A stretch of 64,000 nucleotides of DNA, from the UHGV virus genome UHGV-1351772, one strand, 5' to 3'. This DNA is from a virus. Every line of letters starts with the position of its first letter. Positions within the stretch are counted from its first letter, which is position 1. A program made the position numbers and the translations under genes. The notes beneath the pieces were generated by a model. The model searched no databases. It had not been told where the DNA came from and was given only the letters and a program-made list of their open reading frames with translations. This document shows, piece after piece, positions 1 to 64,000 of the stretch.

Positions 1-1184
1 TCGACGAGTGTCATACCGTGGACGAATTTTCGGTCAAACGTTTTAGGAAGTTCTTCAATATCGTAGAACACCTTAAAATGTTTGGTGTCTTGGTAAACCA
101 ACGCAACGTAGTGGGTGTCGTCCAACATAATCGGCTGATGGCGAAGCCCGCGAGCTTCCATTCGGTTGATTAAGGATTCAATCCCATCGTCGGTGGTGAA
201 GGTGTCGTATACACGACCACCTACTTCCAAGAATTCACGTTTAAGGGTTTTGGTGTTTACGCCGTAAAGGTTGCCATCACCGGCACGGATGTTACCGAGG
301 TAACGTTCACGTATCTGGTATTGGGCGACAGGGAGTAATGCTTTTAAACCCTGGTATAAACCAATTTTGGTGTCGGTAGGACGAATAGCGTCTTCACGAC
401 CCATGCACTTAGACCCCGTCGAGAACGAGGACAGTACGTTACGTGTCCCGTTCATTAATTTACGAGACGTCACTTTACGACGTTGGAAACCCCCTTTACC
501 GTCTTGGATGTTAAAGAAATACATCCAGATATCGTTGAAGGTTTGTTGCAGCTTCCAGCGTACGGGGTTAGTTAATTCAACACGGGTTGCCCGGTCAGGG
601 ATCGCCCTGGCGAGAGATACCAACCGACGATACATCCCGCCGATTTCTTCTTCCTGTTCTCTACCATCTTGTCGAATTACTAAATCGCGTAAACCCGCGG
701 GTAACACGAGAACGTATCGACTAAGACTAACGGGACGGAATTTCAAAAAGAAATCCACGGTTTCGTCACGTTGTAGGGACTCGTTACGCTTAGGTTTTAA
801 ATCGTTATAGTGATTGAGGAAGAAGTTAAAACCGGTATCTGCGCCTGGGTCTCCCGGCAAGGCCGGTTCGAAATCTTTTTCTTTTTCGCTCCACGTTGCG
901 TAGCGTTTTCCAGAACAAATTTCTTCGTAGAGTTGTTTGAGTTGGAATAACGCCAAACACACTGTCGGCGAAATGATATCGAGTTTAATATCGATATAAG
1001 AGAAAGTAGAGTCTCGCGCTTCACTCCCCGTGAGTCCAAATATCTCTGTAGAGTAAAGACCTTCGGGGTGAAAGTTTTTTGTTAACCCCTGGAAAGTATC
1101 CGTGGTCGTGACGGGTCGTAATCGCGACACAAGAGACTTGTTTACATTGAGCAGATAAAAGTCAACCCAATTAAGTTTATTCAC
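1..1184 (-). CDS. RNA polymerase beta-prime-like subunit, N-terminal part (partial; gene continues beyond position 1)
   Basis: Absent from ORF track because it runs off the window. Minus-strand GTG at 1184 with AGGAG 8 nt upstream (1192-1196); in-frame stop just upstream; open to position 1. Translation MNKLNWVDFYLL...; segments VLVLPAGLRDLVIRQDGRE..GGMYRRLV and DGKGGFQRRKVTSRKLMNGTRNVL align by eye to bacterial RpoC [27 protein letters not shown] and [24 protein letters not shown]. Confidence 0.6.
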   Translation of the reverse strand, partial: MNKLNWVDFYLLNVNKSLVSRLRPVTTTDTFQGLTKNFHPEGLYSTEIFGLTGSEARDSTFSYIDIKLDIISPTVCLALFQLKQLYEEICSGKRYATWSEKEKDFEPALPGDPGADTGFNFFLNHYNDLKPKRNESLQRDETVDFFLKFRPVSLSRYVLVLPAGLRDLVIRQDGREQEEEIGGMYRRLVSLARAIPDRATRVELTNPVRWKLQQTFNDIWMYFFNIQDGKGGFQRRKVTSRKLMNGTRNVLSSFSTGSKCMGREDAIRPTDTKIGLYQGLKALLPVAQYQIRERYLGNIRAGDGNLYGVNTKTLKREFLEVGGRVYDTFTTDDGIESLINRMEARGLRHQPIMLDDTHYVALVYQDTKHFKVFYDIEELPKTFDRKFVHGMTLV

Positions 1185-1260
1185 GCTAAATCTCCTGATA
1201 CGGATTAAACGTTATGGCTAAAAAGGTAAAGATGATTTCGATGAAATCGATCTTGATAAC

Positions 1261-4200
1261 ATGGACGACTGGGACGATTTTGATGAGCCCCCTCGTCAAC
1301 AAGACCAATCGCGTAACCCGGTCATGGACACATTTCGTGCTGCCCGTAAGTCGGCGTTGTCGACTATCTGGCCCGAAAACAAACGTGATCAGGTTATTTT
1401 AAAAGGGATGCCTAAACCTGCGGCAGAAGCCTACGAAGGCTATCAAAACGTTAAAGCTGCAGGTCAAGACATTCTGGCCCATACGAAAGACGAGATTGAA
1501 AAGACGTCTCGCGTCGTCAAGATGCAAGCGAGACAGTTAGGTCCAACACTGAAACGGTATTTACCGGAATCCGTAACACGGAAAATCGACAAGTGGGCAC
1601 GTAACGATCAAATCGACTATGGGAATTACGATCCTAAACAAGCGATGATGGATCGTGAGCTGGACAGCGTGTTCTCAGGCGCACCGCAAACAGCGGACCA
1701 GCAACGTGAGGCGCAAGAGGGGATGGTTGAAGACCGCTTGCGCGACACGATTAAGGACATGAAGTCCGACGCACTGTTCCAGACCGTAATCGGTATTGCA
1801 AAAGACGTCAACTTAACGACTAGCCTAAGTCGTGGCGTGTTGTTGAATGTTCAGCGTAAGCAGTTAGAGCTGCAATATCGGACGCTGTTTGCTTTGCAGG
1901 ATATTGCGAAACTCAAACAAGACGAGTTTGCACGCAACACCCCGGCATTAGAAGCCATCGTTAAGAACACGGCACTACCCGACTACGCGAAGGAAGAGTT
2001 TTCTGAAATTCGTTGGGCTAATGTAAAACGTAAAGCTGCGGAGTGGATGAACCCCTTACACTACGCAGATAATTTCATTGGCCAGATTCGCGAAAACGCG
2101 AAGAAGAAAATCTCGAACATCTTTAGTGATGGTCGTGGGATTCTAGAACAAGTTCTAGGGATGGCTCAGGAAGATGACTTTGACATGTCGGACAGCTCAT
2201 CGTTGTCTCCTGACCGTCGTAACACAAACTCGCGTAATAAAGCGGCAGGTTTTGCAGGTGGTTGGTTAGCAAAACGTCTCTTACAACCCCAGATCGAACG
2301 ACTTCAGAACTGGACGCGTGGCGAGCTAGAGAAAAACCCAGAAGTCATGAAACGCCTACAGTTGGCGAAGTATGGCTTTGGAAATTTGTCGTCTATTTCT
2401 AACTCGGCAATAGCGGGAGAAACAAGCGGTCCGTTAGCTGATCTGTTTCGACTAATGCACGATTTGGGACTAGTTAACCCGCTACGTCGCGAAACCTTAG
2501 CATTAGACGATCGTTCTGCGGAATCTCTTTCTGCGGCGGCGAAGTTCGATCGTAAAGCTTACCTTAGTATCACAGAAGTTATTCCGACGTTACTGTCCGA
2601 GATTAACAAATCTATTCGTCGTGGGTATGGCGAACACCACGATCAGGTTTATGACCTGACCACGCGCGGTATGGTGGATCGCAAAGTTATTGGTAATCGT
2701 GTACGTAAGGCCGTTGCTAATGACGATCAGCGCAAACGTTTACAGACGTACATCAACGACACTGTCGACTTTATCGATAAAGATAAAACGCTCGATAGGA
2801 AAACACGTCAAGCGTTAGCGGACTACATCGAGTCTCGTGCCTCGGAAGGGAAAGCGTTCGATGTAGGGTCTTTATTGAAAGACCCGATGCACATGTATCG
2901 ATACATGAACGCAAACGCTGTGGAAGCGATTCAGGGTGTTTTAGAAGCCCGTTCTGCGGAACTGGTTGGCGGACACCATGAACTGAGTAATGCGATTTCA
3001 AACAAAATCGCCGCTATCCAGTCAACGATTCGTGCACGTCAAGACACGGTTGATGCTGCGTCTGTGATTTACGGCGAGAACGCACTTCGTGATTCCGGTA
3101 TTTTTAAATACGATGCGAAGAAAGACATTTTCGAGGTCGATAAGGACATTAACGATCCCTATACGTTATTTAATGACCTGTCGATGGGTAAGACCCGCTC
3201 TGGACGTTCGTTAACCCGTGAGCAAGAGATTCAGCGTAAATTGCAAAACGGTTCTGCGCTGGGTGATTACTTGCGACGGATGGGTGCAGGCGCAGAGCCG
3301 AGCTTTGAAGACAAAGAACTGTCCAATGTACGTGGCGGTGGAAAAGGAGGTCGTGGTCGCGGTTTAAGCGCACGCCAACTCGCTGCGGTACTTTATGGAG
3401 AGAAATCCACTAACTTTGTTGAACTGTTAAGCAGTCGTCCAGACACGAACGCCGGGTTGGAACAGCAATTCGACCGTTTGATTGATGCTGTACGTAAACA
3501 GCCCGAATCTAGCACAGTGCAAGATATCCTCAAACACGTTAAGAACATGGATGAGGAAGGTATTCTCCTAGCCAGTTTAGGCGGTAGTCGTGATGACGGT
3601 GACGAATCTGAAAGTTCGAGTGACTCGGGTCGTAAACGTCGTCGTAAACGCAAACGTATTGTGCTAGGCGAGACAGGCTTGTTACGCCGTTGGGCTGGGG
3701 TGCTTTGGGATACCGGTTCAGGTGTAGGGCGGTTTGGTAAGAATCTGTTCCTACGTGGGAAAGATCGTCTGCAGGCTTTAGGTGGTTTTATCCGTGGGAA
3801 ATTCTCAGGCGGCTCCTCCGAAGGACCCGGTGTATTTAGCCGACTGAAAGGGTTAGTAACAGGTACTCTATCGACAGGTTGGAATTCTGCTGTAGCTTTC
3901 GGTAAAGGCGTTTTAGGTGTTCGTGATATTTACGATGAACGTGGCAACGTCGTATTACAAGGAAGTCGTTTAGAAGCTGGGGAATATTACCAGGCTGACC
4001 CGAAAACTGAGAAGCTGATTCAACTTAAAACCCTCGACGATATTAAACTGGGACGTGATATTGTCGATGAAGCGGGTAATTTAATCTTAGCTGCTGCTGA
4101 TTTGGCTGCCGCAGGTAAACTGCGTTTCTACAAAGGTGGTAAAGTTCAAGCGCTTTTCCAGTACATTTCTGGGAAAGCAGGAACGGCGGTAAACAAAGCT

Positions 4201-7200
4201 GTGACTTTACCGAAGAAACTTTTAGGCTTCATTTCACCTAAAGCGGCTTCGTTGTTCGAGAAAGCACGTGAGTGGCTAAATGAGGTTCCAGAGGGCGCAG
4301 AGAAAACCCGTTTACAAAGCATGATTTCCCGTGTAACGGGAATGCCAGCGCGTTTGTGGAACAATGCAAAACGCGGGTTTGAGAAGCTCAAAGAGTTGGC
4401 TTCTGATAACCCTCTGACACGTTGGTGGCAGAACCGTAAGGAAGGGGGTTCTGGTGGTGGGTTTAGTGTGTTCTCATGGTCGAACGGCCGTAAAACTAAC
4501 CACATCTTAATCCGTATCTACAAACTCCTTAACCGGAGATTGCCAGGTGAACCAGAAGATGATACCTGGACAGAACAGATGGAGCGGAATACGGGAGCCA
4601 GTTCAGTTAAAGGATTATTCCAACGTGCTAAAGACATACGCGATGGGTTCCGTGAACATTTTCAGGGGTTCCGGGATTGGCGCGGTCGGATGCGTGACAG
4701 AATGTCCCGTTATCGCGGTGCGGTAGGCGATCGTCTTTCTCGTTGGGGCGGTACCGCACGTGGTTGGTTTGATCGTTTCCGTGGCCGTGCAAGCGATATG
4801 GTCGATACTTTCCGCGATCCGCGTTACGATATCGGCACACGTTATCGAATGGAGAGTCGTTTAGCAGGACGCGATGACGATGTTGCTGAGTTTTATCGTC
4901 AACACATCTACGCAAGAGGTAAGGTGTCTAAAACACGTATCATCGATGCGGCAAAAGAAGACTTAGACACCGTAACGGATAGCGCTGGACGTGTGATTAA
5001 TAAAGGGAAACAGAAAGCCCGTAGCGTTGGGTCAGCTTTACTGGAACGCCTGAACCGAATGGTTAATCTTCAGGAAATGTCATGGTTTAACACCATGCGT
5101 GATTCTGCGGAAAAAGCAGGTGCTTCGGATGGTTTGTTAAGAACTATGTTCAGTAAGTTCGGCCAACGCAATAAACCGCCTGCCAGTGATGAAAAACGTG
5201 ATTACTTCCAGTTCTTCCGACGCCGTCGTCGTTCTAAGGAAGAGGAAAAGGCTAAGAAAGAAGCCGAGAAGAAAGGTGGTAAGCGCGGGGTGATGGATTT
5301 CCTTAAAGGACTGCCGTTGGTAGGACCGATTGTGAGTATTTTAGGCACAGTAGGTTCAATCTTAGGTAAAGTCGCGAAATGGGGAATCTTTAAGCCGGTT
5401 GGGTTTGCAGGCAAAGCGTTGTGGAACGTTGGTAAGTTTGCTGTGACTCGTTTGGCTGTCCCTGCGGTGAGTGCTGTCGCGACGGCAGCATCTGCAGTGG
5501 TAACTGCGGTTGGCTGGCCGATTATCGGTTTGGTCGCTGCAGGCGCTGCGCTATCTTGGTTTGCATATAAAACTGCAACCCGTGTGAATGCTCAGTATTT
5601 GGATAACATGCGATTGGCACAGTACGGATTTAGAGATCACGATGAGTGGTCTTCCGACGATGGCGCAAAAGCACGTTATTTAGAAGACAACTTGAAACCG
5701 TACATCTCTTATACAGAGAATGGCCAAGCACAGTTGCGTGGTTTGTCCGGTGACGACGTGAAGAAACTGGCCGAAGGGTTTGGTACTAACGTAGAAGACA
5801 AAGGCGAAATGCTGGCGTTTAGTGCGTTTATGCTACAACGTTTTGTGCCGATCTATTTACGTTGGATTACGGCACTGAAATCCATGGATAATGATATCGC
5901 GTTAGCAGATGTCGGTAATCCTGCGAAAGTGTCGAAGGCAGACATGTTGAATATCTTCAACAAAATGAAGATGTCGAAAGATGCGCCTGCATTCCGTGCA
6001 TTAGAAGATCCCCGCAAGGTTAACCAAGGTTGGTTCTCTAAAGCGTGGGATTTCGTAACGTTTACCCCGGCCGAGTTTTTGTCAGGCGAAGAAGTCGTTG
6101 AAGCGCAAGAACGCGTGCTTCGTTCGATTAACATGCGTCGTGATGAAAAACGTAAGGATGTAAATGCTACAGGCGGTGTGGCCGAAGGACACAAAGTTGC
6201 TTCTGTGGCAGAATCGACCCAAGCGTTGGCTCAAGCGGATGCGGAACGCAACAAAGAAGTTGCGAAAGTCGAAGGTTGGGAAGACGGCACCGAACAAGTT
6301 CAGGTTCAAGTCGACTGGAGAAGCTTACCTAAAGAAACCGATCTCCGTGATTTGGAGTCCGTAAGGTTGAAAGCTTATGGTGCGGTGAGTATTACTCAAA
6401 CAACCCGTAACCTCTATACGCTCTTGGAACGTCAAGTGTTGCAAGACACCGATGTGAAAAGCTGTACGTATAAAGGCGACTGGAAACGTGCGATTGCGGT
6501 GATTGCGCCTGACGCCATTGGTGGGCCAAAAGAAGATCGGTACAAGAACTGGTTCTATAACCGCTTCTTACCTGTCTTCATGACGTACGTGGTTGGGGTG
6601 AAACGTTATGTCCCTGCTGCCGATCCGATGGACCTACGCGTTACGGGTGGGTTCTTGTATGAAATCGCACTGATGATGCGTGGTGCATACAACCTGAAAG
6701 GGGGTATTCGTCAGTCAGTGTGGGAGGTACCGTTTAACCCGTTAGGGGGAGACGCTAACACCGACGCCGGTTCAGTTGCAACGGAGTTAGAGAACCTGAA
6801 AGAACTGTCTAAGGAAGCTGATTTGGCAGTACGTAAAACGCTGCGTGCTACGCCTTCTGCGGGTTTCCGTGTGAACTGGCAGCGAAAAGATCGCGCGACT
6901 CAGATGTTCTTGACCGACGATGAGAAGGAGCAACCGTCTCGACCACAGATGAACACCTCCTCCTCTTATCGTGACCTATTGCAACCAGCGGCAAACGACG
7001 GTGGGAATTACGGCACACCAAACGATTTGGCCGGTGCTTACGGTCAGATGGGAGCTAAGAATTACGCTGCATTTACTACCGGTAACTTCGGCGTGAAACT
7101 TGGCGATATGCAAGACGGTGACTATAAAACGTTAGCGGCTAAGTATCCAATTTCAACGTTGGGTGACGGATTGAAGCCTAACTTGAATGCGGTTGCAGCA

Positions 7201-8337
7201 CTGATTACAGACGTAGCGAAGATGATGGGTGTTCCTCCAGCGTTAGCACTGGGAATGGCACAAGCAGAATCTGGGCTTAGATACGGTATCAAAGCTAAAG
7301 GAAGTTCTGCGGCTGGCTTGTTCCAGTTCATCAACGATACCTGGGGTGCGCAGATGAAAGCTTATGCGAGACGTTATGGTATCCCGCAAACCAACCAGTA
7401 TGACCCGTGGGCGAATGCTCTGCTTGGCGTCCGTCATATTCGTGATAATATCGAGAAAGCCAGAAAGGATTTAGGTGGTATCGATCCTCCAGGTGCAGCT
7501 GTTTACCTCTACCACTTCTTAGGACAAGGTGGCGGTAAGAAATTCCTGCAAGAATGGAAGCGTGATCCGAACGGGCCATCGTCGCGTGGTGCGTCGGCCG
7601 ATCAAATCGCGGCAAACAGCACAATTTTCTACAAGAATGGAAAATTGCGTAGTTTGGATGAAGTGCTCAACATCATGGGTGGTAAGATTGGTGCTGTAGG
7701 AACAAACGCGATCGCGGCTAACCAGGCATCGCTGAAAGACTTGACGACAGGCGTAACACCAATGCCGTCTTCCCCGGCTATCGCTGCAGGCGCTGCTAAC
7801 GATCCGTCTATCACAGGCCCGGCAGATAACCTGCCAGCCGCGAACGAGGCGAATCGCGACTCCGCTTTAGCAGACAAAGGCGCGATGGGTGCTGAAGATA
7901 TTAAAGCTGCAACTGGTGGTGGTCCGGCTGTGCCGAGTCCTGGCGGCGATGTCACGCCGAGCGATGCGTCAGTTGTTGTAGAGACGGTGGGTCAAAATGC
8001 ACGTGCTGATGGCCTGGCCGAAGAAGAGGTTGCTAAAGTAAAAGAAGGTGCTAGACAGCAGATGGAGAAATCGGCCCGTCCTGCACCAACGGTAACTTCC
8101 GATGCTCAGAGCGGTTCTACAGTGAACAGTGGTGATCCGATCAGTGTACAACAGCTGGCGGTTGCAAAAGAGTCTGCAGGCTATCTGAAAGAGATTGTAA
8201 CAATTCTTCGCCAGCGGCCACAGGCTATGCAAAACGGTCCGGCTAACCCGGCGTCAACCGCTCCGGGTTCGGCGTCACGTAACGTGTCAATAACTCAACC
8301 CGCGCCGCAACTCGACGTTAGTCGTAAATCAGCGTAA
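1261..8337 (+). CDS. Giant virion-associated protein (2358 aa) with lytic transglycosylase domain; tail lysin / tape-measure-like
   Basis: Single uninterrupted ORF. Long helical N-terminal half with Gly-rich and basic RKRRRKRKR segments, hydrophobic cluster about aa 1335-1440, SLT motif near aa 1980-2100, Ala/Pro/Gly-rich C-terminus. Size and domain order resemble phiKZ gp181-type tail lysins (from memory, not searched). Confidence 0.8.
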   Translation: MDDWDDFDEPPRQQDQSRNPVMDTFRAARKSALSTIWPENKRDQVILKGMPKPAAEAYEGYQNVKAAGQDILAHTKDEIEKTSRVVKMQARQLGPTLKRYLPESVTRKIDKWARNDQIDYGNYDPKQAMMDRELDSVFSGAPQTADQQREAQEGMVEDRLRDTIKDMKSDALFQTVIGIAKDVNLTTSLSRGVLLNVQRKQLELQYRTLFALQDIAKLKQDEFARNTPALEAIVKNTALPDYAKEEFSEIRWANVKRKAAEWMNPLHYADNFIGQIRENAKKKISNIFSDGRGILEQVLGMAQEDDFDMSDSSSLSPDRRNTNSRNKAAGFAGGWLAKRLLQPQIERLQNWTRGELEKNPEVMKRLQLAKYGFGNLSSISNSAIAGETSGPLADLFRLMHDLGLVNPLRRETLALDDRSAESLSAAAKFDRKAYLSITEVIPTLLSEINKSIRRGYGEHHDQVYDLTTRGMVDRKVIGNRVRKAVANDDQRKRLQTYINDTVDFIDKDKTLDRKTRQALADYIESRASEGKAFDVGSLLKDPMHMYRYMNANAVEAIQGVLEARSAELVGGHHELSNAISNKIAAIQSTIRARQDTVDAASVIYGENALRDSGIFKYDAKKDIFEVDKDINDPYTLFNDLSMGKTRSGRSLTREQEIQRKLQNGSALGDYLRRMGAGAEPSFEDKELSNVRGGGKGGRGRGLSARQLAAVLYGEKSTNFVELLSSRPDTNAGLEQQFDRLIDAVRKQPESSTVQDILKHVKNMDEEGILLASLGGSRDDGDESESSSDSGRKRRRKRKRIVLGETGLLRRWAGVLWDTGSGVGRFGKNLFLRGKDRLQALGGFIRGKFSGGSSEGPGVFSRLKGLVTGTLSTGWNSAVAFGKGVLGVRDIYDERGNVVLQGSRLEAGEYYQADPKTEKLIQLKTLDDIKLGRDIVDEAGNLILAAADLAAAGKLRFYKGGKVQALFQYISGKAGTAVNKAVTLPKKLLGFISPKAASLFEKAREWLNEVPEGAEKTRLQSMISRVTGMPARLWNNAKRGFEKLKELASDNPLTRWWQNRKEGGSGGGFSVFSWSNGRKTNHILIRIYKLLNRRLPGEPEDDTWTEQMERNTGASSVKGLFQRAKDIRDGFREHFQGFRDWRGRMRDRMSRYRGAVGDRLSRWGGTARGWFDRFRGRASDMVDTFRDPRYDIGTRYRMESRLAGRDDDVAEFYRQHIYARGKVSKTRIIDAAKEDLDTVTDSAGRVINKGKQKARSVGSALLERLNRMVNLQEMSWFNTMRDSAEKAGASDGLLRTMFSKFGQRNKPPASDEKRDYFQFFRRRRRSKEEEKAKKEAEKKGGKRGVMDFLKGLPLVGPIVSILGTVGSILGKVAKWGIFKPVGFAGKALWNVGKFAVTRLAVPAVSAVATAASAVVTAVGWPIIGLVAAGAALSWFAYKTATRVNAQYLDNMRLAQYGFRDHDEWSSDDGAKARYLEDNLKPYISYTENGQAQLRGLSGDDVKKLAEGFGTNVEDKGEMLAFSAFMLQRFVPIYLRWITALKSMDNDIALADVGNPAKVSKADMLNIFNKMKMSKDAPAFRALEDPRKVNQGWFSKAWDFVTFTPAEFLSGEEVVEAQERVLRSINMRRDEKRKDVNATGGVAEGHKVASVAESTQALAQADAERNKEVAKVEGWEDGTEQVQVQVDWRSLPKETDLRDLESVRLKAYGAVSITQTTRNLYTLLERQVLQDTDVKSCTYKGDWKRAIAVIAPDAIGGPKEDRYKNWFYNRFLPVFMTYVVGVKRYVPAADPMDLRVTGGFLYEIALMMRGAYNLKGGIRQSVWEVPFNPLGGDANTDAGSVATELENLKELSKEADLAVRKTLRATPSAGFRVNWQRKDRATQMFLTDDEKEQPSRPQMNTSSSYRDLLQPAANDGGNYGTPNDLAGAYGQMGAKNYAAFTTGNFGVKLGDMQDGDYKTLAAKYPISTLGDGLKPNLNAVAALITDVAKMMGVPPALALGMAQAESGLRYGIKAKGSSAAGLFQFINDTWGAQMKAYARRYGIPQTNQYDPWANALLGVRHIRDNIEKARKDLGGIDPPGAAVYLYHFLGQGGGKKFLQEWKRDPNGPSSRGASADQIAANSTIFYKNGKLRSLDEVLNIMGGKIGAVGTNAIAANQASLKDLTTGVTPMPSSPAIAAGAANDPSITGPADNLPAANEANRDSALADKGAMGAEDIKAATGGGPAVPSPGGDVTPSDASVVVETVGQNARADGLAEEEVAKVKEGARQQMEKSARPAPTVTSDAQSGSTVNSGDPISVQQLAVAKESAGYLKEIVTILRQRPQAMQNGPANPASTAPGSASRNVSITQPAPQLDVSRKSA
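5305..5570 (+). other. Hydrophobic/transmembrane-like segment cluster inside the giant protein
   Basis: GLPLVGPIVSILGTVGSILGKVAKWGIF...AVPAVSAVATAASAVVTAVGWPIIGLVAAGAALSWFAY: several consecutive hydrophobic helices. Confidence 0.5.
7198..7572 (+). other. SLT (family 1 lytic transglycosylase) domain within giant protein
   Basis: GMAQAESGLRYGIKAKGSSAAGLFQFINDTWGAQMKAYARRYGIP ... LYHFLGQGGG: E-S catalytic motif and GLFQF..TW pattern typical of lysozyme-like lytic transglycosylases. Confidence 0.7.
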
Positions 8338-8345
8338 TAACAACA

Positions 8346-8373
8346 GGGGGGTAGGAAACTACCCCCGTTTTTT
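8346..8373 (+). terminator. Rho-independent terminator after giant gene
   Basis: GGGGGTAG-GAAA-CTACCCCC stem-loop followed by TTTTTT. Confidence 0.7.
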
Positions 8374-8384
8374 AGAGGTATAAC

Positions 8385-10556
8385 GTGGACGCTAGATCAG
8401 CTAACGACTCAAGCTGGGTCAGAAATCTATTTAAGGGAGAGTTGGAAGGCCGAGATGAACGTTTTCTGGCCTTGCGACGCTACTCTAACGGTATGATGTC
8501 TTTTGAAGATACGACCATGGGCGGTAGCAAAGCGATTAATAGCCCTCCACAGTTTACGTGGTTTGCAGACCCCCCATCAACAGGGGCATTTGCACGACCC
8601 GGTAATCGTGAAGCGGAGAAAAAGGCGTTGGCTAACGGTATGCCAACCTCTTCTTATCGCTTAGGGACGTATTATTACGAAAGCATTAACCAAAATTCGT
8701 TTTACGTACATTGTCGCTTCGGCAAGCCGAAATATCTGGGAATGGCCGCATTCTTTGCGAATATGTACGATTCCAACTTAGCGTATTTAGCGCGTACGGG
8801 CGATTATCCGGGAATGATCCGCACGATAGCAAGTTATATCGGTGCGGCAGCGATATGGGCCACTGTAGGCACTGTCGCTTTTGCGGTAATTTTAATTACT
8901 CCTCGCATTCTCGCAGCAGCGTTGAATAAACAAACGTCGCGTTACTATTACGTTAAACCGACGATGCATCTGTATTTGCGTGCTGTACAGAACATCTTGA
9001 ATACGCAGCTTGTTTATCGTCGTTTGGTTCCCACGGGTATCTTAGGTACCTTCCAGGTTAGTCAAGACGGCGATGGAAAAGGGAACAAAAAAGCACGTGA
9101 TGATGCTTTTGAAGCGTTGCCGGAGGTTTGGAAAAAAGACGGTGAATTCGATGTCTTTAAGATGATCAACCGTTATCAAACCCTGGCGAACTATCAGAAT
9201 CAACGTTTAAAAGAACTTCGTAAGCAGTCCTCAAGTGACGATGATTTCGCCGAGCGGATACGAAATTTCTATTTGGACAGCACATATGGTGCGGCTTCGT
9301 ATTCTGACGATGTGAGAAATTACGAAGTTTCTTTGCAAGACATGGAGCGGTTAGCTGCATCCGAGCGCGGTGGCTATGCGGCGAAAGACGCGTCGGGCAA
9401 AGATATTAATAGTGTTGATGAACTGGAAAAAGGGGTTCTCGATGCGTTTAGTTCCGGGCTACAAACTGGGGGAACGGCAAGCGACCTAGAGGCGCAGGCG
9501 GCAGAAATCCAAAACAAAATGAACGAGGATTTGGAAAATGCCGATGCGAGTAACCTCACCGAGGGACAACAGATTACGATACAGTCCTGGGCGGATAAAG
9601 GTAAAGAATCGACTATGGAGACGTTCTTCGGCGACTTTGTTAAAGTGGTTGGCGAACAGATTGAAGGGATTAAAGCACAGGCGCTGTCCGAAATCTACAA
9701 CGGTTCTCAGTGGGTAACCTGGAGAATCGATGGGAAGGACACCGTCTCTCGTTCGTTCTCTAACTCTACAAAAGAGCCGGAGATCTCTAGCACAGTTAAC
9801 TCAATGACAGCGAAAGCTCGTCAACTTGAAGTAAACTTGTCCGGCGGGCAAACCGGCTTCAACGCGGTCGATTCATTAATTACGGGCTTTAAGTCCGTAA
9901 TGCGTGGGTTAGCAGATACGTTGCATCTAACGGGGATTATGTCGTTATATAATTCATCCGTCATTGACTTCCCAGAGGTGTGGGACAGTTCAGATGCCTC
10001 GGGCGATGATATTAACTTGACAATACCTTTACGTGCATGGTCTGGAAGTGACCTGGATATCTTCCAGGAAATTCTAGTGCCACTATCCTTTTGGATCGCC
10101 GCAGTATGTCCAATTGCGACAGGTAAACAATCGTTCACTCATCCGTTTTATCTGGAGTGTTACTCGCAAGGTCGATTCTCGTTCCGTAATGCTATCGTAA
10201 CATCTTTGTCTTTACAATTCGGTGTGGGTGGTTTAGGTTGGCGACCAGGTGATTCTGTTCCACTGTCTTGTGATATCAATGTTACCATCCGTGATTTGTC
10301 GCGTGTGATGTATATGCCCATCGTTACAGACACAGGTGTTTGGGACGACGATAATAAATTCAGTGAGTTTATGGCGTGTTTGGGTGCAGCGACGTTGTAC
10401 GAACGTACGAACGGTATAGAGCGTGCCAAGATCCAAGGAAGCATTTGGGCGCAGAACTGGGCATCTGCGTGGTCACAGGGCAGTTTTATTAACTCTGCGT
10501 TTGATGTGCTTCCAGCACGCCAGATCGCGAACATCTTCTTGCCGCAAGCACGTTAA
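8385..10556 (+). CDS. Hypothetical protein, 723 aa, probable virion/tail protein (one predicted TM segment)
   Basis: GTG start at 8385 with AGAGG upstream; long ORF co-directional with and immediately after the giant virion gene; hydrophobic stretch AAIWATVGTVAFAVILITPRILAAAL. Confidence 0.65.
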   Translation: MDARSANDSSWVRNLFKGELEGRDERFLALRRYSNGMMSFEDTTMGGSKAINSPPQFTWFADPPSTGAFARPGNREAEKKALANGMPTSSYRLGTYYYESINQNSFYVHCRFGKPKYLGMAAFFANMYDSNLAYLARTGDYPGMIRTIASYIGAAAIWATVGTVAFAVILITPRILAAALNKQTSRYYYVKPTMHLYLRAVQNILNTQLVYRRLVPTGILGTFQVSQDGDGKGNKKARDDAFEALPEVWKKDGEFDVFKMINRYQTLANYQNQRLKELRKQSSSDDDFAERIRNFYLDSTYGAASYSDDVRNYEVSLQDMERLAASERGGYAAKDASGKDINSVDELEKGVLDAFSSGLQTGGTASDLEAQAAEIQNKMNEDLENADASNLTEGQQITIQSWADKGKESTMETFFGDFVKVVGEQIEGIKAQALSEIYNGSQWVTWRIDGKDTVSRSFSNSTKEPEISSTVNSMTAKARQLEVNLSGGQTGFNAVDSLITGFKSVMRGLADTLHLTGIMSLYNSSVIDFPEVWDSSDASGDDINLTIPLRAWSGSDLDIFQEILVPLSFWIAAVCPIATGKQSFTHPFYLECYSQGRFSFRNAIVTSLSLQFGVGGLGWRPGDSVPLSCDINVTIRDLSRVMYMPIVTDTGVWDDDNKFSEFMACLGAATLYERTNGIERAKIQGSIWAQNWASAWSQGSFINSAFDVLPARQIANIFLPQAR

Positions 10557-10572
10557 TGTTTGAGAGGAAATA

Positions 10573-11136
10573 ATGGCTAATACGCTATTAGGTAAATCAG
10601 GAAAACAACTGGTTTATGAGTTATTAGTAAAAAAGAATCCTGGTTTGGTAGAGAAAGGTATTACAATCGATAAGTTGAATTTTGGTACACCGTCACATAT
10701 TCCTGCGGTAGAAACACCAGAAACCCAATTTACACGATTAAATACCCAACTTAGCGTCCAGGGAATTATTGAACAGAAAACGTTTGGTAAAATCGACGTT
10801 ATTTATCGTCGATTGGATTTAGAGCACCTCTTAGGTGACTTTGTAGTTTCTGTTGCGGGTGTTAATGCGGCTACGGTATCTGAGGTACTACAGCTTTTCC
10901 GCAATAAGTACAATTTACAGATTACCGACGATGAAGTTGAGAACCCAACAGCTGCACCAGACAGCAAAGATAAAACCATCATTATCATGAATGGGACATC
11001 TTTGGCATGGACAGGGCGGCTGGAAGTGTACTTAACAGAGCTGCCGTCCGACGGTAAGGATATTTCGAAGTTGATTAAAGTCACTGAACTTGACGGTTTG
11101 ACGTATATCTCTTCTGGGATTGTTCCAGGCGCTTAA
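10573..11136 (+). CDS. Hypothetical protein, 187 aa
   Basis: ATG with GAGG upstream, 16 nt after previous stop; last gene of plus-strand module before terminator. Confidence 0.65.
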   Translation: MANTLLGKSGKQLVYELLVKKNPGLVEKGITIDKLNFGTPSHIPAVETPETQFTRLNTQLSVQGIIEQKTFGKIDVIYRRLDLEHLLGDFVVSVAGVNAATVSEVLQLFRNKYNLQITDDEVENPTAAPDSKDKTIIIMNGTSLAWTGRLEVYLTELPSDGKDISKLIKVTELDGLTYISSGIVPGA

Positions 11137-11157
11137 AAAAGAAAAAAAATAAGAAAG

Positions 11158-11192
11158 TCTACCTACCTCCGAAAGGAGGTAGGTACTTTTAT
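11158..11192. terminator. Bidirectional rho-independent terminator between convergent modules
   Basis: TACCTACCTCC-GAAA-GGAGGTAGGTA stem with T-run on plus side (CTTTTATTTATTT) and A-run upstream (U-run on minus strand). Confidence 0.75.
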
Positions 11193-12023
11193 TTATTTCG
11201 CCAGATCTGCTTCTTTTACAAAGATACCGTCGGCGTTCAGATAACCTTTACGGTCTTTGATTTCGTGCCAGGCCAAAGAGAAACAATGGCGAATGTTAAG
11301 ACGATAATAGAGAGCGAGTCGCGCAAGACGATGTAAAGCCCAACCTAACGTAACAGTACCCAGTTCAGTACGTAAGAACGCAGTAGCGAAGATTTCGGTA
11401 GCCTCTAAATACAACTGGTGTGGATATTTGGTATCGTTTAAACGTTCTTCAACGTCAGCGACATCATCTACCTGCAATTGTAAACCGCGTTCGATGACTT
11501 CAGCGGTTGTCATTCCGCCAGTCACTCTGTCCTTATCCAGTTCCAGGATGTTTACCAGAACCACCAACGCATCGCCGATGCCGTCCATGATCAGTTCAGG
11601 TTTGTTTTTGCTGATACCTGTTGCAATCTCACCAAATTCTTCATAGAACTTTGTGATTTGAGTTTCCAGTTTACCGTTGTCGAGAATACCACGTTCTTTA
11701 GACCAACCTTTAACACGTTCTACACAGTTTTCAATAGAGTAGACCGGAACAGATTCTGTATGCATTACCGTGCCGTTGTAAACAGCATCGGTAAGCTTAA
11801 TAGGCGCTACAATTGTTTCGATGTCCAGTTCTTGATTACCGGTGTGACGTTTACCTTCTACACGAATACGGTTGGTACCAGGGTTTACACCAATTGTGTA
11901 AATAGCATCGAACTGTACTGCATTCTCATTCAGAGCGCGCAGTTGTGCGTTAACTTCTTCCAGGTGCTGACCAGGATTAACCACGATGTTGTAAATAGTG
12001 TTGATGTCAAAACGTTCGCCCAT
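11193..12023 (-). CDS. Putative MazG-like all-alpha nucleoside triphosphate pyrophosphohydrolase
   Basis: 276 aa; EEFGE ... DGIGDALVVLVNILE resembles the EExxE...D motifs of the MazG/dimeric dUTPase-like family; GGAG SD upstream of ATG 12023. Confidence 0.45.
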   Translation of the reverse strand: MGERFDINTIYNIVVNPGQHLEEVNAQLRALNENAVQFDAIYTIGVNPGTNRIRVEGKRHTGNQELDIETIVAPIKLTDAVYNGTVMHTESVPVYSIENCVERVKGWSKERGILDNGKLETQITKFYEEFGEIATGISKNKPELIMDGIGDALVVLVNILELDKDRVTGGMTTAEVIERGLQLQVDDVADVEERLNDTKYPHQLYLEATEIFATAFLRTELGTVTLGWALHRLARLALYYRLNIRHCFSLAWHEIKDRKGYLNADGIFVKEADLAK

Positions 12024-12044
12024 CTTAAAACTCCATTAGTTTAA

Positions 12045-12084
12045 ACAAAAAGAATAAGGATTAGGGGTGCTACATAAGCACCCC
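12045..12084 (-). terminator. Rho-independent terminator (minus strand)
   Basis: GGGGTGC-TACATAA-GCACCCC hairpin followed on minus strand by a U-rich tract. Confidence 0.55.
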
Positions 12085-12092
12085 ATGAACTG

Positions 12093-12455
12093 TTAAATTT
12101 TGCAAGCCCCGCCTGAGCAGTTATCGTCTTCCGTGGTTGGATCAGCACCCTTCTCTACGGTAGCTTCCGGGTCTAACCCAGGGATTGCAAATTCGTCAGT
12201 TTCTTTAACGTTTTCTACTTTAACTTCTTCAGACATTTTAGTTCCCAAATTTCTTACAAAGGGGTTAACAGTTTTGATTTTAAGATTGGCAAATGGTGAT
12301 AGTAGCATTGCCAACCGTGGTAGACTTGGCGGTGCCTCTTTATATTGTACAACGCGCACCTTCGACCTACCAGGACCCTTACGTACACGGTTGTAGCCAA
12401 TAAAATATACAGTACCTGTAAAGTATCTAAGGCTGTGAAAGCGTGGTTTCTTCAT
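12093..12455 (-). CDS. Hypothetical small protein (120 aa from ATG 12455; alternative start 12236 gives 47 aa)
   Basis: AAGGAAG SD upstream of ATG 12455; basic N-terminal half, acidic C-terminal half ending CSGGACKI. Start uncertain. Confidence 0.35.
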   Translation of the reverse strand: MKKPRFHSLRYFTGTVYFIGYNRVRKGPGRSKVRVVQYKEAPPSLPRLAMLLSPFANLKIKTVNPFVRNLGTKMSEEVKVENVKETDEFAIPGLDPEATVEKGADPTTEDDNCSGGACKI

Positions 12456-12575
12456 CGCACTTCCTTTTCGACAACTAACCCATTAAATGTATTACGACGT
12501 CTTTAGTTACTGAGTTTGCCAGTAAGCGGAAGAACTTCATGTAACGGAAAATGCTAAAGAAAACCCCAGCGTTAT

Positions 12576-12920
12576 CTACAATAACAAGACTGTATTTTTC
12601 TTTTCTGTACCCATTTGGTAACCGATGATTTGAGTGATACTCTTCGGTAAGTCTTCGAGACCCAAACGGAATAGCACATCGTCCTCTAAGAACCCTTTTG
12701 GATTAACGAACAATACTTTCCCTTTATGGTTCTTAGCTAACTCGACAGCAAAGTCTGTAAGTCCTGTCTGTCTACCTGTACCGTAGCGGATAGTACGGAA
12801 CTCAGATAAAGCTTTGGCTCCATAACGATCGGTAAACGGATTATCTTTAGAATCCAGATCAGTTAAACCTTTTGATAATTCTTCTACTACGATGTTATAG
12901 TTAACATGAGTTTTAGACAT
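12576..12920 (-). CDS. Hypothetical protein, 114 aa
   Basis: ATG 12920 with AAAGGA SD; no recognised motif. Confidence 0.6.
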   Translation of the reverse strand: MSKTHVNYNIVVEELSKGLTDLDSKDNPFTDRYGAKALSEFRTIRYGTGRQTGLTDFAVELAKNHKGKVLFVNPKGFLEDDVLFRLGLEDLPKSITQIIGYQMGTEKKNTVLLL

Positions 12921-12954
12921 TTCATTGTTCCTTTTAATTACAAGCGAAATAACT

Positions 12955-13251
12955 TTATTGAAAATCTCGTTTGGCCTTGCTGATGATTTGAGATATTCGG
13001 CTTGGCGTCACTCCGTGTATTTCGGCCAATTTCTTGTTACTTAGGCCACCCAATTTACCAACAAGAATATTCAATACACGTAAGTCTTTTAACGTTGCCG
13101 AAATCTTTTCTAAGATTTCGATATCAGCTTGATCAAACTTACCTTTGGTCTGCAATGCTATCCCAGCACGCTCGGTAATAGTTTTTAGCTCAGCTAATCG
13201 ACTAATGCCGAAAGAAGTTAACTCCGCGTACGATTTCTCATTAATCATCAT
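12955..13251 (-). CDS. Small helix-turn-helix protein with sigma-70 region-4-like motif (putative transcription regulator)
   Basis: 98 aa; C-terminal LSNKKLAEIHGVTPSRISQIISKAKRD resembles the region 4.2 HTH of sigma-70 family and LuxR-type regulators. Confidence 0.5.
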   Translation of the reverse strand: MMINEKSYAELTSFGISRLAELKTITERAGIALQTKGKFDQADIEILEKISATLKDLRVLNILVGKLGGLSNKKLAEIHGVTPSRISQIISKAKRDFQ

Positions 13252-13258
13252 GTACCCC

Positions 13259-14293
13259 TTAGACAGCTATGGGAGCTTTAATTGTGTCGTGCGATTGATA
13301 TCCAACCAATTCGAAGTCTTCGAATTTGTAATCGAAGATGGAATCAGGTTTACGTTTGATAACCAGTTTAGGTAGCGGGTAAGGTTCGCGAGTAAGTTGA
13401 AGTTTTGCCTGCTCCAGATGGTTAGAGTAAAGATGAACATCTACGCCACTATAAACCAACTCGTCTGGAACCATATTGAGTTGTTGAGCAATCATGTGAG
13501 TTAACAACGCGTAAGAAGCGACGTTAAACGGTGCGCCAAGTAGGTAATCGTTGCTCCGCATCATGTAAAAACACGAAAGTTTACGACGAGGGATACCTTC
13601 ACGATCTAAGGTTTCATGAAGTCGTTCTTCGTTATCGATATCTTCGTGGTTAATAAGCGGTGCGTTCGCAAACTTTTCCGGTTCGTTTACTTCGTACCAA
13701 TCCAGTCGTTCAAGCAACGTCATTTCTGTTGTGTAAAATTGGAAATAGTTGTGACATGGATTGAGTGCCATATCGTCCAGGTCACCTACATTCCAGGCAC
13801 TAACGATAATACGGCGGGAGTCAGGGTCTTCACGAAGTTGTTGGATAACTTTACTGATCTGGTCATGTGCTTTTTCATAAACCAAATACGTCGTACTATC
13901 TTCCTTCATATTCCCGATATACTTGTAACCCCGCTGCATTAGTTGTTGTGTACGTCTTACGTCATGACACTCCACAACTTTACAGTCGCGCCATTCCCGC
14001 CACTGGTGTCCGTAGACAGGACCTAAATTCCCTTCTTCATTCGCCCAAGCATCCCAGATTTTTACCCCGTTCTCTTGCAGGTACTTCACGTTAGTGTCAC
14101 CGTTTAAGAACCACAATAGTTCATGAATGATACTTTTCAGGTGAACCTTTTTCGTAGTAACTAATGGGAAACCTTCTTTCAGGTCAAAACGTAGTTGACG
14201 ACCAAATACAGAAAGTGTCCCTACACCTGTGCGGTCTTTCTTGACAACACCGTTATCCAGAATGTCTTGCATTAACGCTAAATACTGTTTCAT
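13259..14293 (-). CDS. thyA: Thymidylate synthase family enzyme (ThyA-like) with two ~40-aa insertions
   Basis: 344 aa; near-colinear with E. coli ThyA: [37 protein letters not shown] catalytic Cys, [20 protein letters not shown] (Asn of PFN retained), C-terminal KAPIAV. Extra segments after HQWREW and after FQFYTTEM. Confidence 0.9.
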
Positions 14294-14610
14294 TTGTTAT
14301 TATTCCCCATTCGTTTCGTTAAAATGTCTAAATTACGTTGCGCTTGCTCAGGACTAAAAATAATGTTTTCCTGGCTATACGTTACATGGAAATGTTTTTT
14401 GTTAACAATCTCAACCTTAAGGCCACGAACTTCGAATTGCCGTTTAGCCTCTTCAACCTTTTTTGGTGAGATTCTAAGAAGACCCGGAAATAGTTCGTCT
14501 GCAGGAACGTAGTATTTGATTTCCTTAGTTTCGGGAATTAATTCGATTCTATCTAAACTGACGCTTATAATCTCGTCAATCTTTTTCTTTATATTGTCGT
14601 TCACAGTCAT
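14290..14610 (-). CDS. Hypothetical protein, 106 aa
   Basis: ATGA start/stop overlap with thyA-like gene (translational coupling). Confidence 0.6.
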
Positions 14611-14918
14611 TAGATTTTGTCCTTTTCGAGTTCAGTTAAAATTTCAAATAGGTCTGCGTTGGACTGCAGTACGATTTCACTGCCTTCTGCTACAACGGTA
14701 ATTGAAGGCTTCTTACCACGTAGCAAGAACTCCCAACGCATTGTTCTTACGTGGCTGTCGAGTAACTGCTTTAATTTGTGGTTAACTTCGACTTCCAATT
14801 TGCCCAGTAACTGAGGTGTAATAGCTTCGCCTGAGTTTTTGTTATAAAGTGTACGCACTAAAGAACGTAAAGAATAACCAATGCACTGCGAAATTGCCCA
14901 ACCCGAATAGTTTTCCAT
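14610..14918 (-). CDS. Hypothetical protein, 102 aa
   Basis: AAGGA SD; TAATG overlap with downstream gene. Confidence 0.6.
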   Translation of the reverse strand: MENYSGWAISQCIGYSLRSLVRTLYNKNSGEAITPQLLGKLEVEVNHKLKQLLDSHVRTMRWEFLLRGKKPSITVVAEGSEIVLQSNADLFEILTELEKDKI

Positions 14919-14919
14919 G

Positions 14920-15465
14920 TTAATCCTTCAAAATGTCTTTAAGCTTTAGTTTTGTATAGAACGGAGAACTGCTTAGTTCTTCTGTCCAACTTATACGTCC
15001 GTTCTGTAGAACCCGGTCGAAGATTAGGCCGTTCATCTTTACAATTCTAGCCAACTGATAAAAGAGCGTCGTGAGGTGTAGTCGACGCTCCATTTGTGCG
15101 CGTGCGGTACAACTACGTACCGCTTTGATAGCAAGTACCGCTTCCGGCATCAACGTCACCGCGATTGTCTCAGGATGTTCGTTTTTCCATTTCTTAATGG
15201 CTAGTAGTCTGTGTAACGATTTTTCAAGGGGACGTAAATCCCCGTTATTCATCACGTAAACCAAAGCAGCAAGATCCCACAAGGCAATACCTACTGCTTT
15301 AGCAACAAACAGCCCGTCGTGTGTTGTCGTGGATTCACAGACTTTGCCAATACTTCCGTAAACACGTGCAGTCCATGCGTCTGTCTGTTCGCCAGGTTTT
15401 ATACCCGCGTTATCCAGAAAGTGTTTAAACGCATTAACGTGTTCAGTTAACTGTATTTGTTTCAT
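14920..15465 (-). CDS. Hypothetical protein, 181 aa
   Basis: ORF in co-directional array; weak SD. Confidence 0.55.
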   Translation of the reverse strand: MKQIQLTEHVNAFKHFLDNAGIKPGEQTDAWTARVYGSIGKVCESTTTHDGLFVAKAVGIALWDLAALVYVMNNGDLRPLEKSLHRLLAIKKWKNEHPETIAVTLMPEAVLAIKAVRSCTARAQMERRLHLTTLFYQLARIVKMNGLIFDRVLQNGRISWTEELSSSPFYTKLKLKDILKD

Positions 15466-15479
15466 TTCCGATACCCGAT

Positions 15480-15944
15480 TTAGTCACGAGACTTTATTTT
15501 AAGGTACGCAACCGCAGCTCCCATGATTGCAATACCGGCACCCCAACCTATCTTTTCTATTACACTCATATCGTCCCATCTTTTCTCTACGTTACGTCGT
15601 TTGGCCTCTTCTGCCCGTTCTCTCCACATCGCTTCGCGTTCCAGACAGCTGGGATTTATTTCCTCTTCACAACGACGTTTCCGTTCTTCTTCCCCAATCA
15701 GTTCTTCTAAATAGAGTCTCGTTTCTTCCACAGCTTGTTCATAGACGTCTATGTGATCAGGAAGAACTCTCCTGTGAGCGGCTTTGTTGCGAACGGAAGC
15801 AATCATGTGGAGTTTCCGTTCGTATTTTGGTTCGAGAAGATGAGCTATGCTTTTGGTCTTCCCATGAAGCCCATGACCGGTACCGCCGAGTTTTTCCACA
15901 AGTTCTTCTACAGAAATTGCAAGATCGAGAATATATCCACGCAT
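15480..15944 (-). CDS. Putative HEPN-like protein with C-terminal transmembrane anchor
   Basis: Start moved to ATG 15944 (GGAG SD; MRGYILDLAIS...). Contains LHMIASVRNKAAHRR (R-x4-H as in HEPN RNase motifs), a charged coiled-coil-like stretch and C-terminal IGWGAGIAIMGAAVAYLKI. Confidence 0.35.
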   Translation of the reverse strand: MRGYILDLAISVEELVEKLGGTGHGLHGKTKSIAHLLEPKYERKLHMIASVRNKAAHRRVLPDHIDVYEQAVEETRLYLEELIGEEERKRRCEEEINPSCLEREAMWRERAEEAKRRNVEKRWDDMSVIEKIGWGAGIAIMGAAVAYLKIKSRD

Positions 15945-16004
15945 AATTGTTTCTCCGCTTAAACGTAGTCTTGGGAGACATAAGTTTGTTCCCAACTGTA
16001 AAAA

Positions 16005-16373
16005 TCATTTCAACAAAACAAGATGAATTTGGTATTCGTCATCCGCAGGAGAAGAATAATCGCCAGTTACAGGTAACGTTATATCTTCCAGTAGAGCGTG
16101 GAAGGGTAATCCACGAGCAGCCTCAACAATTCGTACAAGCGGAAAACCCGTTCTTTTAATCCAATTGTAATCGACAAACATAACACCGCCAGGATTTTCC
16201 GAACCTTCCCACACACGAATTTCCACAGTCTTTCCCGAAAAGTTGGCCAGAACGGTGCGCAGTCCTAATTGCACATAACGGGGGAAGGGTACTTCAATAA
16301 CTTGTTTTGGTAAAACAAATTCAGGGAATTTAAAACCGAAACCTTTGGGTGTACTAAAAAACTGAGCTTGCAT
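16005..16373 (-). CDS. Hypothetical protein, 122 aa
   Basis: ATG 16373 with AAGGAG SD. Confidence 0.6.
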   Translation of the reverse strand: MQAQFFSTPKGFGFKFPEFVLPKQVIEVPFPRYVQLGLRTVLANFSGKTVEIRVWEGSENPGGVMFVDYNWIKRTGFPLVRIVEAARGLPFHALLEDITLPVTGDYSSPADDEYQIHLVLLK

Positions 16374-16404
16374 GATAATTCTCCTTTAGGGTAAAAAATG
16401 AAAA

Positions 16405-16432
16405 TACCCTACTCCTAGTCAGGAGTAGGGTA
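16405..16432 (-). terminator. Rho-independent terminator, CCCTACTCC-stem family
   Basis: TACCCTACTCCT-AGTC-AGGAGTAGGGTA hairpin, U-run on minus strand downstream; sits 5 nt after stop of 16437-17096. Confidence 0.7.
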
Positions 16433-16436
16433 GATG

Positions 16437-17096
16437 TTACATACGGGTAACTGAATCCCAGTAATCACGAAGATATTCTTGGTCTTCTGGGTCTTTCGGT
16501 GTAGCAGGGATATGACCGTCAAACTCAAACGGAATCACAGACAGAACATCGGCAATCTCGTAACGTTCGACTTCCAGTTCAACTTTCACCCAGTCACCGA
16601 CGCTGGTACTGCTACGCATTTCGGTGAGGAGATCGTTAAAGTCACCCGAAACCTCAATTGCTGGGTGTCCGGTGGTGACAGTGAAAATATCAATATCCCA
16701 ATGCTTAGCACCCTTATCGGCTAATTCACCCGGTTCTAAGTGAATACGTTTCACCAGGTGCGCCAAATAACCGTCCTTGTAAAAAGAGAGTGCAGAACTA
16801 ATCCCGATATCCGAATTCTCTTCAACCTTTCCGTCCAGGAATTTACGCTTAAGCGTTAGCTGTGCTGTACCGTCTTCTTTAATACGGATACGGCGACGCC
16901 CACCTTCTATCGGCATGAGAATGTCCATGAACATCTTAGTGGACTGTGCGTGTAGCCAATCCCATCCCGCTTGCGTAGGTTTAACCCAGACGCAATATTC
17001 CTTTTCCACTTCGCGTTTAATGGATTCGCCCGCAACGCGAATAACCTCTTCTTCCTGCGCTTTTTCCAATTGCGCAAGGGTATCGAATAATCCCAT
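16437..17096 (-). CDS. Hypothetical protein, 219 aa
   Basis: ORF in array; TAATG overlap with upstream gene. Confidence 0.6.
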   Translation of the reverse strand: MGLFDTLAQLEKAQEEEVIRVAGESIKREVEKEYCVWVKPTQAGWDWLHAQSTKMFMDILMPIEGGRRRIRIKEDGTAQLTLKRKFLDGKVEENSDIGISSALSFYKDGYLAHLVKRIHLEPGELADKGAKHWDIDIFTVTTGHPAIEVSGDFNDLLTEMRSSTSVGDWVKVELEVERYEIADVLSVIPFEFDGHIPATPKDPEDQEYLRDYWDSVTRM

Positions 17097-17916
17097 TAGA
17101 TTAATCCCATACTTTCACTGACGCTCGTAATGTCGAACGTTGTGTCGTTAAAGTCGATGTTTTCTACAATAGAAACCACCAGATTAGGAAGCCATTCCGA
17201 ATGGGGTGGTGTAATAACCCGGCCGTTCATAACGTAGTAATGCAAGAACGGTAATCCCATCGAATGGCAGTACGATAACACATTACCTAAGCAGCTTCCG
17301 TCAAACTTCAAGAGTCGGAGCTTACGCAATAATGCGTTTTGAAATGCACCGTTCGCGTAATCGCTAAACTCGCCAGGCCGATAATCCGTGCCCCCGTAGA
17401 TACTCGCCTTTAATCGTCGTCCGTGTTGTATACATTCAGCCCCAGTCAGGGTGCGTAATAAACGGATGTCAGGATATTCAGTTTCCAAACGACCCAAAGC
17501 GTTTATTCCGTAGCCTTTGTAGAACAGATAGTCTACGATCCTTAAATAATGATAGTAGCCTTCTAACGTTAAAAACTGACCGTGAATTGTGTCGAATTTC
17601 GCACCGTTAGGTTGCGCGTAGAAGTTACTGATCATTTTCCCTACGGTAGTACGACCGTTAGAGTAAAGGTTAAGATGGTTGATACCATCGGTAAAAGGGA
17701 GTTTTTCGGGTAACGCACAAACGTAGCCTAAACGACGAAGGTATAGGACATAAACAAAGCGCTCATCAGGAGTAAGCACGATGTTTGACGCGTTAACGTA
17801 TCCATTAGGATTATTTCGCCCAGGTTGATAACCCAGCGTTAATGCCAAAGCTTGATTGTCTTCGCCCTGGCTTTTGATCTTCTTTAATACGGAACGCAGT
17901 AATTGTGGTTCGGACA
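17096..17916 (-). CDS. Putative NADAR (YbiA/DUF1768-like) domain protein
   Basis: Start moved to ATG 17916 (AAGAGG SD; MSEPQLL...). Segment VGKMISNFYAQPNGAKFDTIHGQFLTLEGYYHYLRI and later YANGAFQNALLRKLR resemble by eye the NADAR pattern G.FSNF..P....G..F.T.EHYFQA.K ... G.N.LG..LM.LR. Confidence 0.4.
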
Positions 17917-17927
17917 TAACCGGCCTC

Positions 17928-19202
17928 TTAAATTGCAAAATAGTCTTCCACGATTTTATCGGTAGACTGGTAACTTACACTGCCTGCAGCAATCACGTAA
18001 TTACGTTTCTCGGTGGTTAGTAGCGCCTGAATCGCATTTACGCCCGCATAGGTGTAAAGTTTAAGTTCAGTCATTTCTGGCGTGATGTTTTTCGCTTTGT
18101 CCCATTTTGCATCTAATCCTTTAAATAGCGTTAATAGACGAGTGCCATACGTTTTGAAACTGACACCGGGTTCAACCCGAAGGTTAGCCATAAGGTTCTG
18201 GATAACGGTGGTTGCGATCTGAGTCCCTTGCCCCGGTTGGAGTTTATCCAGATAGTATTCCGTTGAATCCAGATTACCTGTCGCTGCTGCCTGAATCATC
18301 AGCTCGCCGTACAGTACCTCTTTCGCTTGTGCATCAGTAATCGCTTGAAGCATCGGTTCGATTTTAGCCGGTAAACCATAACTGTTCAGTTTAGTAGACA
18401 GGCCATAAATCAGCGCTGAAGAGGTATTAATGTCTAACGTGGAGAAACTGTTGCTGCCTTTAAAGCTGTTAATCAGGTTATCGATGGCTAGGAAGTCGTC
18501 TAAGTCTTTGTAGCTGTCGAAAGTATGCTGTACGTCATCAACGATCGAGGTGATTTGATAACGCATACTGTTGACTTCGGACATAAAGCCGTTGACTTCT
18601 TGACTAACTTCCGAGGGGAGTTTAGCCAGTTGCCCAGCAATGTTCATCGTCCCTTCGAGACGTTTTTTCACTGAGTTAAAGTCGGTGCCGATACCTGATA
18701 AAACAGAGTCGGTTAAGCTGCCGATGCTGTCCCACCCTTTATTTAACAGTTTCCCCATCCCACCCGGACTTAGGTAGTCTAGCGCTTTTAGACCATCTTC
18801 ATCCTTTTTCTTAAAAGGTTCAGAAACGTCACGCTTTTGTGGATCGAGGACAGGAAGTGTTTCTTTGGTATTAGATGCAAACCCGGGAACTTTTTGTCCC
18901 GGAGATACACCGGAAGCCGAACTCCCAGCAGTCTTACTTCCGCCAACACTGGCGGTATCACTACCGCCAAAAAGGTTACCAATTTTGCTGGTCAGTTCGT
19001 TACCACCGCCAATCAGTTTGTTGAATGTTTCACCCGCACGTTCTGACAATCGGTTGACGCTATCGACCGTGCTTTTAATACCACGCTCCGCATTCTCCAC
19101 CGTCGATTGTACGCGGTTTGCGGCGTTCTTTGCCGTATTAACGGAATTATCGATTGCTGACTGACCTTTATTTATCTGACTGGTTATTTGGTCGATTTTC
19201 AT
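17928..19202 (-). CDS. Hypothetical protein, ~424 aa (Ser/Gly/Thr-rich N-terminal region)
   Basis: Start placed at ATG 19202 (GGAGA SD; MKIDQITSQ...); ORF track start 19229 is a non-ATG codon further upstream. Confidence 0.55.
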   Translation of the reverse strand: MKIDQITSQINKGQSAIDNSVNTAKNAANRVQSTVENAERGIKSTVDSVNRLSERAGETFNKLIGGGNELTSKIGNLFGGSDTASVGGSKTAGSSASGVSPGQKVPGFASNTKETLPVLDPQKRDVSEPFKKKDEDGLKALDYLSPGGMGKLLNKGWDSIGSLTDSVLSGIGTDFNSVKKRLEGTMNIAGQLAKLPSEVSQEVNGFMSEVNSMRYQITSIVDDVQHTFDSYKDLDDFLAIDNLINSFKGSNSFSTLDINTSSALIYGLSTKLNSYGLPAKIEPMLQAITDAQAKEVLYGELMIQAAATGNLDSTEYYLDKLQPGQGTQIATTVIQNLMANLRVEPGVSFKTYGTRLLTLFKGLDAKWDKAKNITPEMTELKLYTYAGVNAIQALLTTEKRNYVIAAGSVSYQSTDKIVEDYFAI

Positions 19203-20010
19203 TCTGGTCTCCAATTTGGTATTCGTCAAGGTTTACCGTGACCTGAACTTCGTAGATTTTATTGTCTTTCTGACGCCTTAAGGTCAGAAGGATTTCGAAA
19301 CTACGAACATCAATTGCCTTGAGTACCCTCATAAACCATTTCCAGGAAAACTTCTTTTTTAACCTTAGATTGTGCTGCATGTTGTGCCGCAAATCATTTC
19401 GTTTCGACGGTGTCTGCTCACAGTTAGCAGGATCGTTAACGAAGTTTGTGGAAAGACGGTACCACCAATCCGCATTCATTTTCATGTTTGCGAAGATAGT
19501 CCAAGTTAGCCGAGATAACGGATGCACCATCATCTTTGCGGTCTCACCACAGTTCTGGAAATAACGGTTCAATTGCGCAGTTGCAGACTCTTTAGGTCGT
19601 TCGTCGTTATCTTCGAACAAATCCCGAGCGAGATCTTCACGCACGCGTGTGGTAATTTCAGATACGGTTTTTGTTTTGAAGTGTCCTCGGTAAGTGGTTA
19701 CACAAATCCGCAGTGTCTCCACTCCGGTAATCACCAACCCTTCTGTAAAACCTCGCCAGGTAAGATCGACAGGTAGTGCAGGAATGTTACCTGAACTCAG
19801 CTTCGTGGAGATACGTTGTATTCGATCGTCCATCGTTGCTTTTGAACGTGTTTTAAATTCCGGAGACAGAATATGTTTGGCGACGGCGAGTTTATAATCC
19901 GAAGGCTTCCATCCGATCAATTCTTTATAATTCCAATATAGTGTTTGAAGTGGTCCGCCTGCACGTTCGTCTTCAGCGTCCACGACCACACTTACTTTTT
20001 TGCTATCCAT
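19168..20010 (-). CDS. Hypothetical protein, ~280 aa
   Basis: ATG 20010 with AAGGTGA SD; 3' end overlaps next gene start by ~35 nt. Confidence 0.55.
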   Translation of the reverse strand: MDSKKVSVVVDAEDERAGGPLQTLYWNYKELIGWKPSDYKLAVAKHILSPEFKTRSKATMDDRIQRISTKLSSGNIPALPVDLTWRGFTEGLVITGVETLRICVTTYRGHFKTKTVSEITTRVREDLARDLFEDNDERPKESATAQLNRYFQNCGETAKMMVHPLSRLTWTIFANMKMNADWWYRLSTNFVNDPANCEQTPSKRNDLRHNMQHNLRLKKKFSWKWFMRVLKAIDVRSFEILLTLRRQKDNKIYEVQVTVNLDEYQIGDQNENRPNNQSDK

Positions 20011-20043
20011 CACATCACCTTGTTACAAGGGGTTACTGGTTTA

Positions 20044-20592
20044 TTAAATAGGACGTTCTAAAAGGTAGTGTTCAATCAACGTTTCCAACTCCCGGAATAA
20101 ATGCGCAGTTTGATTTACCAGCGCTTTGTCTTCGTCGGACTCCGGTTTAAGGAACGCCGATTCATAGGGTTGAATTAGCGCGAGTAATTTACCCAGCTTA
20201 TAAGCGGCAACCTCAGGACTGGACGTCCCAAAATAAGTGTCTAGCCATCGGTATTCCGCCAAGTCGTTTCGTTTATTTAAAGCGTCAGGTAATGGCAGCC
20301 ATTCGATTGAACTCCTGTTAATTGCTCGTTGGTATTCATTAATGAGAAATGCCAAACGTTGATAAACGAGGTCAATGTTATTGATACGCAATTCGAGGAA
20401 ACCGCGAAGGCTGGGACGAAAGGGTTCTTCATTTATGTTTAAAGGCAACGTAAGCAATTGTAAGCCGGTAAAGACTCTGACATAGGGGTTGTGGGTGTTC
20501 TTATGGAACTCCTGCTTCAGAGACTCTCTGAGGGCTTTTAAACGATTATTCTCTAACCGTTGTTTAAAACGAGTTATTATTCCTGTTAACAT
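20044..20592 (-). CDS. Hypothetical protein, 182 aa
   Basis: ATG 20592 with AGGAG SD; first gene leftward of a 72-bp divergent intergenic region. Confidence 0.6.
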   Translation of the reverse strand: MLTGIITRFKQRLENNRLKALRESLKQEFHKNTHNPYVRVFTGLQLLTLPLNINEEPFRPSLRGFLELRINNIDLVYQRLAFLINEYQRAINRSSIEWLPLPDALNKRNDLAEYRWLDTYFGTSSPEVAAYKLGKLLALIQPYESAFLKPESDEDKALVNQTAHLFRELETLIEHYLLERPI

Positions 20593-20620
20593 AATTCACT
20601 CCTAAAGAATGTCTCACGTA

Positions 20621-20630
20621 GATAATATCT
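20621..20630. promoter_or_regulatory. GATAATATCT element in divergent intergenic region (candidate -10-like promoter element)
   Basis: Exact 10-mer also at 29737 and 39226; lies 29-38 nt upstream of minus-strand ATG 20592 and 34-43 nt upstream of plus-strand ATG 20664. Confidence 0.35.
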
Positions 20631-20663
20631 GTCTGACTTCTTTTTGAAATTGAGGTAGTAAGA

Positions 20664-21128
20664 ATGGCTGACGAAGAAGTGAAATATCAGGCGTTTGATG
20701 GAGATGTGGACGACGAAGAATCGCTTCTCCGCCAAACGCAACAAGCCCGTGTACGGATTGTGAATCTCATCTTAGACGATCCACAAGCACACAAAGACTT
20801 GAAAACGGTAGACCGATTAGGGTCTTTGCTTAACGACGTTGACAAACAAATCATTTCCAAACGTCGCGTCGCTGCTGCACAGAAAAACAGCGAAGCTAAC
20901 CAAGATTTGGCGAATGCACTTAATAGCATCCTCATGCAACGTGGTAATATCAAAATACGTCGTCACGATGAGGAAGTCGAAGAAACCCAGGGCTACCAGC
21001 CCCCCGTTCCTGTTATTCCGGATGTTGAAGTAACAGAAGGGGAGCTGGCACCAGTAGGCGAACAAATCGATGTTAGGTCCATTATGACGGCGGCGTTTGC
21101 ACGTCCTGAGCAGGGCGAGCAAGACTAA
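20664..21128 (+). CDS. Acidic hypothetical protein, 154 aa (plus-strand gene embedded in minus-strand array)
   Basis: GAGGTAG SD; N-terminus MADEEVKYQAFDGDVDDEESLL and acidic C-terminus; 3' end overlaps convergent gene 21082-21804 by 47 nt. Confidence 0.6.
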   Translation: MADEEVKYQAFDGDVDDEESLLRQTQQARVRIVNLILDDPQAHKDLKTVDRLGSLLNDVDKQIISKRRVAAAQKNSEANQDLANALNSILMQRGNIKIRRHDEEVEETQGYQPPVPVIPDVEVTEGELAPVGEQIDVRSIMTAAFARPEQGEQD

Positions 21129-21804
21129 ATAAAGCGGCATCTCGTGGGTCGACACCGACCCACTCTGCCATAAACCGGATATGTTCCTTAAACGGGTTAA
21201 CCCCGTCTTGTTTGATTTGTTCAACCAATTCCCCGGTCAGTTCTGGTGTGAGCATGGCAGGGTGTGTGATGGTAAAGCTCGGAATCGGTTTTTTCAAGTG
21301 CGTAGCATTAAGCTTAATCCACTCGAACCAATCGTACATTATCCAGCAATCCCACGCCAACGACAATCTCCCCGGTGTGAGATCTTCTAACGACCAAGAC
21401 ACTAATTCAACTTGTACGTTATTGTAGTACATCCGAAACAGATTCAAAAAGGCTTGAAGTTCTTCGCCCGTTAAATCCGTATAAGGCCACGTATTGATGG
21501 TCAGAGTGGGTTTTTCAATTGGCGAATGCATTTCGATTTCAAGCAACATACACTCGAATTCGTTTTTCATTGTTGCCAATAATTCAGTAGGCTGCGCATT
21601 AATCAACGCGCGCTTATCCCGCTTCCGCCACACTTCATCCCATTTTTCAAATCCAAGTACGCCAGCCCAAGCTTCTGTATAGCGACGACGATAAACGTCG
21701 TAGTCTAGCAATGTTAAGCTTTCAGGCTTAACGGCTTTTACCCAACCTAAACGCGTATCAAATAACGTATCAATATCGATTAAGAAACGCCGAGATAATC
21801 TCAT
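21082..21804 (-). CDS. Hypothetical protein, 240 aa
   Basis: ATGA coupling with upstream gene. Confidence 0.55.
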   Translation of the reverse strand: MRLSRRFLIDIDTLFDTRLGWVKAVKPESLTLLDYDVYRRRYTEAWAGVLGFEKWDEVWRKRDKRALINAQPTELLATMKNEFECMLLEIEMHSPIEKPTLTINTWPYTDLTGEELQAFLNLFRMYYNNVQVELVSWSLEDLTPGRLSLAWDCWIMYDWFEWIKLNATHLKKPIPSFTITHPAMLTPELTGELVEQIKQDGVNPFKEHIRFMAEWVGVDPRDAALFSLARPAQDVQTPPS

Positions 21805-22469
21805 GACGGATGGCCTATGTTGTTACCGATATGCATCGCTTTTAGGTACGCCGACCACGTACGCGTTGCTTTAGAACTCGTTCGCTCCGCCCCAGGCAAA
21901 TCAATACGCCCTTTACCGGTTTGGCGTAGCGACTGATAGAAAGCACGTTGTAATGCGTCGTTACCACCACGCGCCCACAAGAACTCTTTCAGCGTCCAGT
22001 CGTGACCATCGGAATACATGATGTATGCTTCTGGGAAGGACACCCCAGATGCTTTGGAAGGACCAACGACTTGACCGGAGAGCTTATCGCGGACTTTGTC
22101 GTTTTTCGCAACCGCCATTTTCTTTTCTTGCATCTGTGTCTGACGACGGACAGGCAAGCGTAAGACTAAGTGAGGGTAACGAGTACGGTGATAGACACCC
22201 GTTTTTGGTTCTGTTAACCAGAGTCGTTGCTCCAGGTTTACCCCGAGAATTTTGCACACCTCGATATTGCGCAGGTGGTCAATTTCGACTTTACTTCCCA
22301 CCGGGTTGTAAATAGGTAAACCGTTACGAAGTCGATTAAACTGTTCGTCGGTCATTCGTGCGAAGGCTTTCTTCGCGGCTTCAGCATTAATGCCAGAAGG
22401 GTCTACCAACTTTAAGATTTGTAAGGCGTAGGCTTCCGCCTTTTTACGCCGTGCTGGTTCGAGTTTCAT
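21801..22469 (-). CDS. Hypothetical protein, 222 aa
   Basis: ATG 22469 with AAGGCGG SD. Confidence 0.55.
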   Translation of the reverse strand: MKLEPARRKKAEAYALQILKLVDPSGINAEAAKKAFARMTDEQFNRLRNGLPIYNPVGSKVEIDHLRNIEVCKILGVNLEQRLWLTEPKTGVYHRTRYPHLVLRLPVRRQTQMQEKKMAVAKNDKVRDKLSGQVVGPSKASGVSFPEAYIMYSDGHDWTLKEFLWARGGNDALQRAFYQSLRQTGKGRIDLPGAERTSSKATRTWSAYLKAMHIGNNIGHPS

Positions 22470-22743
22470 TGTCTACCGCCTTACGTAAATTGGATAACGT
22501 TTCTGCTTCAAGCAGGTCAATCCAGTAGCTGATAGCTTCCGTGTTTTCAGGAAGTTCGGAACGTACTGGCGCATACCCGTAACGTACTAATAGATTCGAG
22601 TAATACTCAGCGACCTTTAAACAAAAAGATTCCAGATCGGGAAACGGAAGAGTGAAGGCTTCACGAAATTCGGCCGCTGTTTCTAAATTAACACTTGCCA
22701 ATCCTTCACTTAAGCGTTCCACAATCTCCGTTTGATAACGCAT
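22444..22743 (-). CDS. Hypothetical protein, 99 aa
   Basis: ATG 22743 with AAGGAG SD. Confidence 0.55.
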   Translation of the reverse strand: MRYQTEIVERLSEGLASVNLETAAEFREAFTLPFPDLESFCLKVAEYYSNLLVRYGYAPVRSELPENTEAISYWIDLLEAETLSNLRKAVDNETRTSTA

Positions 22744-22754
22744 GATGACTCCTT

Positions 22755-22783
22755 AGGTCGGGTAGGGTTTACCCTACCCGAGC
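22755..22783. other. GC-rich hairpin GGTCGGGTAGGG-TTTA-CCCTACCCGAGCC
   Basis: 12-bp stem between two minus-strand genes; T-rich tract follows on the plus strand only (TATTTATTTCTTTTT), so it looks like a plus-orientation terminator inside a minus-strand array. Confidence 0.5.
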
Positions 22784-22787
22784 CTAT

Positions 22788-24284
22788 TTATTTCTTTTTC
22801 GTCAGGAACTTCGGTTCTAGTCCATCGACAGCCATACCCAGAATGGTACGTGCAGTCAGTGTACGTTTACCACCTTTGGTTTCCTGGTCTTTAAACATCC
22901 AGTATTCTACCGTGTTGTCCAGAATTTCATTCCAGTCCCACTTCTCGTCAATCATTTTGTAAATCTCACCCATGCTGAGATGATACTTCATTTCAAGACG
23001 ATGGTAGTTGTTTTGCATATAAGCAATTGCCGCCGTGATCTCTAAAGCGCGACGTAAGCGTGCGTTATCAGAAATCATATCACGGATTGTCGTGCGTTGG
23101 AATTTCACACCAGGTAGAATGTCCAGTTCTTTGATGGAGCCGCCACTACCGCTTGACGTAAAACCAAAGTCTGACTTCTTCAGCGTGTCACTTAAATAGT
23201 GCCACAGGCTCAGGTGATATAACAGACCCATTTCCTGAGAGAAGATCATCTGGAATTTCACACCAGTGTGACCACCCTTCGCACGATACTGAGTAAAGGT
23301 GATAATCTTCAAGTCGTTTACCGAAGCATTCATCGCTTTAGAACGTGACGTCGGATAAAGTTCTTCGTTAACACCGGTCTGCGCGTTATAGCTCTGGTCT
23401 TTTTTCAGCTCCCCTGATTTCGTCGCGACGATAAAAGAGTTTGTTAAAAAGCTAAGCTGACGGCGAGGAATACCTGCGAATTTTAAATCGTCGTTGGCAT
23501 CGTCAAGAATTTTCGCATTTGCTTTTTGTGCCTGACGGCCACCTGCCATCGCTTTCCCAGAGTCATCGGCCATCTGTGCCACGAAGCCCATGTAAAAACC
23601 ACCACGTGCAAACGCAGACGGCCAGCGGCTCATCATATTCGATTTTTGCAGCGCATCGTGGGCGTTCAGGATGTTCTGATCAGAATCCCCAATATCCGTT
23701 TTTGCGTGCTTGTCTTCCAGCGAACTGGAATGCCACTCTGACAGGGAGTCGATAGAATAAAGCCAGGGGTCCAGGATTTCTTTTAACTTACGACGAACCG
23801 GATCGGGGAACGGTGTTACGCGGGTTTTACCAGACATATACTGTTTGAAGCGTTTTTCAACTTCATCACGAATATAATCACTGTAATACTGTTCCCCAGG
23901 CATTACGTCAGAACCGACCAGGTTATAACGACCTTCGTGGATAAGTTCCAGTACGGATGTTCCGTCGTCGATACCGTTGGCGTTCATGGCAGAGATGTAC
24001 CCAGTTTCTAAACGATCGAGGGCAGCTGACACTTCTGTATCGTACTTAGAACCCCACTCTGCTTTATAACGTTGCAGGATTTGGAAAATACAGAAATCTA
24101 ACAAGGTGGATTTAAAAGTGTTACCGCGCCCTGCGAAACCCATGATGTGGGCAAAACCACCGTTAAGGTAGTACAAACCATCTTCACCTTTTTCGTAGTT
24201 ACCTAAGGCATGATCCATGATGGTGTAAACGTTAAAACGTGGACGAATTACTTCACCGATAACTTGCTTAGTTGGGCCTGCCAT
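22788..24284 (-). CDS. Hypothetical protein, 498 aa
   Basis: ATG 24284 with GGAG SD; GRGNTFKST is not a canonical Walker A; no confident assignment. Confidence 0.65.
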   Translation of the reverse strand: MAGPTKQVIGEVIRPRFNVYTIMDHALGNYEKGEDGLYYLNGGFAHIMGFAGRGNTFKSTLLDFCIFQILQRYKAEWGSKYDTEVSAALDRLETGYISAMNANGIDDGTSVLELIHEGRYNLVGSDVMPGEQYYSDYIRDEVEKRFKQYMSGKTRVTPFPDPVRRKLKEILDPWLYSIDSLSEWHSSSLEDKHAKTDIGDSDQNILNAHDALQKSNMMSRWPSAFARGGFYMGFVAQMADDSGKAMAGGRQAQKANAKILDDANDDLKFAGIPRRQLSFLTNSFIVATKSGELKKDQSYNAQTGVNEELYPTSRSKAMNASVNDLKIITFTQYRAKGGHTGVKFQMIFSQEMGLLYHLSLWHYLSDTLKKSDFGFTSSGSGGSIKELDILPGVKFQRTTIRDMISDNARLRRALEITAAIAYMQNNYHRLEMKYHLSMGEIYKMIDEKWDWNEILDNTVEYWMFKDQETKGGKRTLTARTILGMAVDGLEPKFLTKKK

Positions 24285-24299
24285 TTAGCGCTCCGATAA

Positions 24300-24599
24300 T
24301 TAACGATTCTTGGTCGGAAGAAGAAGACGGCGGTTGTGCCAGAATTCAAAGTAGGTCTCTACCCACTCAGTAACTTCTTCCGCATTTTCAGGATAAGGGT
24401 TTTCAATAGACTCGAAACGGCGTTTATTACGCTCGTCAATTTCCAGTTCCATAACACGTTTACCGCTCGGGCACGACGTTACGCTCAAGACTTTTCCAAC
24501 TTGAATAGGTTTACCGTTCTGACCTTTTTTAACAGGGGTCAGATAAATTTCCGGTTCTAAACGCGGTGTGGTGTTTCGAGTCAGTAATTTGATTTTCAT
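24300..24599 (-). CDS. Hypothetical protein, 99 aa
   Basis: ATG 24599 with AAAGG SD. Confidence 0.55.
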   Translation of the reverse strand: MKIKLLTRNTTPRLEPEIYLTPVKKGQNGKPIQVGKVLSVTSCPSGKRVMELEIDERNKRRFESIENPYPENAEEVTEWVETYFEFWHNRRLLLPTKNR

Positions 24600-24697
24600 C
24601 GAGCTTTACCTTTATGGAAGAGTCTCGGTCATAAGGTTTGGGTGAACTGTAAAAAGACTTTACTATGTAACCCTGACTTATAATCCGAGGTTTTAGA

Positions 24698-25486
24698 ATG
24701 AATGTAAATCCACTTGCAGCGTTATCTAGCTTCGCCGCTAAAGCGTCTGCAATCTTACCGAAAGGGTTTAGTGGCCCTCAACAAGAGATTGCATTAACCA
24801 CTTATGACGAGATGTCGGACGTTTCCAAGTGGATGCAACAAGAAAAATTCCTACACTTTGCGGGAATGTTGGTTATCGTTCCACCTGGGTTTAATACCTA
24901 CGTGATGGATCACTTGAACCGCTTAGAATCTGTATGGAGTTCACTACAAAACATCTATACGGGTATTCTGCTACCGGTCGATAAACAACTTTCGGCCCTT
25001 ACACATGATGTGGGGGTACTGTCATTACCGATTGGTTTCCGTTACAAAAACGTTAATTTACCGTTACGTAATGTTAACCCGAAAGACCTGGTTAACTTAT
25101 TAGCGAAATCGTACACTAATAACGTTATTGACCAGCGACCAATTGAGAAGACGTACCACAGCGCGTCTGAGATTGACGTTGCGTTCAATCGTGCTAAAGC
25201 CCTGAACGTTGAAATTACGAAACGTTTACGGACGAATATCGACAAGTCAATCGAGTCCATTCGCACTACGTCAGAAATCTTGTCCGAACAAAACATTCAT
25301 CCGAATGTAGCAAAAGAACTGACGATGATGTTAGATTTTGCATCCGATTGGGTGGAGCTGTTTGGTCTGTTCATGAAACAGGTTAACGAGTTAATCGAAT
25401 GCCTGAACGTTACTGCCGAACGCTTAAAAGCGCTTAAGGCAAACAAAAATAAAAAAGTAAAGTTACCCCTAGACCGTGTGGTCTAG
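24698..25486 (+). CDS. Hypothetical protein, 262 aa (plus-strand gene embedded in minus array)
   Basis: GAGG SD; TTATAAT -10-like box about 15 nt upstream of the SD; stop codon lies inside terminator hairpin. Confidence 0.6.
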   Translation: MNVNPLAALSSFAAKASAILPKGFSGPQQEIALTTYDEMSDVSKWMQQEKFLHFAGMLVIVPPGFNTYVMDHLNRLESVWSSLQNIYTGILLPVDKQLSALTHDVGVLSLPIGFRYKNVNLPLRNVNPKDLVNLLAKSYTNNVIDQRPIEKTYHSASEIDVAFNRAKALNVEITKRLRTNIDKSIESIRTTSEILSEQNIHPNVAKELTMMLDFASDWVELFGLFMKQVNELIECLNVTAERLKALKANKNKKVKLPLDRVV

Positions 25487-25490
25487 GGGT
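25465..25490. terminator. Hairpin terminator between convergent genes
   Basis: ACCCCTAGACC-GTGT-GGTCTAGGGGT; U-run on minus strand (rc of 25441-25464). Confidence 0.6.
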
Positions 25491-25497
25491 AAACTAT

Positions 25498-26397
25498 TTA
25501 TTTCCCACGATAAAATCCAGAAATGTAACTCGGCGCTATCCATCGCCATTCGCGCCAGCGCATTTCTGACATCTTACCACACCATACACGCTTCCAATGC
25601 GCACGACGGATATGTGCGGCGCAATAAATCGCCAAACAAACCTCGTGTCCTTCCTTGCGTTGCTGTTCTATATCTTCCCATTGTACCGGACTTACATCTA
25701 AAACGACTGCTTCACTACGTGGGCGAATCTCTGTATCGGGAACATAACGAATGGTCCTTCCGCGAAATTCTTTCTTCTCACGTTCAGTACGTTTAATTCG
25801 TGACGAAAGGTATAGTCCGATATAGACAGCGTCGAGTAGTCGTTGATTCTCCTTAACCGAAATAAGGAGCGGCTTTAGCTCGACGAAATCATCTTTACTT
25901 TTATCGATTTTGTAAATCTCAAACTCCATGTATACCGATTCTTCACGTTCTTCGCATGACATCACAAAGAGAACTTCTTCGCCTTCGTAAAGACGTCTTC
26001 CGATAAATAACGTGATTGGACTTTCGTCGAGATTTACAGTAACCGAGAAAGTAAATGAAGGGATGGTTTCTATCCAGAAGTACGGGATGTTTTTTAGTCT
26101 CTCAGTTTTTGCTAAGAGTGCCATCAGTTCTTCATCCGAGATGATTTCAACAGCAGCGTATTGCCATCCTAGTCCCAGGGACTGCTTAATCAGTCTGGGA
26201 ATCTGTTCGGTAACGCCATACTCTCGATAGGTCGGATCTTTAACTGGCATAAACGTTACGGGTATTTGACGTTTATGCTCGTTAATGAACCGAATAAAGC
26301 GGCACTGATCTAATCCGTGAATTGTTTGGTGTGCCTTTTCTATTTGTTCGCTCATGCGTCTTAGCGCTTTCCCGTAAAGTCTATTATTCGTTGTCAT
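25498..26397 (-). CDS. Hypothetical protein, paralog A of a basic Trp-rich C-terminus family
   Basis: Start moved to ATG 26397 (AGGAG SD; MTTNNRLYG...). C-terminus AAHIRRAHWKRVWCGKMSEMRWREWRWIAPSYISGF matches paralog B. Confidence 0.6.
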   Translation of the reverse strand: MTTNNRLYGKALRRMSEQIEKAHQTIHGLDQCRFIRFINEHKRQIPVTFMPVKDPTYREYGVTEQIPRLIKQSLGLGWQYAAVEIISDEELMALLAKTERLKNIPYFWIETIPSFTFSVTVNLDESPITLFIGRRLYEGEEVLFVMSCEEREESVYMEFEIYKIDKSKDDFVELKPLLISVKENQRLLDAVYIGLYLSSRIKRTEREKKEFRGRTIRYVPDTEIRPRSEAVVLDVSPVQWEDIEQQRKEGHEVCLAIYCAAHIRRAHWKRVWCGKMSEMRWREWRWIAPSYISGFYRGK

Positions 26398-26422
26398 TTT
26401 AATACTCCTAAACACTTTTAGC

Positions 26423-27349
26423 TTAATTGTGGGGTACGTAGCCACGGACAAATGTAGGTGGAATCCAACAAAGTTTTCTCTTTCTTTCACCATTTCTAGG
26501 GCCGACCCAATATCTGCGCCAGTGAGCGCGACGGATGTGGGCAGCCTTAGCATGTTTGATACCCTGCATGGTTTTCAAGTCAGTGTTAAACCCTTTTAGA
26601 TAATTCACTTGTCCTGGCGTGATATCTATCTTAACATCGCGTTCACGAGGTTTAACGTCGTAGCTAATACTACCGTTCTTTTTGATTTCTTTGAACTTAA
26701 TATCATTAAAAGACTCCCTGTAATTGGGCGGGATTAGCGTACACAGAAATATCATCGAAGTAGCGGCTTTGGCCAGAGATAACCATAGCATCTTTTCTTG
26801 TTCGTTCTCCACACCGTCGGCATAGTCGATTTCCACAAGCCCGTTTCCTGCGCTACGAAGCTCTAACGAACAAGTGGCAATTGTGGTAACGCCTTCTGTT
26901 AACCCGTAATCAGTATTTGTAGCAATTATAATAAACCTTCTCTTCCCGTTTTTTCGATAGCCGAGAAAGAAAGTCTCATCCTCTTTACCTACGTCGATTG
27001 CTACAGTCCAAGTAGGTATAAAGTCCAACCATTCTTCAGGGAATTTACTGGGCATCTCAGTCTCGAAAACAAGTTCTCTAAGTGCTTGGTTGGATATTAA
27101 GGAAGCACCACCGTATAGCCATCCAATTGCCAATGTTTGAGCGTGAAGGGAACGGGGATCTTTGAGACCTAACTCAGCGTCGTAAGGTATAAAGGCATTG
27201 GTTAAATGGTTACGATTCTTTTTTATCCATTTCGAGACAGGATTTTCCTTTATTCGGTTTTCTTCCATGACATTTTCAAGATGCTGAGACCCCATTTGTC
27301 TAAGGCAGTCTTTAATACCTTTTACTTTTTTACTTTTGTACAAATACAT
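26423..27349 (-). CDS. Hypothetical protein, paralog B of a basic Trp-rich C-terminus family
   Basis: ATG 27349 with AGGAG SD; C-terminus AAHIRRAHWRRYWVGPRNGERKRKLCWIPPTFVRGY; internal similarity to paralog A. Confidence 0.6.
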   Translation of the reverse strand: MYLYKSKKVKGIKDCLRQMGSQHLENVMEENRIKENPVSKWIKKNRNHLTNAFIPYDAELGLKDPRSLHAQTLAIGWLYGGASLISNQALRELVFETEMPSKFPEEWLDFIPTWTVAIDVGKEDETFFLGYRKNGKRRFIIIATNTDYGLTEGVTTIATCSLELRSAGNGLVEIDYADGVENEQEKMLWLSLAKAATSMIFLCTLIPPNYRESFNDIKFKEIKKNGSISYDVKPRERDVKIDITPGQVNYLKGFNTDLKTMQGIKHAKAAHIRRAHWRRYWVGPRNGERKRKLCWIPPTFVRGYVPHN

Positions 27350-27365
27350 GGTTTATTCTCCTAAA

Positions 27366-27402
27366 ATGGTTAAAAATAAAGTAACCCTAGCCGAAGCTAG
27401 GG
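27366..27402 (-). terminator. Rho-independent terminator (minus strand)
   Basis: CCCTAGC-CGAA-GCTAGGG hairpin with U-run on minus strand. Confidence 0.55.
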
Positions 27403-27408
27403 TGTCTA

Positions 27409-27894
27409 TTAATCGATTTGGACGTAGTTCGGATAATTGGCTTTTAACCACTCCCACAACTGATATGCAAGTTGACTTTGATCGGCACTGATAAGAGCTA
27501 CTATTTCAAGATAAACGCTTTCATTACTCCAAATCTGGCTATAAAAGCGTCGCCATTCAGGAGCAGTGTAGGGTACTATTACGTCAGGCATGTACCCGTT
27601 GTGCCAGCCATTAACTATCGAACGTAGGGTTTCGATACGGATGTCGTAAAACCGACGTCTGATAGAAGTCCATGTAATAGGCCCTGGCTGATCGAAGAAA
27701 TTGTCCAGATTCATTAGTAATGTCGCACGATATCTCGCAACGATAACGCCAGCTGCCTGTGAAGCTATCCAAACAGCGTCCACTGTTTTTGGAGCTAACA
27801 AGTTACGTATCGACTGTTCCATGCGATCGCAGTGGTTCAGAAACTCATGGACAATGTCGCTATTAGAGAGATTGATAATTGCATTTACGTTCAT
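27409..27894 (-). CDS. Hypothetical protein, 161 aa
   Basis: ORF in array. Confidence 0.55.
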   Translation of the reverse strand: MNVNAIINLSNSDIVHEFLNHCDRMEQSIRNLLAPKTVDAVWIASQAAGVIVARYRATLLMNLDNFFDQPGPITWTSIRRRFYDIRIETLRSIVNGWHNGYMPDVIVPYTAPEWRRFYSQIWSNESVYLEIVALISADQSQLAYQLWEWLKANYPNYVQID

Positions 27895-27895
27895 T

Positions 27896-28420
27896 TTATT
27901 GTCCTAAAATTGGGGAGAGTTTGTCTGCGGTGTTTAACAACGCTTTTGTAATTTCGTGGTTGGTCTCTTTTAGGATGGCGCAACAGAGAGTGGTATAAAC
28001 CTCGATTGCTAACGCGATTTCTTGTTCAGTCAGGCACGGTTCGGTACCGTCAATCCCGTAACGTTGCGCCGCATATTCAATTTCAAGTTTCAAACGTTTT
28101 CGTAGTGCCTCATCGTTAGTTAAACGCGTACACGCCCGATCGAAACGTCTATTGTAAGCCTCGATCTTGTGGACAATTTCGCGTCGCAGTTGGTCGACAT
28201 TTACGTTATCATCAAGAGTGATGGTGACGTTGTCAACTAAACAGTAATGTACTGTGTGTCGTAAGTTGTGTAATGTGGCGACAGTAACGACCCGCTCCTG
28301 ATGGTCGCTAAAGCCATGAGCACCACAGAGCTTGCGTGCAACCGCGCCAGAGATTTTCTCCTCTAACGCTATCGGCGTGGCAATGGTTGTTTTCTTACGA
28401 AGCTGAATTAAAATATCCAC
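27896..28420 (-). CDS. Hypothetical protein, 174 aa
   Basis: GTG 28420 with AAGGAG SD. Confidence 0.55.
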   Translation of the reverse strand: MDILIQLRKKTTIATPIALEEKISGAVARKLCGAHGFSDHQERVVTVATLHNLRHTVHYCLVDNVTITLDDNVNVDQLRREIVHKIEAYNRRFDRACTRLTNDEALRKRLKLEIEYAAQRYGIDGTEPCLTEQEIALAIEVYTTLCCAILKETNHEITKALLNTADKLSPILGQ

Positions 28421-28422
28421 GA

Positions 28423-28965
28423 TTATACTCCTTTAGGTTGACCGTATTTTGATGACAGGTAGATGAGCTCGGCATGGCAGATTTTCTCAACTAACCCGAG
28501 TGTTTCAAGGAAAATATCCCGGATACGGGACATTGTTTCGTTGGTAAGAATATCGCTCCAACACGTTGTGTCTATTATATCCGTCGTTGAAGATTGCCGC
28601 TGCAATATGGCGACATACACTTCGTCGAGGGTATCTGGAGCATTATTCTGTAAGTAATGCGCGGCATGTAGAAAGGCTTTCTCAAGAATCAGGTGAATAT
28701 CCGTATCGGGATCAGTTACCCGCACCAAATGTGGGTATGTCATGGCCGAATGGATTTTTCGCTCTAACTGTTCAATGAGATTATTCACCATCGCTTCTGA
28801 ATCCAGGATAGTAATTTCGACCCCACTGTGTTCTTCAGAAATCTTGTTCTCATGTACTGCTATCGCGTCGTGCAGTTCAAACGCAACGCGGCTACGCATC
28901 CCACTTAACAGTTTGTTTAATTTACCCCGTGACTCGCTGAGTGAGAAATCGATAAGTATTTTCAT
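28423..28965 (-). CDS. Hypothetical protein, 180 aa
   Basis: TAATG overlap with upstream gene. Confidence 0.55.
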   Translation of the reverse strand: MKILIDFSLSESRGKLNKLLSGMRSRVAFELHDAIAVHENKISEEHSGVEITILDSEAMVNNLIEQLERKIHSAMTYPHLVRVTDPDTDIHLILEKAFLHAAHYLQNNAPDTLDEVYVAILQRQSSTTDIIDTTCWSDILTNETMSRIRDIFLETLGLVEKICHAELIYLSSKYGQPKGV

Positions 28966-29708
28966 TATGCATATTCCTGATAAATTGCCCGACCCCGATC
29001 TTCTCGAATCTGGCAGTAAGTTACAACAGCACCATTAGGGATTTGTGCTCCGCTGTCTTCAAGGTAAATAACGCCCGTAGCTTCACAGAGATAAAACGAC
29101 CACAATCGTGAGATACCAAGCCGTGCGTTCTCGTAGTCACTGAATGGCCAGAAACCACAGTGAAGCTCAACATAGTCTCCACGTTCTATCCCGTAAGCAA
29201 TCAATTCTTTTTCCCACAACGTACATTCGGCGTCGTAAATCGAAAACCAGAAACCAACGAGGTTCTTTGTTTGTTTAACGTTGAGCAAGTCGTTATAAAT
29301 GGGGAAGAGTGCTTTATTGAAACTTTCTAACATCTCTGGAGAGAATAGAAAATTCATGTAGTATTCTAGCCATTGATAAACGGCCTCCCAGACATCTTCA
29401 GAAGAGAAATGTTCGAATACAGCGTCATCGCAATCGTAGTTATCGAAGATCCCTGAGAGATCTATTTCGACTACGCCGCGAAGGTCAAAGTTTCGGTTGG
29501 TATTGACAGCCTCGATAACTTCGGAGATGAGACGAGTAAAGACGATTGTGCAAGCCGTCTGTGCGGTATAAAAGAATTCTCCTTGTACGGTTGACCACTT
29601 CGGGTCCTTCAAGTGTTCATTGAAGTATTGTGGCCAAATTTTATAAAAGATTCCCTCGAACAACGAGGGATTGATACGTTGTAATTGAGGGACATAAACT
29701 TTTAGCAT
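28965..29708 (-). CDS. Hypothetical protein, 247 aa
   Basis: ATG 29708 with GGAG SD; GATAATATCT element 29-38 nt upstream. Confidence 0.55.
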   Translation of the reverse strand: MLKVYVPQLQRINPSLFEGIFYKIWPQYFNEHLKDPKWSTVQGEFFYTAQTACTIVFTRLISEVIEAVNTNRNFDLRGVVEIDLSGIFDNYDCDDAVFEHFSSEDVWEAVYQWLEYYMNFLFSPEMLESFNKALFPIYNDLLNVKQTKNLVGFWFSIYDAECTLWEKELIAYGIERGDYVELHCGFWPFSDYENARLGISRLWSFYLCEATGVIYLEDSGAQIPNGAVVTYCQIREDRGRAIYQEYA

Positions 29709-29736
29709 TTTAATAACTCCAATGGTGTTACACCTG

Positions 29737-29746
29737 GATAATATCT
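29737..29746. promoter_or_regulatory. GATAATATCT element (candidate promoter -10 region for gene starting at 29708)
   Basis: Exact 10-mer; same spacing to the minus-strand ATG as at 20621. Confidence 0.35.
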
Positions 29747-30413
29747 ATCTAAGAATATTTTTAGCGAAAAAAGGATCGACTGTAAACTCCCTCACCTGTG
29801 AGTCATAACCCGAATGTATCTGATCGCTACTGAGCAAATACCCGTCTAAATCGTGTGGAAGAATCCAAGAATCGCCTTGTTTAAAAATACCATAATCTGT
29901 TGTTCCAGAGGAAAAAACGATTTCCTCTGGAGACGAATAGATGTGGCGTAAGGCAAGATCTGACGGCTTTAACACGATTAATCGAACGGGATGTTGACTG
30001 ACTGCCTCTTTAATAAACTGTTCACGATTAAACCAAATTATTTTTTCGGGGTAAGTTTCGAATTCAGCCCATGTCCGCGTGATAACTAATTTGGAAATCT
30101 TTCTCAATTCTTCAGAATGCTCTGCGTAGCCGATACACTCCTTGCGCACTTCATGATTTTCTACCGATGCTGTGAATTTTTGGAATAGGTGTTGTTGGAA
30201 AAAGCCGTTCTCCGGGATATCACAACCCGCGTTGTATAGTGCAATGATCTCCCACAACAACGAAAGAGAAAACACAAATGCTAACTTTTCCACAACTTCC
30301 CAATCTTCGGAGTAAGGGGCTTTAAAGCCCCAATACTGCCGTGCGTTATACATAAAGTGAGTTTGTAAAAACCGAGGGGCTTTTGACAAGACCTCACTAT
30401 AAACGATCAGCAT
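29745..30413 (-). CDS. Hypothetical protein, 222 aa
   Basis: ORF in array; 7-nt overlap with upstream gene. Confidence 0.55.
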   Translation of the reverse strand: MLIVYSEVLSKAPRFLQTHFMYNARQYWGFKAPYSEDWEVVEKLAFVFSLSLLWEIIALYNAGCDIPENGFFQQHLFQKFTASVENHEVRKECIGYAEHSEELRKISKLVITRTWAEFETYPEKIIWFNREQFIKEAVSQHPVRLIVLKPSDLALRHIYSSPEEIVFSSGTTDYGIFKQGDSWILPHDLDGYLLSSDQIHSGYDSQVREFTVDPFFAKNILR

Positions 30414-31927
30414 TCAAGCTCCTTATCCGTCAATATTCGTTTGTTTGAATAATAGCCGCACCACAACCCATGATATTTTTCCCCAATATAAACCAACGCG
30501 TACTCGATATACTGCCGTTCTGGACGCCGTACCGCCACGTAGAATCGTCCTTCTGGTTCTTTCATACGGTTGATTTCCGTACGCGTCGGTATGTCGATAC
30601 CACGAGTAAGGATAGTTTTAACCTTGTTTTTACTACCAGGGATATGGATGGTTACGTCAAAACCTTTATCTACGTTACGATAAAAATCTTTCTTCGGCTT
30701 ACCTTTCTCATCGTAAAGCAGGTCAGTAATGTCGTTCATCACGACTGAGTTTTTCCCTTCCATGGCATCGCGTAACCAACCTGCAAGCTCATCACGAATC
30801 GTAATGCAGCGATAAGACAATAACGCGGGACGAAGAATTCGTGTAATCGAAAGATCTTCAAACATCCATAGGTTTTTGTCTTCGCTAAAATGCATCCGAT
30901 CGACAGGAATACCGTTACCTGCGGCTTCTGCGAACTTCTTACGTTTTACGAATAAGTTAAAAACAACGGCGATGGGATCAAACTGACGTAAACGGGGCAC
31001 CCCTTCCCACGCTTTCGCAGAGTGGGTATTTACCAACTCGTATACGTTGTTCCATGGTTCTTTGGTAAACATTACGCAGAATTGCGCGTCTGGAATGTAC
31101 TTACCAACGAAGACGATATCGTCCTTCTGTTTTGCATGGTTCCCACCGAACATGTAATAAAGTTTATTACCGTTAACTGTAACAGTGGGATGCGGTTCGT
31201 TCACCATCGGGTAACAGAACTTCGTAACACAGATATCGGGAAAAGCAGACAAATTGACGCCTTCACCAACAACTTCTGGTTGCTGATCTTCCTCAGGCAT
31301 CTCGTCTTTTGACCAATACGGTGTATAGTCTAGCCCATCGCCTCGTGCCGAGATACTTGAACCCTTCCGTGCTAACTCGTCGGCACGCTCGTTTCCATAA
31401 CGTCCTGAATGCCCTTTAATTTTAAGGACACGAACACCTTTCCCTTCTTTCTTTAACCGCTGTTTAACCTCCCACATCCGTTGGATTAATTCCAAGTTCG
31501 CAATGGGCGTACCGTCTGCGCGACGCCAACCGCGTGCAGCCCAACCATCAATCCAATCGTTATACGTGTTGACAACGTAAGATGCGTCGATATAGATAAC
31601 ATAGTTTTTAGCAACGAAAGGTGCATGTTCGAAAACGGTCAGGAAAGCCACGAGTTCTGCAACGTCGGAGTGTGACATTTTTGGTACAGGCACAACACCG
31701 TCAATAAACTCCACAGCTTCTGGTAAAGATGGAAGTTTTTCATCCTTGTTTATCTGGCGGTATCCTGACGTCGTAATCCCCTCGGGAATAGAGGGATGGC
31801 GGTAAACCCGACCATCCTCAATCGTTTCACGATTAAATAAGTATCCATGAATCCCCGCTCCTGTACCGAGCGGGGAGGTCAAATGGCTACCATCCGTGTA
31901 AATTACTGCAACATCAACGTTCTTCAT
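30407..31927 (-). CDS. RNase HI domain fused to a ~310-aa C-terminal domain of unknown function
   Basis: 506 aa; N-terminal VAVIYTDGSHL..GTGAGIHGY, SDVAELVAF, IDASYVVNTYNDWIDGWAARGWRRADGTPIANLELIQR, KGHSGRYGNERADELARKG match the RNase HI DEDD plus His catalytic set and surrounding motifs. Confidence 0.85.
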   Translation of the reverse strand: MKNVDVAVIYTDGSHLTSPLGTGAGIHGYLFNRETIEDGRVYRHPSIPEGITTSGYRQINKDEKLPSLPEAVEFIDGVVPVPKMSHSDVAELVAFLTVFEHAPFVAKNYVIYIDASYVVNTYNDWIDGWAARGWRRADGTPIANLELIQRMWEVKQRLKKEGKGVRVLKIKGHSGRYGNERADELARKGSSISARGDGLDYTPYWSKDEMPEEDQQPEVVGEGVNLSAFPDICVTKFCYPMVNEPHPTVTVNGNKLYYMFGGNHAKQKDDIVFVGKYIPDAQFCVMFTKEPWNNVYELVNTHSAKAWEGVPRLRQFDPIAVVFNLFVKRKKFAEAAGNGIPVDRMHFSEDKNLWMFEDLSITRILRPALLSYRCITIRDELAGWLRDAMEGKNSVVMNDITDLLYDEKGKPKKDFYRNVDKGFDVTIHIPGSKNKVKTILTRGIDIPTRTEINRMKEPEGRFYVAVRRPERQYIEYALVYIGEKYHGLWCGYYSNKRILTDKELEC

Positions 31928-31929
31928 TC

Positions 31930-32664
31930 TTAATCCCTGGTTAATTGATCACGAATCTGCGGCGCAACATACTCGCCCGTTTTCAGTTCTTCGTGACAGG
32001 CTTTGGCGCGTTCAAACCCGTATTGGCGAGTGACCAAAGCGAGGTGATAAATACGTGCCGTGGTGTAGGCTTCTTTTGCTGCATCCCACATAGCGTGGTG
32101 CTCAAAAGCGGGCTTACCGCGTGTCCAGTAAATTTGCTCTACGGTTAGGTCAGGCTCGAAACCAAATGCAAAGGCTAAACGTTCTGCGGTACGATCGCTA
32201 TCCAGTGCACTGAATTTACGGAACTTCCCTGGCGGAATATCACATTGTGCGAACGCGTTCATGAAAATAGGTGCATCGAAGTCAGGACCACGCATGGTAA
32301 TAACAAACTCATGTTTTGCGGTGATCTCCCCGAGCCATTTTTGCATCGCCCACAGCGCGTCTGGCAATGCTGTCGTCCCACCCCATGCTTCCGCATAGGC
32401 TTCACGAGACGGTGCGTATTCGGGTTCGCCTTTACCTTCCCACCAACCAACGGTTTGTGGGTCTTCGTGGAAAATGGCTTTTGCTTTAGGATCGTTAGGA
32501 TCGATCCTGATGTATGAGGAACCGACCATTTTCAATGTAGGGACGTCAAAAGCCACTAAACCTGCACTTAACAGATAAGCATCGGGACGTAATGATTTGG
32601 TTTCAGCATCAGCGCCAATAACCAGCGTCGGTGTGTACGGGGTGACAATTTTTGGGTAGGTCAT
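31930..32664 (-). CDS. Putative DnaQ-like (DEDDh) 3'-5' exonuclease
   Basis: 244 aa; LVIGADAETKSL (Exo I-like D-x-E) and HHAMWDAAKEAYTTARIYH (Exo III-like H..DA); AGGAG SD. Confidence 0.5.
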   Translation of the reverse strand: MTYPKIVTPYTPTLVIGADAETKSLRPDAYLLSAGLVAFDVPTLKMVGSSYIRIDPNDPKAKAIFHEDPQTVGWWEGKGEPEYAPSREAYAEAWGGTTALPDALWAMQKWLGEITAKHEFVITMRGPDFDAPIFMNAFAQCDIPPGKFRKFSALDSDRTAERLAFAFGFEPDLTVEQIYWTRGKPAFEHHAMWDAAKEAYTTARIYHLALVTRQYGFERAKACHEELKTGEYVAPQIRDQLTRD

Positions 32665-32702
32665 GTTGAATTCTCCTGTTAGTCTACATTAAAATAGTTG
32701 CA

Positions 32703-32750
32703 AACGTTAAAAAGAAAGACCCTCCTGTACCACGAAAGGGTACAGGAGGG
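32703..32750 (-). terminator. Rho-independent terminator (minus strand)
   Basis: CCCTCCTGTACC-loop-GGTACAGGAGGG hairpin followed on minus strand by UCUUUCUUUUU. Confidence 0.65.
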
Positions 32751-32754
32751 GGTG

Positions 32755-33210
32755 TCAGTACAAACACGATGTCAAGTATTGGTTGTACGAATCGAGTAGT
32801 GTCTGACGGTCGGAGCGGTAATTCCACAACAAATTATTGAGTTTACGCGATAGGTCACGGCTAATCTCCTGGGGCGTTAAAGAGCTTTCGTCAAGAGATA
32901 AGCGTTCAGGTACAACATGTAACTTCGGTAACTCATAACGCTCACAAAGTGGAGCCAGCATTGGTGGGCTCCAGCCACGTTTAACGGCTTGTTGGTTTAA
33001 ATTTCGGGTGTAGACATAAACGTAGTAAGCATAGGTGTTGACATCCGCAACATACTCACGCATTGCGTTATTGTCAATTTTCCAATTCACCATTATTGGT
33101 GGTGTAGGAGGAAGTTCCAGTGGCCTATAAGCTGGACGTTTAACTTCGTCGCCGTAGCTATTACTCACCAACCCCACGAACACCATCATGATGAATAACA
33201 GCATTTTCAT
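32755..33210 (-). CDS. Secreted proline-rich protein (signal peptide, no lipobox)
   Basis: Start at ATG 33210 (AAGGAG SD): MKMLLFIMMVFVGLVSNSYG then PAYRPLELPPTPP. Confidence 0.6.
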   Translation of the reverse strand: MKMLLFIMMVFVGLVSNSYGDEVKRPAYRPLELPPTPPIMVNWKIDNNAMREYVADVNTYAYYVYVYTRNLNQQAVKRGWSPPMLAPLCERYELPKLHVVPERLSLDESSLTPQEISRDLSRKLNNLLWNYRSDRQTLLDSYNQYLTSCLY

Positions 33211-33213
33211 CAA

Positions 33214-33717
33214 TCACTCCTTAGAAGACGTTAACGTCTTTATGATCTCCTGTCGAAAACTGTTCGCATTTAAATTGCCAACAGGTCTCGCCGAAGCCTC
33301 TTTACGTTGTTCTGGTGTTGAAGCTGGATTAACAGGAGTTTCTGGTTTTGTCGAAGACAGATCCTTCGCCGTACCGCTCGCTTTCGATGAATTAAACGTG
33401 CTTTCATATGGCGGTTTCTGGCCGAGGCAAACGAAGAGCCTGTCGTATAACTTCCCATTATCTTCTTTTAGTTTATCTCGATCTTGTTTCATCTCTTGGT
33501 AAGACTGCGACATATACGTGTCATGAGACTGCACTGCAACGAGCGCGTGAAACTGTTGTACATAGGCGTAGGAGACGAAGCCAGAATACGACAACAAGAT
33601 CGTGATGATTAAAGTCATTATCTTGCTTGCTCTTGATACGTTTTCTCCTTCTCCTGGTTTAAATGCTTCCATTAACATCTGAAGGAAGAACGGAAGCACT
33701 TTAAAAAATGAACCCAT
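33214..33717 (-). CDS. Membrane protein with N-terminal TM helix and periplasmic coiled-coil-like domain (i-spanin-like architecture)
   Basis: 167 aa; TM IMTLIITILLSYSGFVSYAYV; then QEMKQDRDKLKEDNGKLYDRL; GAGGTGA SD. Confidence 0.55.
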   Translation of the reverse strand: MGSFFKVLPFFLQMLMEAFKPGEGENVSRASKIMTLIITILLSYSGFVSYAYVQQFHALVAVQSHDTYMSQSYQEMKQDRDKLKEDNGKLYDRLFVCLGQKPPYESTFNSSKASGTAKDLSSTKPETPVNPASTPEQRKEASARPVGNLNANSFRQEIIKTLTSSKE

Positions 33718-33742
33718 TGCTCACCTCGGAGTATTTTTAATT

Positions 33743-35116
33743 ATGTTAGACTTACAAGGTTTTATTCAGATACCGGCACTGTTTGACAATCAGGACGGCG
33801 TCACCGCTCCGGTGGGCGAGCTGTCGGATTTGACACTCTCGTACGCGAAGAGTAAACAGACGTTTACTAAAACCAATTTGCAAGTTCAATTGGTGACTTT
33901 TACGTCTAAACGAGAAAAACAGACGGTTGTTGTACCAGCCGAATTTTCTGATCATATTCTAACCGTTTCTCAATGGATTTACCAGCAAGCCATCTTGGGG
34001 AATCTGAGAAATGACGAACTCGAATTCCAGCGCCTGTTATTAGGCCAATTCCAATCAACCATTTCTGGTGTTCAGTCTGGTGCGATGATACAGACGAACA
34101 GTAACTGGTTCCCACGTTGGGTGAGCTGGAAATATGAAGTAACGGCAGATCAAGTACAAGATGACACTGATGTAGATAATCAGATCATTGTTTGGTTCTC
34201 GGATGAAGACTTCGATCAAGATTACACAGGGTTCGAAATCGAAGTACAGATGCCGATTTCGCCAATCGACACATTTTTGTCGACCAAGTCAGTCGTTGAA
34301 AAGGCGATGGAAGGGTTTAACCTTACCGAACACCATAAGAAAATCAATGAGTTAATGGCAGGGTTTCCTTATACCGCCATCCAAACCAACTACTATACTT
34401 GGCACGATCAAGAAAACTACGAGTCTACCCTAGTTGTCCCAATGTCGGTTATTATCTACGGACGTGCGGGAAAAAACCCAACGAAAATAAAGCAAGCGTT
34501 GCGAGAACATATTCTCGCTAATTCTAGCTTTACTGTCCCTATCGGGGTAAAAGTATTTCCCGAAATTTTCACTACCACGAAATTTACAATTGTCCCTGGA
34601 TGGAAAATTCGTGGGATACCCAATGAGGAAGATGTGGCGGCGCTTTATTCCCCCATCCTTCCATATGATTTCTGGGTCAAAGCTATCAGTCGGTTTGGAG
34701 AATGGGCAGACCAGACGGTAGCAGAAAGAAATACTAAAACGATCAGTAAACCTACAACAGACGTAACTGACTTACCAACAGTTTATAAATCATTAAACTG
34801 TGTTGTAATCAGTGGGCCGGAAAACGATACACGGAAAGCGACCTTACACGAAACTATCCCGGATTATGCGTTAATTGCGACGACTAACCCTGATATTGCG
34901 CGTATGTCGAAAACAACGACCGAATGGTTGGCGTTATTCTTCCAGGCACTTATTGCTGCGGAAGAATACCACCCGTATCAAACCAGCTTAGATGTTGTAA
35001 AACTGGTCGATGAGGCTGACCCTGATAACTACTTCTGGGTGTTTGAATACGACAACGTAGAATATCGTATCCTGTCTCGGAAAGCGAAATGGTACACCGA
35101 GTTAGACGAGGAGTAA
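33743..35116 (+). CDS. Hypothetical protein, 457 aa
   Basis: Plus-strand ORF starting 25 nt from divergent minus gene; no recognised motif. Confidence 0.6.
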   Translation: MLDLQGFIQIPALFDNQDGVTAPVGELSDLTLSYAKSKQTFTKTNLQVQLVTFTSKREKQTVVVPAEFSDHILTVSQWIYQQAILGNLRNDELEFQRLLLGQFQSTISGVQSGAMIQTNSNWFPRWVSWKYEVTADQVQDDTDVDNQIIVWFSDEDFDQDYTGFEIEVQMPISPIDTFLSTKSVVEKAMEGFNLTEHHKKINELMAGFPYTAIQTNYYTWHDQENYESTLVVPMSVIIYGRAGKNPTKIKQALREHILANSSFTVPIGVKVFPEIFTTTKFTIVPGWKIRGIPNEEDVAALYSPILPYDFWVKAISRFGEWADQTVAERNTKTISKPTTDVTDLPTVYKSLNCVVISGPENDTRKATLHETIPDYALIATTNPDIARMSKTTTEWLALFFQALIAAEEYHPYQTSLDVVKLVDEADPDNYFWVFEYDNVEYRILSRKAKWYTELDEE

Positions 35117-35119
35117 TGA

Positions 35120-35644
35120 ATGGCTACGCGTTTACCACTCCAGGTACCAGTCAACACCACGGGACTGTTTAAAGTAAAAACACCATTTACTTTGGCCGAG
35201 ACCGTCATTTATACGGTAGAAGCGTCACGTACCTTCCCAGATTTAGTACGTCAGAATATTGACGTTTATAACTCGTATTACCAGCCAGTAGGGCTAGGAC
35301 GTGAAGAATATTTAGCAGATGCGAATGTTAGTGCGTCGATTCTGACATTTAAATCTCGGGACGGTCAAGTTGTATACATACCTGACACCTACCTGGAATC
35401 ATACCCAGGTTTATCCGGGATCACGTATCAACGAAATGTGTTAGTGGTAGATTTGGCACTGGTACCGGATTACGTGAAAGTGTCGTCTATAACAAAAGAC
35501 GTTTCAGATATTCTCACGCATACACTAGGGATTGAGCCGAAAGTTGAAATTACAACGCTCGAGTATGAGGGGAAGGTAACGGAGGAACAACACTTGCAGA
35601 TGGAAGCGGCACGAAAAATAAAATTCGTGAATCTATTCCATTAG
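35120..35644 (+). CDS. Hypothetical protein, 174 aa
   Basis: Starts 4 nt after previous stop. Confidence 0.6.
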   Translation: MATRLPLQVPVNTTGLFKVKTPFTLAETVIYTVEASRTFPDLVRQNIDVYNSYYQPVGLGREEYLADANVSASILTFKSRDGQVVYIPDTYLESYPGLSGITYQRNVLVVDLALVPDYVKVSSITKDVSDILTHTLGIEPKVEITTLEYEGKVTEEQHLQMEAARKIKFVNLFH

Positions 35645-35748
35645 GTGAGAAAGTTGCTGCGTTGACAGAAGAGAACAAAAATTAAAAGAGTTAAACAACC
35701 AAATGTTAGAGATTCTTAAAGCTAACGGGTTAGTTAACTAAAAAAGAT

Positions 35749-35780
35749 TACCCTACTCCTTCGGGAGTAGGGTAGCTTTT
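35749..35780. terminator. Bidirectional terminator, CCCTACTCC-stem family
   Basis: TACCCTACTCC-TTCG-GGAGTAGGGTA followed by GCTTTTATTTT; A-run upstream gives a U-run on the minus strand. Confidence 0.75.
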
Positions 35781-35783
35781 ATT

Positions 35784-36335
35784 TTAAATGTCAACTTCTA
35801 GTTTACGGTAATCGATGACGCCTTGAGCAATCATAGCAGCAACATCGTTCCAGGTACGAAAAATGAAGTAAACTGTGTCTCCGTTTAAAAAGATGTTAGA
35901 TTCTTTATCCGGAAAATCGTCTTCGCTGAGGTAGTAGTAGGGTTTGTCGAAAGGGAAGTCGCGCTCATCAGAGGAACCAAGTACCGCATAACGATTGCCA
36001 CAATCAAAAAGAATCTTCCAACCAGACATTTCACTATTAGCGTCAATACGATCGTCGATTTCAACGGTAATAGGAGAACGATCAAGAAAGCTGATTGTAA
36101 CCTCCCCGTTATGCTGTCGTTTAAATCGACGAATATCCGTAGGCACAATTTCAGATGCTGCTATAAGGGAATAAAGTTGTGTTACGGTGATCTTTTTGTA
36201 AACACTATCGCCATCCCACAAACGATCAAATAAGAAATTAGCCAGGAAATTTATATCCTTTAAACGTGAACGGAAAACAGAACCACGACGAATACCGTAA
36301 GCCAGATGAGTTAAATATTCAGACGATGGAAACAT
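35784..36335 (-). CDS. Hypothetical protein, 183 aa (paralog of 36397-37329)
   Basis: MFPSSEYLTHLAYGIRRG vs MTFPSEVIYELANTLRRR; LNGDTVYFIFRTW vs LNGGVVYFILSNW; AGGAG SD. Confidence 0.6.
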   Translation of the reverse strand: MFPSSEYLTHLAYGIRRGSVFRSRLKDINFLANFLFDRLWDGDSVYKKITVTQLYSLIAASEIVPTDIRRFKRQHNGEVTISFLDRSPITVEIDDRIDANSEMSGWKILFDCGNRYAVLGSSDERDFPFDKPYYYLSEDDFPDKESNIFLNGDTVYFIFRTWNDVAAMIAQGVIDYRKLEVDI

Positions 36336-36362
36336 TTTAATACTCCTAAGGTGGAAAAAGAA

Positions 36363-36392
36363 TTAACCCTACTCCCGGAGGAGTAGGGGATT
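36363..36392 (-). terminator. Rho-independent terminator, CCCTACTCC-stem family
   Basis: CCCTACTCC-CGGA-GGAGTAGGG, U-run on minus strand. Confidence 0.7.
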
Positions 36393-36396
36393 TAAA

Positions 36397-37329
36397 TTAC
36401 TTTTTGGTTTGACCCAGGTTTTCAAGAACCAGTTCACGAATGTACTTCTGAGTACGTTTCTTCGGCGGTAAAGCCATAAGGGTGTCAACGATTCCCTGCC
36501 CACCGATAACCTTGCTGACGAGTTGTTGAACTTGGAAGAGTTCTGCTTCTTCGTCACTGATTTCATTAGCTTGGTCTTTCTGACACAATGCTTCTACCAG
36601 GTCAGCTACGGATATTTCATTTTCGTCACCAGGGAAATCCAGGTTTAACGATTCGAAAACATCACGCTTAACGAGCACAGATTTCAGATCATCGTAGTTT
36701 TCACAAACGGCGACTTCTGTGCCAGGTACCGTTTCTTCTTCGTCTTGATCTTCATTCTCAGCGGAGAGGTAACTTACTTCTGTTGCGTGGAATGTTGCGT
36801 CAGCTTTTCTCAGGACGTAGCTCACATGCGACCAATTGCTCAGGATGAAGTAGACAACACCCCCATTTAATCCGATATTGCCCTGGCGAAGTTCGAGAGC
36901 AATTTCCAGGCGGCGTGAAATCTGCCCCAAGTCAAAGAAAGACTCGTCGCGTGCCGCAACAACTTCGTACTGATTCACCCCTTGTTCTACAACAACGAAC
37001 CAGTTATCCGGGAGAGGATACGGGTTGCGCATGAAAGAAAGTTCGTTCCCTACGCCTGGGTCAACAGTAACGGATGTATGGCGCATTCCCATGGAGAAGT
37101 TGAACGTATCCCCATTTAGAACCGCAATTGCACCGTCAATCGGAAGAATTTTGGTGGTACGATCAATAGAGAAAATCTCTTTCTGCGTAATTGAAGGCTG
37201 ATTACTGCCTAGGAAGTGATTACGCAGAAAAGCAGCGGTTGGGCCTACGCTGGCTTGCAGTATATGGTGGTTATAACGACGACGCAGTGTGTTAGCCAGT
37301 TCGTAAATTACTTCTGATGGAAAAGTCAT
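36397..37329 (-). CDS. Hypothetical protein, 310 aa (paralog of 35784-36335), acidic C-terminal tail
   Basis: See paralog evidence; ATG 37329. Confidence 0.6.
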   Translation of the reverse strand: MTFPSEVIYELANTLRRRYNHHILQASVGPTAAFLRNHFLGSNQPSITQKEIFSIDRTTKILPIDGAIAVLNGDTFNFSMGMRHTSVTVDPGVGNELSFMRNPYPLPDNWFVVVEQGVNQYEVVAARDESFFDLGQISRRLEIALELRQGNIGLNGGVVYFILSNWSHVSYVLRKADATFHATEVSYLSAENEDQDEEETVPGTEVAVCENYDDLKSVLVKRDVFESLNLDFPGDENEISVADLVEALCQKDQANEISDEEAELFQVQQLVSKVIGGQGIVDTLMALPPKKRTQKYIRELVLENLGQTKK

Positions 37330-37382
37330 TTTAATAGTCCTCTTTTAGGTTTGTTCAAATCAACTAAGGGTTATGTAAAAAG

Positions 37383-37862
37383 TTAAAATAATGGCAAGTT
37401 ACGCCATTGTCCTACCGAGTAAAAAGCTTTTGGATGTTTACGGATATACGCTTTCGCTTCTTCTGGCAACCAACGGTCACCTACCAGTTTTTGTTGTGCA
37501 ACAATTACTGCCATCAACAAATAAGGGTTTTTCGCACCGGGAAACTTTGCATTGGTTTCTAGCGCAATATCCAACATTGACGACCAGCCCAGTAATTTAT
37601 GCTGCGCCGGTAAACGTTCTTCAATATACATCAGCCAGTTCATGATTTGTTTAGGTTTATACGGACAGGTATAATTCGCCCAACACACCATGACGAACTT
37701 AATAGCCTTCGCAATCACCCATACAGGGACAGTCACGAAAAGGCAGAAAATAGCCAACTGCGATGCGGGCGCTTCGACAAAAGTAATCGCCACAAGGACC
37801 ATAAACAATTCAAGTACCACAAACCAAAAACGCGTTGGATAACGCCAAATGAACTTTATCAT
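37383..37862 (-). CDS. Integral membrane protein, 159 aa
   Basis: Multiple hydrophobic helices (FWFVVLELFMVLVAITFV, LAIFCLFVTVPVWVIAKAIKFVMVCWA); AGGAG SD. Confidence 0.6.
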   Translation of the reverse strand: MIKFIWRYPTRFWFVVLELFMVLVAITFVEAPASQLAIFCLFVTVPVWVIAKAIKFVMVCWANYTCPYKPKQIMNWLMYIEERLPAQHKLLGWSSMLDIALETNAKFPGAKNPYLLMAVIVAQQKLVGDRWLPEEAKAYIRKHPKAFYSVGQWRNLPLF

Positions 37863-37895
37863 AACTCTGCTCCTTTAGGGAATGAAAATAAAAGT

Positions 37896-37930
37896 ACCCC
37901 TTACTCCACAAAGGGTAAGGGGTAGGGATT
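37896..37930 (-). terminator. Rho-independent terminator (minus strand)
   Basis: CCCTTAC-loop-GTAAGGG hairpin, U-run on minus strand. Confidence 0.55.
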
Positions 37931-38438
37931 AGAAGAACGGCTGATTTGGAATGACAGCGTACTCTAAAATGAACATGTGTTCTGGGGCGTCTTCTTTACG
38001 CCAGACCTTGTGTGTCGACACAAGTTTTTCCAGAATCGTTAGAAAACTACGCTGGCAGTATGTGTTTTCACCAAGCAGTAGATTTTGAAGTTCTACAGTA
38101 GCGTCCATATACGCCTGTTTAAAGACTAAATTACGGTTATACTGCCCGGTAAAATTCCAAAGCAAGACTTTCCCTTCTTCGGTTTCTTTTACCGTTGGTC
38201 GTAAACCACAAATCCACAGTAAGGCAAGGTTGACGTTCCAGTCAAACTCTAAACCTTCTTCTTCGTCATCACCGAATGCTGTGGGTAAAGCATCGTAAAA
38301 TTCGTGTTTCTCTGCGAATTCTTCATCCGACTTAATCTCGTCTTCGATACTGCTTCGGACGATACTGTAAACGTCTTTCGCGGTCAATTGTGCGGCTTTT
38401 GTAATGCCTTTATACCAATCGGTTACTACGATGCTCAA
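37929..38438 (-). CDS. Hypothetical acidic protein, 169 aa (TTG start)
   Basis: TTG 38438 with GAGGAG SD; TTGA overlap with upstream stop; no ATG until aa ~122. Confidence 0.5.
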   Translation of the reverse strand: MSIVVTDWYKGITKAAQLTAKDVYSIVRSSIEDEIKSDEEFAEKHEFYDALPTAFGDDEEEGLEFDWNVNLALLWICGLRPTVKETEEGKVLLWNFTGQYNRNLVFKQAYMDATVELQNLLLGENTYCQRSFLTILEKLVSTHKVWRKEDAPEHMFILEYAVIPNQPFF

Positions 38439-39133
38439 AGGGTAACTCCTCTATTGATTGGAAAACTCGTGTTTATCGTATCCCAAATTCTACTAACTTC
38501 CGCCAGTTGAATCTGACGTGGTGTTTTCTTCGCAAACGCAAGCTGACGTGGGGCCGAGCCCACAACAACAGGCACATCGATTTTCGCGCTATAGAACGCG
38601 GCGTCTTTCATAAAGCCTGCCATTTCTCGTTGTGCTGCTCGAGATTTGCTTTTGATTCGCGTGTGAGCGCCACTTTCACCCCAGTGGTAAGCTAACGCAA
38701 TTTCAGCCATGGTGGGCTTGCGTTTGAGTCGTTTGGTTAACCCCTTCTCAAGATGTTTAACATACGCGGCAGCCAGCAAAACAGCATTACGCGGATTATA
38801 TAAATCGGCGTTCTGACTAAGACCTAATTCTTTTCCATAAAGCCTTAGCAGATTACGCTTGGTACTTGGAAGCATCTGTACCAGGCTGTGTGCTCGTGAG
38901 CTTTTGTTGTAAGCCTTGGGATCAAAACGTGATTCGCGATAAATCAGCGTAATCATCAGCTTAGGATCAACGCCTTGCTTTCGTGAGATTTCCACAATTA
39001 ACGGGCTGACTTTTTCGAACCGATGTTGGATTTGTGCAAACTCACGCTGATGCTTAGAATGTGGCGTTGACGTTGACGCCTGTGCGTTAAACGCGAAAAG
39101 TGTTACCAGTAAAAGAAAGAAGATACGAAACAT
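38435..39133 (-). CDS. Secreted lytic transglycosylase (signal peptide plus SLT domain)
   Basis: Start moved to ATG 39133 (GGAG SD): MFRIFFLLLVTLFAFNAQA signal peptide; ESRFDPKAYNKSSRAHSLVQMLPST ... YNPRNAVLLAAAYVKHL. Confidence 0.6.
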   Translation of the reverse strand: MFRIFFLLLVTLFAFNAQASTSTPHSKHQREFAQIQHRFEKVSPLIVEISRKQGVDPKLMITLIYRESRFDPKAYNKSSRAHSLVQMLPSTKRNLLRLYGKELGLSQNADLYNPRNAVLLAAAYVKHLEKGLTKRLKRKPTMAEIALAYHWGESGAHTRIKSKSRAAQREMAGFMKDAAFYSAKIDVPVVVGSAPRQLAFAKKTPRQIQLAEVSRIWDTINTSFPINRGVTL

Positions 39134-39225
39134 TTTGTTTCTCCAGTTGGATTTATACATTTCCGTATTCCGTAAGACGAAATGACGGCGCGGACAGCTA
39201 ATACTCCTTTGTTGTGTGCCCTAAT

Positions 39226-39235
39226 GATAATATCT
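39226..39235. promoter_or_regulatory. GATAATATCT element
   Basis: Third exact copy of the 10-mer, upstream of the secreted lytic transglycosylase gene. Confidence 0.3.
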
Positions 39236-39731
39236 ATTTAAAAGAGTTTGGAATTAATGACTCTGCTTCTTGATACAACTTATCAGGTAAGTATAACGTG
39301 TAGCGTTGCCTCCTCGGTTCAAGTTTTTTGTAAAGCCACAAAAAGATTTCTTGTCTTTCCCAGGAATCTAACCACCCGTTTGCCATTCCAAGTGGAGGGA
39401 TAGCAACGCTGGTATCCAGATCCTCAGCACAATCCGCCAGTGCGGTAATGCCCGCAGTAACATAAGAAACCTGGGACTTTAAGCGCCAATGGGTTTTCGT
39501 GGGGAGCAAGATACACTTTTCGTCAGAGTAAACGTAAACGTTTCCAATCTTAATTTCGTTTTCACGACACCGCTTACGATAATTCTGGTAAAGGTTGGGG
39601 TAGCGTTCACGACACGCGAGTGCAATGCCGCGACCCATCGCTCCTACGCAGTTAATGGTAACGACTTTATAGTCTTCGGGCGCATTAAAAAGATCGTTAT
39701 CAATTTCAGATTCTTTACGTACCGTTAACAT
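39234..39731 (-). CDS. Macro domain protein, TARG1/OARD1-like
   Basis: Start moved to ATG 39731 (MLTVRKE...). NDLF...VVTINCVGAMGRGIALACRERYP and VAIPPLGMANGWLDSWERQEIF resemble by eye TARG1 GDLF..[25 protein letters not shown] and LSMPRIGCGLDRLQWENV. Confidence 0.55.
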   Translation of the reverse strand: MLTVRKESEIDNDLFNAPEDYKVVTINCVGAMGRGIALACRERYPNLYQNYRKRCRENEIKIGNVYVYSDEKCILLPTKTHWRLKSQVSYVTAGITALADCAEDLDTSVAIPPLGMANGWLDSWERQEIFLWLYKKLEPRRQRYTLYLPDKLYQEAESLIPNSFK

Positions 39732-39818
39732 AACGAAACGCCCGGAGTTGATGTGTAGTATTAAAACGTGTACCGCCGATTGATAGCTCGACAAGTATAG
39801 CGATATATGTTTTACCCA

Positions 39819-40187
39819 TTATCGATTTTTCGTAATCCATTGCTTGACCGCCGCTTCTAAACCCTCGTGTTGTAAGCCCAGGCGTTGCATAGTCAGTGCC
39901 AAGTTAAGCGTGTGTACGACCTGCTCACGGAACCGATGATCGTTCATACGGTCCCAGACCTTCTCTACTGAAATATTGTGTTTCCAGAGCAAATAAGCTT
40001 CACGACACGATGCACGACGAACTAAGCTAGGTTTAACAAAAGGCAACTCGATTTCAGGCAAGTAACCTAAAAGCTTAACTAACGGCGTTACTTGTGTCTT
40101 ACCGAAGTCGCCACACTGATAACAAATTTGTAGAATATCAATTTCATTCAACGGTATACCGTAAATTGATGGGTTCTCTGTGAACAT
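39819..40187 (-). CDS. Hypothetical protein, 122 aa
   Basis: ATG 40187 with GAGGAG SD. Confidence 0.55.
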   Translation of the reverse strand: MFTENPSIYGIPLNEIDILQICYQCGDFGKTQVTPLVKLLGYLPEIELPFVKPSLVRRASCREAYLLWKHNISVEKVWDRMNDHRFREQVVHTLNLALTMQRLGLQHEGLEAAVKQWITKNR

Positions 40188-40389
40188 TCATATTCTCCTC
40201 AGGCTCGAAATGTGTTTCGGGTGGCAACGTCCCTAAAGCCCCTTGGATACAAGCCGTCAGTGAAGGTTTGCCGAAACAGACCTTACCTATTGTCCCCACA
40301 TTGGGATGCTGTAAGAACGCTTTCGCACGTTCGTATTCCTTCCAACAAATACTCGTATCCAAACCACCCACTCCGTACGATTTTAACAT
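40144..40389 (-). CDS. Hypothetical protein, 81 aa (3' end overlaps next gene by 44 nt)
   Basis: ATG 40389 with AGGAGAG SD. Confidence 0.5.
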   Translation of the reverse strand: MLKSYGVGGLDTSICWKEYERAKAFLQHPNVGTIGKVCFGKPSLTACIQGALGTLPPETHFEPEENMNVHREPINLRYTVE

Positions 40390-40455
40390 AATTAGCTCTC
40401 CTGACGTAAATTTCTCACACTCATAGTGAGGTACGCCAAGAGAGCTTTATTGTTT

Positions 40456-40899
40456 TTAGAATGTTTTGCTAAAATCGACCCACTCACGATCGCGTGAGTA
40501 AACCGCCTGATAGCCGCGTCGGATGAAATACTCTTTTGCTTCTTTACATTTCGCATACATGCCAGTAACAATCTCGCCGAAAACTTCATCAGCTGCAATT
40601 GCTTTGAAAATCTCTTTCATTACACCCCGTTGACGATAGTCTGGGAGCACGTATACCGAACGTATCTTAAGTGAACCGTTACGATTCCGATAACTACAGT
40701 ATCCTACCGCGACATCATCCTGATACACCAGAACTATGCAGTTACCTTCGATCAGCTGTCGCGCATTTAACTTCGGCACCGACGTTTTGATTTTCAGTAA
40801 CGTGGCCTGGTGGTCTAAGTAACGGTAGTGTAGTTTGAGTAAATCGGCAGCTTGTCGCTCACCGACTTTAGAAGATGCGTTCAACAAATAAATTTCCAT
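40456..40899 (-). CDS. Putative GNAT-family N-acetyltransferase
   Basis: Start at ATG 40899; VGYCSYRNRNGSLKIRSVYVLPDYRQRGVMKEIF resembles GNAT motif A. Confidence 0.5.
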   Translation of the reverse strand: MEIYLLNASSKVGERQAADLLKLHYRYLDHQATLLKIKTSVPKLNARQLIEGNCIVLVYQDDVAVGYCSYRNRNGSLKIRSVYVLPDYRQRGVMKEIFKAIAADEVFGEIVTGMYAKCKEAKEYFIRRGYQAVYSRDREWVDFSKTF

Positions 40900-40930
40900 T
40901 TGCAAACCTTAGAGACGCAAAAAAAGTAAA

Positions 40931-41059
40931 ATTAAAACCAACGCGCGATGACGAAAGCCGCAGCGGCTAATATGGCTGTGGTGATTATTAATCCACCCCA
41001 TGAAAGTTCCGCGTCGTATAGTGCGGATATCGCTACATTCGTAGCGTTTATCGTGGTCA
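40931..41059 (-). CDS. Small membrane peptide, 42 aa (not in ORF track)
   Basis: ATG 41059 with AGGAG SD; MTTINATNVAISALYDAELSWGGLIITTAILAAAAFVIARWF. Confidence 0.45.
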
Positions 41060-41117
41060 TTTTCTGCTCCTGTCAATACCCTCACACCGGAGGGTATCTT
41101 CTGGATTATCTGGGTGG

Positions 41118-41216
41118 TTAATCTTCGAATGCCCAACGGTGACGTTTAATCAGCCAGTTTAAACCTTTACCAATTAACCACAACGAGCCAAGTGTTAACA
41201 GAACCCCTACAACCAT
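41118..41216 (-). CDS. Small membrane peptide, 32 aa (not in ORF track)
   Basis: ATG 41216 with AGGAGAG SD; MVVGVLLTLGSLWLIGKGLNWLIKRHRWAFED. Confidence 0.45.
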   Translation of the reverse strand: MVVGVLLTLGSLWLIGKGLNWLIKRHRWAFED

Positions 41217-41226
41217 ATTCCCTCTC

Positions 41227-41406
41227 CTAATTCCGCCATTCGCATTCGCGTTGACGCCAAATTGAACCCCACGATAGTTTAATCAGATAAGATGAAACTA
41301 CCCATAAAATCATCACCACACAAAACATGACATAAAGAACCGCTAGAATGGACATGAAGCCAAACCCTGCCGCATCCACAATATGACGGAACCAATCAGT
41401 TTGCAT
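41227..41406 (-). CDS. Small membrane peptide, 59 aa
   Basis: ATG 41406 (AAGGAG upstream); MQTDWFRHIVDAAGFGFMSILAVLYVMFCVVMILWVVSSYLIK...; overlaps stop of ATPase gene. Confidence 0.5.
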   Translation of the reverse strand: MQTDWFRHIVDAAGFGFMSILAVLYVMFCVVMILWVVSSYLIKLSWGSIWRQRECEWRN

Positions 41407-43900
41407 AAACAATTTTTACTCCTTCGTTATACACCGCAGGCAATGTCACCCCTTCCGGTTCGATGACACAGTACGATGCTTCATTAAGTTTAGAATGAAC
41501 CTCGGCTTCGTGGGAGACTACCAACAGTTGAGAAAATTCTCCCGAGTTTGCTAACGTTTTAATAAAGCCGACCAGGTTGTTACGGTGCTCCTCATCCATG
41601 CCTTCCGAAGGCTCATCCAAAAGCAATGGAAACTGATGCAACTTCAGCGCTTTGTACGCAGTCAGCCTGAACATCAGATTAAATATCGCACGCTGCGCCT
41701 TAGACCCTTTACGCACGTCAGGAACAGGCTCAGGATGCGTTTTTAGCTGGACAGGAAAAGTATAATCCAAATCGCCGTCAGTGAGGTCACAAGGCATAAC
41801 GCGCATGGGGTACGTCCAGACCTGTTCGATATAACGCGTCATTAACTCTGTGATTCTAACGATAGCGTTGTAAAAATACTTTCTAAGTACACCCTTTTCT
41901 GGAGAGAAGGCTTGAATCATCAGTTTGTTATTGAACTGCTGGGCTTGTAAGTCAGCAAGTTCGCGTTCCAAACTGTTGAGCTGATTCAATTCATTTTCCA
42001 TCTGACGATAACGTTCGCGTGCGGTTGTAAAAGCATCCAGCTTCCCTTCTCGTGCACGTAAGAGTTCCTCGACGACCGTATTTGTCAACGTAACCTTAAC
42101 ATCACTCTCTAACCGTTCGAATAACGCACTGAAATCATCTACAGCACGTTTAACATTCACCAGATAGGTAAGTGTCGTGTTAGCCAGTTCGTGCTCTCTA
42201 CGACGCATTGAGAGCATTTCTGTGGCTTTACCTAATCGTGACTGTTGGAAAGCGATTTTCTGTTGTAAAGCACCATCGACGTTACCAACGGCCGCCACGG
42301 CATCCTGCCATTCTTTTTCCGCCTTCACTAACCGTTGTCGGGTTTCATGGTACTCAATAGCAGAGTACAACTCGCTGTCAAACGCTGCGCATAGACTCCC
42401 GAACTGTTCACGTGATTCTGTGAAAACGTTACGTTCTTGCAAACGCTTAAAGAACATGCTCAATACCGGGTCCTTTGAATACGTCAGTACAATCTCACGA
42501 ACCTGCCGCATATAAGTTACATCAGATTCTAATTCAACACGATCGCGTAATAAGGTCTCTAACTGCGTTTGCAGTTCCGTGCGCTGCTGTTGTTGTCCGC
42601 GAATCGAAGACTCAAGTTCAGGTAAAGAACGCGTAACACCAGGCCGAAACTTAAACCGACACTGCGGGCAATCCACTTCCGCTGTTTCTAAGTAGTGATT
42701 ACGTTCGTGATTTAAATTCTGTAAAACGTTCTCCACTCGCTGGAGTCTATCCCGCAACCCTGCGGTTTTTTGATCCATCACCAGAAGCCGTTCTTCCAAA
42801 ACATTGAGTTTTTCAGTTGAATGAATTGCGTCCAGTGTTGTTCCTAACCGTTGCCCCCAGACACGCGCATCGGTAGCCGCACGAAGTTGGTCTAAATTGA
42901 CGTTGTCGTTAAATAGACCCGGAAAGAGATGCTCGGTGTCCCATTTGGTAAGTAACTCACGTAAACGCGCCAATGTATTCTTGAGACCTTCGTGATTCCG
43001 CATCAGGTAGTCTTGTCGTGTCGATTCATCCATCAATAACGACAAGTCTTTATTCAACATCGATACCTCTGTTTCAGTAGACACGACAGCTTCGCGGGCC
43101 GTCGCTTCGTTTTGTCGCGCGGCCAGTATCTGTTCATCAGTAGGCAGTCCACCACGATGTTGTAATATTGCGTCGATGGTTGGGCCCAAGCTGTTTAATA
43201 ACGCTTGGATTGTTTCGATGGTGACGGCACGATTTAATCCTGGCAACTGTTCGATTTCTCGGTTCAGTTCACGTAAATCCGATTCCAAACCTTTTAATCT
43301 CGTCGCCAACTGCTGCCGTTCTTCCTCGTTCTCAATAACACGCGTCCGCAATTCGGCGATTTTACGGCTGGTGATTTCAATACCCCCATTTAAGGCAGTA
43401 AGGTTTTTACGTAAACGTTGATAAAACCCTAACGCGTAGGTGAGGTCAGAGGTACTTAAACGGTAAAACCACTTACGACGCAGTTCCGTTCCTGCATCCG
43501 TTAAAAGCACTTCTCCGTTCAGTAGTTCTTTAATCTCTTTTGTAATGCCTGTGATTTCTTCAACACGGGAGTTGTAGACTTTCGCATTACCTTGCTCGAC
43601 GATCTTTGCCCCCGTGGTCAAGTTCTCAATATCACAAACCAGTGAGTTCCCTTTACGGGCAACTTTGAATCGATAGCGTTGATCACCAACTAAACAGTAG
43701 TTCGTGTAAGAACCGCCGTCCCTGAATTCGGTTTTGGCCGGTGCTAAGGGTAAGAATACAGACAGTAGACTGGTTTTCCCGCAACCGTTTCCACCCAGGA
43801 TAATTGTTGTTGGGGACTGGATAGTGAAATCGAATGTTTCAATTTCATGTAACCCCATCCCCGTAAAACCTTTGAGTATAATGCGTTCAACTTTTAGCAT
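41396..43900 (-). CDS. SbcC/Rad50-like SMC-family ATPase with coiled coil and CxxC zinc hook
   Basis: Start moved to ATG 43900 (GGAGGTG SD). Walker A GGNGCGKTSLL, long coiled coil, hook EVDCPQCRF, signature-like SKAQR, Walker B LLLDEP, H-loop VVSHEAE. Confidence 0.75.
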   Translation of the reverse strand: MLKVERIILKGFTGMGLHEIETFDFTIQSPTTIILGGNGCGKTSLLSVFLPLAPAKTEFRDGGSYTNYCLVGDQRYRFKVARKGNSLVCDIENLTTGAKIVEQGNAKVYNSRVEEITGITKEIKELLNGEVLLTDAGTELRRKWFYRLSTSDLTYALGFYQRLRKNLTALNGGIEITSRKIAELRTRVIENEEERQQLATRLKGLESDLRELNREIEQLPGLNRAVTIETIQALLNSLGPTIDAILQHRGGLPTDEQILAARQNEATAREAVVSTETEVSMLNKDLSLLMDESTRQDYLMRNHEGLKNTLARLRELLTKWDTEHLFPGLFNDNVNLDQLRAATDARVWGQRLGTTLDAIHSTEKLNVLEERLLVMDQKTAGLRDRLQRVENVLQNLNHERNHYLETAEVDCPQCRFKFRPGVTRSLPELESSIRGQQQQRTELQTQLETLLRDRVELESDVTYMRQVREIVLTYSKDPVLSMFFKRLQERNVFTESREQFGSLCAAFDSELYSAIEYHETRQRLVKAEKEWQDAVAAVGNVDGALQQKIAFQQSRLGKATEMLSMRRREHELANTTLTYLVNVKRAVDDFSALFERLESDVKVTLTNTVVEELLRAREGKLDAFTTARERYRQMENELNQLNSLERELADLQAQQFNNKLMIQAFSPEKGVLRKYFYNAIVRITELMTRYIEQVWTYPMRVMPCDLTDGDLDYTFPVQLKTHPEPVPDVRKGSKAQRAIFNLMFRLTAYKALKLHQFPLLLDEPSEGMDEEHRNNLVGFIKTLANSGEFSQLLVVSHEAEVHSKLNEASYCVIEPEGVTLPAVYNEGVKIVYAN

Positions 43901-43927
43901 ACCCACCTCCATAAAGACGGAGTGTGG

Positions 43928-43973
43928 TGTAAAAAGAAAAAAATAAAGAAAGGGAGAACCCGAAGGTTCTCCC
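43928..43973 (-). terminator. Strong rho-independent terminator (minus strand) upstream of ATPase gene
   Basis: GGGAGAACC-CGAA-GGTTCTCCC hairpin followed on minus strand by UUUCUUUAUUUUUUUCUUUUU. Confidence 0.75.
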
Positions 43974-43978
43974 AAACG

Positions 43979-44587
43979 TTATTTGGTGTACAGGTGATAA
44001 CCCATTGAAGTCCAATAATCGACGTTCTTCGTGTTTTCTACCCAAACCTGTCCCGCCTTTGTGGCTAAGACTTCCATTGTCAATGTACAGATCAGATTTG
44101 TTACCGGGATACAATTTCCAGGTGTAACATCATCCAGATAAACCGGATATAAAAACGGCGATTTAATGGATTGGTACGGGTAAGAATAGTGGCTACCGAC
44201 CTTCCACCCTTCTTCTACAGGACAGAGATTAAAAGTGCGTGTTTCAGGAACTGCGTTTTCAGAGATCCAGTTAACAACATCGGCTTTAATTCGATCGTGG
44301 TCGATATAGTAGAACACAACACGTTGTGGGATACTTGTGGTACCAGCCGGGTCTAAAGCCTCCAGCGCCTTGAAAGGCGACGTCAACAACGTTGTACTGT
44401 TTTCAAGCGCGTAAACCAACTTTTCGTAAGCGGTCGGCGTTTTGCGTTTAAAATATTCCCGTAAGCGAGGGTATGCCAGGAAGCCCTCTACTTCTTCTTC
44501 CATTAAGTCAATGAATAAAGGCGTATGTGAAAAGCGCTCTGCATTTTGCATCGCTTCAAGAAAACGAACTAATGTAATTTCGTTCAT
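43979..44587 (-). CDS. Hypothetical protein, 202 aa
   Basis: ATG 44587 with AAAGGA SD. Confidence 0.6.
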   Translation of the reverse strand: MNEITLVRFLEAMQNAERFSHTPLFIDLMEEEVEGFLAYPRLREYFKRKTPTAYEKLVYALENSTTLLTSPFKALEALDPAGTTSIPQRVVFYYIDHDRIKADVVNWISENAVPETRTFNLCPVEEGWKVGSHYSYPYQSIKSPFLYPVYLDDVTPGNCIPVTNLICTLTMEVLATKAGQVWVENTKNVDYWTSMGYHLYTK

Positions 44588-44602
44588 CTGGTCTTTCCTT
44601 TT

Positions 44603-44636
44603 AGATCAAAAAAAGAAGCCCCGAGTAAACGGGGCC
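44603..44636 (-). terminator. Rho-independent terminator (minus strand)
   Basis: GCCCCG-AGTAAA-CGGGGC hairpin plus U-run on minus strand. Confidence 0.6.
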
Positions 44637-44643
44637 GGGCTAA

Positions 44644-45120
44644 TTACAGCCCTAAGTGCGTGAGTGATAAAATAGGTTGTGTTTCACCTTTAATCGTCGC
44701 GAAGGAACGATACATTTCTGCGTTACTTGAAAAAACTTCGTTAGCAACGATACATTCACCCGTCTCTAAAGAAAGGAGATAAATGTAGTCGCTCCATACG
44801 CTTTGTACCAATACCCACTCAAGTGCGGTGTCATTTTCGCGTGTTGTTCGCAGGTGATGAAAGTAAGGACGGATCGCATCAACTGCCGCATTAAAACGAC
44901 GGTGATAAATTCGGGTTAAATCAAAGGTCCAGATTGTTTCCAGGTCGACTGGATGTAGTGTGCGCACCGTTTCGATAATTGTCGACTGATCGTTAAGGCG
45001 CGAGGCTTCGGCGATACGCAGCAGTTTCCAGGCCACCGTTAAGTTGTGGCGAATTTGTTCAGGTTTAGCCGACAGGTCATGATGAAATTGCGCAGCTTGG
45101 TAAACGTTAGATAATTGCAT
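44644..45120 (-). CDS. Hypothetical protein, 158 aa
   Basis: ATG 45120 with AAAGGAG SD. Confidence 0.6.
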   Translation of the reverse strand: MQLSNVYQAAQFHHDLSAKPEQIRHNLTVAWKLLRIAEASRLNDQSTIIETVRTLHPVDLETIWTFDLTRIYHRRFNAAVDAIRPYFHHLRTTRENDTALEWVLVQSVWSDYIYLLSLETGECIVANEVFSSNAEMYRSFATIKGETQPILSLTHLGL

Positions 45121-45144
45121 TTTAATACTCCTTTAGGTAAACAT

Positions 45145-45177
45145 GTCGTAAAAAGGACCCCGGACGTACCGGGGTCA
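45145..45177 (-). terminator. Hairpin terminator (minus strand)
   Basis: GACCCCGG-ACGTA-CCGGGGTC hairpin, short U-run. Confidence 0.5.
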
Positions 45178-45186
45178 AGACTACAC

Positions 45187-45576
45187 TCAATGATCTAATT
45201 CAATAGCACCAGCCATCTTGCCCCGTTCTTCGATAACAATCAGATAACGGTCGCGAGATTTGCTTTTAGCGAGAGTTAAGACAACAGTAGGGTCGCATGT
45301 TTTCGTGGTGATAGGAAGAACCTCTCTTTCGACGGAATCGAGCAGAAAGTAATAACCTGCGGGACACATTGTGCCACCGTCAGCTTTTACCAGAATATAG
45401 CGCCCGTCTGCGCCGACTTCTTGGCAGATTGTTTCACCGACTTCGCAAACTTCAAACCCCGGAGGATTGTACTGATAATCGGTATTGTTGTTTGGGGTTA
45501 GCAGTAAATCGTTAACTTGAGTAGATGCTGCTACACTCAGGGAGAAGAAGAATGCTAAAACGCAGACGAGACGCAT
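45187..45576 (-). CDS. Small secreted Cys-containing protein 1 (signal peptide)
   Basis: MRLVCVLAFFFSLSVAAS signal; CEVGETICQEVGADGRYILVKADGGTMC; AAGGAG SD. Confidence 0.65.
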   Translation of the reverse strand: MRLVCVLAFFFSLSVAASTQVNDLLLTPNNNTDYQYNPPGFEVCEVGETICQEVGADGRYILVKADGGTMCPAGYYFLLDSVEREVLPITTKTCDPTVVLTLAKSKSRDRYLIVIEERGKMAGAIELDH

Positions 45577-45586
45577 GAGTTACTCC

Positions 45587-45997
45587 TTAAATTTTAAGTT
45601 TATCCATAGCTACAACGATAGGTTTTTCCGAAGTGTCTAATATCCCTACCATTGGCACACCATCTACGACTTCGAAGAATGGTTTGTTATTACCAGAGCA
45701 TAGACGTTTGTCGTTGTATTCGAGACGTTGGGCCTTCCACGTTTCGAGGTTGAGTACAGACATTGGGCTGTCGTAGCACCAGGCACCACCTTGCTCAACG
45801 ATGAATACGTATCTGCTACCTTTGTATTTAAACAGACTCTTCGCCTGACAGTACAACCCGTCAATTTCCGTACAATAGAAATCATCGGTGCTATTGACGT
45901 ACTTAATATTGTCTGGCAACTGTATTGTCTTTGCTGTAGCGTTGACAGAGAACAGAACAGCCATTGCAATGAGAAGAGTATTAATGATAGTTTTCAT
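45587..45997 (-). CDS. Small secreted Cys-containing protein 2 (paralog of protein 1)
   Basis: MKTIINTLLIAMAVLFSVNATA signal; CTEIDGLYCQAKSLFKYKGSRYVFIVEQGGAWC. Confidence 0.65.
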   Translation of the reverse strand: MKTIINTLLIAMAVLFSVNATAKTIQLPDNIKYVNSTDDFYCTEIDGLYCQAKSLFKYKGSRYVFIVEQGGAWCYDSPMSVLNLETWKAQRLEYNDKRLCSGNNKPFFEVVDGVPMVGILDTSEKPIVVAMDKLKI

Positions 45998-46008
45998 GAT
46001 AAAAGTCC

Positions 46009-46494
46009 TTAGTATTTAGATTGTTCTACGTACTTCTTAACCAGGTAAGCGAATTCGGCAACACCGATATCACCGAACCAAATCAGGTAACCGGGGTCGA
46101 TGTTGTAGTAATAACCGACGAGTTTCTTGGTGTGTGGGTTGTATAGCGTTACGATGTATTCCCAACCACAAGCGTTAGCTTTACAACCACCGCTTTCAAT
46201 CCAGATTTTGTTGTTGATGTTTACCGGATACATGTTACCGCCAGGGCCATCCATGTAACCTTTAGAGCCGAACATACCATCCAGTCCCACAGGGTCTAGT
46301 GTTTTATCAACAACGGCTTTAAACGACTTATCGGTATCGTACAAGTCGTTGATGTTTGGGCACGCATTTGGCTGACCTTCCCAAGCGTTTCCATCACAGG
46401 TAAGCAATTCGTCTGCGGAGGCCGCATCTACAGTTGGTGTGACACCGATAAACAAGAAAACCAGAAAGAACATCAGTGCATGTAAACGTTTCAT
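46009..46494 (-). CDS. Small secreted Cys-containing protein 3
   Basis: MKRLHALMFFLVFLFIGVTPTVDAAS signal; six Cys in mature part; AAAGGAG SD. Confidence 0.65.
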   Translation of the reverse strand: MKRLHALMFFLVFLFIGVTPTVDAASADELLTCDGNAWEGQPNACPNINDLYDTDKSFKAVVDKTLDPVGLDGMFGSKGYMDGPGGNMYPVNINNKIWIESGGCKANACGWEYIVTLYNPHTKKLVGYYYNIDPGYLIWFGDIGVAEFAYLVKKYVEQSKY

Positions 46495-46512
46495 TGTAAC
46501 TACTCCTTTAGA

Positions 46513-46905
46513 TTATTCAGCAGGGCGATTCAAGGTAACACGTCCGATTAATTCGGCGTTGTGAAAGAAGTCCACAGCGGTATAGTTACCAACGGATAGC
46601 GGATGGATACTAACTGACATTACTTTTGGTTGTTCGCAGGCGATATCCGTCAGACGTTGGTAGACTTGCGCACGGGTGTCAGCAATGAGTAACCCCGTAC
46701 ACGCTTCACCACGCACTAAACGATAAACTTGCAGTTTACCGAAACTGCGCATTAACGTAGGCGTCTCATCCGGGTTGATAATCGGTGAGTCAGGAGCCGG
46801 TTCGTAATAGCGGACATCCGAATCACCGAAAGCATAAGTGCCAGTAATTCCGACCGCACAGAAAATAATGATGGTATAAAGTATAGTTCTGATATTCATT
46901 TTCAC
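46513..46905 (-). CDS. Small secreted protein 4
   Basis: M(K)MNIRTILYTIIIFCAVGITGTYA signal; start GTG 46905 or ATG 46899. Confidence 0.55.
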   Translation of the reverse strand: MKMNIRTILYTIIIFCAVGITGTYAFGDSDVRYYEPAPDSPIINPDETPTLMRSFGKLQVYRLVRGEACTGLLIADTRAQVYQRLTDIACEQPKVMSVSIHPLSVGNYTAVDFFHNAELIGRVTLNRPAE

Positions 46906-46927
46906 GCACTCTAAAAAAGATTAATAG

Positions 46928-47389
46928 TTATTTGTTAGGACGGGTGTGTCCACAGTTCTGGAAGAAAGTTTCAGACAGACGTTCGCCTTCTACGGTAAAG
47001 TTAGCGGTGTCGTTACCATTGATACTCACACTGAAAGTTTTGGCATTACCGATAGCATTAACGAAAGCAACCCAAGCGTGTTCTGCTTTGTCACTACCGT
47101 CCACGGTAGGGATGTTATAGGTCTTGCCGTTTACGACAATATCCAACGTGTTATCTTCCGCGTTAGTTGCACCTACGGGTTCACCGTAATACCAAACCAT
47201 GTGACCGTAAAATTTGCGATTCGCAGTTTCTGTGTCACAGTTGATAGACAGTCCGTTTCCGGCGGTGTCTTCAATTTCGTAAACTGCCTGGCCAGGGTTT
47301 TGTATTTGTTCCCAGCTGTTGATAGCGGCGTGTGCGCTATTGAGGCCGAAAGTTAAAATGGTTATTAAGAAAGTGATAAAGGTTTTCAT
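46928..47389 (-). CDS. Small secreted protein 5
   Basis: MKTFITFLITILTFGLNSAHA signal; AAGGAG SD. Confidence 0.65.
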   Translation of the reverse strand: MKTFITFLITILTFGLNSAHAAINSWEQIQNPGQAVYEIEDTAGNGLSINCDTETANRKFYGHMVWYYGEPVGATNAEDNTLDIVVNGKTYNIPTVDGSDKAEHAWVAFVNAIGNAKTFSVSINGNDTANFTVEGERLSETFFQNCGHTRPNK

Positions 47390-47435
47390 TGAAATGCTCC
47401 TTCGGGTTATGGGGAAATTCCCACAAATTATGAAA

Positions 47436-47807
47436 TTAAATAACTGTGTTGGGTAATGCTTTAATCTGTGTATAACTATCTCCGATACCTCTTATCATTT
47501 CCAGACGCTCTTCTGTAGAAAGGCTTTGGTTAATGTCTTTGTCAAGATTGAACAGTGTCAAGAGTTTTGCAATTGCAACCGTCAAGTTGTCGGACAGCTC
47601 GTTGTTTTTACGCCATTCTTCGTTACGGAAAATAGAGATAAGGTCTTTCGCCTGGCCTTCAGCGTGCGGTTTGGCTAACTGCGCGTCACGCTGTTCGATA
47701 AGGTATGCTTCGTTAGTAAGTAAACGTTTCAGGTTTTCTGGGTTAGTGGCAGCGCGAGTAACGATCATTAATACAACAAACGGGTCTTTAAATAATTCGT
47801 TTTTCAT
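47436..47807 (-). CDS. Hypothetical protein, 123 aa
   Basis: ATG 47807 with AGGAG SD; conserved hairpin plus 21-mer module upstream. Confidence 0.6.
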   Translation of the reverse strand: MKNELFKDPFVVLMIVTRAATNPENLKRLLTNEAYLIEQRDAQLAKPHAEGQAKDLISIFRNEEWRKNNELSDNLTVAIAKLLTLFNLDKDINQSLSTEERLEMIRGIGDSYTQIKALPNTVI

Positions 47808-47860
47808 CTTTAGTTCTCCTAAAATGGTTTTCGTTAAGTGAGAGCTTTTGTACTCTCACC

Positions 47861-47881
47861 TAAGTAATATATATCTGAAAT
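47861..47881. promoter_or_regulatory. Conserved 21-mer TAAGTAATATATATCTGAAAT preceded by hairpin (47838-47859)
   Basis: 20 of 21 nt identical to 52147-52167; contains GTAATATATA; lies 54 nt upstream of minus gene start 47807. Confidence 0.45.
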
Positions 47882-47896
47882 TATTTTTAATAATAA

Positions 47897-47932
47897 CGAA
47901 CAAAAAATAAAAGGTGGGGGTAAACCCCCACC
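47897..47932 (-). terminator. Rho-independent terminator (minus strand)
   Basis: GGTGGGGG-TAAA-CCCCCACC hairpin with U-run on minus strand. Confidence 0.7.
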
Positions 47933-47936
47933 GATG

Positions 47937-48515
47937 TTATACATCGAACCGGTACTGCCGGGAGTTAATGAGGAACTCGGTATTCAGCTCAATCCATTCG
48001 AGTAAATCGCCCAACGGTAATCGGTTTGGGTTTTCTAACTCAATAGACGCTACCGGATAAGAGTTTACTAATTCCGTAATTGCCTCAATACCCTCTTGCG
48101 TTCCATCGTCTTCTAAGGTGATTGTAAACGGCATATCGGTACGATCCGCATTAGGATTGTACAAACTGACTTTCGTTGCTTGGACAAACGCAGTCAGGTC
48201 GTCACGTATAATGCGTGTATCAGGCGCTAGAACTACCCAGAGATGTTGTCCAGGCTGGAGTTTACGTTTTGCGTAGTTTAAGAACGGATTAGCCGGTAAG
48301 CTTTCCAAACCACTGCAAATGTTCCGTAAATGAATACCTCGTGGGTCTTTATAGTCCACGCTGAAGATTCCTACCGGTTCCTTCGCTGCCTGTTTTATCA
48401 GAAAGACCAATACCGTGTCCGCTCTTTCTGGTAAGGAAAGCTCTATTCCCTCAAGCTCCCCATCGACGAGGTTTTCCAACCAAACGTCTTTTCGCATTTC
48501 TATTAATCGGTACAC
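47937..48515 (-). CDS. Hypothetical protein, 192 aa
   Basis: GTG 48515 with GAGGTGG SD. Confidence 0.55.
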   Translation of the reverse strand: MYRLIEMRKDVWLENLVDGELEGIELSLPERADTVLVFLIKQAAKEPVGIFSVDYKDPRGIHLRNICSGLESLPANPFLNYAKRKLQPGQHLWVVLAPDTRIIRDDLTAFVQATKVSLYNPNADRTDMPFTITLEDDGTQEGIEAITELVNSYPVASIELENPNRLPLGDLLEWIELNTEFLINSRQYRFDV

Positions 48516-48527
48516 GGTACCACCTCA

Positions 48528-49301
48528 CTATTGATTAAGTTTTACATCGGCAATAAACAGCAATTGTTTACCATGTTGCTGCACTTCTTTCCAACCCAGT
48601 TTCATAGCAGCGTCAACAACATCTAACATGCTGTAACGGGACATCAACGCGGTTGATTTTGTTCCTGACATTAAATAAAGTGGCTCATTAGGGCAACGGT
48701 CTCGAGCATCAGGAAGTTCTCGAATAACCACTGAGCCTTCGGGTACGGTAACAACATGAATCACGGTAAATGGTCTCTTGTGTGTTAAGTAGATACGGAA
48801 CCCAACGTGTTCAGATTCATGAAAGATTTTCTTCACGACCACATCTTTCAGTGTCGTCTGAACATCAGCCCCAGGTAATATCGTGGTTTCACGTGAAACG
48901 AAGCAACGACTATTTTCAATCGTGGAGAAATAATTACGTATCGGCAAACTGGCGTTATGATCGCGCAGTTTTTTGCTCAGTAGATCGAAGTTCAGTTCTT
49001 TAACTTTTTCTAACCACTCTTTGGCTTGTTGAATGTAATAACTACCGACAGCGCGATAAGTTAATACCTTACCTGTGCTCACTTGCCAAAGCTTGATGCT
49101 TAGTGAATTTGGCTTATAGCGACGATACTCACCCCGCGTATGGTTGATGCGCTCGTAACGCTCTACATCATCAACGGGTGCAGATTCGACCGATTGTAAT
49201 TGCAGCGTACGATCTAATCTATCGGCAAATAGTAGTGATGTTAGCGAACCTTCGATCATATACGGTTCGGTTTTAAAGATATCGTCTAAATGGACTTTCA
49301 T
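48528..49301 (-). CDS. Paralog family member 1 (C-terminal GW..V...G.QLLF motif)
   Basis: 257 aa; ends KLGWKEVQQHGKQLLFIADVKLNQ; N-terminus MKVHLDDIF similar to member 4 MRELLDDIF. Confidence 0.65.
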   Translation of the reverse strand: MKVHLDDIFKTEPYMIEGSLTSLLFADRLDRTLQLQSVESAPVDDVERYERINHTRGEYRRYKPNSLSIKLWQVSTGKVLTYRAVGSYYIQQAKEWLEKVKELNFDLLSKKLRDHNASLPIRNYFSTIENSRCFVSRETTILPGADVQTTLKDVVVKKIFHESEHVGFRIYLTHKRPFTVIHVVTVPEGSVVIRELPDARDRCPNEPLYLMSGTKSTALMSRYSMLDVVDAAMKLGWKEVQQHGKQLLFIADVKLNQ

Positions 49302-49309
49302 TTCTATTT

Positions 49310-49342
49310 CCTTCTTAACAAAAGCCGCGACTAAAGCGCGGC
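49310..49342 (-). terminator. Hairpin terminator (minus strand)
   Basis: GCCGCG-ACTAAA-CGCGGC hairpin plus U-rich tract on minus strand. Confidence 0.5.
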
Positions 49343-49368
49343 AGTTAGAGAAAGTGTAGTTTCACTTA

Positions 49369-50520
49369 TTAAATGTTGGCAACAAACAACAGTTGGCTGC
49401 CGTATTTTTGCACGTCAGCCCAACCGTAGTCTTTCCCGATTATAGGTAGATGTAAAGCATCCAGCTTCTCGTCTTTCGCCTTCAGTTTCGCCACTAACGC
49501 ATTGGACTCCTCAGCACCGAGCAGTAATGCGGGTTCTTTTTCAGTACGTCCTTCTGCGGTCGGGAAGAAATCGTAATAGCTGCGAGTAGGTAAATCGACA
49601 GAAAAACTACGATTGCCTATTGTGATGAAGAACGCAACTCCTTCACAGTTAACATCTACACTACACGACCACCCCGCCTCTGTTAAAAGGTCTTTTAACA
49701 GACACCACACTTTAAGTTGGTTCTTAGAAAGTGTACGGTAGATAGCAAGATGGTCAGGAAGTAAATGCACCGCCATAATCATGTTTTCACATTTCTCGTC
49801 AAGCAACCTTGGATGTTGAATCGGGAACAATAATTCACTGATACCCACGTTATCAATTTTGTTAACAAAATCAGTTAATTCATCTTTTAAGGTACGCACG
49901 GATTTTTCTCCTTCGACTTCAATAATCTGGTGGGGTTCGCCGCTAATTAAAATGTGGTAAACGATGTCGTCGGTAGAACGGTAAGTGAGTTTGATAGCTT
50001 TATCACTTAACATTTCGTAGCGGAAGAAACTTTCGTACCAAGTTGACCCGAAATCGTTTCGTGTAAGTTCCTGCTCAACTTTGATGGTTTTTGCTTCAAA
50101 GCCGATTAACCCGCTTAATAACGCGAGTTCTGGTTTAGTTAAAATGCCCGCACCGTGAAAGGGCACTTTCTCAAGCTGAAAACATAAATTACTGACTTTA
50201 CCACTTGGGAAGACCTTAAACATAATCTTCCGGCTGCTACTCTTTTCCCTAACAACGAGTTTACGGTAATTTAGTCCACAATTTGTGTAAACCGCGAACT
50301 TGTAACCTTCAATTTCTTCATCGTAAGTACAGACATCGACAGGTGCGATAATCTCATTGTATTCAGTAAGTACACAGCAGCCCAAGTTATAACCAAACAA
50401 CTCACGTTGTAATGAAGACTCGATGGTTAAGCTTGGTAGTGACCAAACCCGATTATAGCATCTGTCCATCAGTTCTTTTAGGATCTTGGCATGTCCTGGT
50501 TTAGAAATAATATTACGCAT
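49369..50520 (-). CDS. Paralog family member 2
   Basis: 383 aa; ends KDYGWADVQKYGSQLLFVANI; AAAGGAG SD. Confidence 0.65.
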   Translation of the reverse strand: MRNIISKPGHAKILKELMDRCYNRVWSLPSLTIESSLQRELFGYNLGCCVLTEYNEIIAPVDVCTYDEEIEGYKFAVYTNCGLNYRKLVVREKSSSRKIMFKVFPSGKVSNLCFQLEKVPFHGAGILTKPELALLSGLIGFEAKTIKVEQELTRNDFGSTWYESFFRYEMLSDKAIKLTYRSTDDIVYHILISGEPHQIIEVEGEKSVRTLKDELTDFVNKIDNVGISELLFPIQHPRLLDEKCENMIMAVHLLPDHLAIYRTLSKNQLKVWCLLKDLLTEAGWSCSVDVNCEGVAFFITIGNRSFSVDLPTRSYYDFFPTAEGRTEKEPALLLGAEESNALVAKLKAKDEKLDALHLPIIGKDYGWADVQKYGSQLLFVANI

Positions 50521-50550
50521 TTTTACTCTCCTTTAGTGTTTTTTCGTTAC

Positions 50551-51105
50551 TTAAGCAGGGTAAGCTAAGAACAACAGCTGCTGGCCGATTTTACGTACGG
50601 TATACCAACCGTGGGCTTTAGCGACCGCGATCAACGTTTCCCAGTCGTCAACATCGCACTGTTCATTCCGAAGTCTTGTAAAGAGTGCCTCGGCTTCGCT
50701 TTGGTTTAATAACTTACCTGGGTTGTCTGGGGTGCAGTCAGTAGGGGTTGGAAAGAAAGTATACTGACGCGCTAGGAGAAAATCGACCAGATACTTGGTA
50801 TTTTCTTTATAAACCAGCGTGGAAGACTTTCCTTCGTGGAAGAAGCTGCCTGTTTTCCAAGCGCTATCCCCCAGTAAGCTCTGAAGGTAATCTGTAAAGC
50901 CCGTTCTGAAAGGGATATGGTTTTTACGTGTGATGTTACGACGCAGCGGGGTTTCCTCTACAGCTTGTACACTTACCCCTACTATCATCGCACCTGGCTG
51001 AATAATGCTATTGGTCAGTACGGTATAAGGACGGACAAAGAAATGTTCGCCTACGCCCTTTTCAAGGGTTTGGATAATTTCATTTTTCAGTTCAGTTTGA
51101 AACAT
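50551..51105 (-). CDS. Paralog family member 3
   Basis: 184 aa; ends KAHGWYTVRKIGQQLLFLAYPA. Confidence 0.65.
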   Translation of the reverse strand: MFQTELKNEIIQTLEKGVGEHFFVRPYTVLTNSIIQPGAMIVGVSVQAVEETPLRRNITRKNHIPFRTGFTDYLQSLLGDSAWKTGSFFHEGKSSTLVYKENTKYLVDFLLARQYTFFPTPTDCTPDNPGKLLNQSEAEALFTRLRNEQCDVDDWETLIAVAKAHGWYTVRKIGQQLLFLAYPA

Positions 51106-51136
51106 GGTATATTCTCCTTTTTTTCGGTTTTCTTAA

Positions 51137-51874
51137 TTACGCAGTTTTAATTAACAGCAGATAGTCCTTCGTAATCTCAGCACAACTCCACCCTCTCATC
51201 GTGGCGATTTTACGAAGATCAATTTTCTCGTGATATTTCAATAAGGGATCGTCCGGGTTAATTTCAACCAGGTGTGTGGCTTTAGAAATCGTTTCCACAT
51301 CTGGGATCTGTTTTGCTAAGTCGGATGCAATCAGTTCAATAACGCGGTATCCCTTTAACACAGAAACATAGATGCGCAAGCCATATAGCGTGCCCTCGTC
51401 TTCTAATGGACAAAGATCGATGCCGGGTCCAAGCAGTGATAACTCGACGTTATCGGGAAGGTTTTCTGCATTTCGGAGTAACCCTATCCCATTTCTAAAC
51501 AGAGGGAAGTAAGAGAATAGTGGTGGTAAAGGCCAACCGTTCCCAATAAGCACATCATCGATACTAGTAGGCGTGTTCGCAAGAAGACGAATGTGGTCAG
51601 CCACAACTTCAAGTTCGGCATCACTGATCAACTTATAGATTAACATGACGCTGGTTTCGGTATTAAAAACAAAGAAGACGCGGTTGGCGTAACTACCTAT
51701 CACGTATTCGTCAATCAAGCAGTCGATAACGTCACTGTCTGGATAATCTTCAGGTTTAATTGTTCCAGCATCGATTAACTTAGCAGGTTGCGATTGTTTT
51801 ATTAGTTCGTTAACCACCGTAGAAGAAAGTTCTAAACTGGTATTGGTAAAGATATCGTCTAATAATTCTCTCAT
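51137..51874 (-). CDS. Paralog family member 4
   Basis: 245 aa; ends TMRGWSCAEITKDYLLLIKTA; first gene leftward of the divergent regulatory region. Confidence 0.6.
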   Translation of the reverse strand: MRELLDDIFTNTSLELSSTVVNELIKQSQPAKLIDAGTIKPEDYPDSDVIDCLIDEYVIGSYANRVFFVFNTETSVMLIYKLISDAELEVVADHIRLLANTPTSIDDVLIGNGWPLPPLFSYFPLFRNGIGLLRNAENLPDNVELSLLGPGIDLCPLEDEGTLYGLRIYVSVLKGYRVIELIASDLAKQIPDVETISKATHLVEINPDDPLLKYHEKIDLRKIATMRGWSCAEITKDYLLLIKTA

Positions 51875-51968
51875 GATTTACTCGCTAATCCCAATGAAGG
51901 GAAGGCTATTATTATGGATTGTAAAAGAGGTATAAGGAAGTCACTACGTTCCTCTGGGAAGAGTATGT

Positions 51969-52035
51969 CGGTATACTCCGTATACCTCCGCTATTTATAT
52001 CCGTATACATAATGCCCCTACCCCTACCGGTATCC
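51969..52035. repeat. Iterated palindromic GTATAC-core elements (c[cg]GTATAC x3 plus ccGGTATCC) in divergent intergenic region
   Basis: cgGTATACtccGTATACctccgctatttatatccGTATACat...ccGGTATCC; GTATAC is self-complementary. Confidence 0.5.
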
Positions 52036-52113
52036 CGAGTAGCAGAATAAAGGGTCATAATGTAATTTTTTAGTAACCTTTAACGAAAGGTACTAAAAGG
52101 GTAACGTGTCCGT

Positions 52114-52167
52114 AGGGACTGAACTGGTACTTCAGTCCCTATTCACTTAAGTAAAATATATCTGAAA
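52114..52167 (+). promoter_or_regulatory. Hairpin (AGGGACTGAA...TTCAGTCCCT) followed by conserved 21-mer TAAGTAAAATATATCTGAAAT, upstream of plus-strand tail module
   Basis: 21-mer ends 27 nt before ATG 52194; near-identical copy at 47861. Confidence 0.5.
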
Positions 52168-52193
52168 TCAATTCCGATCTAAGGAACGTCCCG

Positions 52194-53159
52194 ATGGAGA
52201 AATCCAGTGTTGATTTTTTCTCAATTGGTATCGTCGCGGAAGACAAACCCCGTGGTACAGATCGGGTAAAAGTGATACCAATTGAAACTAACTTTGCTAA
52301 CCCTACTGTGGTGCAATCTGTTTCTTCAGCAACTGAAAAGACGCATGAAACATCTGGTGCAACAGATAACCTAACCATTAAGACGGGAAACACGATAACG
52401 GCAAAGTGGTGGAAGTTTAACTCCAACCGAATTAATTCCCCTGACGTTAAACGAGAAGATTACGTTATCTTGTTACGTTTGGGGAAAACCGATATTTATT
52501 TTTGGATTGATCTGAACTTCGCTAACGTTAAGCGATTAGAAGATGCGGTTTATGCGTGGTCGGCTGACCCTGAAAACCAAATGGCGGATGACTTGTCCAA
52601 TGCGTATGTGTTGAACGTTTCGACGATTGACAAACATATCACGCTAAGAACAAGTATGGTGAACGGTGAGAAAGCGGCGTGGTTGTTTCAGTTTGATAAT
52701 GCAAACGGTACGTGGCAGTGCGTTGACCATAAAGGAAACAAGTATTACATTAACTCGGTTGAAGATGATCTCGGGTTTGAGAATGCGATGCTTTCAAAAG
52801 TGAACATCAACAAAGAAGATGCGTTCATTTATTCAAAGCGTTCTATTAACCTGGAAACGAAAACGATTAATGAAAAATGCGAAGTCCGCAATACGGAAGC
52901 AGCGAATTCCGTTACGTTTAAAACACAAACCTGGTTAACAGAAGCGGGCAGTTCGACAACGTTTAAAACGCCGAACTTTAAACAAGAAGGGAAGGAAGCG
53001 ATGTTCACCGGTAATTTGGAAGTCGCTAAGAACTTCAAATACGGTGGTACGGGTGAGGGTGTGGGTGTCTTTACGGTTAAAGATGCCGTTATTTCCGGTA
53101 TTACCTTTAGCGTTCACATTCACCAAGGTAAACATGGCCCGACATCACCTCCGCAGTAA
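52194..53159 (+). CDS. Putative virion (baseplate/tail) protein, 321 aa
   Basis: AAGGA SD; first gene of plus-strand module leading to tail fibres; no confident motif. Confidence 0.6.
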   Translation: MEKSSVDFFSIGIVAEDKPRGTDRVKVIPIETNFANPTVVQSVSSATEKTHETSGATDNLTIKTGNTITAKWWKFNSNRINSPDVKREDYVILLRLGKTDIYFWIDLNFANVKRLEDAVYAWSADPENQMADDLSNAYVLNVSTIDKHITLRTSMVNGEKAAWLFQFDNANGTWQCVDHKGNKYYINSVEDDLGFENAMLSKVNINKEDAFIYSKRSINLETKTINEKCEVRNTEAANSVTFKTQTWLTEAGSSTTFKTPNFKQEGKEAMFTGNLEVAKNFKYGGTGEGVGVFTVKDAVISGITFSVHIHQGKHGPTSPPQ

Positions 53160-53277
53160 TTCCCCTTTTTCTTACGTTGTTTTTATATATTGTGACCTGA
53201 CGTTGGTAAAGCTTTTTATCAACACTTTTCTTAAACCCATCGTTTAGTTAAGCAGGCCACTTTTTTCGCGCACTCTA

Positions 53278-53297
53278 CTCCTCCCTACGGGGAGGAG
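53278..53297. other. Hairpin CTCCTCCC-TACG-GGGAGGAG upstream of small gene
   Basis: 8-bp GC-rich stem; no U-run on either side. Confidence 0.4.
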
Positions 53298-53365
53298 CTA
53301 TCTTATGCTTCGGTTGTAACACACGTCGGTCTTAGACCACCTTCCTTTTGAAATGGAGAGCTGTT

Positions 53366-53575
53366 ATGTCTATTAAAGAGTTCTCTTCTGCTGAGCATAT
53401 TCCAGAAGAGTTTAAGAAAATCGGTAACGTTAGCGCTTTCGGCGACACCGTTGATCATGTAACGGGTAAGCTGGCTGCTGAAGCTGAAAAAATTGGCGGC
53501 GACGCATTCAAAGTTATCGGTATTTCCGGCAACAACAAACTGCACGGTAACGCAATTGTCTACAAAAAAGACTAA
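53366..53575 (+). CDS. DUF1471 (YdgH/BhsA/McbA-family) domain protein without signal peptide, 69 aa
   Basis: Start at ATG 53366 (GGAGAG SD). KKIGNVSAFGDTVDHVTGKLAAEAEKIGGDAFKVIGISGNNKLHGNAIVYK closely parallels E. coli BhsA QKVGTISANAGTNLGSLEEQLAQKADEMGAKSFRITSVTGPNTLHGTAVIYK (from memory). Confidence 0.7.
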   Translation: MSIKEFSSAEHIPEEFKKIGNVSAFGDTVDHVTGKLAAEAEKIGGDAFKVIGISGNNKLHGNAIVYKKD

Positions 53576-53591
53576 GCGAAAAAAAAACGTG

Positions 53592-53636
53592 CTACTCCTA
53601 CCCTCTTAGAGGGTAGGAGGTTACTTTATTTTTTTC
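53592..53636. terminator. Bidirectional rho-independent terminator
   Basis: CTCCTACCCTC-TTA-GAGGGTAGGAG with T-run downstream and A-run upstream; between convergent genes. Confidence 0.75.
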
Positions 53637-54888
53637 GTGCTCTAAAGCGATGCATTTCTAAATACACTTTTTCCCAGGGACCGAATGGACCGACGATTGC
53701 TTGCGCGTCGTTAATCTTCTTCTGATTATACCACCGGGCTTCACGAAAGACGTAGTTTTGACTGTCGAACTCCGTGGTGTTAAATACCCACTCACCCTCC
53801 TCCCATGTAGGCCAATAGCCCACCGTCTTTCCGAAGCGATTATTTAAGTACCCTAATGGTTTTTCAGAATCAGGATCGCTAGGGTCCTTGAGATAACAAC
53901 GTCCCCAAACTGCGTTATGTGATACACCCACAACCTCTTCTTCTAAATACGGATTATCTACCGTAAAGATAAACGAAGACTCGTGGAGTAAAAGCGCCTT
54001 TAATGTTTCGGGGTTGCGAATACGTTGGACATTAGTAGGTGTTGATAAATCCCCCACACCGATGGCGTCCCAGTCGTAATAGCGACGGGTTTCCAGAACG
54101 GTCCGTGCAAGATCAAAATTCGGTAAAGAAATCATGATCGCACGGTCGGAGAAATAACCGCCAGGAGGCAACCAACGTAATAGTCCACCGATGACGAAAC
54201 CCACCGTTTTTCCCGTGATAGATTCGGGCAGCGAAATCATTAACGTAGAGTAATAGTCGCGTGTAGTGTCGAGCTTGTTTAGGGTAAGGTTGGCAATGGG
54301 GTAAGTTTTAACATTCCCTAACTGACCAAAAACCATACAGCCGATATCTGGCGTACAGGCTCTTCGTACGATTTTACCGGCCCCGGGTAATCGGACACCT
54401 ACGGTATCTGTCTGGTGCGGTACCCATTGACCGTTAATGTTGTACAGTACACTATTACGGTATTTGTCCTTCCACTTGTCCTCACAAACGATGACAACGT
54501 CATCAGCATCGTCTAAGCTGAAATCTTGACTGTGGTGGTACCCAGGCGGACACAGATATGTTTCAACGGGTACGTCAGCATTAATCGATTGGTAATGTGC
54601 CCAACTGAATTCGAGTTTCGGCAATCCGGCTTTTAGAGTAGGGATGACGTTTCCGGCTTTTTCATTTAACCAATCTTGTAAAGTGTCTGTTCGGTTTTGT
54701 AGTTCGGCAAGATGGTATTGGCTGACTAACGTATAGTCTTTACCAAGTGCACTTAAACCGATCTCAAAGGTGTGGTAGTCTGAACACAACGTATTTAAGG
54801 GTTGCGTGACATCGATGGCTCCCCAGGTACGGGACTCTCGAGAGAAGCCAAAAGCGCTGTCGGGCCGCACTTGATAAGCAGTAGTCAC
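53626..54888 (-). CDS. Hypothetical protein, 420 aa (minus-strand gene inside tail module)
   Basis: GTG 54888 with AGAGGA SD; no recognised motif. Confidence 0.6.
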   Translation of the reverse strand: MTTAYQVRPDSAFGFSRESRTWGAIDVTQPLNTLCSDYHTFEIGLSALGKDYTLVSQYHLAELQNRTDTLQDWLNEKAGNVIPTLKAGLPKLEFSWAHYQSINADVPVETYLCPPGYHHSQDFSLDDADDVVIVCEDKWKDKYRNSVLYNINGQWVPHQTDTVGVRLPGAGKIVRRACTPDIGCMVFGQLGNVKTYPIANLTLNKLDTTRDYYSTLMISLPESITGKTVGFVIGGLLRWLPPGGYFSDRAIMISLPNFDLARTVLETRRYYDWDAIGVGDLSTPTNVQRIRNPETLKALLLHESSFIFTVDNPYLEEEVVGVSHNAVWGRCYLKDPSDPDSEKPLGYLNNRFGKTVGYWPTWEEGEWVFNTTEFDSQNYVFREARWYNQKKINDAQAIVGPFGPWEKVYLEMHRFRARKK

Positions 54889-54956
54889 AGCTCTTTTCCT
54901 CTATAGATTCAAGTCATAGTATGAACTTCGACGCCCACGGACTATAGGAGTAGAGA

Positions 54957-57900
54957 ATGGCTGTCGTCCTAGACCCACACTTCAAAAAACCGGGGAATAA
55001 AATAACCGGTGAAGCGGTCGCCGTCATTGGTACGAAATACCGAATGTTGGTACCTGCCCACGCCCCTTTTTTCACCACATCCCTGGTGGTCAAGAGCGGC
55101 GGCAAAATACTGACCTTAGGCGACGATTACGTTATTACACACCCGTACGAGACCGGTATGTTGCGCACAGCCTATCTCATTCACGGGATGATTTGGATTG
55201 TTAATGACAAATACAAATCGAATTTTACGGTAGATTACCACGCCGTTGGTTGTGGTCAGGCTACCCAACAACAGATTACCGCAGAACGCGAACTCAATAA
55301 AGATAAATACCCGTCTGCGTGTCAGTGGGACACCGTCATCGGGGACGTTTACTTTCCGCCGGTCGATATTCAGTTCGATTGGGAGAATTGGAAAGGTGAA
55401 CTGGAATTAATGCAGGCTATTGCTGGATTAGGCGATTCGTTAGGGGAAGTCGTGAGTCGGCTTAACCCCATCGCACGCAATACCCTGGATTTAGAATACC
55501 GTGCTAATAGCAAGGTTATCACTTCCGAGCAGTATGCCGTATACGACAATAAAGGTGGCTTCACCTACAACACTGCCCGTCATCGTTATAGCTTGAGTTA
55601 TAAAACTGCAACCTTTAACGACTACGCCCTGTCAGTGAAACACAGAATTCCTGCTATTCTGCCAGACATGACGAAATTGAATCCAAACGAACAGATCGAT
55701 TGGATGCTCTGTTATGCTAACGGCGGTGCAAGTATTCTACGGCTGCAGCTAAAACAGCGCAAAATCTCACTGGTCTTAACGGTCGCTATTGGTAGCGGTT
55801 CAACAAACTACGATTATACGTTAATCAACGGTTTAACTGACGATGAGTTAAAAAACGATATCGATTTTAGTGTAACCCGTCAACCCGGAAACGGTGTTTA
55901 CGTCATCGTAGTAAAAACAAATAAACAGACCATGGATTACACATTCAACGTCGATACACCGCCTGATGAGTTCTCGGCAGGGTATTCGAAAACGGATGTT
56001 GCTAAATGGTTGAAGTTTAAAACGAACATTAATTTAAACTGGTATGCGGCCGAAAACGATTATATCCAAATTCGTTCTTTACCCGGCGCACCAGAACCTG
56101 ACGTCGATAACGATGTTTACCAGTTAATAGTTAAATATCATCAGTTAGTTGAGCAGCTGTATCGTAACGCGCCTGCACACGAACACGTTACACGTAAGGA
56201 CAACCCGCACACCGATACGTGGGGTCCGATCCGTGCGTTAGAGCTGAATGGTATTGCGTCGGATGCCGCGTTAGCTTACGGGAAAACGAAACAACAGTTA
56301 ACGGATTACGTTAATGCTAAGTACCCAACACAAGCAACGTTAACCGCACAGAAAAAATTGCTTCGTGAATCGGCGAGCAAGAACGTTAACGGCACGATTA
56401 CCACACTTCCGGGTTTTACTTCGTTCACGACGGAAGTTGATCCGGTTTCGATGTCGAAATACGTGAGTCCTTATTTTAGCGAAAGCTATGTTAGTAGTGG
56501 ACACAGATATCACGGTGCGCTTCGTTACACAGGAACGAAAAACGGTTTCAGTGCTAACTTTAATGCGGTGCCTGCCAACCTGCAAGATATTGACTTTATT
56601 GTTACTGGACGTAAGACAGCATCCGGTAATGAAGCGGTCGGTAGGGTTGGTTTACGTTTCTACGAAAACCCGGGTAGTAACTCCGGTAAGTTCGTAGAGA
56701 TTACTGGCCAAATCTGGGGTGGTACCCTTACTATCAGTCTGACATTGAACGGTTACGGGAGTCCGTTACCGTCAGTACGTTATATTTCTCAAGCTCCTAA
56801 TCCGGCAATACCGGATGGGGATTTTACGCTACGTTTTCAACTGAAGCGTACAGGGAACGTGTTTAACGTCGTTATTACCGTAAACGGTAAAACGTATAGC
56901 GGTCGGATTAACTTCGATAACATGGACGCTGCGTTAGAAGCATTAGAGAATCAGCACCACTTTAAATCGCTGATCAATAATGTTGCTGACGCCGTCACTA
57001 TTAGTTCGCAAAACAAAGGTAACACGGTTACCATTAAGAAAGCACCGGATGTTGTTGATGGGGTTCGCTTAGGTGCCCAGTTTGTCGTTGATCCGAAATC
57101 CATTAAGTTTATTGGCCAAGGTTCAACTGATGTTAACGTAGGAAATAACCCCGTAACGTTCCAAGCAGGTACTAACCAGCTTATGTTGTATCCTGATGAT
57201 CGTGGGTTACAGTGGCGTGGTAAAAAACTCTTAGACCCCACCACCGTGGCCCCGTATCTACCAGGCAATACCGCAGGTGGCACAGGTTTATTCTACGCAA
57301 GTTCGACAACAACGGTTACGATCACCGGTAGCGGGATAAAAGCCTCGCCGTTCGTAGCGACCTTTATTCTTCCTACCGCGACCGATACAACAGCTCTGGC
57401 AGCTTGGCAGTTGACCGATGAGTTCGGTACCGCTGAAAACCTTGCAGCAACGCCAGCACTGATTGAAAAACTCGATGCGGAGTTCACCGGTAAGTTAGTT
57501 GCAGTTAAATCGTACATTAACGACATGCAACTTACCAGCTCGGTTACTATCGATAAGATTACCTTTGGTTTAGGTAATGTTGCGAATACGCCCGATGCCG
57601 ATTTACCGATTTCTACAGCACAGCGTGCGGAGTTAGATAAATACTCGCCTAAAGTTCACCAACACCCGTTTACCGCTTTTGGTACTGGGAACGCAACCAC
57701 AGCGCAACGTGGTCTGATTAAATTTGGTCTGGATGTGGATGATGCGACTTTAGCACTCGATGGGAGTGTGGTAATGGCGCAGACTTCTCAGATTGAAAAA
57801 TTGGAGCGCGCTGTCAGCGGTGTTGACTCGGAGGCACGTCTTGACATTATACGTTTTGGTGAGTCTGGTAACGACTTAATAGACCTTACGGTCAAAGACA

Positions 57901-59279
57901 AAATTCTGGTCACGCTTCCAGCTTCAACGTATTTTATCGGTGGTGAAACATACGACGTTCCGTTGATGACGATTAACGTCAGTGAACGTTTTCCGAAATT
58001 GAATACAGAAATCTACGCAGGGATTTTTGTTGACATCGTTGACAACAAAGCGAAGTATATTGTCCACGACAGCTACAGTCAGGCTGAAACGGATACCATG
58101 ACGCGTGTAGGGTTGATTGGTGTTAACGACATTTCTGAGGTGTTCGTTACGGAGATGCGTAATGTCACACGGTTGGGTGATTTCCGTGAACTGAAAGATC
58201 ATAAAGCCGATGACAACGCACACATTCAGCGCTCCGCGTCACGTGCAGCGCTTGGGTTAGCTAACTTAACGGTAGGCGCGCCTTGCTGGGCTTCTGGACT
58301 CCAGGCAGTAGTACGCGGTGAAGCAGATTGGCGTTATGTTGCCGGTGGGCAGTATAAAGCTTTAGACGGGGTGAAATACGACCAGCTCGCATCCAAGTGG
58401 ATTTTTGACGCGAAAGGGGTAAGCGATAACCTTCACGGGTTTATCCACAACATGTTCCCAGCTTTTAAGAACGCAGGAATGCGAGTCAGTTGGGAAACAG
58501 AAAGCAACGCAAAAACCGGCACGGTGTTAGAAACTGTTTTAGGTTGTTGGAAAAACACCGACGGCGAGTTTATGCGGTTGTCGTTACTTATCACTCGTGG
58601 TTATCGTTTAACTGACAGCAACGGTGAATATTGTTACGCAGGGTTCGGTTTGAACTTCGGTAGCGGGAAATCGGTAGTGTTAGGTTTCACACCAACGAAG
58701 CATGTTACGCCTGCACCGTGGAATACGTTACAACCTGACGTAACGTTTACCCACACCCGTGCTGCAAATAACGCAATAACGTTTAACGCAACATTGACCT
58801 TAGCGGGCACTACGTATACCATCGTGGTGTTTTTATCTGCGACTGATAAATACGTAAGTTGCACGGCAGCAGGGGGAGCTACGCAGAAAATCCCTCTAAC
58901 TGACCGTTTAACTGGGTTCAATATCGCACCTATCGTTAACGATCCGTATACCCCTATTTACTACGGTTTAGGGGGACTTTATGAGGATGAAGTTCGTGCC
59001 AACATCCGTTCTACGGCAGATAGCGCAACCGCGAATAAAGTCTATGGTACGTTGTTAGACTATATTAGCAACTATTCCTCATTAAATCGTGTGCGCGTTA
59101 TGGAATTGACCGGTGTCAGTTCAGACCCCGAAACGCTTAATGCGTTAGTGGCAACTGAATTTAATAACAACCTGGCGGATTACGCTGCGTTACCGATACC
59201 TCCTTATCTTAACAAGGAGCGCGTAATGTCGTTTATCGACACCAACAATAAAGTGCAGGCGGTAATCATTCGCGATTAA
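54957..59279 (+). CDS. Tail fibre protein, 1440 aa
   Basis: GGAG SD; N-terminal region APFFTTSLVVKSGGKILTLGDDYVITHPY shared with next two genes; internal motifs ISTAQRAELDKYSPKVHQH and TTAQRGLIKFG resemble T4 gp12/gp34-type fibre repeats. Confidence 0.7.
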   Translation: MAVVLDPHFKKPGNKITGEAVAVIGTKYRMLVPAHAPFFTTSLVVKSGGKILTLGDDYVITHPYETGMLRTAYLIHGMIWIVNDKYKSNFTVDYHAVGCGQATQQQITAERELNKDKYPSACQWDTVIGDVYFPPVDIQFDWENWKGELELMQAIAGLGDSLGEVVSRLNPIARNTLDLEYRANSKVITSEQYAVYDNKGGFTYNTARHRYSLSYKTATFNDYALSVKHRIPAILPDMTKLNPNEQIDWMLCYANGGASILRLQLKQRKISLVLTVAIGSGSTNYDYTLINGLTDDELKNDIDFSVTRQPGNGVYVIVVKTNKQTMDYTFNVDTPPDEFSAGYSKTDVAKWLKFKTNINLNWYAAENDYIQIRSLPGAPEPDVDNDVYQLIVKYHQLVEQLYRNAPAHEHVTRKDNPHTDTWGPIRALELNGIASDAALAYGKTKQQLTDYVNAKYPTQATLTAQKKLLRESASKNVNGTITTLPGFTSFTTEVDPVSMSKYVSPYFSESYVSSGHRYHGALRYTGTKNGFSANFNAVPANLQDIDFIVTGRKTASGNEAVGRVGLRFYENPGSNSGKFVEITGQIWGGTLTISLTLNGYGSPLPSVRYISQAPNPAIPDGDFTLRFQLKRTGNVFNVVITVNGKTYSGRINFDNMDAALEALENQHHFKSLINNVADAVTISSQNKGNTVTIKKAPDVVDGVRLGAQFVVDPKSIKFIGQGSTDVNVGNNPVTFQAGTNQLMLYPDDRGLQWRGKKLLDPTTVAPYLPGNTAGGTGLFYASSTTTVTITGSGIKASPFVATFILPTATDTTALAAWQLTDEFGTAENLAATPALIEKLDAEFTGKLVAVKSYINDMQLTSSVTIDKITFGLGNVANTPDADLPISTAQRAELDKYSPKVHQHPFTAFGTGNATTAQRGLIKFGLDVDDATLALDGSVVMAQTSQIEKLERAVSGVDSEARLDIIRFGESGNDLIDLTVKDKILVTLPASTYFIGGETYDVPLMTINVSERFPKLNTEIYAGIFVDIVDNKAKYIVHDSYSQAETDTMTRVGLIGVNDISEVFVTEMRNVTRLGDFRELKDHKADDNAHIQRSASRAALGLANLTVGAPCWASGLQAVVRGEADWRYVAGGQYKALDGVKYDQLASKWIFDAKGVSDNLHGFIHNMFPAFKNAGMRVSWETESNAKTGTVLETVLGCWKNTDGEFMRLSLLITRGYRLTDSNGEYCYAGFGLNFGSGKSVVLGFTPTKHVTPAPWNTLQPDVTFTHTRAANNAITFNATLTLAGTTYTIVVFLSATDKYVSCTAAGGATQKIPLTDRLTGFNIAPIVNDPYTPIYYGLGGLYEDEVRANIRSTADSATANKVYGTLLDYISNYSSLNRVRVMELTGVSSDPETLNALVATEFNNNLADYAALPIPPYLNKERVMSFIDTNNKVQAVIIRD

Positions 59280-59292
59280 GGAGATTTTTTTG

Positions 59293-62200
59293 ATGAAAGC
59301 GTATCCTTACGATCCTCGGGGGACGAAAGCCGAGAATCACTTCTTAGAGGAGCGTATCATCGGGTCAGAGAACAACAACGATCGGGTGGTGATTTTAGAC
59401 CACCGCCCGTTCTTTGAAGATTTGGTCGTCAGACAACCAGGTTCAACCACCCCACTGAGTCGTGGGGTGGACTACGAACTGCAATATCAGCTGACGGAAC
59501 TGGATGACTCGGTAGCAGCCAACGTGTATTGTGGGGTACACCTTATCAACCCATCCATCAAGGGTATCGTAACCTTTGAAGGACAAATGCTCGGCGGTAC
59601 GTTCTACGACCCGTTTGTTGATATTCTCGATGAACTGGTGAAATATTTGAATAACCCAGTCAGTGCTGACTGGCTGTTATTAGACGGTAGACCATCGTTA
59701 TATCCAGCGACGCCAGCAGCAACGTCCTGGGCGGATTTGCTGAACAAAAAATATTTAGCGTCGGCAGTTCACGATATTGAATTGAAAACCGACGACGCTA
59801 ACCAGCTAATTAAAGACAAATTAGCTGAAGTTAAAGCGTTAGTGACTGCGTTGGGTAAAGAAATCGAAGCATTTAACTACCCGGCACATATCGCAGCGAA
59901 GAACCCGCACGAAACCACATCCGCGCAGATTAACGCGCATCCTGTTAACTTGAAAACACCCGACACCTTTATGGCGTACGGGTTAAAGTTGAAAGCACTG
60001 ACGGATGAGCTGAAAGCGTTTCGTTTACCGCAGTCGGTTATCGATACGTATATCTCTCACTGGATTTCTTCGGAAGTGCGGGGCGTGTTTAACTGTACGG
60101 TGTCAGGAAACCGCGCACAGTTCCGTTCGAAAAACGGTGAGTCCGAAATCATTTTTGCCAACGATGGTTTTACGTTAAAATCCAACGGTTCTGTGGTGTT
60201 AGCGGTAGGGCATCTGGAAGGCACAGGTGCAGGACGCTATATCAACTGGCGTGCCGGTAAAAACACATTACGCATCGAGTCAACAGGCGATGCTTTAGGG
60301 ATGAACAAACTCACCCTGAACGGTAACCCGTTACTGACTACCACGGCGTTGATGGAATACCAACAAGATCCAGATGCGGGTTCTGGTGGCGGTGGCGACC
60401 CTGATGACTCGAAGGTGTACATTGAAGGTCGTAATGGGATTAGCTTTACCGGTAAAGGTTCTCGCGCCGACCCTATCGTGGGGACTATCGACCCAACAAA
60501 AGCGACAACCGCCGAAAAAGGCGTCGCTAAACTTAAAACAGGTAAAGGTACAGAAACGACTGGGGTTGCTGCAACACCGGCTTCGTTAGCACCATACTCG
60601 ACTGACCTATCGGGGTATGTGGCTAAAACGACCATGATTAACGGTAAGCCGATGAATGACGGCTCCAGGACAATCACGAAAGCTGATCTGGGGTTAGGGC
60701 AAGCGGATAACACCGCAGACGTTGACAAGCCGTTGTCTACCGAGTTAAATACGGCGCTTAGTGGTTTAGCGGATGCGGGTCACCACCACGATTGGTCGGA
60801 ACTAGGCATTTATAAAGCCTCGCAAACCGTTTACGGTATCGGTCGTTACGCAACTAACCAGAACGGTTTGGTTGAAAACCGTGCTGTGGTGCCGAACATC
60901 TTAAAAGAACTTTCGGCGCGATTAGATGTGGTTGCTGCGGCAATTGCAAACGCGAAAGAAGGATCGGTAACGGATTTCGCTGCGGTAAAAGGCGCAGACT
61001 GGCGCTTTAATAGTCAGGGTACGGCAATTTCCGTTCAGGATTTGAAATATTTTTATTTGCTGAACGGTACGAAAGCTGATAGCACCGTTACTGGAGCGAT
61101 TGACCTGCAAACTACCCCGATGTTTAACTGGTTCTCGCCGAACAACCAAATTGAGACGACGTGGCCTACGGGGAAAGTGAGCGCTGGTAAGGGTATTAAC
61201 TGGACAGGTATTGAAGAACCGCCACTAATGGGTTTCCAATCTGTTCCTGTAGGTAAAACTGCCTCACAGATGGGTGACCAGTCAGTTGTTACTGTGTTGG
61301 CAAAAACACGGGTAAGGGCACGCCAGTCGAAGCTTTGGGTTTATGCCGCAGGGGGTGGTCCGGTTACAGTTTACATTAACGGTATCCAGGCAGCCACAGG
61401 CCAGTCTCCACTCGTTGCAGTGTACGAAACATCAGCAGACGTTGAAAACTACACCGTAGCGGTTAAAGCTGAGTGTAGCGACACGGCTAAATCCGCAGCG
61501 GTGCAATTCGAAATTTACGACGGTGACTACCCCGTTTATTTCAGTGGCCCTGAAACGCACGTAGAGCTTCTCCAAGAGTTTGTTACAACACACGTAGGCA
61601 TTCGTCATTATCTGTACGTTAACATGCTCACAGGCTCTCTGTATTCGCGTACTGAGCCAATTCAGAGTATTGCAGTTGACCCTGAGCGCGGTTATATCGG
61701 CTACGTTGATATTGTTGCCGGTGAATCTTACTCGAATAAAACCGTGAGTTTTGAAACCACGTTTGATTTCGGGAAAAGTACCGAGGTTAGTGAGCACATC
61801 GACGCTCGTAAAGCACACGGACTCAGTTCTGTAGACTGGACGTTAACGGATAACCCACGGTTGCCGTTATTAAATCGTGCGATTGCTGAACCGAGAACGT
61901 GTATTTTTAGAAAAGCGTTAACGGCCGGTACTGGTGATGTTTTTCATCTGGTAAGTCGTGGTCTTTATACCTACGCACACAACCAAAACGTGAAGTCCAG
62001 TCTTCAATACGTTGTGATACCTGAGGGTGCTACACCGTATTGCTGGTTTACACCGTTTAACCCGAAAGAAAACAACGCGCCGACGTTCGAAGGTTCGTTT
62101 GCGTTCGACGTTGACGATGTCGGTGGAACACAAGCGCTCACGGCTGCACCGGATTTGGTGCTGTGTACGTCAACACAAGGTAGCAGCGTTAAACGTCGTT

Positions 62201-63474
62201 ACGTACGTATTGACCTAACTGCCAAAGCGTGTAAGCTGGGGATTGGTTCTCGTTCAGATTCTGCTGTTACGGATATCCCGTTAGTGATGGAGGAATCTGG
62301 GGAAACGGCGGTGGTGGCAACGTTTAAGGATGTGTTGTTCAACGGCGAGGAAACCAACGCAGCGATACTCGACTTGATAGGCTGGGGTCCAAATAAAGAC
62401 AAAATCTCTGCAAACCATGCGCCACGTGGTATGATTCGTTATCGTTACAACGTAAACACTCGGGTATTACGTTTAGCACTGTCATTCTCACAGTTCGGAA
62501 CGACAACAGTTAAGCAACGTCAGTTGGAAATTCAATTCCCGTTTGATTTAGTGGATTACTTCACCGGTGACGGTGTAGGGTTGTCGTTTAAAGAACTGTC
62601 TGCGAAATGCCGTGTAACGATTAGCCACGCACTGATTGATCCGGTCACGACTAAAATCGATATTGATAAGTACCATTACTTACGCTCGTTATTTGAGTCG
62701 TATTTGGACGCATCTGTTGGTTATTTGGCTGATACCAAAGACGTCGACTTTAGTCAGTCTGTGATTGACCCAGCGACTTATGAGATTAGTCAGAAATACC
62801 GCGTTACCGAAAGCATTGCGCTGCCGACCGGCCAGGGAAGTGTTGCTGTTTCCCATGACGGCCAGTTACCTGCGCAGTTCTTTGACCGTAAGCTTTCTCG
62901 TGGTGCTTTGATGGCCAAGAAAGGTGAACTTCATGCCTCCTGGAACAATGAGTGGAGTACATCCAAAGCTGCCGCAAACCGGTATCGGCATAAACTCATT
63001 CTACGCTTTGCACAAGGTGCTGATAAACAGCAGTACCGTGTTGCAAAAGTGACAGGAACGGTGAAGTGTAACTGGCCGGGTAAGGTGATTATCGGTGATG
63101 CTGGGAAGGACGCGTATGTATCAGCTATTGATAGCGTGCCGTTTGCGCTTTCGACCGCCTCTGATACAGGTAAAGCAATTACTCTTACGCCAAAGGACTT
63201 ACGTGTAGGTCAGGACATTTATATTGTCTTAGAACCACCAGGCAATAATCCAGAAGGTTACGAGCTTAACTTTACCTGTTCGTTAGATGTCACTGACGAG
63301 AAAGGTGTCCGCCAAGATCAACTCAATGCGCAGAGCTTCGAACTCCGTAGCGGCGAAAGTCAGTTCTTAATGGAAAAACGCAATCCGTACCATATCACGA
63401 GTAAAGCGTGGAAGTGGATTTTGGCTGTACTGAAACGAGAACTTAACGGGAAGCAGTTAGGGGATCGTACTTAG
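59293..63474 (+). CDS. Tail fibre protein, ~1393 aa
   Basis: ATG 59293 with AAGGAG SD (track start is TTG 59290). ATTAEKGVAKLKTGKGTETTGVAATPASL, SQTVYGIGRYATNQNGLVENRAVVPNIL and LSTELNTALSGLADAGHHHDWSELG resemble T4 gp12 short-tail-fibre repeats. Confidence 0.75.
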   Translation: MKAYPYDPRGTKAENHFLEERIIGSENNNDRVVILDHRPFFEDLVVRQPGSTTPLSRGVDYELQYQLTELDDSVAANVYCGVHLINPSIKGIVTFEGQMLGGTFYDPFVDILDELVKYLNNPVSADWLLLDGRPSLYPATPAATSWADLLNKKYLASAVHDIELKTDDANQLIKDKLAEVKALVTALGKEIEAFNYPAHIAAKNPHETTSAQINAHPVNLKTPDTFMAYGLKLKALTDELKAFRLPQSVIDTYISHWISSEVRGVFNCTVSGNRAQFRSKNGESEIIFANDGFTLKSNGSVVLAVGHLEGTGAGRYINWRAGKNTLRIESTGDALGMNKLTLNGNPLLTTTALMEYQQDPDAGSGGGGDPDDSKVYIEGRNGISFTGKGSRADPIVGTIDPTKATTAEKGVAKLKTGKGTETTGVAATPASLAPYSTDLSGYVAKTTMINGKPMNDGSRTITKADLGLGQADNTADVDKPLSTELNTALSGLADAGHHHDWSELGIYKASQTVYGIGRYATNQNGLVENRAVVPNILKELSARLDVVAAAIANAKEGSVTDFAAVKGADWRFNSQGTAISVQDLKYFYLLNGTKADSTVTGAIDLQTTPMFNWFSPNNQIETTWPTGKVSAGKGINWTGIEEPPLMGFQSVPVGKTASQMGDQSVVTVLAKTRVRARQSKLWVYAAGGGPVTVYINGIQAATGQSPLVAVYETSADVENYTVAVKAECSDTAKSAAVQFEIYDGDYPVYFSGPETHVELLQEFVTTHVGIRHYLYVNMLTGSLYSRTEPIQSIAVDPERGYIGYVDIVAGESYSNKTVSFETTFDFGKSTEVSEHIDARKAHGLSSVDWTLTDNPRLPLLNRAIAEPRTCIFRKALTAGTGDVFHLVSRGLYTYAHNQNVKSSLQYVVIPEGATPYCWFTPFNPKENNAPTFEGSFAFDVDDVGGTQALTAAPDLVLCTSTQGSSVKRRYVRIDLTAKACKLGIGSRSDSAVTDIPLVMEESGETAVVATFKDVLFNGEETNAAILDLIGWGPNKDKISANHAPRGMIRYRYNVNTRVLRLALSFSQFGTTTVKQRQLEIQFPFDLVDYFTGDGVGLSFKELSAKCRVTISHALIDPVTTKIDIDKYHYLRSLFESYLDASVGYLADTKDVDFSQSVIDPATYEISQKYRVTESIALPTGQGSVAVSHDGQLPAQFFDRKLSRGALMAKKGELHASWNNEWSTSKAAANRYRHKLILRFAQGADKQQYRVAKVTGTVKCNWPGKVIIGDAGKDAYVSAIDSVPFALSTASDTGKAITLTPKDLRVGQDIYIVLEPPGNNPEGYELNFTCSLDVTDEKGVRQDQLNAQSFELRSGESQFLMEKRNPYHITSKAWKWILAVLKRELNGKQLGDRT

Positions 63475-63511
63475 GACAGACTGCCTGCGGGCAGTTGTGT
63501 GTCCGTAGGTA

Positions 63512-63550
63512 ACCCCTCCCTGTAACGGGGAGGGGTATCCATTTTATTTA
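63512..63550 (+). terminator. Rho-independent terminator
   Basis: CCCCTCCC-TGTAAC-GGGGAGGGG followed by TATCCATTTTATTT. Confidence 0.65.
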
Positions 63551-63568
63551 AAAGTAGGAGTCTTTACG

Positions 63569-64000
63569 ATGCCGAGAGAAGACGCGGCGCAGTTTAACGG
63601 TACGTTAAGCACAGCGACGTACCCTAACCGATTTAATGTGGTCATTCCGCCTGAAGGACCTTTTTATCGTATCGGATTAAAACTCACAGTAGCCGACGAT
63701 ACCGCGCCTAACGGACGTCGTACTCTGATTGAGGGGTTGGACTACTATTTAGGCTATTACTTTAAAGAACTCGCAGAAGCTGAACAAGATCAGATTTATG
63801 GCGGGTTCATGTTGTTAACCGCAACAGAAATCGAATATGAGATTTTAGGGGCGGCACGTCAGTATCGTGTACCGCAATCTGAAATCGGAAAGTTCTTAGT
63901 TCGTACTGACCTGGAAGACCCACGTAACGTGGATTGGTCAGAGTTAATGGCGTATGCGCCAGTTATTCAACCTATCGACCCGCCCGCTAACTTAGAAGAA
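63569..64000 (+). CDS. Tail fibre-like protein, N-terminal part (3' partial; continues beyond window)
   Basis: AGGAG SD; PPEGPFYRIGLKLTVADD...LIEGLDYYLGYYF shares the N-terminal pattern of the two preceding fibre genes. Confidence 0.6.
   Translation, partial: MPREDAAQFNGTLSTATYPNRFNVVIPPEGPFYRIGLKLTVADDTAPNGRRTLIEGLDYYLGYYFKELAEAEQDQIYGGFMLLTATEIEYEILGAARQYRVPQSEIGKFLVRTDLEDPRNVDWSELMAYAPVIQPIDPPANLEE

Follow-up and report, generated by a model that had tools for sequence, protein, structure and literature searches.

Genomic context of the spacer

The window analysed in the present study (the whole stretch of 64,000 nt) belongs to a phiKZ-like jumbo phage, whose nearest kin are the Erwinia phages phiEaH2/Stratton and the Salmonella SPN3US-type phages. 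The spacer at 51875-52193 is bounded by a minus-strand ORF on its left (51137..51874) and by a plus-strand ORF on its right (52194..53159), and the claim of an earlier note that it is a regulatory region parting divergent gene blocks was upheld. The rightward ORF was assigned to phrog_3216 (baseplate assembly protein; PHROG E = 1.4e-113), and its product shares 73% identity with phiEaH2 gp095 and Stratton. The leftward genes (47937..51874, minus strand) encode proteins of 245, 184, 383, 257 and 192 aa, of which the 184-, 383- and 257-aa proteins are paralogs with 30-34% identity. This paralog array is linked to phiEaH2 gp097, whose gene likewise comes after an early promoter. A terminator scan detected terminator-like sites in the leftward block at 49342-49324 and 47932-47913.

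A megablast search of the region against phage records returned no match; thus, protein-level and pattern searches were required. Neither a sigma-70-like promoter nor an intrinsic terminator (GC-rich hairpin plus U-tract) was found in 51700-52400. Previous studies have reported that phiKZ-like phages transcribe independently of host RNA polymerase, and the closest relatives, SPN3US and PhiEaH2, appear in the list of RNAP-encoding jumbo phages. Among the 20 window proteins that were scanned, no RNAP subunit was detected. The features on which the earlier note was built (the GTATAC copies, the hairpin and the 21-mer) were all found where it had placed them.

An early promoter at 52.1 kb and its copy at 47.8 kb

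The 21-mer at 52148-52168 was the reverse complement of a published jumbo-phage early promoter, and its minus-strand reading was ATTTCAGATATAT(T/A)TTACTTA(A/G)GTGA. It lies within an early-class (virion-RNAP type) promoter at 52142..52181 on the minus strand, the AT-rich core of which, TATATTTTAC, is the reverse complement of 52151-52160. Early promoters of jumbo phages have been described as an AT-rich block of ~10 nt near -10, with an extended -10 and a T-rich upstream part in phiKZ; the published consensuses are TTTCARRYAKATATTATYWAAGTGWA for N1M2, ...TATATTACDWHDGTG for 201phi2-1 and TATATTAC for phiKZ. Both promoter cores of the window with their flanks fitted the N1M2, OBP and 201phi2-1 consensuses, and the core was of the phiKZ TATATTAC type. 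As in the early promoters of phiKZ, 201phi2-1, OBP, N1M2 and EL, a TATAT[A/T]TTAC block was present near -10, flanked upstream by TTTCAGA and downstream by (A/G)GTG, and several copies per genome stood ahead of short genes of unknown function. Unlike the phiKZ-group promoters, the consensus here was that of the Erwinia/Salmonella branch, TTTCAGATATATATTACTTAGGTGAGAG.

The promoter profile scored the 52.1-kb copy on the minus strand at E = 2e-9, with a lower bit score (33.6 vs 43.4 bits). Only two sites of the window matched the profile strongly; each lay on the minus strand upstream of minus-strand genes, and two weak variants in the 64 kb also lay on the minus strand ahead of minus-strand genes. 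The core regular expression matched only 52151-52160 and 47864-47873, both on the minus strand, and a search for the 21-mer at <=3 mismatches returned only 52148-52168 and 47861-47881, with 0 matches in 100 shuffles. The exact 20-mer TTTCAGATATATWTTACTTA was found at 20 loci in 13 jumbo-phage contigs, and a near-identical IMG/VR contig carried three exact copies. A same-strand ORF started 1-67 nt downstream of the 20-mer in 17 of 19 distinct instances, the exceptions being the focal copy and one locus that ended before any ORF; in these 19 instances, RGTGAGAG and a hairpin usually stood directly 3' of the motif. These results confirmed the earlier note's view of the hairpin and 21-mer as a genuine repeated regulatory module, and they reversed its assignment of the 21-mer to the tail module, because the motif is a minus-strand early-promoter consensus that faces the leftward genes.

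The second early promoter (47852..47892, minus strand; profile E = 1.7e-12) contains the 21-mer copy at 47861-47881, with one mismatch and the core TATATATTAC (47864-47873). Here the earlier note was correct in reporting that the 21-mer recurs at 47861 directly after a hairpin, which occupies 47839-47860 on the plus strand. The arms of this hairpin are GTGAGAG (47839-47845)...CTCTCAC (47854-47860), with a folding energy of -15.4 kcal/mol (z = -6.0). In the direction of transcription, the terminator 47932-47913 precedes the promoter, which is followed by the 5' hairpin, a Shine-Dalgarno sequence and the gene 47436..47807. The 47861 copy would thus be the next early promoter, directly after the terminator of the unit of the 52.1-kb promoter.

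Read from the sequence, the 52.1-kb promoter points left to the paralog array and away from the baseplate gene, whose ATG (52194) is 25 nt from the 21-mer rather than the 27 nt given previously. Transcription is predicted to start leftward at ~52145 +/- 3, presumably by the virion polymerase. The promoter most likely serves the leftward genes 47937..51874, and the baseplate gene is its rightward neighbour, not its target. The promoter itself is an ordinary early promoter, and several features set the focal copy apart. Most of the 19 instances, and the 47.8-kb copy (…TTATTAAAAATAA), had a T/A-rich region upstream of ~-19; the focal copy was without this T/A-rich block, and the ribosome-binding region of the baseplate gene occupied its upstream side. 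Its predicted leader was ~275 nt compared with ~50 nt for the other copies and 30-60 nt for the phiKZ-group promoters. In relatives L003 and L012, the promoter serves a 25-codon ORF that has been lost from the window. The focal copy could be weak or vestigial, and it differs from phiKZ-group early promoters in the missing T-rich part, the long leader and the back-to-back arrangement with a late structural gene.

Hairpins in the predicted leader

Folding and covariation identified a 10-11-bp stem-loop at 52113..52141 (minus strand) in the 5' leader, just downstream of the inferred early start. Its arms are AGGGACTGAA (52114-52123) and TTCAGTCCCT (52131-52140), the loop is 52124-52130, and a T52113-A52141 pair gives 11 bp. 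The minus-strand fold had an energy of -17.3 kcal/mol (z = -3.7), and the plus-strand fold one of -17.8 kcal/mol (z = -4.1). In 11 distinct close relatives, 98.3% of cells paired, compensatory changes were observed at three pairs, and the covariation score was reached by 0 of 500 shuffles. Two natural mismatches (L032, L034) read as A.C in the minus-strand sequence, whereas the plus strand would have G.U at these sites, which hints that the plus-strand RNA of this hairpin may matter too.

In the transcript, a few nucleotides would separate the stem from the 5' end. Stem-loops at the 5' terminus, such as the ompA 5' hairpin, stabilise bacterial and phage mRNAs. By analogy, the 10-11-bp hairpin most likely protects the early mRNA from 5'-end-dependent decay. 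Like the ompA-type stem-loops, it is a stable hairpin located at the predicted 5' end or a few nucleotides away and kept by compensatory change; it differs from them in the ~5 unpaired nucleotides ahead of the focal stem and in two natural variants whose pairing is better on the other strand. The likeness to the N4 virion RNA polymerase promoters consists of a virion-packaged polymerase and 5-7-bp short-loop hairpins near early promoters. In N4, a hairpin upstream of the start is the recognition element of a single-subunit polymerase, whereas the present promoters have a linear AT-rich block as their conserved recognition element, with the hairpin on its downstream side.

A second leader hairpin, AGTAACCTTT/AAAGG-TACT, was detected at 52072..52094 on the minus strand (-10.1 kcal/mol, z = -3.3). 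At the same site, relative L012 carries a different yet complementary stem. This hairpin was considered as a terminator and rejected, since it is without a U-tract.

A conserved non-coding element upstream of the baseplate gene

Comparison between relatives and a covariance model revealed a conserved non-coding element of ~135 nt at 51925..52060 (plus strand). From left to right, an A-rich block is followed by the AAGGA-N-GTC motifs of unit A (51934-51953) and unit B (51961-51969), by a variable stem-loop with TCCG after it and, beyond a linker, by the C-rich box CCCCTACCCC (52015-52024). Its orientation was fixed relative to the baseplate gene, and every related clade examined had the element upstream of that gene, the most distant at 42-45% protein identity. 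The covariance model gave a single match in the 64-kb window (51955-52029, 57.3 bits; runner-up 15.1 bits) and recovered Derbicus-type copies, which had been left out of the model, at E ~1e-5; blastn placed the element at one place per record. It has no conserved reading frame, and the differences in loop and stem length are not multiples of three. In more distant phages (phiKZ-like SL2, Vibrio Yong MS32 and Aeromonas PS1; protein identity 26-36%), the spacers are 24-75 nt and without the element; thus, phiKZ transcript maps are not transferable to this locus.

The C-box lies 81-91 nt upstream of the ATG in other clades. In the window's clade, insertion of the promoter, alone or together with the 25-codon ORF, has widened this distance to ~174-281 nt. 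Rfam 15 gave only noise for the spacer (E >= 0.47), nothing at E <= 1 for four relatives and, at gathering scores, no match anywhere in the window. The GenBank records inspected carried no annotation of an RNA or a regulatory feature on the element, and a literature search for conserved non-coding RNA in phages of this group found nothing relevant. The element is the modestly novel part of the spacer.

Several leads did not hold. Masking of the baseplate Shine-Dalgarno sequence by the C-box or the 3' arm of unit A was rejected, because the complementarity was inconsistent across clades (9/11 in L008; 8 bp in the window, 51946-51953 vs 52182-52189). Aeromonas phage pAEv1810 carries AATAAAGGAAGTCACTACGTTCC and a CCCTACCC box at another locus; with a blast E of 5 and no hit by the covariance model, homology is unproven. 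A scan of IMG/VR with the pattern AGAATAAAGGADGTC returned >120 contigs, mostly random, and the pattern was too short to inform.

GTATAC sites and the variable stem-loop

As the earlier note described, three c[cg]GTATAC copies lie within 40 bp, at 51971, 51980 and 52003 (with cg before the first and cc before the other two), and a degenerate fourth copy, ccGGTATCcc, is present at ~52028-52036. A rough Poisson estimate put the chance of three sites in 38 bp at ~5e-4. The other 12 GTATAC sites of the window were inside ORFs or at 207 in another spacer, and the 15 sites in total compared with 14.0 expected, showing no global excess. The motif search within the window therefore bore out the earlier note for the 21-mer, which recurs once and upstream of a minus-strand gene, and not for GTATAC, which is not enriched elsewhere.

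Copies 1 and 2 form the arms of the variable stem-loop GGTATAC-TCC-GTATACC (51970..51986, plus strand), which is closed by G-A/TCC pairing of 51961-51963 with 51987-51989. GTATAC was confined to the window's clade and was missing from the homologous element of every other clade, where GGTGAC, GGTATCC, GGTAGC, GGTACTC, GGTACCC, GGAT, GTCT or GGAG was found instead. The corresponding stems are GGTGAC/GTCACC, GGTATCC/GGATACC, GGTAGC/GCTACC, GGTACTC/GAGTACC and GGTACCC/GGGTACC (the last in L212), and L080 carries GGAT/ATCC. The full stem was kept in six clades despite the differing sequence, with the inner positions remaining complementary, and the weaker variants retained 4 bp or the outer pairs only. 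The loop is 3-6 nt (9-11 nt in the weaker variants), and the total length is 16-18 nt. RNAalifold and pair counts revealed compensatory changes in 21 cells, spread over 5 of 6 stem pairs; the covariation score was 0.48 compared with 0.13 in shuffles (0/500).

These comparisons indicated that, at copies 1 and 2, selection acts on pairing and not on the hexamer. Since pairing is conserved and the hexamer is not, the GTATAC copies do not appear to be iterated operators, as had been proposed. The third GTATAC (52003..52008) is a clade-specific part of the variable linker and aligns to the non-palindromic AATACA or CACACA elsewhere. In single-sequence folding, the GTATAC hairpin was not the minimum-energy fold on the plus strand of the window (z = -1.5), and the unit A hairpin gave z = 0.06; the case for both hairpins rests on the comparison between clades. 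All variants of the variable stem were pure Watson-Crick, so DNA extrusion and RNA folding are indistinguishable on this basis.

Comparison of the element with known phage regulators

The phiKZ late promoter consensus has been reported as TATG, with the start at the G, and the middle promoters as an A-rich repeat plus TACT. In other clades and in relatives L003-L005 of the window's clade, a similar GTAAAAAAG...TA(G/A)TATG motif comes after the element, just ahead of the baseplate gene; the window itself lacks the proximal TATG. The 5' end of the element carries a GTWAAAAG...AAGGA(T)G block similar to the phiKZ late/middle promoters. Unlike in the phiKZ late promoters, where TATG is strictly required, the residue before the G in AAGGA-N-G varies (T, A, G).

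The element also resembles sRNA005 of 201phi2-1, a 5'UTR-derived sRNA upstream of phiKZ gp182 homologues (PMC11512511), in that both are structured non-coding sequences, conserved in jumbo phages and located ahead of a conserved tail gene. The window has a gp181 homologue at 1261..8337 and a gp182 homologue at 8385..10556. The gp182-upstream site would be 8338-8384, which is a different locus, and a sequence relation was not seen; identity of the element with that sRNA was therefore rejected.

Discussion

In the present study, we found it probable that the spacer holds two unrelated things, namely a leftward early promoter at its right edge and a conserved non-coding element at its centre-left. 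Transcription would start near 52145 on the minus strand, by the virion-packaged multisubunit RNA polymerase, and would pass through the ~275-nt leader into the leftward genes 51874->49369, probably on to 47937. In the window's clade, the early promoter would be an insertion that separates the element from the baseplate start codon, from which it follows that early leftward transcription would cross the element antisense.

The earlier note had read the three to four GTATAC hexamers as operators for a dimeric regulator, and the hairpin and 21-mer as a rightward tail/baseplate promoter module. The clustering of three hexamers in 38 bp beyond chance, the 25 nt between the 21-mer and the baseplate ATG and a -10-like TAAAAT on the plus strand are consistent with such a model. 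It was largely refuted by the sequence comparison and appears very improbable, as the motif strand and gene context of all other 21-mer copies face the opposite way, no sigma-70-type promoter was found in phages that transcribe without host RNA polymerase, and the hexamers are 135-175 bp from the early promoter core. Moreover, GTATAC is absent in other clades and not enriched elsewhere in the window, while the arms are still complementary at inner positions that half-sites would leave free and vary in spacing within a total length of 16-18 nt; apart from a clade-specific TATG at 51964-51967, no promoter-like motif lies over the hexamers. Even less probable is a role of the 10-bp and neighbouring hairpins as terminators or insulators. 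They are stable and lie between divergent units, but a U-tract follows them on neither strand, the terminator scan was empty there, and divergent genes need no terminator between them; the true terminators of this phage, such as 47932-47913, have a GC-rich stem, a tetraloop and a T-run. The least probable explanation is a small protein encoded by the ATG-initiated 48-codon ORF at 51912-52058 on the minus strand. Most frames of this short region have open segments, no frame was conserved between clades, and hairpin indels (total lengths of 16, 17 and 18 nt) shift the frame.

The element is probably either a structured leader RNA or a promoter-upstream module, and we prefer to read it as a rightward-made structured RNA, or as an upstream module that belongs to the baseplate late promoter and forms a structure. 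That the element acts as DNA, as an upstream module of this late promoter or a divergent promoter hub, seems somewhat unlikely; the structure-forming inverted repeat and the C-rich box would then serve as binding sites for a phage factor or a subunit of the polymerase, with a replication origin as a still less likely variant. Such a role is consistent with the position of the element, in most clades, upstream of the late-promoter-like motif, with a nearly constant distance from C-box to late motif (31-43 nt, mostly 34-37) across variable intervening sequence, and with the Watson-Crick pairing of every stem variant. In the phiEaH2- and SPN3US-type phages, the minus-strand gene adjoins the element without an early promoter between them, which means that a leftward promoter of some kind has to be located within the element or beyond it, and in three clades a minus-strand TATG follows a G-rich box, its G corresponding to 52008 in the window. 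On the other hand, pairing that is kept by compensatory change while stem sequence and loop length vary freely usually marks an RNA, and in L023 and L039 one closing pair is a G.U that exists on the plus strand alone. For an origin, the cumulative GC skew reaches its minimum at 50-52 kb; this signal is confounded by gene orientation, since the orientation switch alone predicts such a minimum, and iterons or an AT-rich unwinding element were not evident.

Tentatively, we propose that, in nucleus-forming jumbo phages of the Erwinia/Salmonella type, the element is a structured regulatory RNA of a previously undescribed kind, or a DNA module that depends on structure. It comprises AAGGA-N-GUC, the variable hairpin, UCCG and the C-rich box (CCCCCUWACCCCC), is tied to the baseplate-hub gene and is single-copy in the window and in each relative's region examined; in the window's clade, it would be crossed antisense from a transposed early promoter early in infection. 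If this is true, antisense early transcription of the element would add a switch for the timing of early and late expression.

Reading the 21-mer on the right strand puts the leftward paralog array in the early, virion-polymerase class and thus corrects its annotation. The consensus TTTCAGATATATATTACTTAGGTGAGAG may be used to find early operons in unannotated Erwinia, Salmonella and metagenomic jumbo phages. In addition, a conserved, structure-bearing module at one late gene would provide a test object for how the non-virion polymerase chooses promoters beyond TATG, and SPN3US offers a genetic system in which the upstream module could be tested.

Genomic setting of the spacer

The spacer at 51875-52193 is followed directly on its right by a gene (52194..53159) for a 321-aa protein, which matched the baseplate assembly family phrog_3216 (E = 1.4e-113). 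The closest relatives of this protein were those of Erwinia phages Stratton and phiEaH2 (73% identity), Asesino and Salmonella SPN3US-type phages, and the most distant of its 290 jumbo-phage matches came from phiKZ-like phages (26% identity). Homologues of phiKZ gp181 and gp182 were located at 1261..8337 and 8385..10556. A search of the phage collection gave no near-identical DNA; copies of 93-100% identity were carried by contigs of 220-229 kb from IMG/VR and metagenomes. The baseplate-protein relatives and the gp181/gp182 homologues indicated, on sequence evidence, that the window is part of an uncultured phiKZ-like jumbo phage. PhiEaH2 and SPN3US have been listed as jumbo phages with multisubunit RNA polymerases of their own. 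Between the gp181 and gp182 homologues, a 47-nt spacer (8338-8384) carried a terminator hairpin, GGGGGTAG-GAAA-CTACCCCC, with T-rich sequence after it; a conserved 5'UTR-derived sRNA of phiKZ and 201phi2-1 has been reported at the matching position (PMC11512511).

A leftward early promoter and its hairpin

The earlier note had regarded the spacer as regulatory, with a hairpin and a 21-mer just before the first tail-module start codon as a repeated module. The 21-mer was located at 52148-52168 (+), 25 nt from the ATG rather than 27, and recurred with one mismatch at 47861-47881; these were the only window matches at <=3 mismatches, and shuffles gave none. The hairpin was also confirmed, 52114-52123 pairing with 52131-52140. 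Minus-strand readings of the two 21-mer copies are ATTTCAGATATATTTTACTTAAGTGAAT and ATTTCAGATATATATTACTTAGGTGAGAG. The predicted early promoter of jumbo phage N1M2 is TBYAWWWWWTTTCARRYAKATATTATYWAAGTGWA, with a near-identical motif in OBP, while 201phi2-1 has ...TTTRARR_BTATATTACDWHDGTG and phiKZ has TATATTAC (PMC7058600). The hallmark of this class is an AT-rich block of ~10 nt, highly conserved and with its centre near -10, and early genes are transcribed from such promoters by the virion-packaged polymerase (PMC7598289; PMC8244752; PMC11512511).

The exact 20-mer TTTCAGATATATWTTACTTA was found at 20 loci on 13 jumbo-phage contigs, with three copies on a near-identical contig. Of 19 distinct instances, 17 had an ORF on the same strand, complete with Shine-Dalgarno sequence, 1-67 nt downstream (one locus stops before any ORF), and RGTGAGAG with its complement typically formed a hairpin directly after the motif. 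A profile built from these instances and run on the 64-kb window gave two strong matches, both on the minus strand, at 47852-47892 (E = 1.7e-12) and 52142-52181 (E = 2e-9). Weak variants, each intergenic and upstream of a minus-strand gene, lay on the same strand at 20611-20636 (degenerate …CAGACAGATATTATCTACGTGAGA) and 29728-29754 (degenerate …TAGATAGATATTATCCAGGTGTAA, then a GGTGTAACACC hairpin). Neither a sigma-70-type promoter nor an intrinsic terminator was found in 51700-52400. The minus-strand match and the gene context therefore placed promoter and then hairpin in leftward order. The spacer held up as regulatory and the module as a repeated unit, but in mirror image of the rightward reading. 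The motif identifies the 21-mer as a minus-strand early promoter that faces away from the tail gene, a further member of an already known class.

The 47.8-kb copy had the standard arrangement: terminator (47932-47913), A/T-rich stretch, promoter, 5' hairpin (47860-47839), Shine-Dalgarno sequence and gene (47807..47436). Under the -10 rule, the 52.1-kb promoter would start near 52145. It would serve 51874..51137, 51105..50551 and 50520..49369, up to a terminator-like site at 49342-49324, and read-through would add 49301..48528 and 48515..47937, up to 47932-47913. The leftward paralog array proposed earlier is real, as the 184-, 383- and 257-aa proteins (48528..51105, -) and phiEaH2 gp097 had a common C-terminal domain (~65-110 aa, 30-34% identity). 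No paralog was detected for the 245-aa protein adjoining the spacer. Since gp097 also lies downstream of an early promoter, the array is probably an early operon.

Within the window's clade (11 distinct sequences), 98.3% of cells in the 10-bp hairpin kept their pairing, with compensatory changes at three pairs (ACT/AGT, GCT/AGC, GTT/AAC, AGC/GCT). No shuffle reached its covariation score, and slid controls dropped to 17-49% pairing. Among near-identical relatives (loci L030, L004 and L005 compared), the loop (52124-52130) occurred in both orientations, GTACCAG vs CTGGTAC and GTGCGAA vs CTCGCAC. The whole hairpin has been inverted on at least two occasions, and the free orientation of the loop implied that the stem alone matters. 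We infer a putative 5' stem-loop of the early leader, by analogy with stabilising 5' hairpins. Two points qualify this reading: about 5 unpaired nt precede the stem, and its only two mismatches (L032, L034) would be G.U in plus-strand RNA but are A.C in minus-strand RNA.

A variable stem-loop within a conserved element

Three GTATAC copies were confirmed at 51971 (preceded by cg), 51980 (cc) and 52003 (cc), with a degenerate fourth at ~52028-52036. The local cluster of three was improbable by chance; across the window there was no enrichment (15 sites vs 14.0 expected). The proposal that they are sequence-specific operators failed three comparisons: conservation, spacing and the kept complementarity of inner positions. 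We compared 25 distinct sequences upstream of baseplate genes and found a block common to all in fixed orientation, which occupies 51925-52060 in the window. It runs from an A-rich stretch and AAGGA-N-GTC through a variable insert to (C)TCCG, a linker, the C-rich box CCCCCT(T/A)ACCCCC and a ~35-nt spacer. In most clades, CGTAAAAAAG...TA(G/A)TATGA followed, then a Shine-Dalgarno sequence and ATG; the phiKZ late consensus is TATG, with the start at G.

The insert (51970-51986) formed a different hairpin from clade to clade: GGTATAC-TCC/TAC-GTATACC in the window's clade, GGTGAC-CGTT-GTCACC in phiEaH2 and Asesino, GGTATCC-TAC-GGATACC in SPN3US-like phages, GGTAGC-AGGGAC-GCTACC in Huxley-like phages, GGTACTC-TGTA-GAGTACC in SPAsTU and GGTACCC-TCC-GGGTACC in pEa_SNUABM_29, with weaker variants (GGAT...ATCC, GTCT...AGAC, GGAG...CTCC) in further clades. 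RNAalifold predicted the stem, with GGA/TCC closing. In a 12-sequence alignment, compensatory changes occurred at 5/6 pairs (21 cells), and the covariation score was 0.48 vs 0.13 shuffled (0/500 reached it; slid controls <=0.14). The changing stems and their covariation indicated that, at the sequence level, GTATAC copies 1 and 2 are the two arms of the window clade's stem-loop; GTATAC equals its reverse complement, so the arms resemble direct repeats. Copy 3 aligned with AATACA or CACACA in other clades, and the fourth lay within the variable spacer beyond the C-box.

A covariance model of the segment from stem-loop to C-box, built without the Derbicus and Phobos copies, matched the window once (51955-52029, 57.3 bits), the runner-up being a terminator (15.1 bits). 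Each related locus also gave a single match, and the held-out copies were recovered at 27.8-30.1 bits (E about 1e-5). Blastn placed the element once per record, and the unit A pattern occurred once per jumbo contig. The element had no conserved reading frame, no Rfam match and no GenBank feature save coding sequences overlapping the match. It was absent from three more distant phages, the phiKZ-like SL2, Vibrio Yong MS32 and Aeromonas PS1, whose spacers are just 24-75 nt.

Several further sequence features were observed. The 3' arm of unit A (51946-51953, ACGTTCCT) is a perfect 8-bp complement of AGGAACGT (52182-52189) in the baseplate ribosome-binding region, kept within the clade and without a consistent counterpart elsewhere. 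In the linker, TATAAATA (51992-51999, -) equals the T4 late-promoter consensus; it is clade-specific and, for a phage of phiKZ type, probably a coincidence. A sequence-conserved terminator hairpin, CCCTACTCC-tetraloop-GGAGTAGGG, recurred at 16407-16430, 35751-35772 and 36367-36388 and in SPN3US-type contigs (L061, L063), its 5' arm resembling the C-rich box (CCCCTACCCC); sequence-conserved terminators are also reported for phiKZ and 201phi2-1. Erwinia ChrisDB, Caitlin and Huxley-type phages (L008, L010, L011, L023) had 3-4 GATC sites clustered within ~100 bp of the element, which lies ~100 nt upstream of their baseplate genes; some of the sites form GATCT...AGATC complementary pairs. The window element has none.

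Promoter rearrangement in the window's clade

For Derbicus, Phobos, L011 and phiEaH2, the closest early promoter pointing left was on the element's left side; in the window's clade, this promoter stood between element and baseplate start codon. The C-box, otherwise 81-91 nt before the ATG, was thereby displaced to a distance of about 174-281 nt, and early leftward transcription would cross the element antisense. A 25-codon minus-strand ORF accompanied the promoter in L003-L005, L012, L033, L034 and L038 and was absent from the window, L030, L031 and L035. This ORF (in L003 at ~2760-2840, MSTEKKSGLDEVIELFKRYNPAIPR) has its own Shine-Dalgarno sequence and lies between the promoter with its hairpin and the element; its window equivalent would fall between 52095 and 52105. 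Its absence thus left the 52.1-kb promoter with a 275-nt leader, strongly structured as a whole (-86 kcal/mol, z = -4.2).

The late-promoter-like GTAAATTTTAAGTAATACTATGA directly after the element was kept in L003-type relatives; its window counterpart, GTAATTTTTTAGTAACC..., lacked TATG, and a clade-specific TATG lay inside unit B (51964-51967). Late-promoter-like motifs were also seen at ~24660-24685 (+, CTGTAAAAAGACTTTACTATGTAAC), upstream of 24698..25486, and ~54917-54928 (+, CATAGTATGAAC), upstream of a 1440-aa virion protein gene; they resemble GTAAAAAAG...TAGTATGA before the baseplate gene in other clades.

Possible roles of the conserved element

We tentatively read the element as a structured RNA, at slightly less than even confidence: pairing was kept while stem sequence and loop length varied freely, and one closing pair was G.U on the plus strand only. 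Every stem was Watson-Crick, which also suits a promoter-upstream or divergent-promoter module acting at the DNA level, a possible but rather doubtful role. Such a module would agree with the position upstream of a late-promoter-like motif and the nearly constant spacing from C-box to motif (31-43 nt). The element of phiEaH2- and SPN3US-type phages adjoins a minus-strand gene without its own early promoter, which suggests a leftward promoter in or near the element, and a minus-strand TATG came after the G-rich box in three clades. Other roles take up the remaining probability.

Unlike the promoter of known class, the element is the part that deserves follow-up. At another locus, with terminators on both sides, Aeromonas phage pAEv1810 (L067, 2480-2560) carries GATTAAAGAATAAAGGAAGTCACTACGTTCC and then GCCCTACCCGGGC, which resemble unit A and the C-box. 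The site lies between convergent genes, beside gp249, a large endolysin-like gene, and the neighbouring gp248. It was missed by the covariance model and its homology is unproven; if the homology is true, the element would be an autonomous unit.

Follow-up and report, generated by a model that had tools for sequence, protein, structure and literature searches.

A signal-less DUF1471 protein encoded beside the central tail spike gene of SPN3US-like jumbo phages

Introduction

The DUF1471 family (Pfam PF07338) is confined to the Enterobacteriaceae, and most of its members are periplasmic proteins with a Sec signal peptide; paralogues in the host have been linked to biofilm formation, aggregation and colanic acid, and the resemblance of the domain to RcsF has also been described (PMC4092069). 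The periplasm is where the host members act, and YdgH deprived of its signal is non-functional and cannot complement (PMC11705850). SrfN, also a DUF1471 protein, binds sulfated polysaccharides, and such polyanion binding is the sole biochemical function established for any DUF1471 domain.

A phage-encoded member of the family is already known, in that several relatives of the phage described here carry a DUF1471 or BhsA annotation; SPN3US_0172 (YP_009153466), for example, is annotated as a "DUF1471 domain-containing protein". A literature search for DUF1471 together with phage found nothing about this gene, and one for BhsA with jumbo or Erwinia phage found no papers. The closest described proteins are SPN3US gp172 and its orthologues in phiEaH2, SPAsTU, Stratton, Machina, Kwan and CR5 (PHROG 8068), which are 67-73 residues long and signal-less. 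Their genes occupy the same slot as the gene studied here, between the spike gene and a convergent gp171-like gene, and share its terminator. The products of the two flanking genes are better described. The spike of phiKZ is gp164, and in the outer baseplate of phiKZ the star lobes are joined by gp130, beneath which lie the fibre attachment sites (PMC13250141). SPN3US gp171 is essential and tail-associated (PMC5105663), and both gp171 and gp173 of SPN3US have been scored as "Tail".

Here, the DUF1471 gene is analysed in a 64,000-nt stretch of viral DNA (the window) from a jumbo phage whose relatives include SPN3US and phiEaH2. A first-pass annotation, made from the sequence, had described the gene as a moron-like insert that encodes a cytoplasmic version of a host stress protein. 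The coordinates of the gene and of the elements that surround it are collected in Table 1.

Table 1. Features of the DUF1471 locus, with positions numbered along the window
Feature	Position	Strand	Details
Central tail spike (cell-puncturing device), SPN3US gp173 orthologue	52194..53159	+	phrog_3216, E=1.4e-113
Conserved 14-nt block GCCACTTTTTTCGC	53256..53269	+	spike-DUF1471 intergenic region
Upstream hairpin CTCCTCCC-TACG-GGGAGGAG	53278..53297	+	8 bp, 6 G-C; centroid -17.2 kcal/mol
Conserved TATG	53304..53307	+	59 nt upstream of ATG; candidate start for the phage non-virion RNA polymerase (inferred)
Shine-Dalgarno GGAG	53355..53358	+	7 nt before the ATG of the DUF1471 gene; sequence reading
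DUF1471 gene, SPN3US gp172 orthologue	53366..53575	+	69-aa, 7.4-kDa protein; pI 6.3; cysteine-free; signal-less
Bidirectional intrinsic terminator	53579..53635	both	A9 53579-87; 11-bp stem 53595-53619; T7 53629-35
Baseplate protein, SPN3US gp171 orthologue, convergent	53626..54888	-	phrog_3337, E=6.1e-144

The gene and its flanking signals

The open reading frame runs from an ATG through 69 codons to a TAA stop, and it does have the Shine-Dalgarno site of its own that had been assigned to it. SPAsTU, Stratton and SPN3US all have TGGAGA at this site, as does the window, whereas the Derbicusvirus phages have TGAGGA. The absence of a signal peptide, which would not hold if the true start lay further upstream and added one, has been confirmed. 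A single in-frame extension is possible, of 6 codons to a TTG at 53348, and a stop lies 10 codons upstream of the ATG, so that there is no room for a signal peptide. An in-frame stop is likewise present 0-32 codons upstream of the gene in 9/9 phages. The Kyte-Doolittle peak near the N-terminus, averaged over 9 residues, is 0.52 for the window protein versus 2.52 for host BhsA, and the phage proteins have 8-11 residues ahead of the domain versus about 28 in the host proteins. Alignment of the phage proteins to those of the host begins where the host signal peptides stop.

Both structures that had been noted beside the gene, a hairpin upstream and a bidirectional terminator downstream, are present. 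The terminator is the best terminator-like site of the region and is common to the convergent DUF1471 and gp171-like genes; its two strands fold with energies of -29.7 and -28.4 kcal/mol (z-scores of -6.0 and -5.3). It is conserved, with compensatory changes in the stem, in SPAsTU, Stratton and SPN3US. The upstream hairpin is the second-best terminator-like site within 49-60 kb and looks like a terminator for the spike gene, with a weak U tract; SPAsTU, Stratton and Kwan also have hairpins at the corresponding point, though of differing sequence. A search of positions 52900-53900 against Rfam gave one match, a chance one to a Drosophila lncRNA family (21.5 bits versus a gathering score of 50).

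Two further elements lie between the spike and DUF1471 genes. The 14-nt block reads identically in the window and in SPAsTU, Stratton and SPN3US, and is mostly retained in Kwan. It has no second copy elsewhere in the window, and RNAalifold found no conserved pairs or fold for it. The second element is the TATG, which is found 38-65 nt before the ATG in 9/9 phages compared, mostly as TATGC. The late-promoter consensus of phiKZ is TATG, with transcription starting at the G (PMC4666361). The conserved TATG of the window is therefore a candidate start site for the non-virion RNA polymerase, as read from a 4-nt motif only. SPN3US, SPAsTU, Stratton and Kwan share a longer conserved arrangement ahead of the gene, TTAC-N16-TATG, which is like the middle-plus-late promoter architecture of phiKZ. 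As an extended promoter motif it was dropped, given that TTAC-N15-17-TATG is not enriched in the window (9 sites versus 6.4 +/- 2.5 expected). A scan for sigma-70 promoters gave no excess over shuffled sequence (17 sites versus 16.5); these phages use their own polymerases.

Family, fold and origin

Membership in DUF1471, proposed from the sequence, is borne out by profile and by structure. Residues 17-67 of the window protein match positions 2-55 of the 55-position PF07338 profile (E=1.4e-9) with 38.2 bits, above the Pfam gathering score of 27 bits; the Caitlin protein reaches 51.3 bits against the same profile, and the window protein also matches phrog_8068 (E=4.5e-32). The AlphaFold2 model (pLDDT 86.1) has the order strand-strand-helix-strand-strand, and its best Foldseek matches in the PDB are the solved DUF1471 domains 2M2J, 4EVU, 2JNA, 2MA8 and 2NOC, at TM 0.62-0.74. 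The window protein thus corresponds to the mature domain of an enterobacterial DUF1471 (YdgH/BhsA/McbA-like) protein. The Sec signal peptide that it lacks is typical of the family but does not enter into how the domain is defined.

The relationship to BhsA in particular is looser than had been thought. The window protein shares its domain, its fold and its motifs, including G..F.[VI]....G.N..HG.A.[IV]Y[KR], with the PF07338 proteins BhsA/YcfR, McbA, YbiJ, YahO and YhcN. Unlike the host BhsA-type paralogues it has no Sec signal and is encoded by a phage within a tail module, and its identity to them is 34-49%, such that the earlier description of a likeness to BhsA "nearly residue by residue" was an overstatement. 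Against the BhsA equivalog model (NCBIfam NF047859) the protein scores 46.8 bits, covering positions 30-85 only of the 85-position model. The curated whole-protein cut-off is 90 bits, and the protein therefore fails as a BhsA/YcfR orthologue. Five other phage orthologues score 39-60 bits against this model. BhsA is the best NCBIfam model for 4/6 phage proteins, that of the window included; for the remaining two it comes narrowly behind McbA. The "BhsA" labels on the SPAsTU, Stratton, Kwan and Wellington proteins, and the wording "BhsA, multiple stress resistance protein" in several phage records, are over-annotations.

The fold is also like that of RcsF, the outer-membrane lipoprotein sensor of Rcs envelope stress (query-normalised Foldseek TM of 0.84 to 2Y1B). 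Sequence identity to RcsF is only about 10%, however, and the window protein has no cysteines, whereas RcsF is disulfide-dependent, and neither a lipobox nor a signal.

The phage DUF1471 proteins are monophyletic in a neighbour-joining tree with thinned host sequences (38/50 bootstraps). All 62 phages found to carry the gene have Salmonella, Erwinia, Escherichia, Cronobacter or Proteus as host. This fit between the hosts and a family restricted to the Enterobacteriaceae supports the origin from a host family that had been suggested. From the distribution and the tree, we infer a single capture from an enterobacterial host, on the BhsA-like side of the family, by the ancestor of the clade. The Sec signal would then have been lost, and the gene would have settled just 3' of the central spike gene as a small transcription unit.

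The spike and baseplate module

The placement of the gene between tail genes can now be given in terms of phiKZ, as the gene lies within the tail/baseplate module with a homologue of gp164 on one side and a homologue of gp130 on the other. Residues 4-259 of the upstream product match PHIKZ164 (PDB 6ORJ/9XPH; E=1.2e-21), and its C-terminus, residues 267-320, matches the apex of the Mu gp45 puncturing device (3VTN, 3VTO and 9KI1; E=0.001-0.006) and terminates in an HxH motif (VHIHQ). The protein that is labelled "baseplate assembly protein" in the relatives is really the central spike. The downstream neighbour matches PHIKZ130 (PDB 9XQD_L; E=8e-9). Also in this region is a truly variable insert, a 245-aa ORF at 51137-51874.

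In phiKZ, too, a small gene directly follows the homologous spike gene; it encodes gp163.1, a monomeric PAAR-type spike tip (88 aa in KEN49). The window protein differs from gp163.1 in that it has no PAAR motif and a different (DUF1471) fold, and the PAAR family is absent among its Pfam matches at E<=0.1. The spacer to the spike gene is 206 nt and contains a hairpin, versus 9 nt for the phiKZ-type gene. Because the spike of the window has a Mu gp45-like apex of its own, a separate tip may not be needed.

Distribution, selection and exchange of alleles

Among 50,697 phage records, DUF1471 is restricted to the SPN3US-like clade. Within the clade, defined here as the records with a close gp171 homologue, the gene is at the same site in 62/62 records from five genera (Seoulvirus, Erskinevirus, Machinavirus, Wellingtonvirus and Derbicusvirus), which settles whether related phages carry it at this position, and the synteny around it is identical at every locus examined. 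Wellingtonvirus encodes, in addition, a second paralogue, whose tail is long, acidic and disordered. No DUF1471 gene was found in Goslar, Phikzvirus, Agricanvirus or N1M2, despite their spike or gp171 homologues. In Goslar there is none beside the gp171 homologue; this phage was dropped as evidence for insertion, given that Goslar_00031, which lies beside that homologue, has no BLASTP similarity to the spike of the window.

The dN/dS of the gene is 0.05-0.13 for unsaturated pairs, its divergence roughly matches the pace of its structural neighbours, and its composition (42.9% GC and 44.3% GC3) is like that of the neighbouring genes (42.5-46.6% GC) and of the window (45.1%). The ORF is very short and has no known function, which might suggest a chance reading frame or a non-functional hitch-hiker. 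This is effectively refuted by the low dN/dS and the retention in every record, together with the conserved Shine-Dalgarno site and terminator, the peptides observed for SPN3US and the confident fold model. Positions 53366-53575 hold a real gene that is translated and subject to purifying selection.

The window protein is 80% identical to its counterpart in SPAsTU, 72% to those in Stratton and phiEaH2, and only 44% to SPN3US gp172, which belongs to another allele class. The two classes, an SPN3US and Caitlin type and a phiEaH2/window type, have been swapped between genera as a gene-sized cassette, as seen in two independent comparisons. The exchange blocks are limited to the ORF, and the exchanged alleles are only 43-45% identical. 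No linkage of allele class to the C-terminus of the spike was seen. The swaps leave this C-terminus behind, and so do not support the idea that the protein is tightly co-adapted to the variable spike region.

The description as a moron-like insert is thus not supported, and of the self-contained unit one element survives, the exchange of the ORF between lineages. Like the classical morons in the late operons of lambda and HK97, the gene is a small unit in a structural region with a hairpin on one side and a terminator on the other, and it moves as a cassette. Unlike them, it is fixed in every member of the clade, shows no deviation in composition and belongs to a virulent jumbo phage. Its presence at the same site throughout, the purifying selection and the neighbour-like composition make it part of a fixed spike/baseplate module and not a variable moron.

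These results also bear on the proposal that the protein, borne on a moron, acts in the cytoplasm as a decoy for or mimic of host stress proteins of the DUF1471 family, and so would titrate or mislead a host factor that normally deals with them. The domain is host-derived and signal-less, and the gene has its own terminator, possibly its own promoter, and the behaviour of a gene-sized exchange cassette, all of which would suit such a role. The host proteins to be mimicked are exported and periplasmic, however, and the failure of signal-less YdgH to complement speaks against activity in the cytoplasm, where the folded domain has no known partner. The gene is fixed rather than variable, is compositionally like its neighbours and sits in a structural module straight after the spike gene, and the SPN3US orthologue has been detected once in purified virions. 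No PADLOC defence model matched the protein, and the logic of a moron, that of benefit to a lysogen, is inapplicable to virulent phages. A decoy is accordingly an improbable explanation.

Virion evidence and possible roles

The virion proteome of SPN3US has been determined twice, with different outcomes for gp172. In 2017, gp172 was found in CsCl-purified virions by 4 unique peptides and 6 spectra (81% coverage), with a mass-normalised spectral count of 0.86, near the 0.93 of the portal, and with no flag as a head protein (PMC5694885). Terminase and DNA polymerase were undetected in the same preparation, and gp172 was absent from particles of the 47(am1) mutant (PMC5694885). In a 2023 re-analysis with doubly CsCl-purified virions and a more sensitive instrument, gp172 was not among the 102 phage proteins; the table of virion proteins goes from gp171 to gp173, and the smallest protein detected is 10.5 kDa. 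Loss of the low-mass region of the gel is a possible cause. The solved phage virion structures contain no homologue of the window protein.

We tentatively favour a reading, at a probability of roughly 0.4, in which the protein travels as a passenger of the tail or baseplate, so that the virion rather than Sec export brings it to the host envelope. The reading draws on the identity of the neighbours as spike and baseplate proteins, on the one detection of gp172 in purified virions and on the resemblance of the conserved TATG to the late promoter of phiKZ. The protein would be made in the cytoplasm alongside the tail proteins, and a small number of copies would associate with the tail or baseplate close to the spike. 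As this would involve no crossing of the inner membrane, no export signal would be needed. At adsorption or penetration the protein would then meet, from the virion side, the envelope where its family usually acts. Its activity there would probably be one of binding and not of catalysis, with anionic glycans or proteins of the envelope as examples of ligands; SrfN binds sulfated polysaccharides. Against this reading are the lack of a DUF1471 gene in phiKZ, the lack of gp172 in the 2023 virion set and in the 47(am1) particles, and the lack of a homologue in the solved virion structures. Weak points are the allele swaps that leave the spike C-terminus behind and the short promoter motif, whose extended form is not enriched.

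Some of the same evidence would suit a late protein that is not part of the virion, such as a small cytoplasmic chaperone or scaffold for gp173 or gp171 in the assembly of the spike or baseplate. Such a factor would account for the position of the gene between those of the spike and an essential baseplate protein, for the missing signal peptide, and for a gp172 that was seen in just 6 spectra in 2017, in none from the mutant and not at all in the more purified virions. The 2017 preparation, however, had no detected terminase or DNA polymerase, and a chaperone role is known for no DUF1471 domain. The homologous spikes and baseplates of Phikzvirus, Agricanvirus, N1M2 and Goslar are built without a DUF1471 gene, and the free swapping of such divergent alleles while the partner genes stay unchanged would be unusual for a dedicated factor. 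An assembly factor is thus somewhat unlikely, and ranks below the virion-associated passenger.

A more specific version of the passenger reading takes the contractile tail as a Sec-independent means of delivery. Spikes deliver periplasm-acting proteins independently of Sec in the case of T4 gp5 lysozyme and of VgrG- or PAAR-linked T6SS cargo. The likeness is one of function only, in that a signal-less protein is encoded beside a spike gene and the periplasm could be reached mechanically; the window protein is not homologous to these proteins, and its delivery by the spike is hypothetical. A few copies on or near the spike would be left in the periplasm at penetration and might disturb envelope sensing or permeability there. 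Signalling related to Rcs or colanic acid is a candidate target, given the RcsF-like fold and the links of the family to capsule and biofilm. Delivery of this kind is unlikely. If it did occur, the allele swaps between genera would be the mark of an arms race in which the envelope targets vary from host to host.

The protein might instead be released by lysis and then affect nearby cells or the matrix externally, for example in aggregation, biofilm or capsule, traits to which BhsA and McbA have been linked. Release by lysis needs no signal peptide, and this route would agree with the biofilm, aggregation and colanic acid connections of the host paralogues and with the tailed second paralogue of Wellingtonvirus. 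A released protein must still cross the outer membrane to reach the periplasm, the presumed site of the family, and the position beside the spike gene is left unexplained. Action after lysis is for these reasons very unlikely.

Implications for the DUF1471 family

Two corrections to phage records follow from this work: "BhsA" is an over-annotation for these proteins, and the adjoining "baseplate assembly protein" is the central spike. The question of what gp172 does can be tested directly, since amber-mutant genetics and virion proteomics are established for SPN3US.

DUF1471 is a large, Enterobacterales-confined family with links to stress, to biofilm and to the homeostasis of the outer membrane. 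In a clade of nucleus-forming jumbo phages, a signal-less copy has long been kept directly after the spike gene, and two alleles of it are still being swapped. This amounts to a natural experiment in which a bare DUF1471 domain proves useful to a virus whose attack is on the same envelope in which the host proteins work. Answers on gp172 could shed light on what DUF1471 domains bind.

The DUF1471 gene and its product

The gene is real, conserved and host-derived, and it encodes a signal-less DUF1471 fold fixed beside the gene for the tail spike. GGAG lies 7 nt 5' of the ATG. The frame can be extended by 6 codons at most (TTG at 53348) and is closed by a stop 10 codons upstream. The protein, MSIKEFSSAEHIPEEFKKIGNVSAFGDTVDHVTGKLAAEAEKIGGDAFKVIGISGNNKLHGNAIVYKKD, is cysteine-free, with a mass of 7.4 kDa and a pI of 6.3. 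Pfam model PF07338 (YdgH/BhsA/McbA-like, DUF1471) is spanned almost entirely at 38.2 bits, with a gathering score of 27. The nearest solved structure by sequence is Salmonella YahO (2MA4, 2NOC; E ~2e-3). An AlphaFold2 model (44 sequences as input, mean pLDDT 86) has solved DUF1471 domains as its top fold matches in the PDB (2M2J, 4EVU, 2JNA, 2MA8 and 2NOC; TM 0.62-0.74). RcsF is the next match, in line with the published description of the family (PMC4092069). Together with the Shine-Dalgarno site and the flanking terminator-like elements, these matches bear out the ORF proposed in the first-pass annotation.

Coordinates of the features discussed (positions for named relatives are those of their extracted loci)
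Feature	Locus	Position	Strand	Remarks
Insertion	window	~51097-51909		~810 nt
ORF within insertion	window	51137-51874	-	245 aa
Upstream neighbour (spike gene)	window	52194-53159	+	labelled 'baseplate assembly protein' in relatives
Invariant block	window	53256-53269	+	14 nt, in spike-DUF1471 spacer
Upstream hairpin	window	53278-53297		terminator-like
DUF1471 ORF	window	53366-53575	+	ATG start, 69 codons
Downstream element	window	53595-53619 (stem)		A9, 11-bp stem, T7
Downstream convergent neighbour	window	53626-54888	-	SPN3US gp171 orthologue, phiKZ gp130 homologue
DUF1471 ORF	Caitlin	3799-4008
DUF1471 ORF	Machina	3798-4007
DUF1471 ORF	SPN3US	6001-6210
Second DUF1471 gene	Kwan	4287-4847	+	186 aa

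The gene had also been described as a BhsA/YdgH-family member; the family assignment stands, but orthology to BhsA does not. Among NCBIfam models, BhsA ranks first for four of the six phage proteins compared, that of the window among them, and McbA scores slightly above it for the SPN3US and EarlPhillipIV proteins. Because the window protein reaches 46.8 bits against the BhsA model, far under the equivalog cut-off of 90, it is a member of the DUF1471 family and not a BhsA orthologue. A neighbor-joining tree of ~57 aligned columns places the phage proteins in one group apart from BhsA-like host sequences (38 of 50 bootstraps, a weak resolution). The label 'multiple stress resistance protein BhsA' is carried by records MH221129 (SPAsTU), KX397373 (Stratton), KX397369/NC_031010 (Kwan) and MH426724/NC_048016 (Wellington); with scores of 39-60 bits against the same cut-off, this is over-annotation. 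The ORF is present but unannotated in STsAS and JN03.

The predicted lack of a signal peptide is upheld and extends to the whole clade. When the phage and host proteins are aligned, the phage N-termini coincide with the ends of the host signal peptides, such that 8-11 residues precede the domain in phages, versus ~28 in hosts. In nine phages, an in-frame stop is found 0-32 codons upstream of the ATG; in SPN3US it is immediately 5' of the ATG. Peak N-terminal hydropathy is 0.52 for the window protein versus 2.52 for Serratia BhsA.

Distribution and genomic setting

By tblastn, 60 phage records contain the gene, and a close gp171 homologue occurs in 62. The two apparent non-carriers are both Erwinia phage Caitlin, which has a 69-aa DUF1471 gene at the equivalent site (Pfam 51.3 bits) that is too divergent for the threshold used. 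Therefore, the gene is present in 62 of 62 records, spanning Seoulvirus, Erskinevirus, Machinavirus, Wellingtonvirus and Derbicusvirus, and the order of spike, DUF1471 and convergent gp171-like genes is constant across all loci inspected. A host BhsA query, which aligns to phage proteins only from residue 30 or 31 on, matched no further phages among 50,697 phage records. The sole matches outside jumbo phages, AGRM01000002 and AGRM01000004, are Salmonella houtenae chromosomal contigs within the phage collection. A 69-aa phage-type DUF1471 protein is also filed as Salmonella enterica (NCBI TPA); its 23-kb contig probably belongs to a jumbo phage and ended up in a bacterial assembly.

At the DNA level, the region shares ~74% identity with SPN3US- and phiEaH2-related jumbo phages, and a 99%-identical copy with the same gene order occurs on an ENA metagenome contig. 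The upstream neighbor is the central tail spike, rather than a baseplate assembly protein. It matches PHIKZ164 (PDB 6ORJ/9XPH; E=1.2e-21), and phiKZ gp164 is the spike in a 2026 structural atlas (PMC13250141). Its C-terminal ~55 residues align with the apex of the puncturing device gp45 of Mu, and the chain terminates with an HxH motif (VHIHQ). The phiKZ spike is shorter with a separate PAAR tip, gp163.1, whereas the window spike has a fused gp45-like apex. Between relatives, hypervariability (30-60% nucleotide identity) extends over the C-terminal third of the spike gene and the spacer behind it. On the other side, SPN3US gp171 is an essential tail protein (PMC5105663), and phiKZ gp130 joins the star lobes of the outer baseplate, with fiber attachment sites beneath it (PMC13250141). 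The gene thus lies among tail genes, as first annotated, between the spike and a gp171/gp130-like baseplate protein. The slot directly 3' of the spike gene holds the PAAR-type tip gp163.1 in Phikzvirus and a convergent gene in Agricanvirus and N1M2; compared with these, a DUF1471 gene occupies it only in the SPN3US-related clade.

Upstream of the spike gene, the window carries an insertion with a 245-aa ORF that has neither a Pfam nor a PHROG match. The insertion is not in the ENA contig, which has another ~90-nt insert nearby, although flanking proteins are 94-99% identical. Unlike the DUF1471 gene, this ORF is a genuinely variable, moron-like gene.

Selection and allele exchange

Several measures provide evidence that the DUF1471 gene is a long resident under selection. 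The dN/dS is 0.05-0.13 for pairs with unsaturated synonymous sites, GC and GC3 agree with neighboring genes, and identity parallels that of both flanking structural proteins in most phage pairs. The reading as a moron-like insert is not sustained, given that a gene found in every record with the composition of its neighbors is neither variable nor foreign. The same properties weaken the suggestion that the product is a cytoplasmic decoy of host DUF1471 proteins, as does the absence of a known cytoplasmic partner for the folded host domain; this role is improbable, and weaker than that of an assembly helper.

The one exception to vertical inheritance, an informative one, is a pair of allele classes, ~43-45% identical, with a distribution discordant with genus. 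The first comprises the window, phiEaH2, Stratton, SPAsTU and Machina, and the second SPN3US and Caitlin. For SPAsTU and SPN3US, identity is 75% and 84.5% in the two flanking proteins and falls to 43% in the DUF1471 protein. Sliding windows (SPAsTU versus SPN3US and Stratton; Caitlin versus Machina) limit the swapped block to the ~210-nt ORF. Wellingtonvirus (Kwan, Wellington) has a tandem second gene immediately 3' of the first. In its product, a DUF1471 domain that again lacks a signal peptide (Pfam 29.7 bits) leads into an acidic, ~120-residue tail, whose composition suggests disorder. The upstream spacer of Wellingtonvirus also has an annotated 52-aa ORF.

Expression and virion association

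The hairpin and terminator noted in the first pass are the best two terminator-like sites within 11 kb, and the downstream terminator is kept in three relatives with compensatory stem changes. The Shine-Dalgarno site is conserved among relatives. TATG, mostly TATGC, occurs 38-65 nt 5' of the ATG in nine of nine phages. Late promoters of the phiKZ non-virion RNA polymerase have the consensus TATG and start at G (PMC4666361); by analogy, the conserved TATG is a candidate start site. A longer TATG-containing pattern common to four relatives is not enriched within the window. The 14-nt block GCCACTTTTTTCGC is invariant in four phages of different genera within a highly variable spacer; it has no second copy in the window, and a search for conserved structure found none.

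In 2017, SPN3US gp172, the orthologue, was identified in particles from a single CsCl gradient as '7 kDa, the smallest SPN3US virion protein', with 4 unique peptides, 6 spectra and 81% coverage (PMC5694885). Its mass-normalized spectral count was 0.86, versus 0.93 for the portal, and it had no head-protein flag (PMC5694885). It was not found in particles of the amber mutant 47(am1), for which the authors suggested that the low-mass gel region may have been missed (PMC5694885). Doubly purified virions in 2023 yielded 102 phage proteins, the smallest of 10.5 kDa; the table passes from gp171 to gp173, both scored 'Tail', without gp172 (PMC10052503). Given the 2017 detection and these two absences, the evidence for virion association is real but not reproduced. 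The main rival to the role proposed below, a late assembly helper not in the finished virion, is somewhat less likely than that role.

Proposed role

The preferred reading, with a probability of about 0.4, is a late tail- or baseplate-associated protein that is carried on the virion to the host envelope. It would be made late in the cytoplasm, would be built into the tail or baseplate in low copy number, and would encounter the envelope from the side of the particle, so that Sec export would not be needed. There it would probably act as a binding protein and not as an enzyme. Sulfated polyanions are ligands of SrfN and of a YdgH domain (PMC4092069), and YdgH is functional only when periplasmic (PMC11705850).

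The gene family is already catalogued in these phages, as PHROG 8068, and several records label it DUF1471 or BhsA. The window protein extends the family by one member; the nearest relative in GenBank shares 80% identity with it. A literature search found no paper that discusses this phage gene. Its place directly 3' of the spike gene, the connection of SPN3US gp172 with DUF1471, the fixation in five genera and the cassette exchange of two alleles may be new, and together they make a modest, testable story rather than a surprise.
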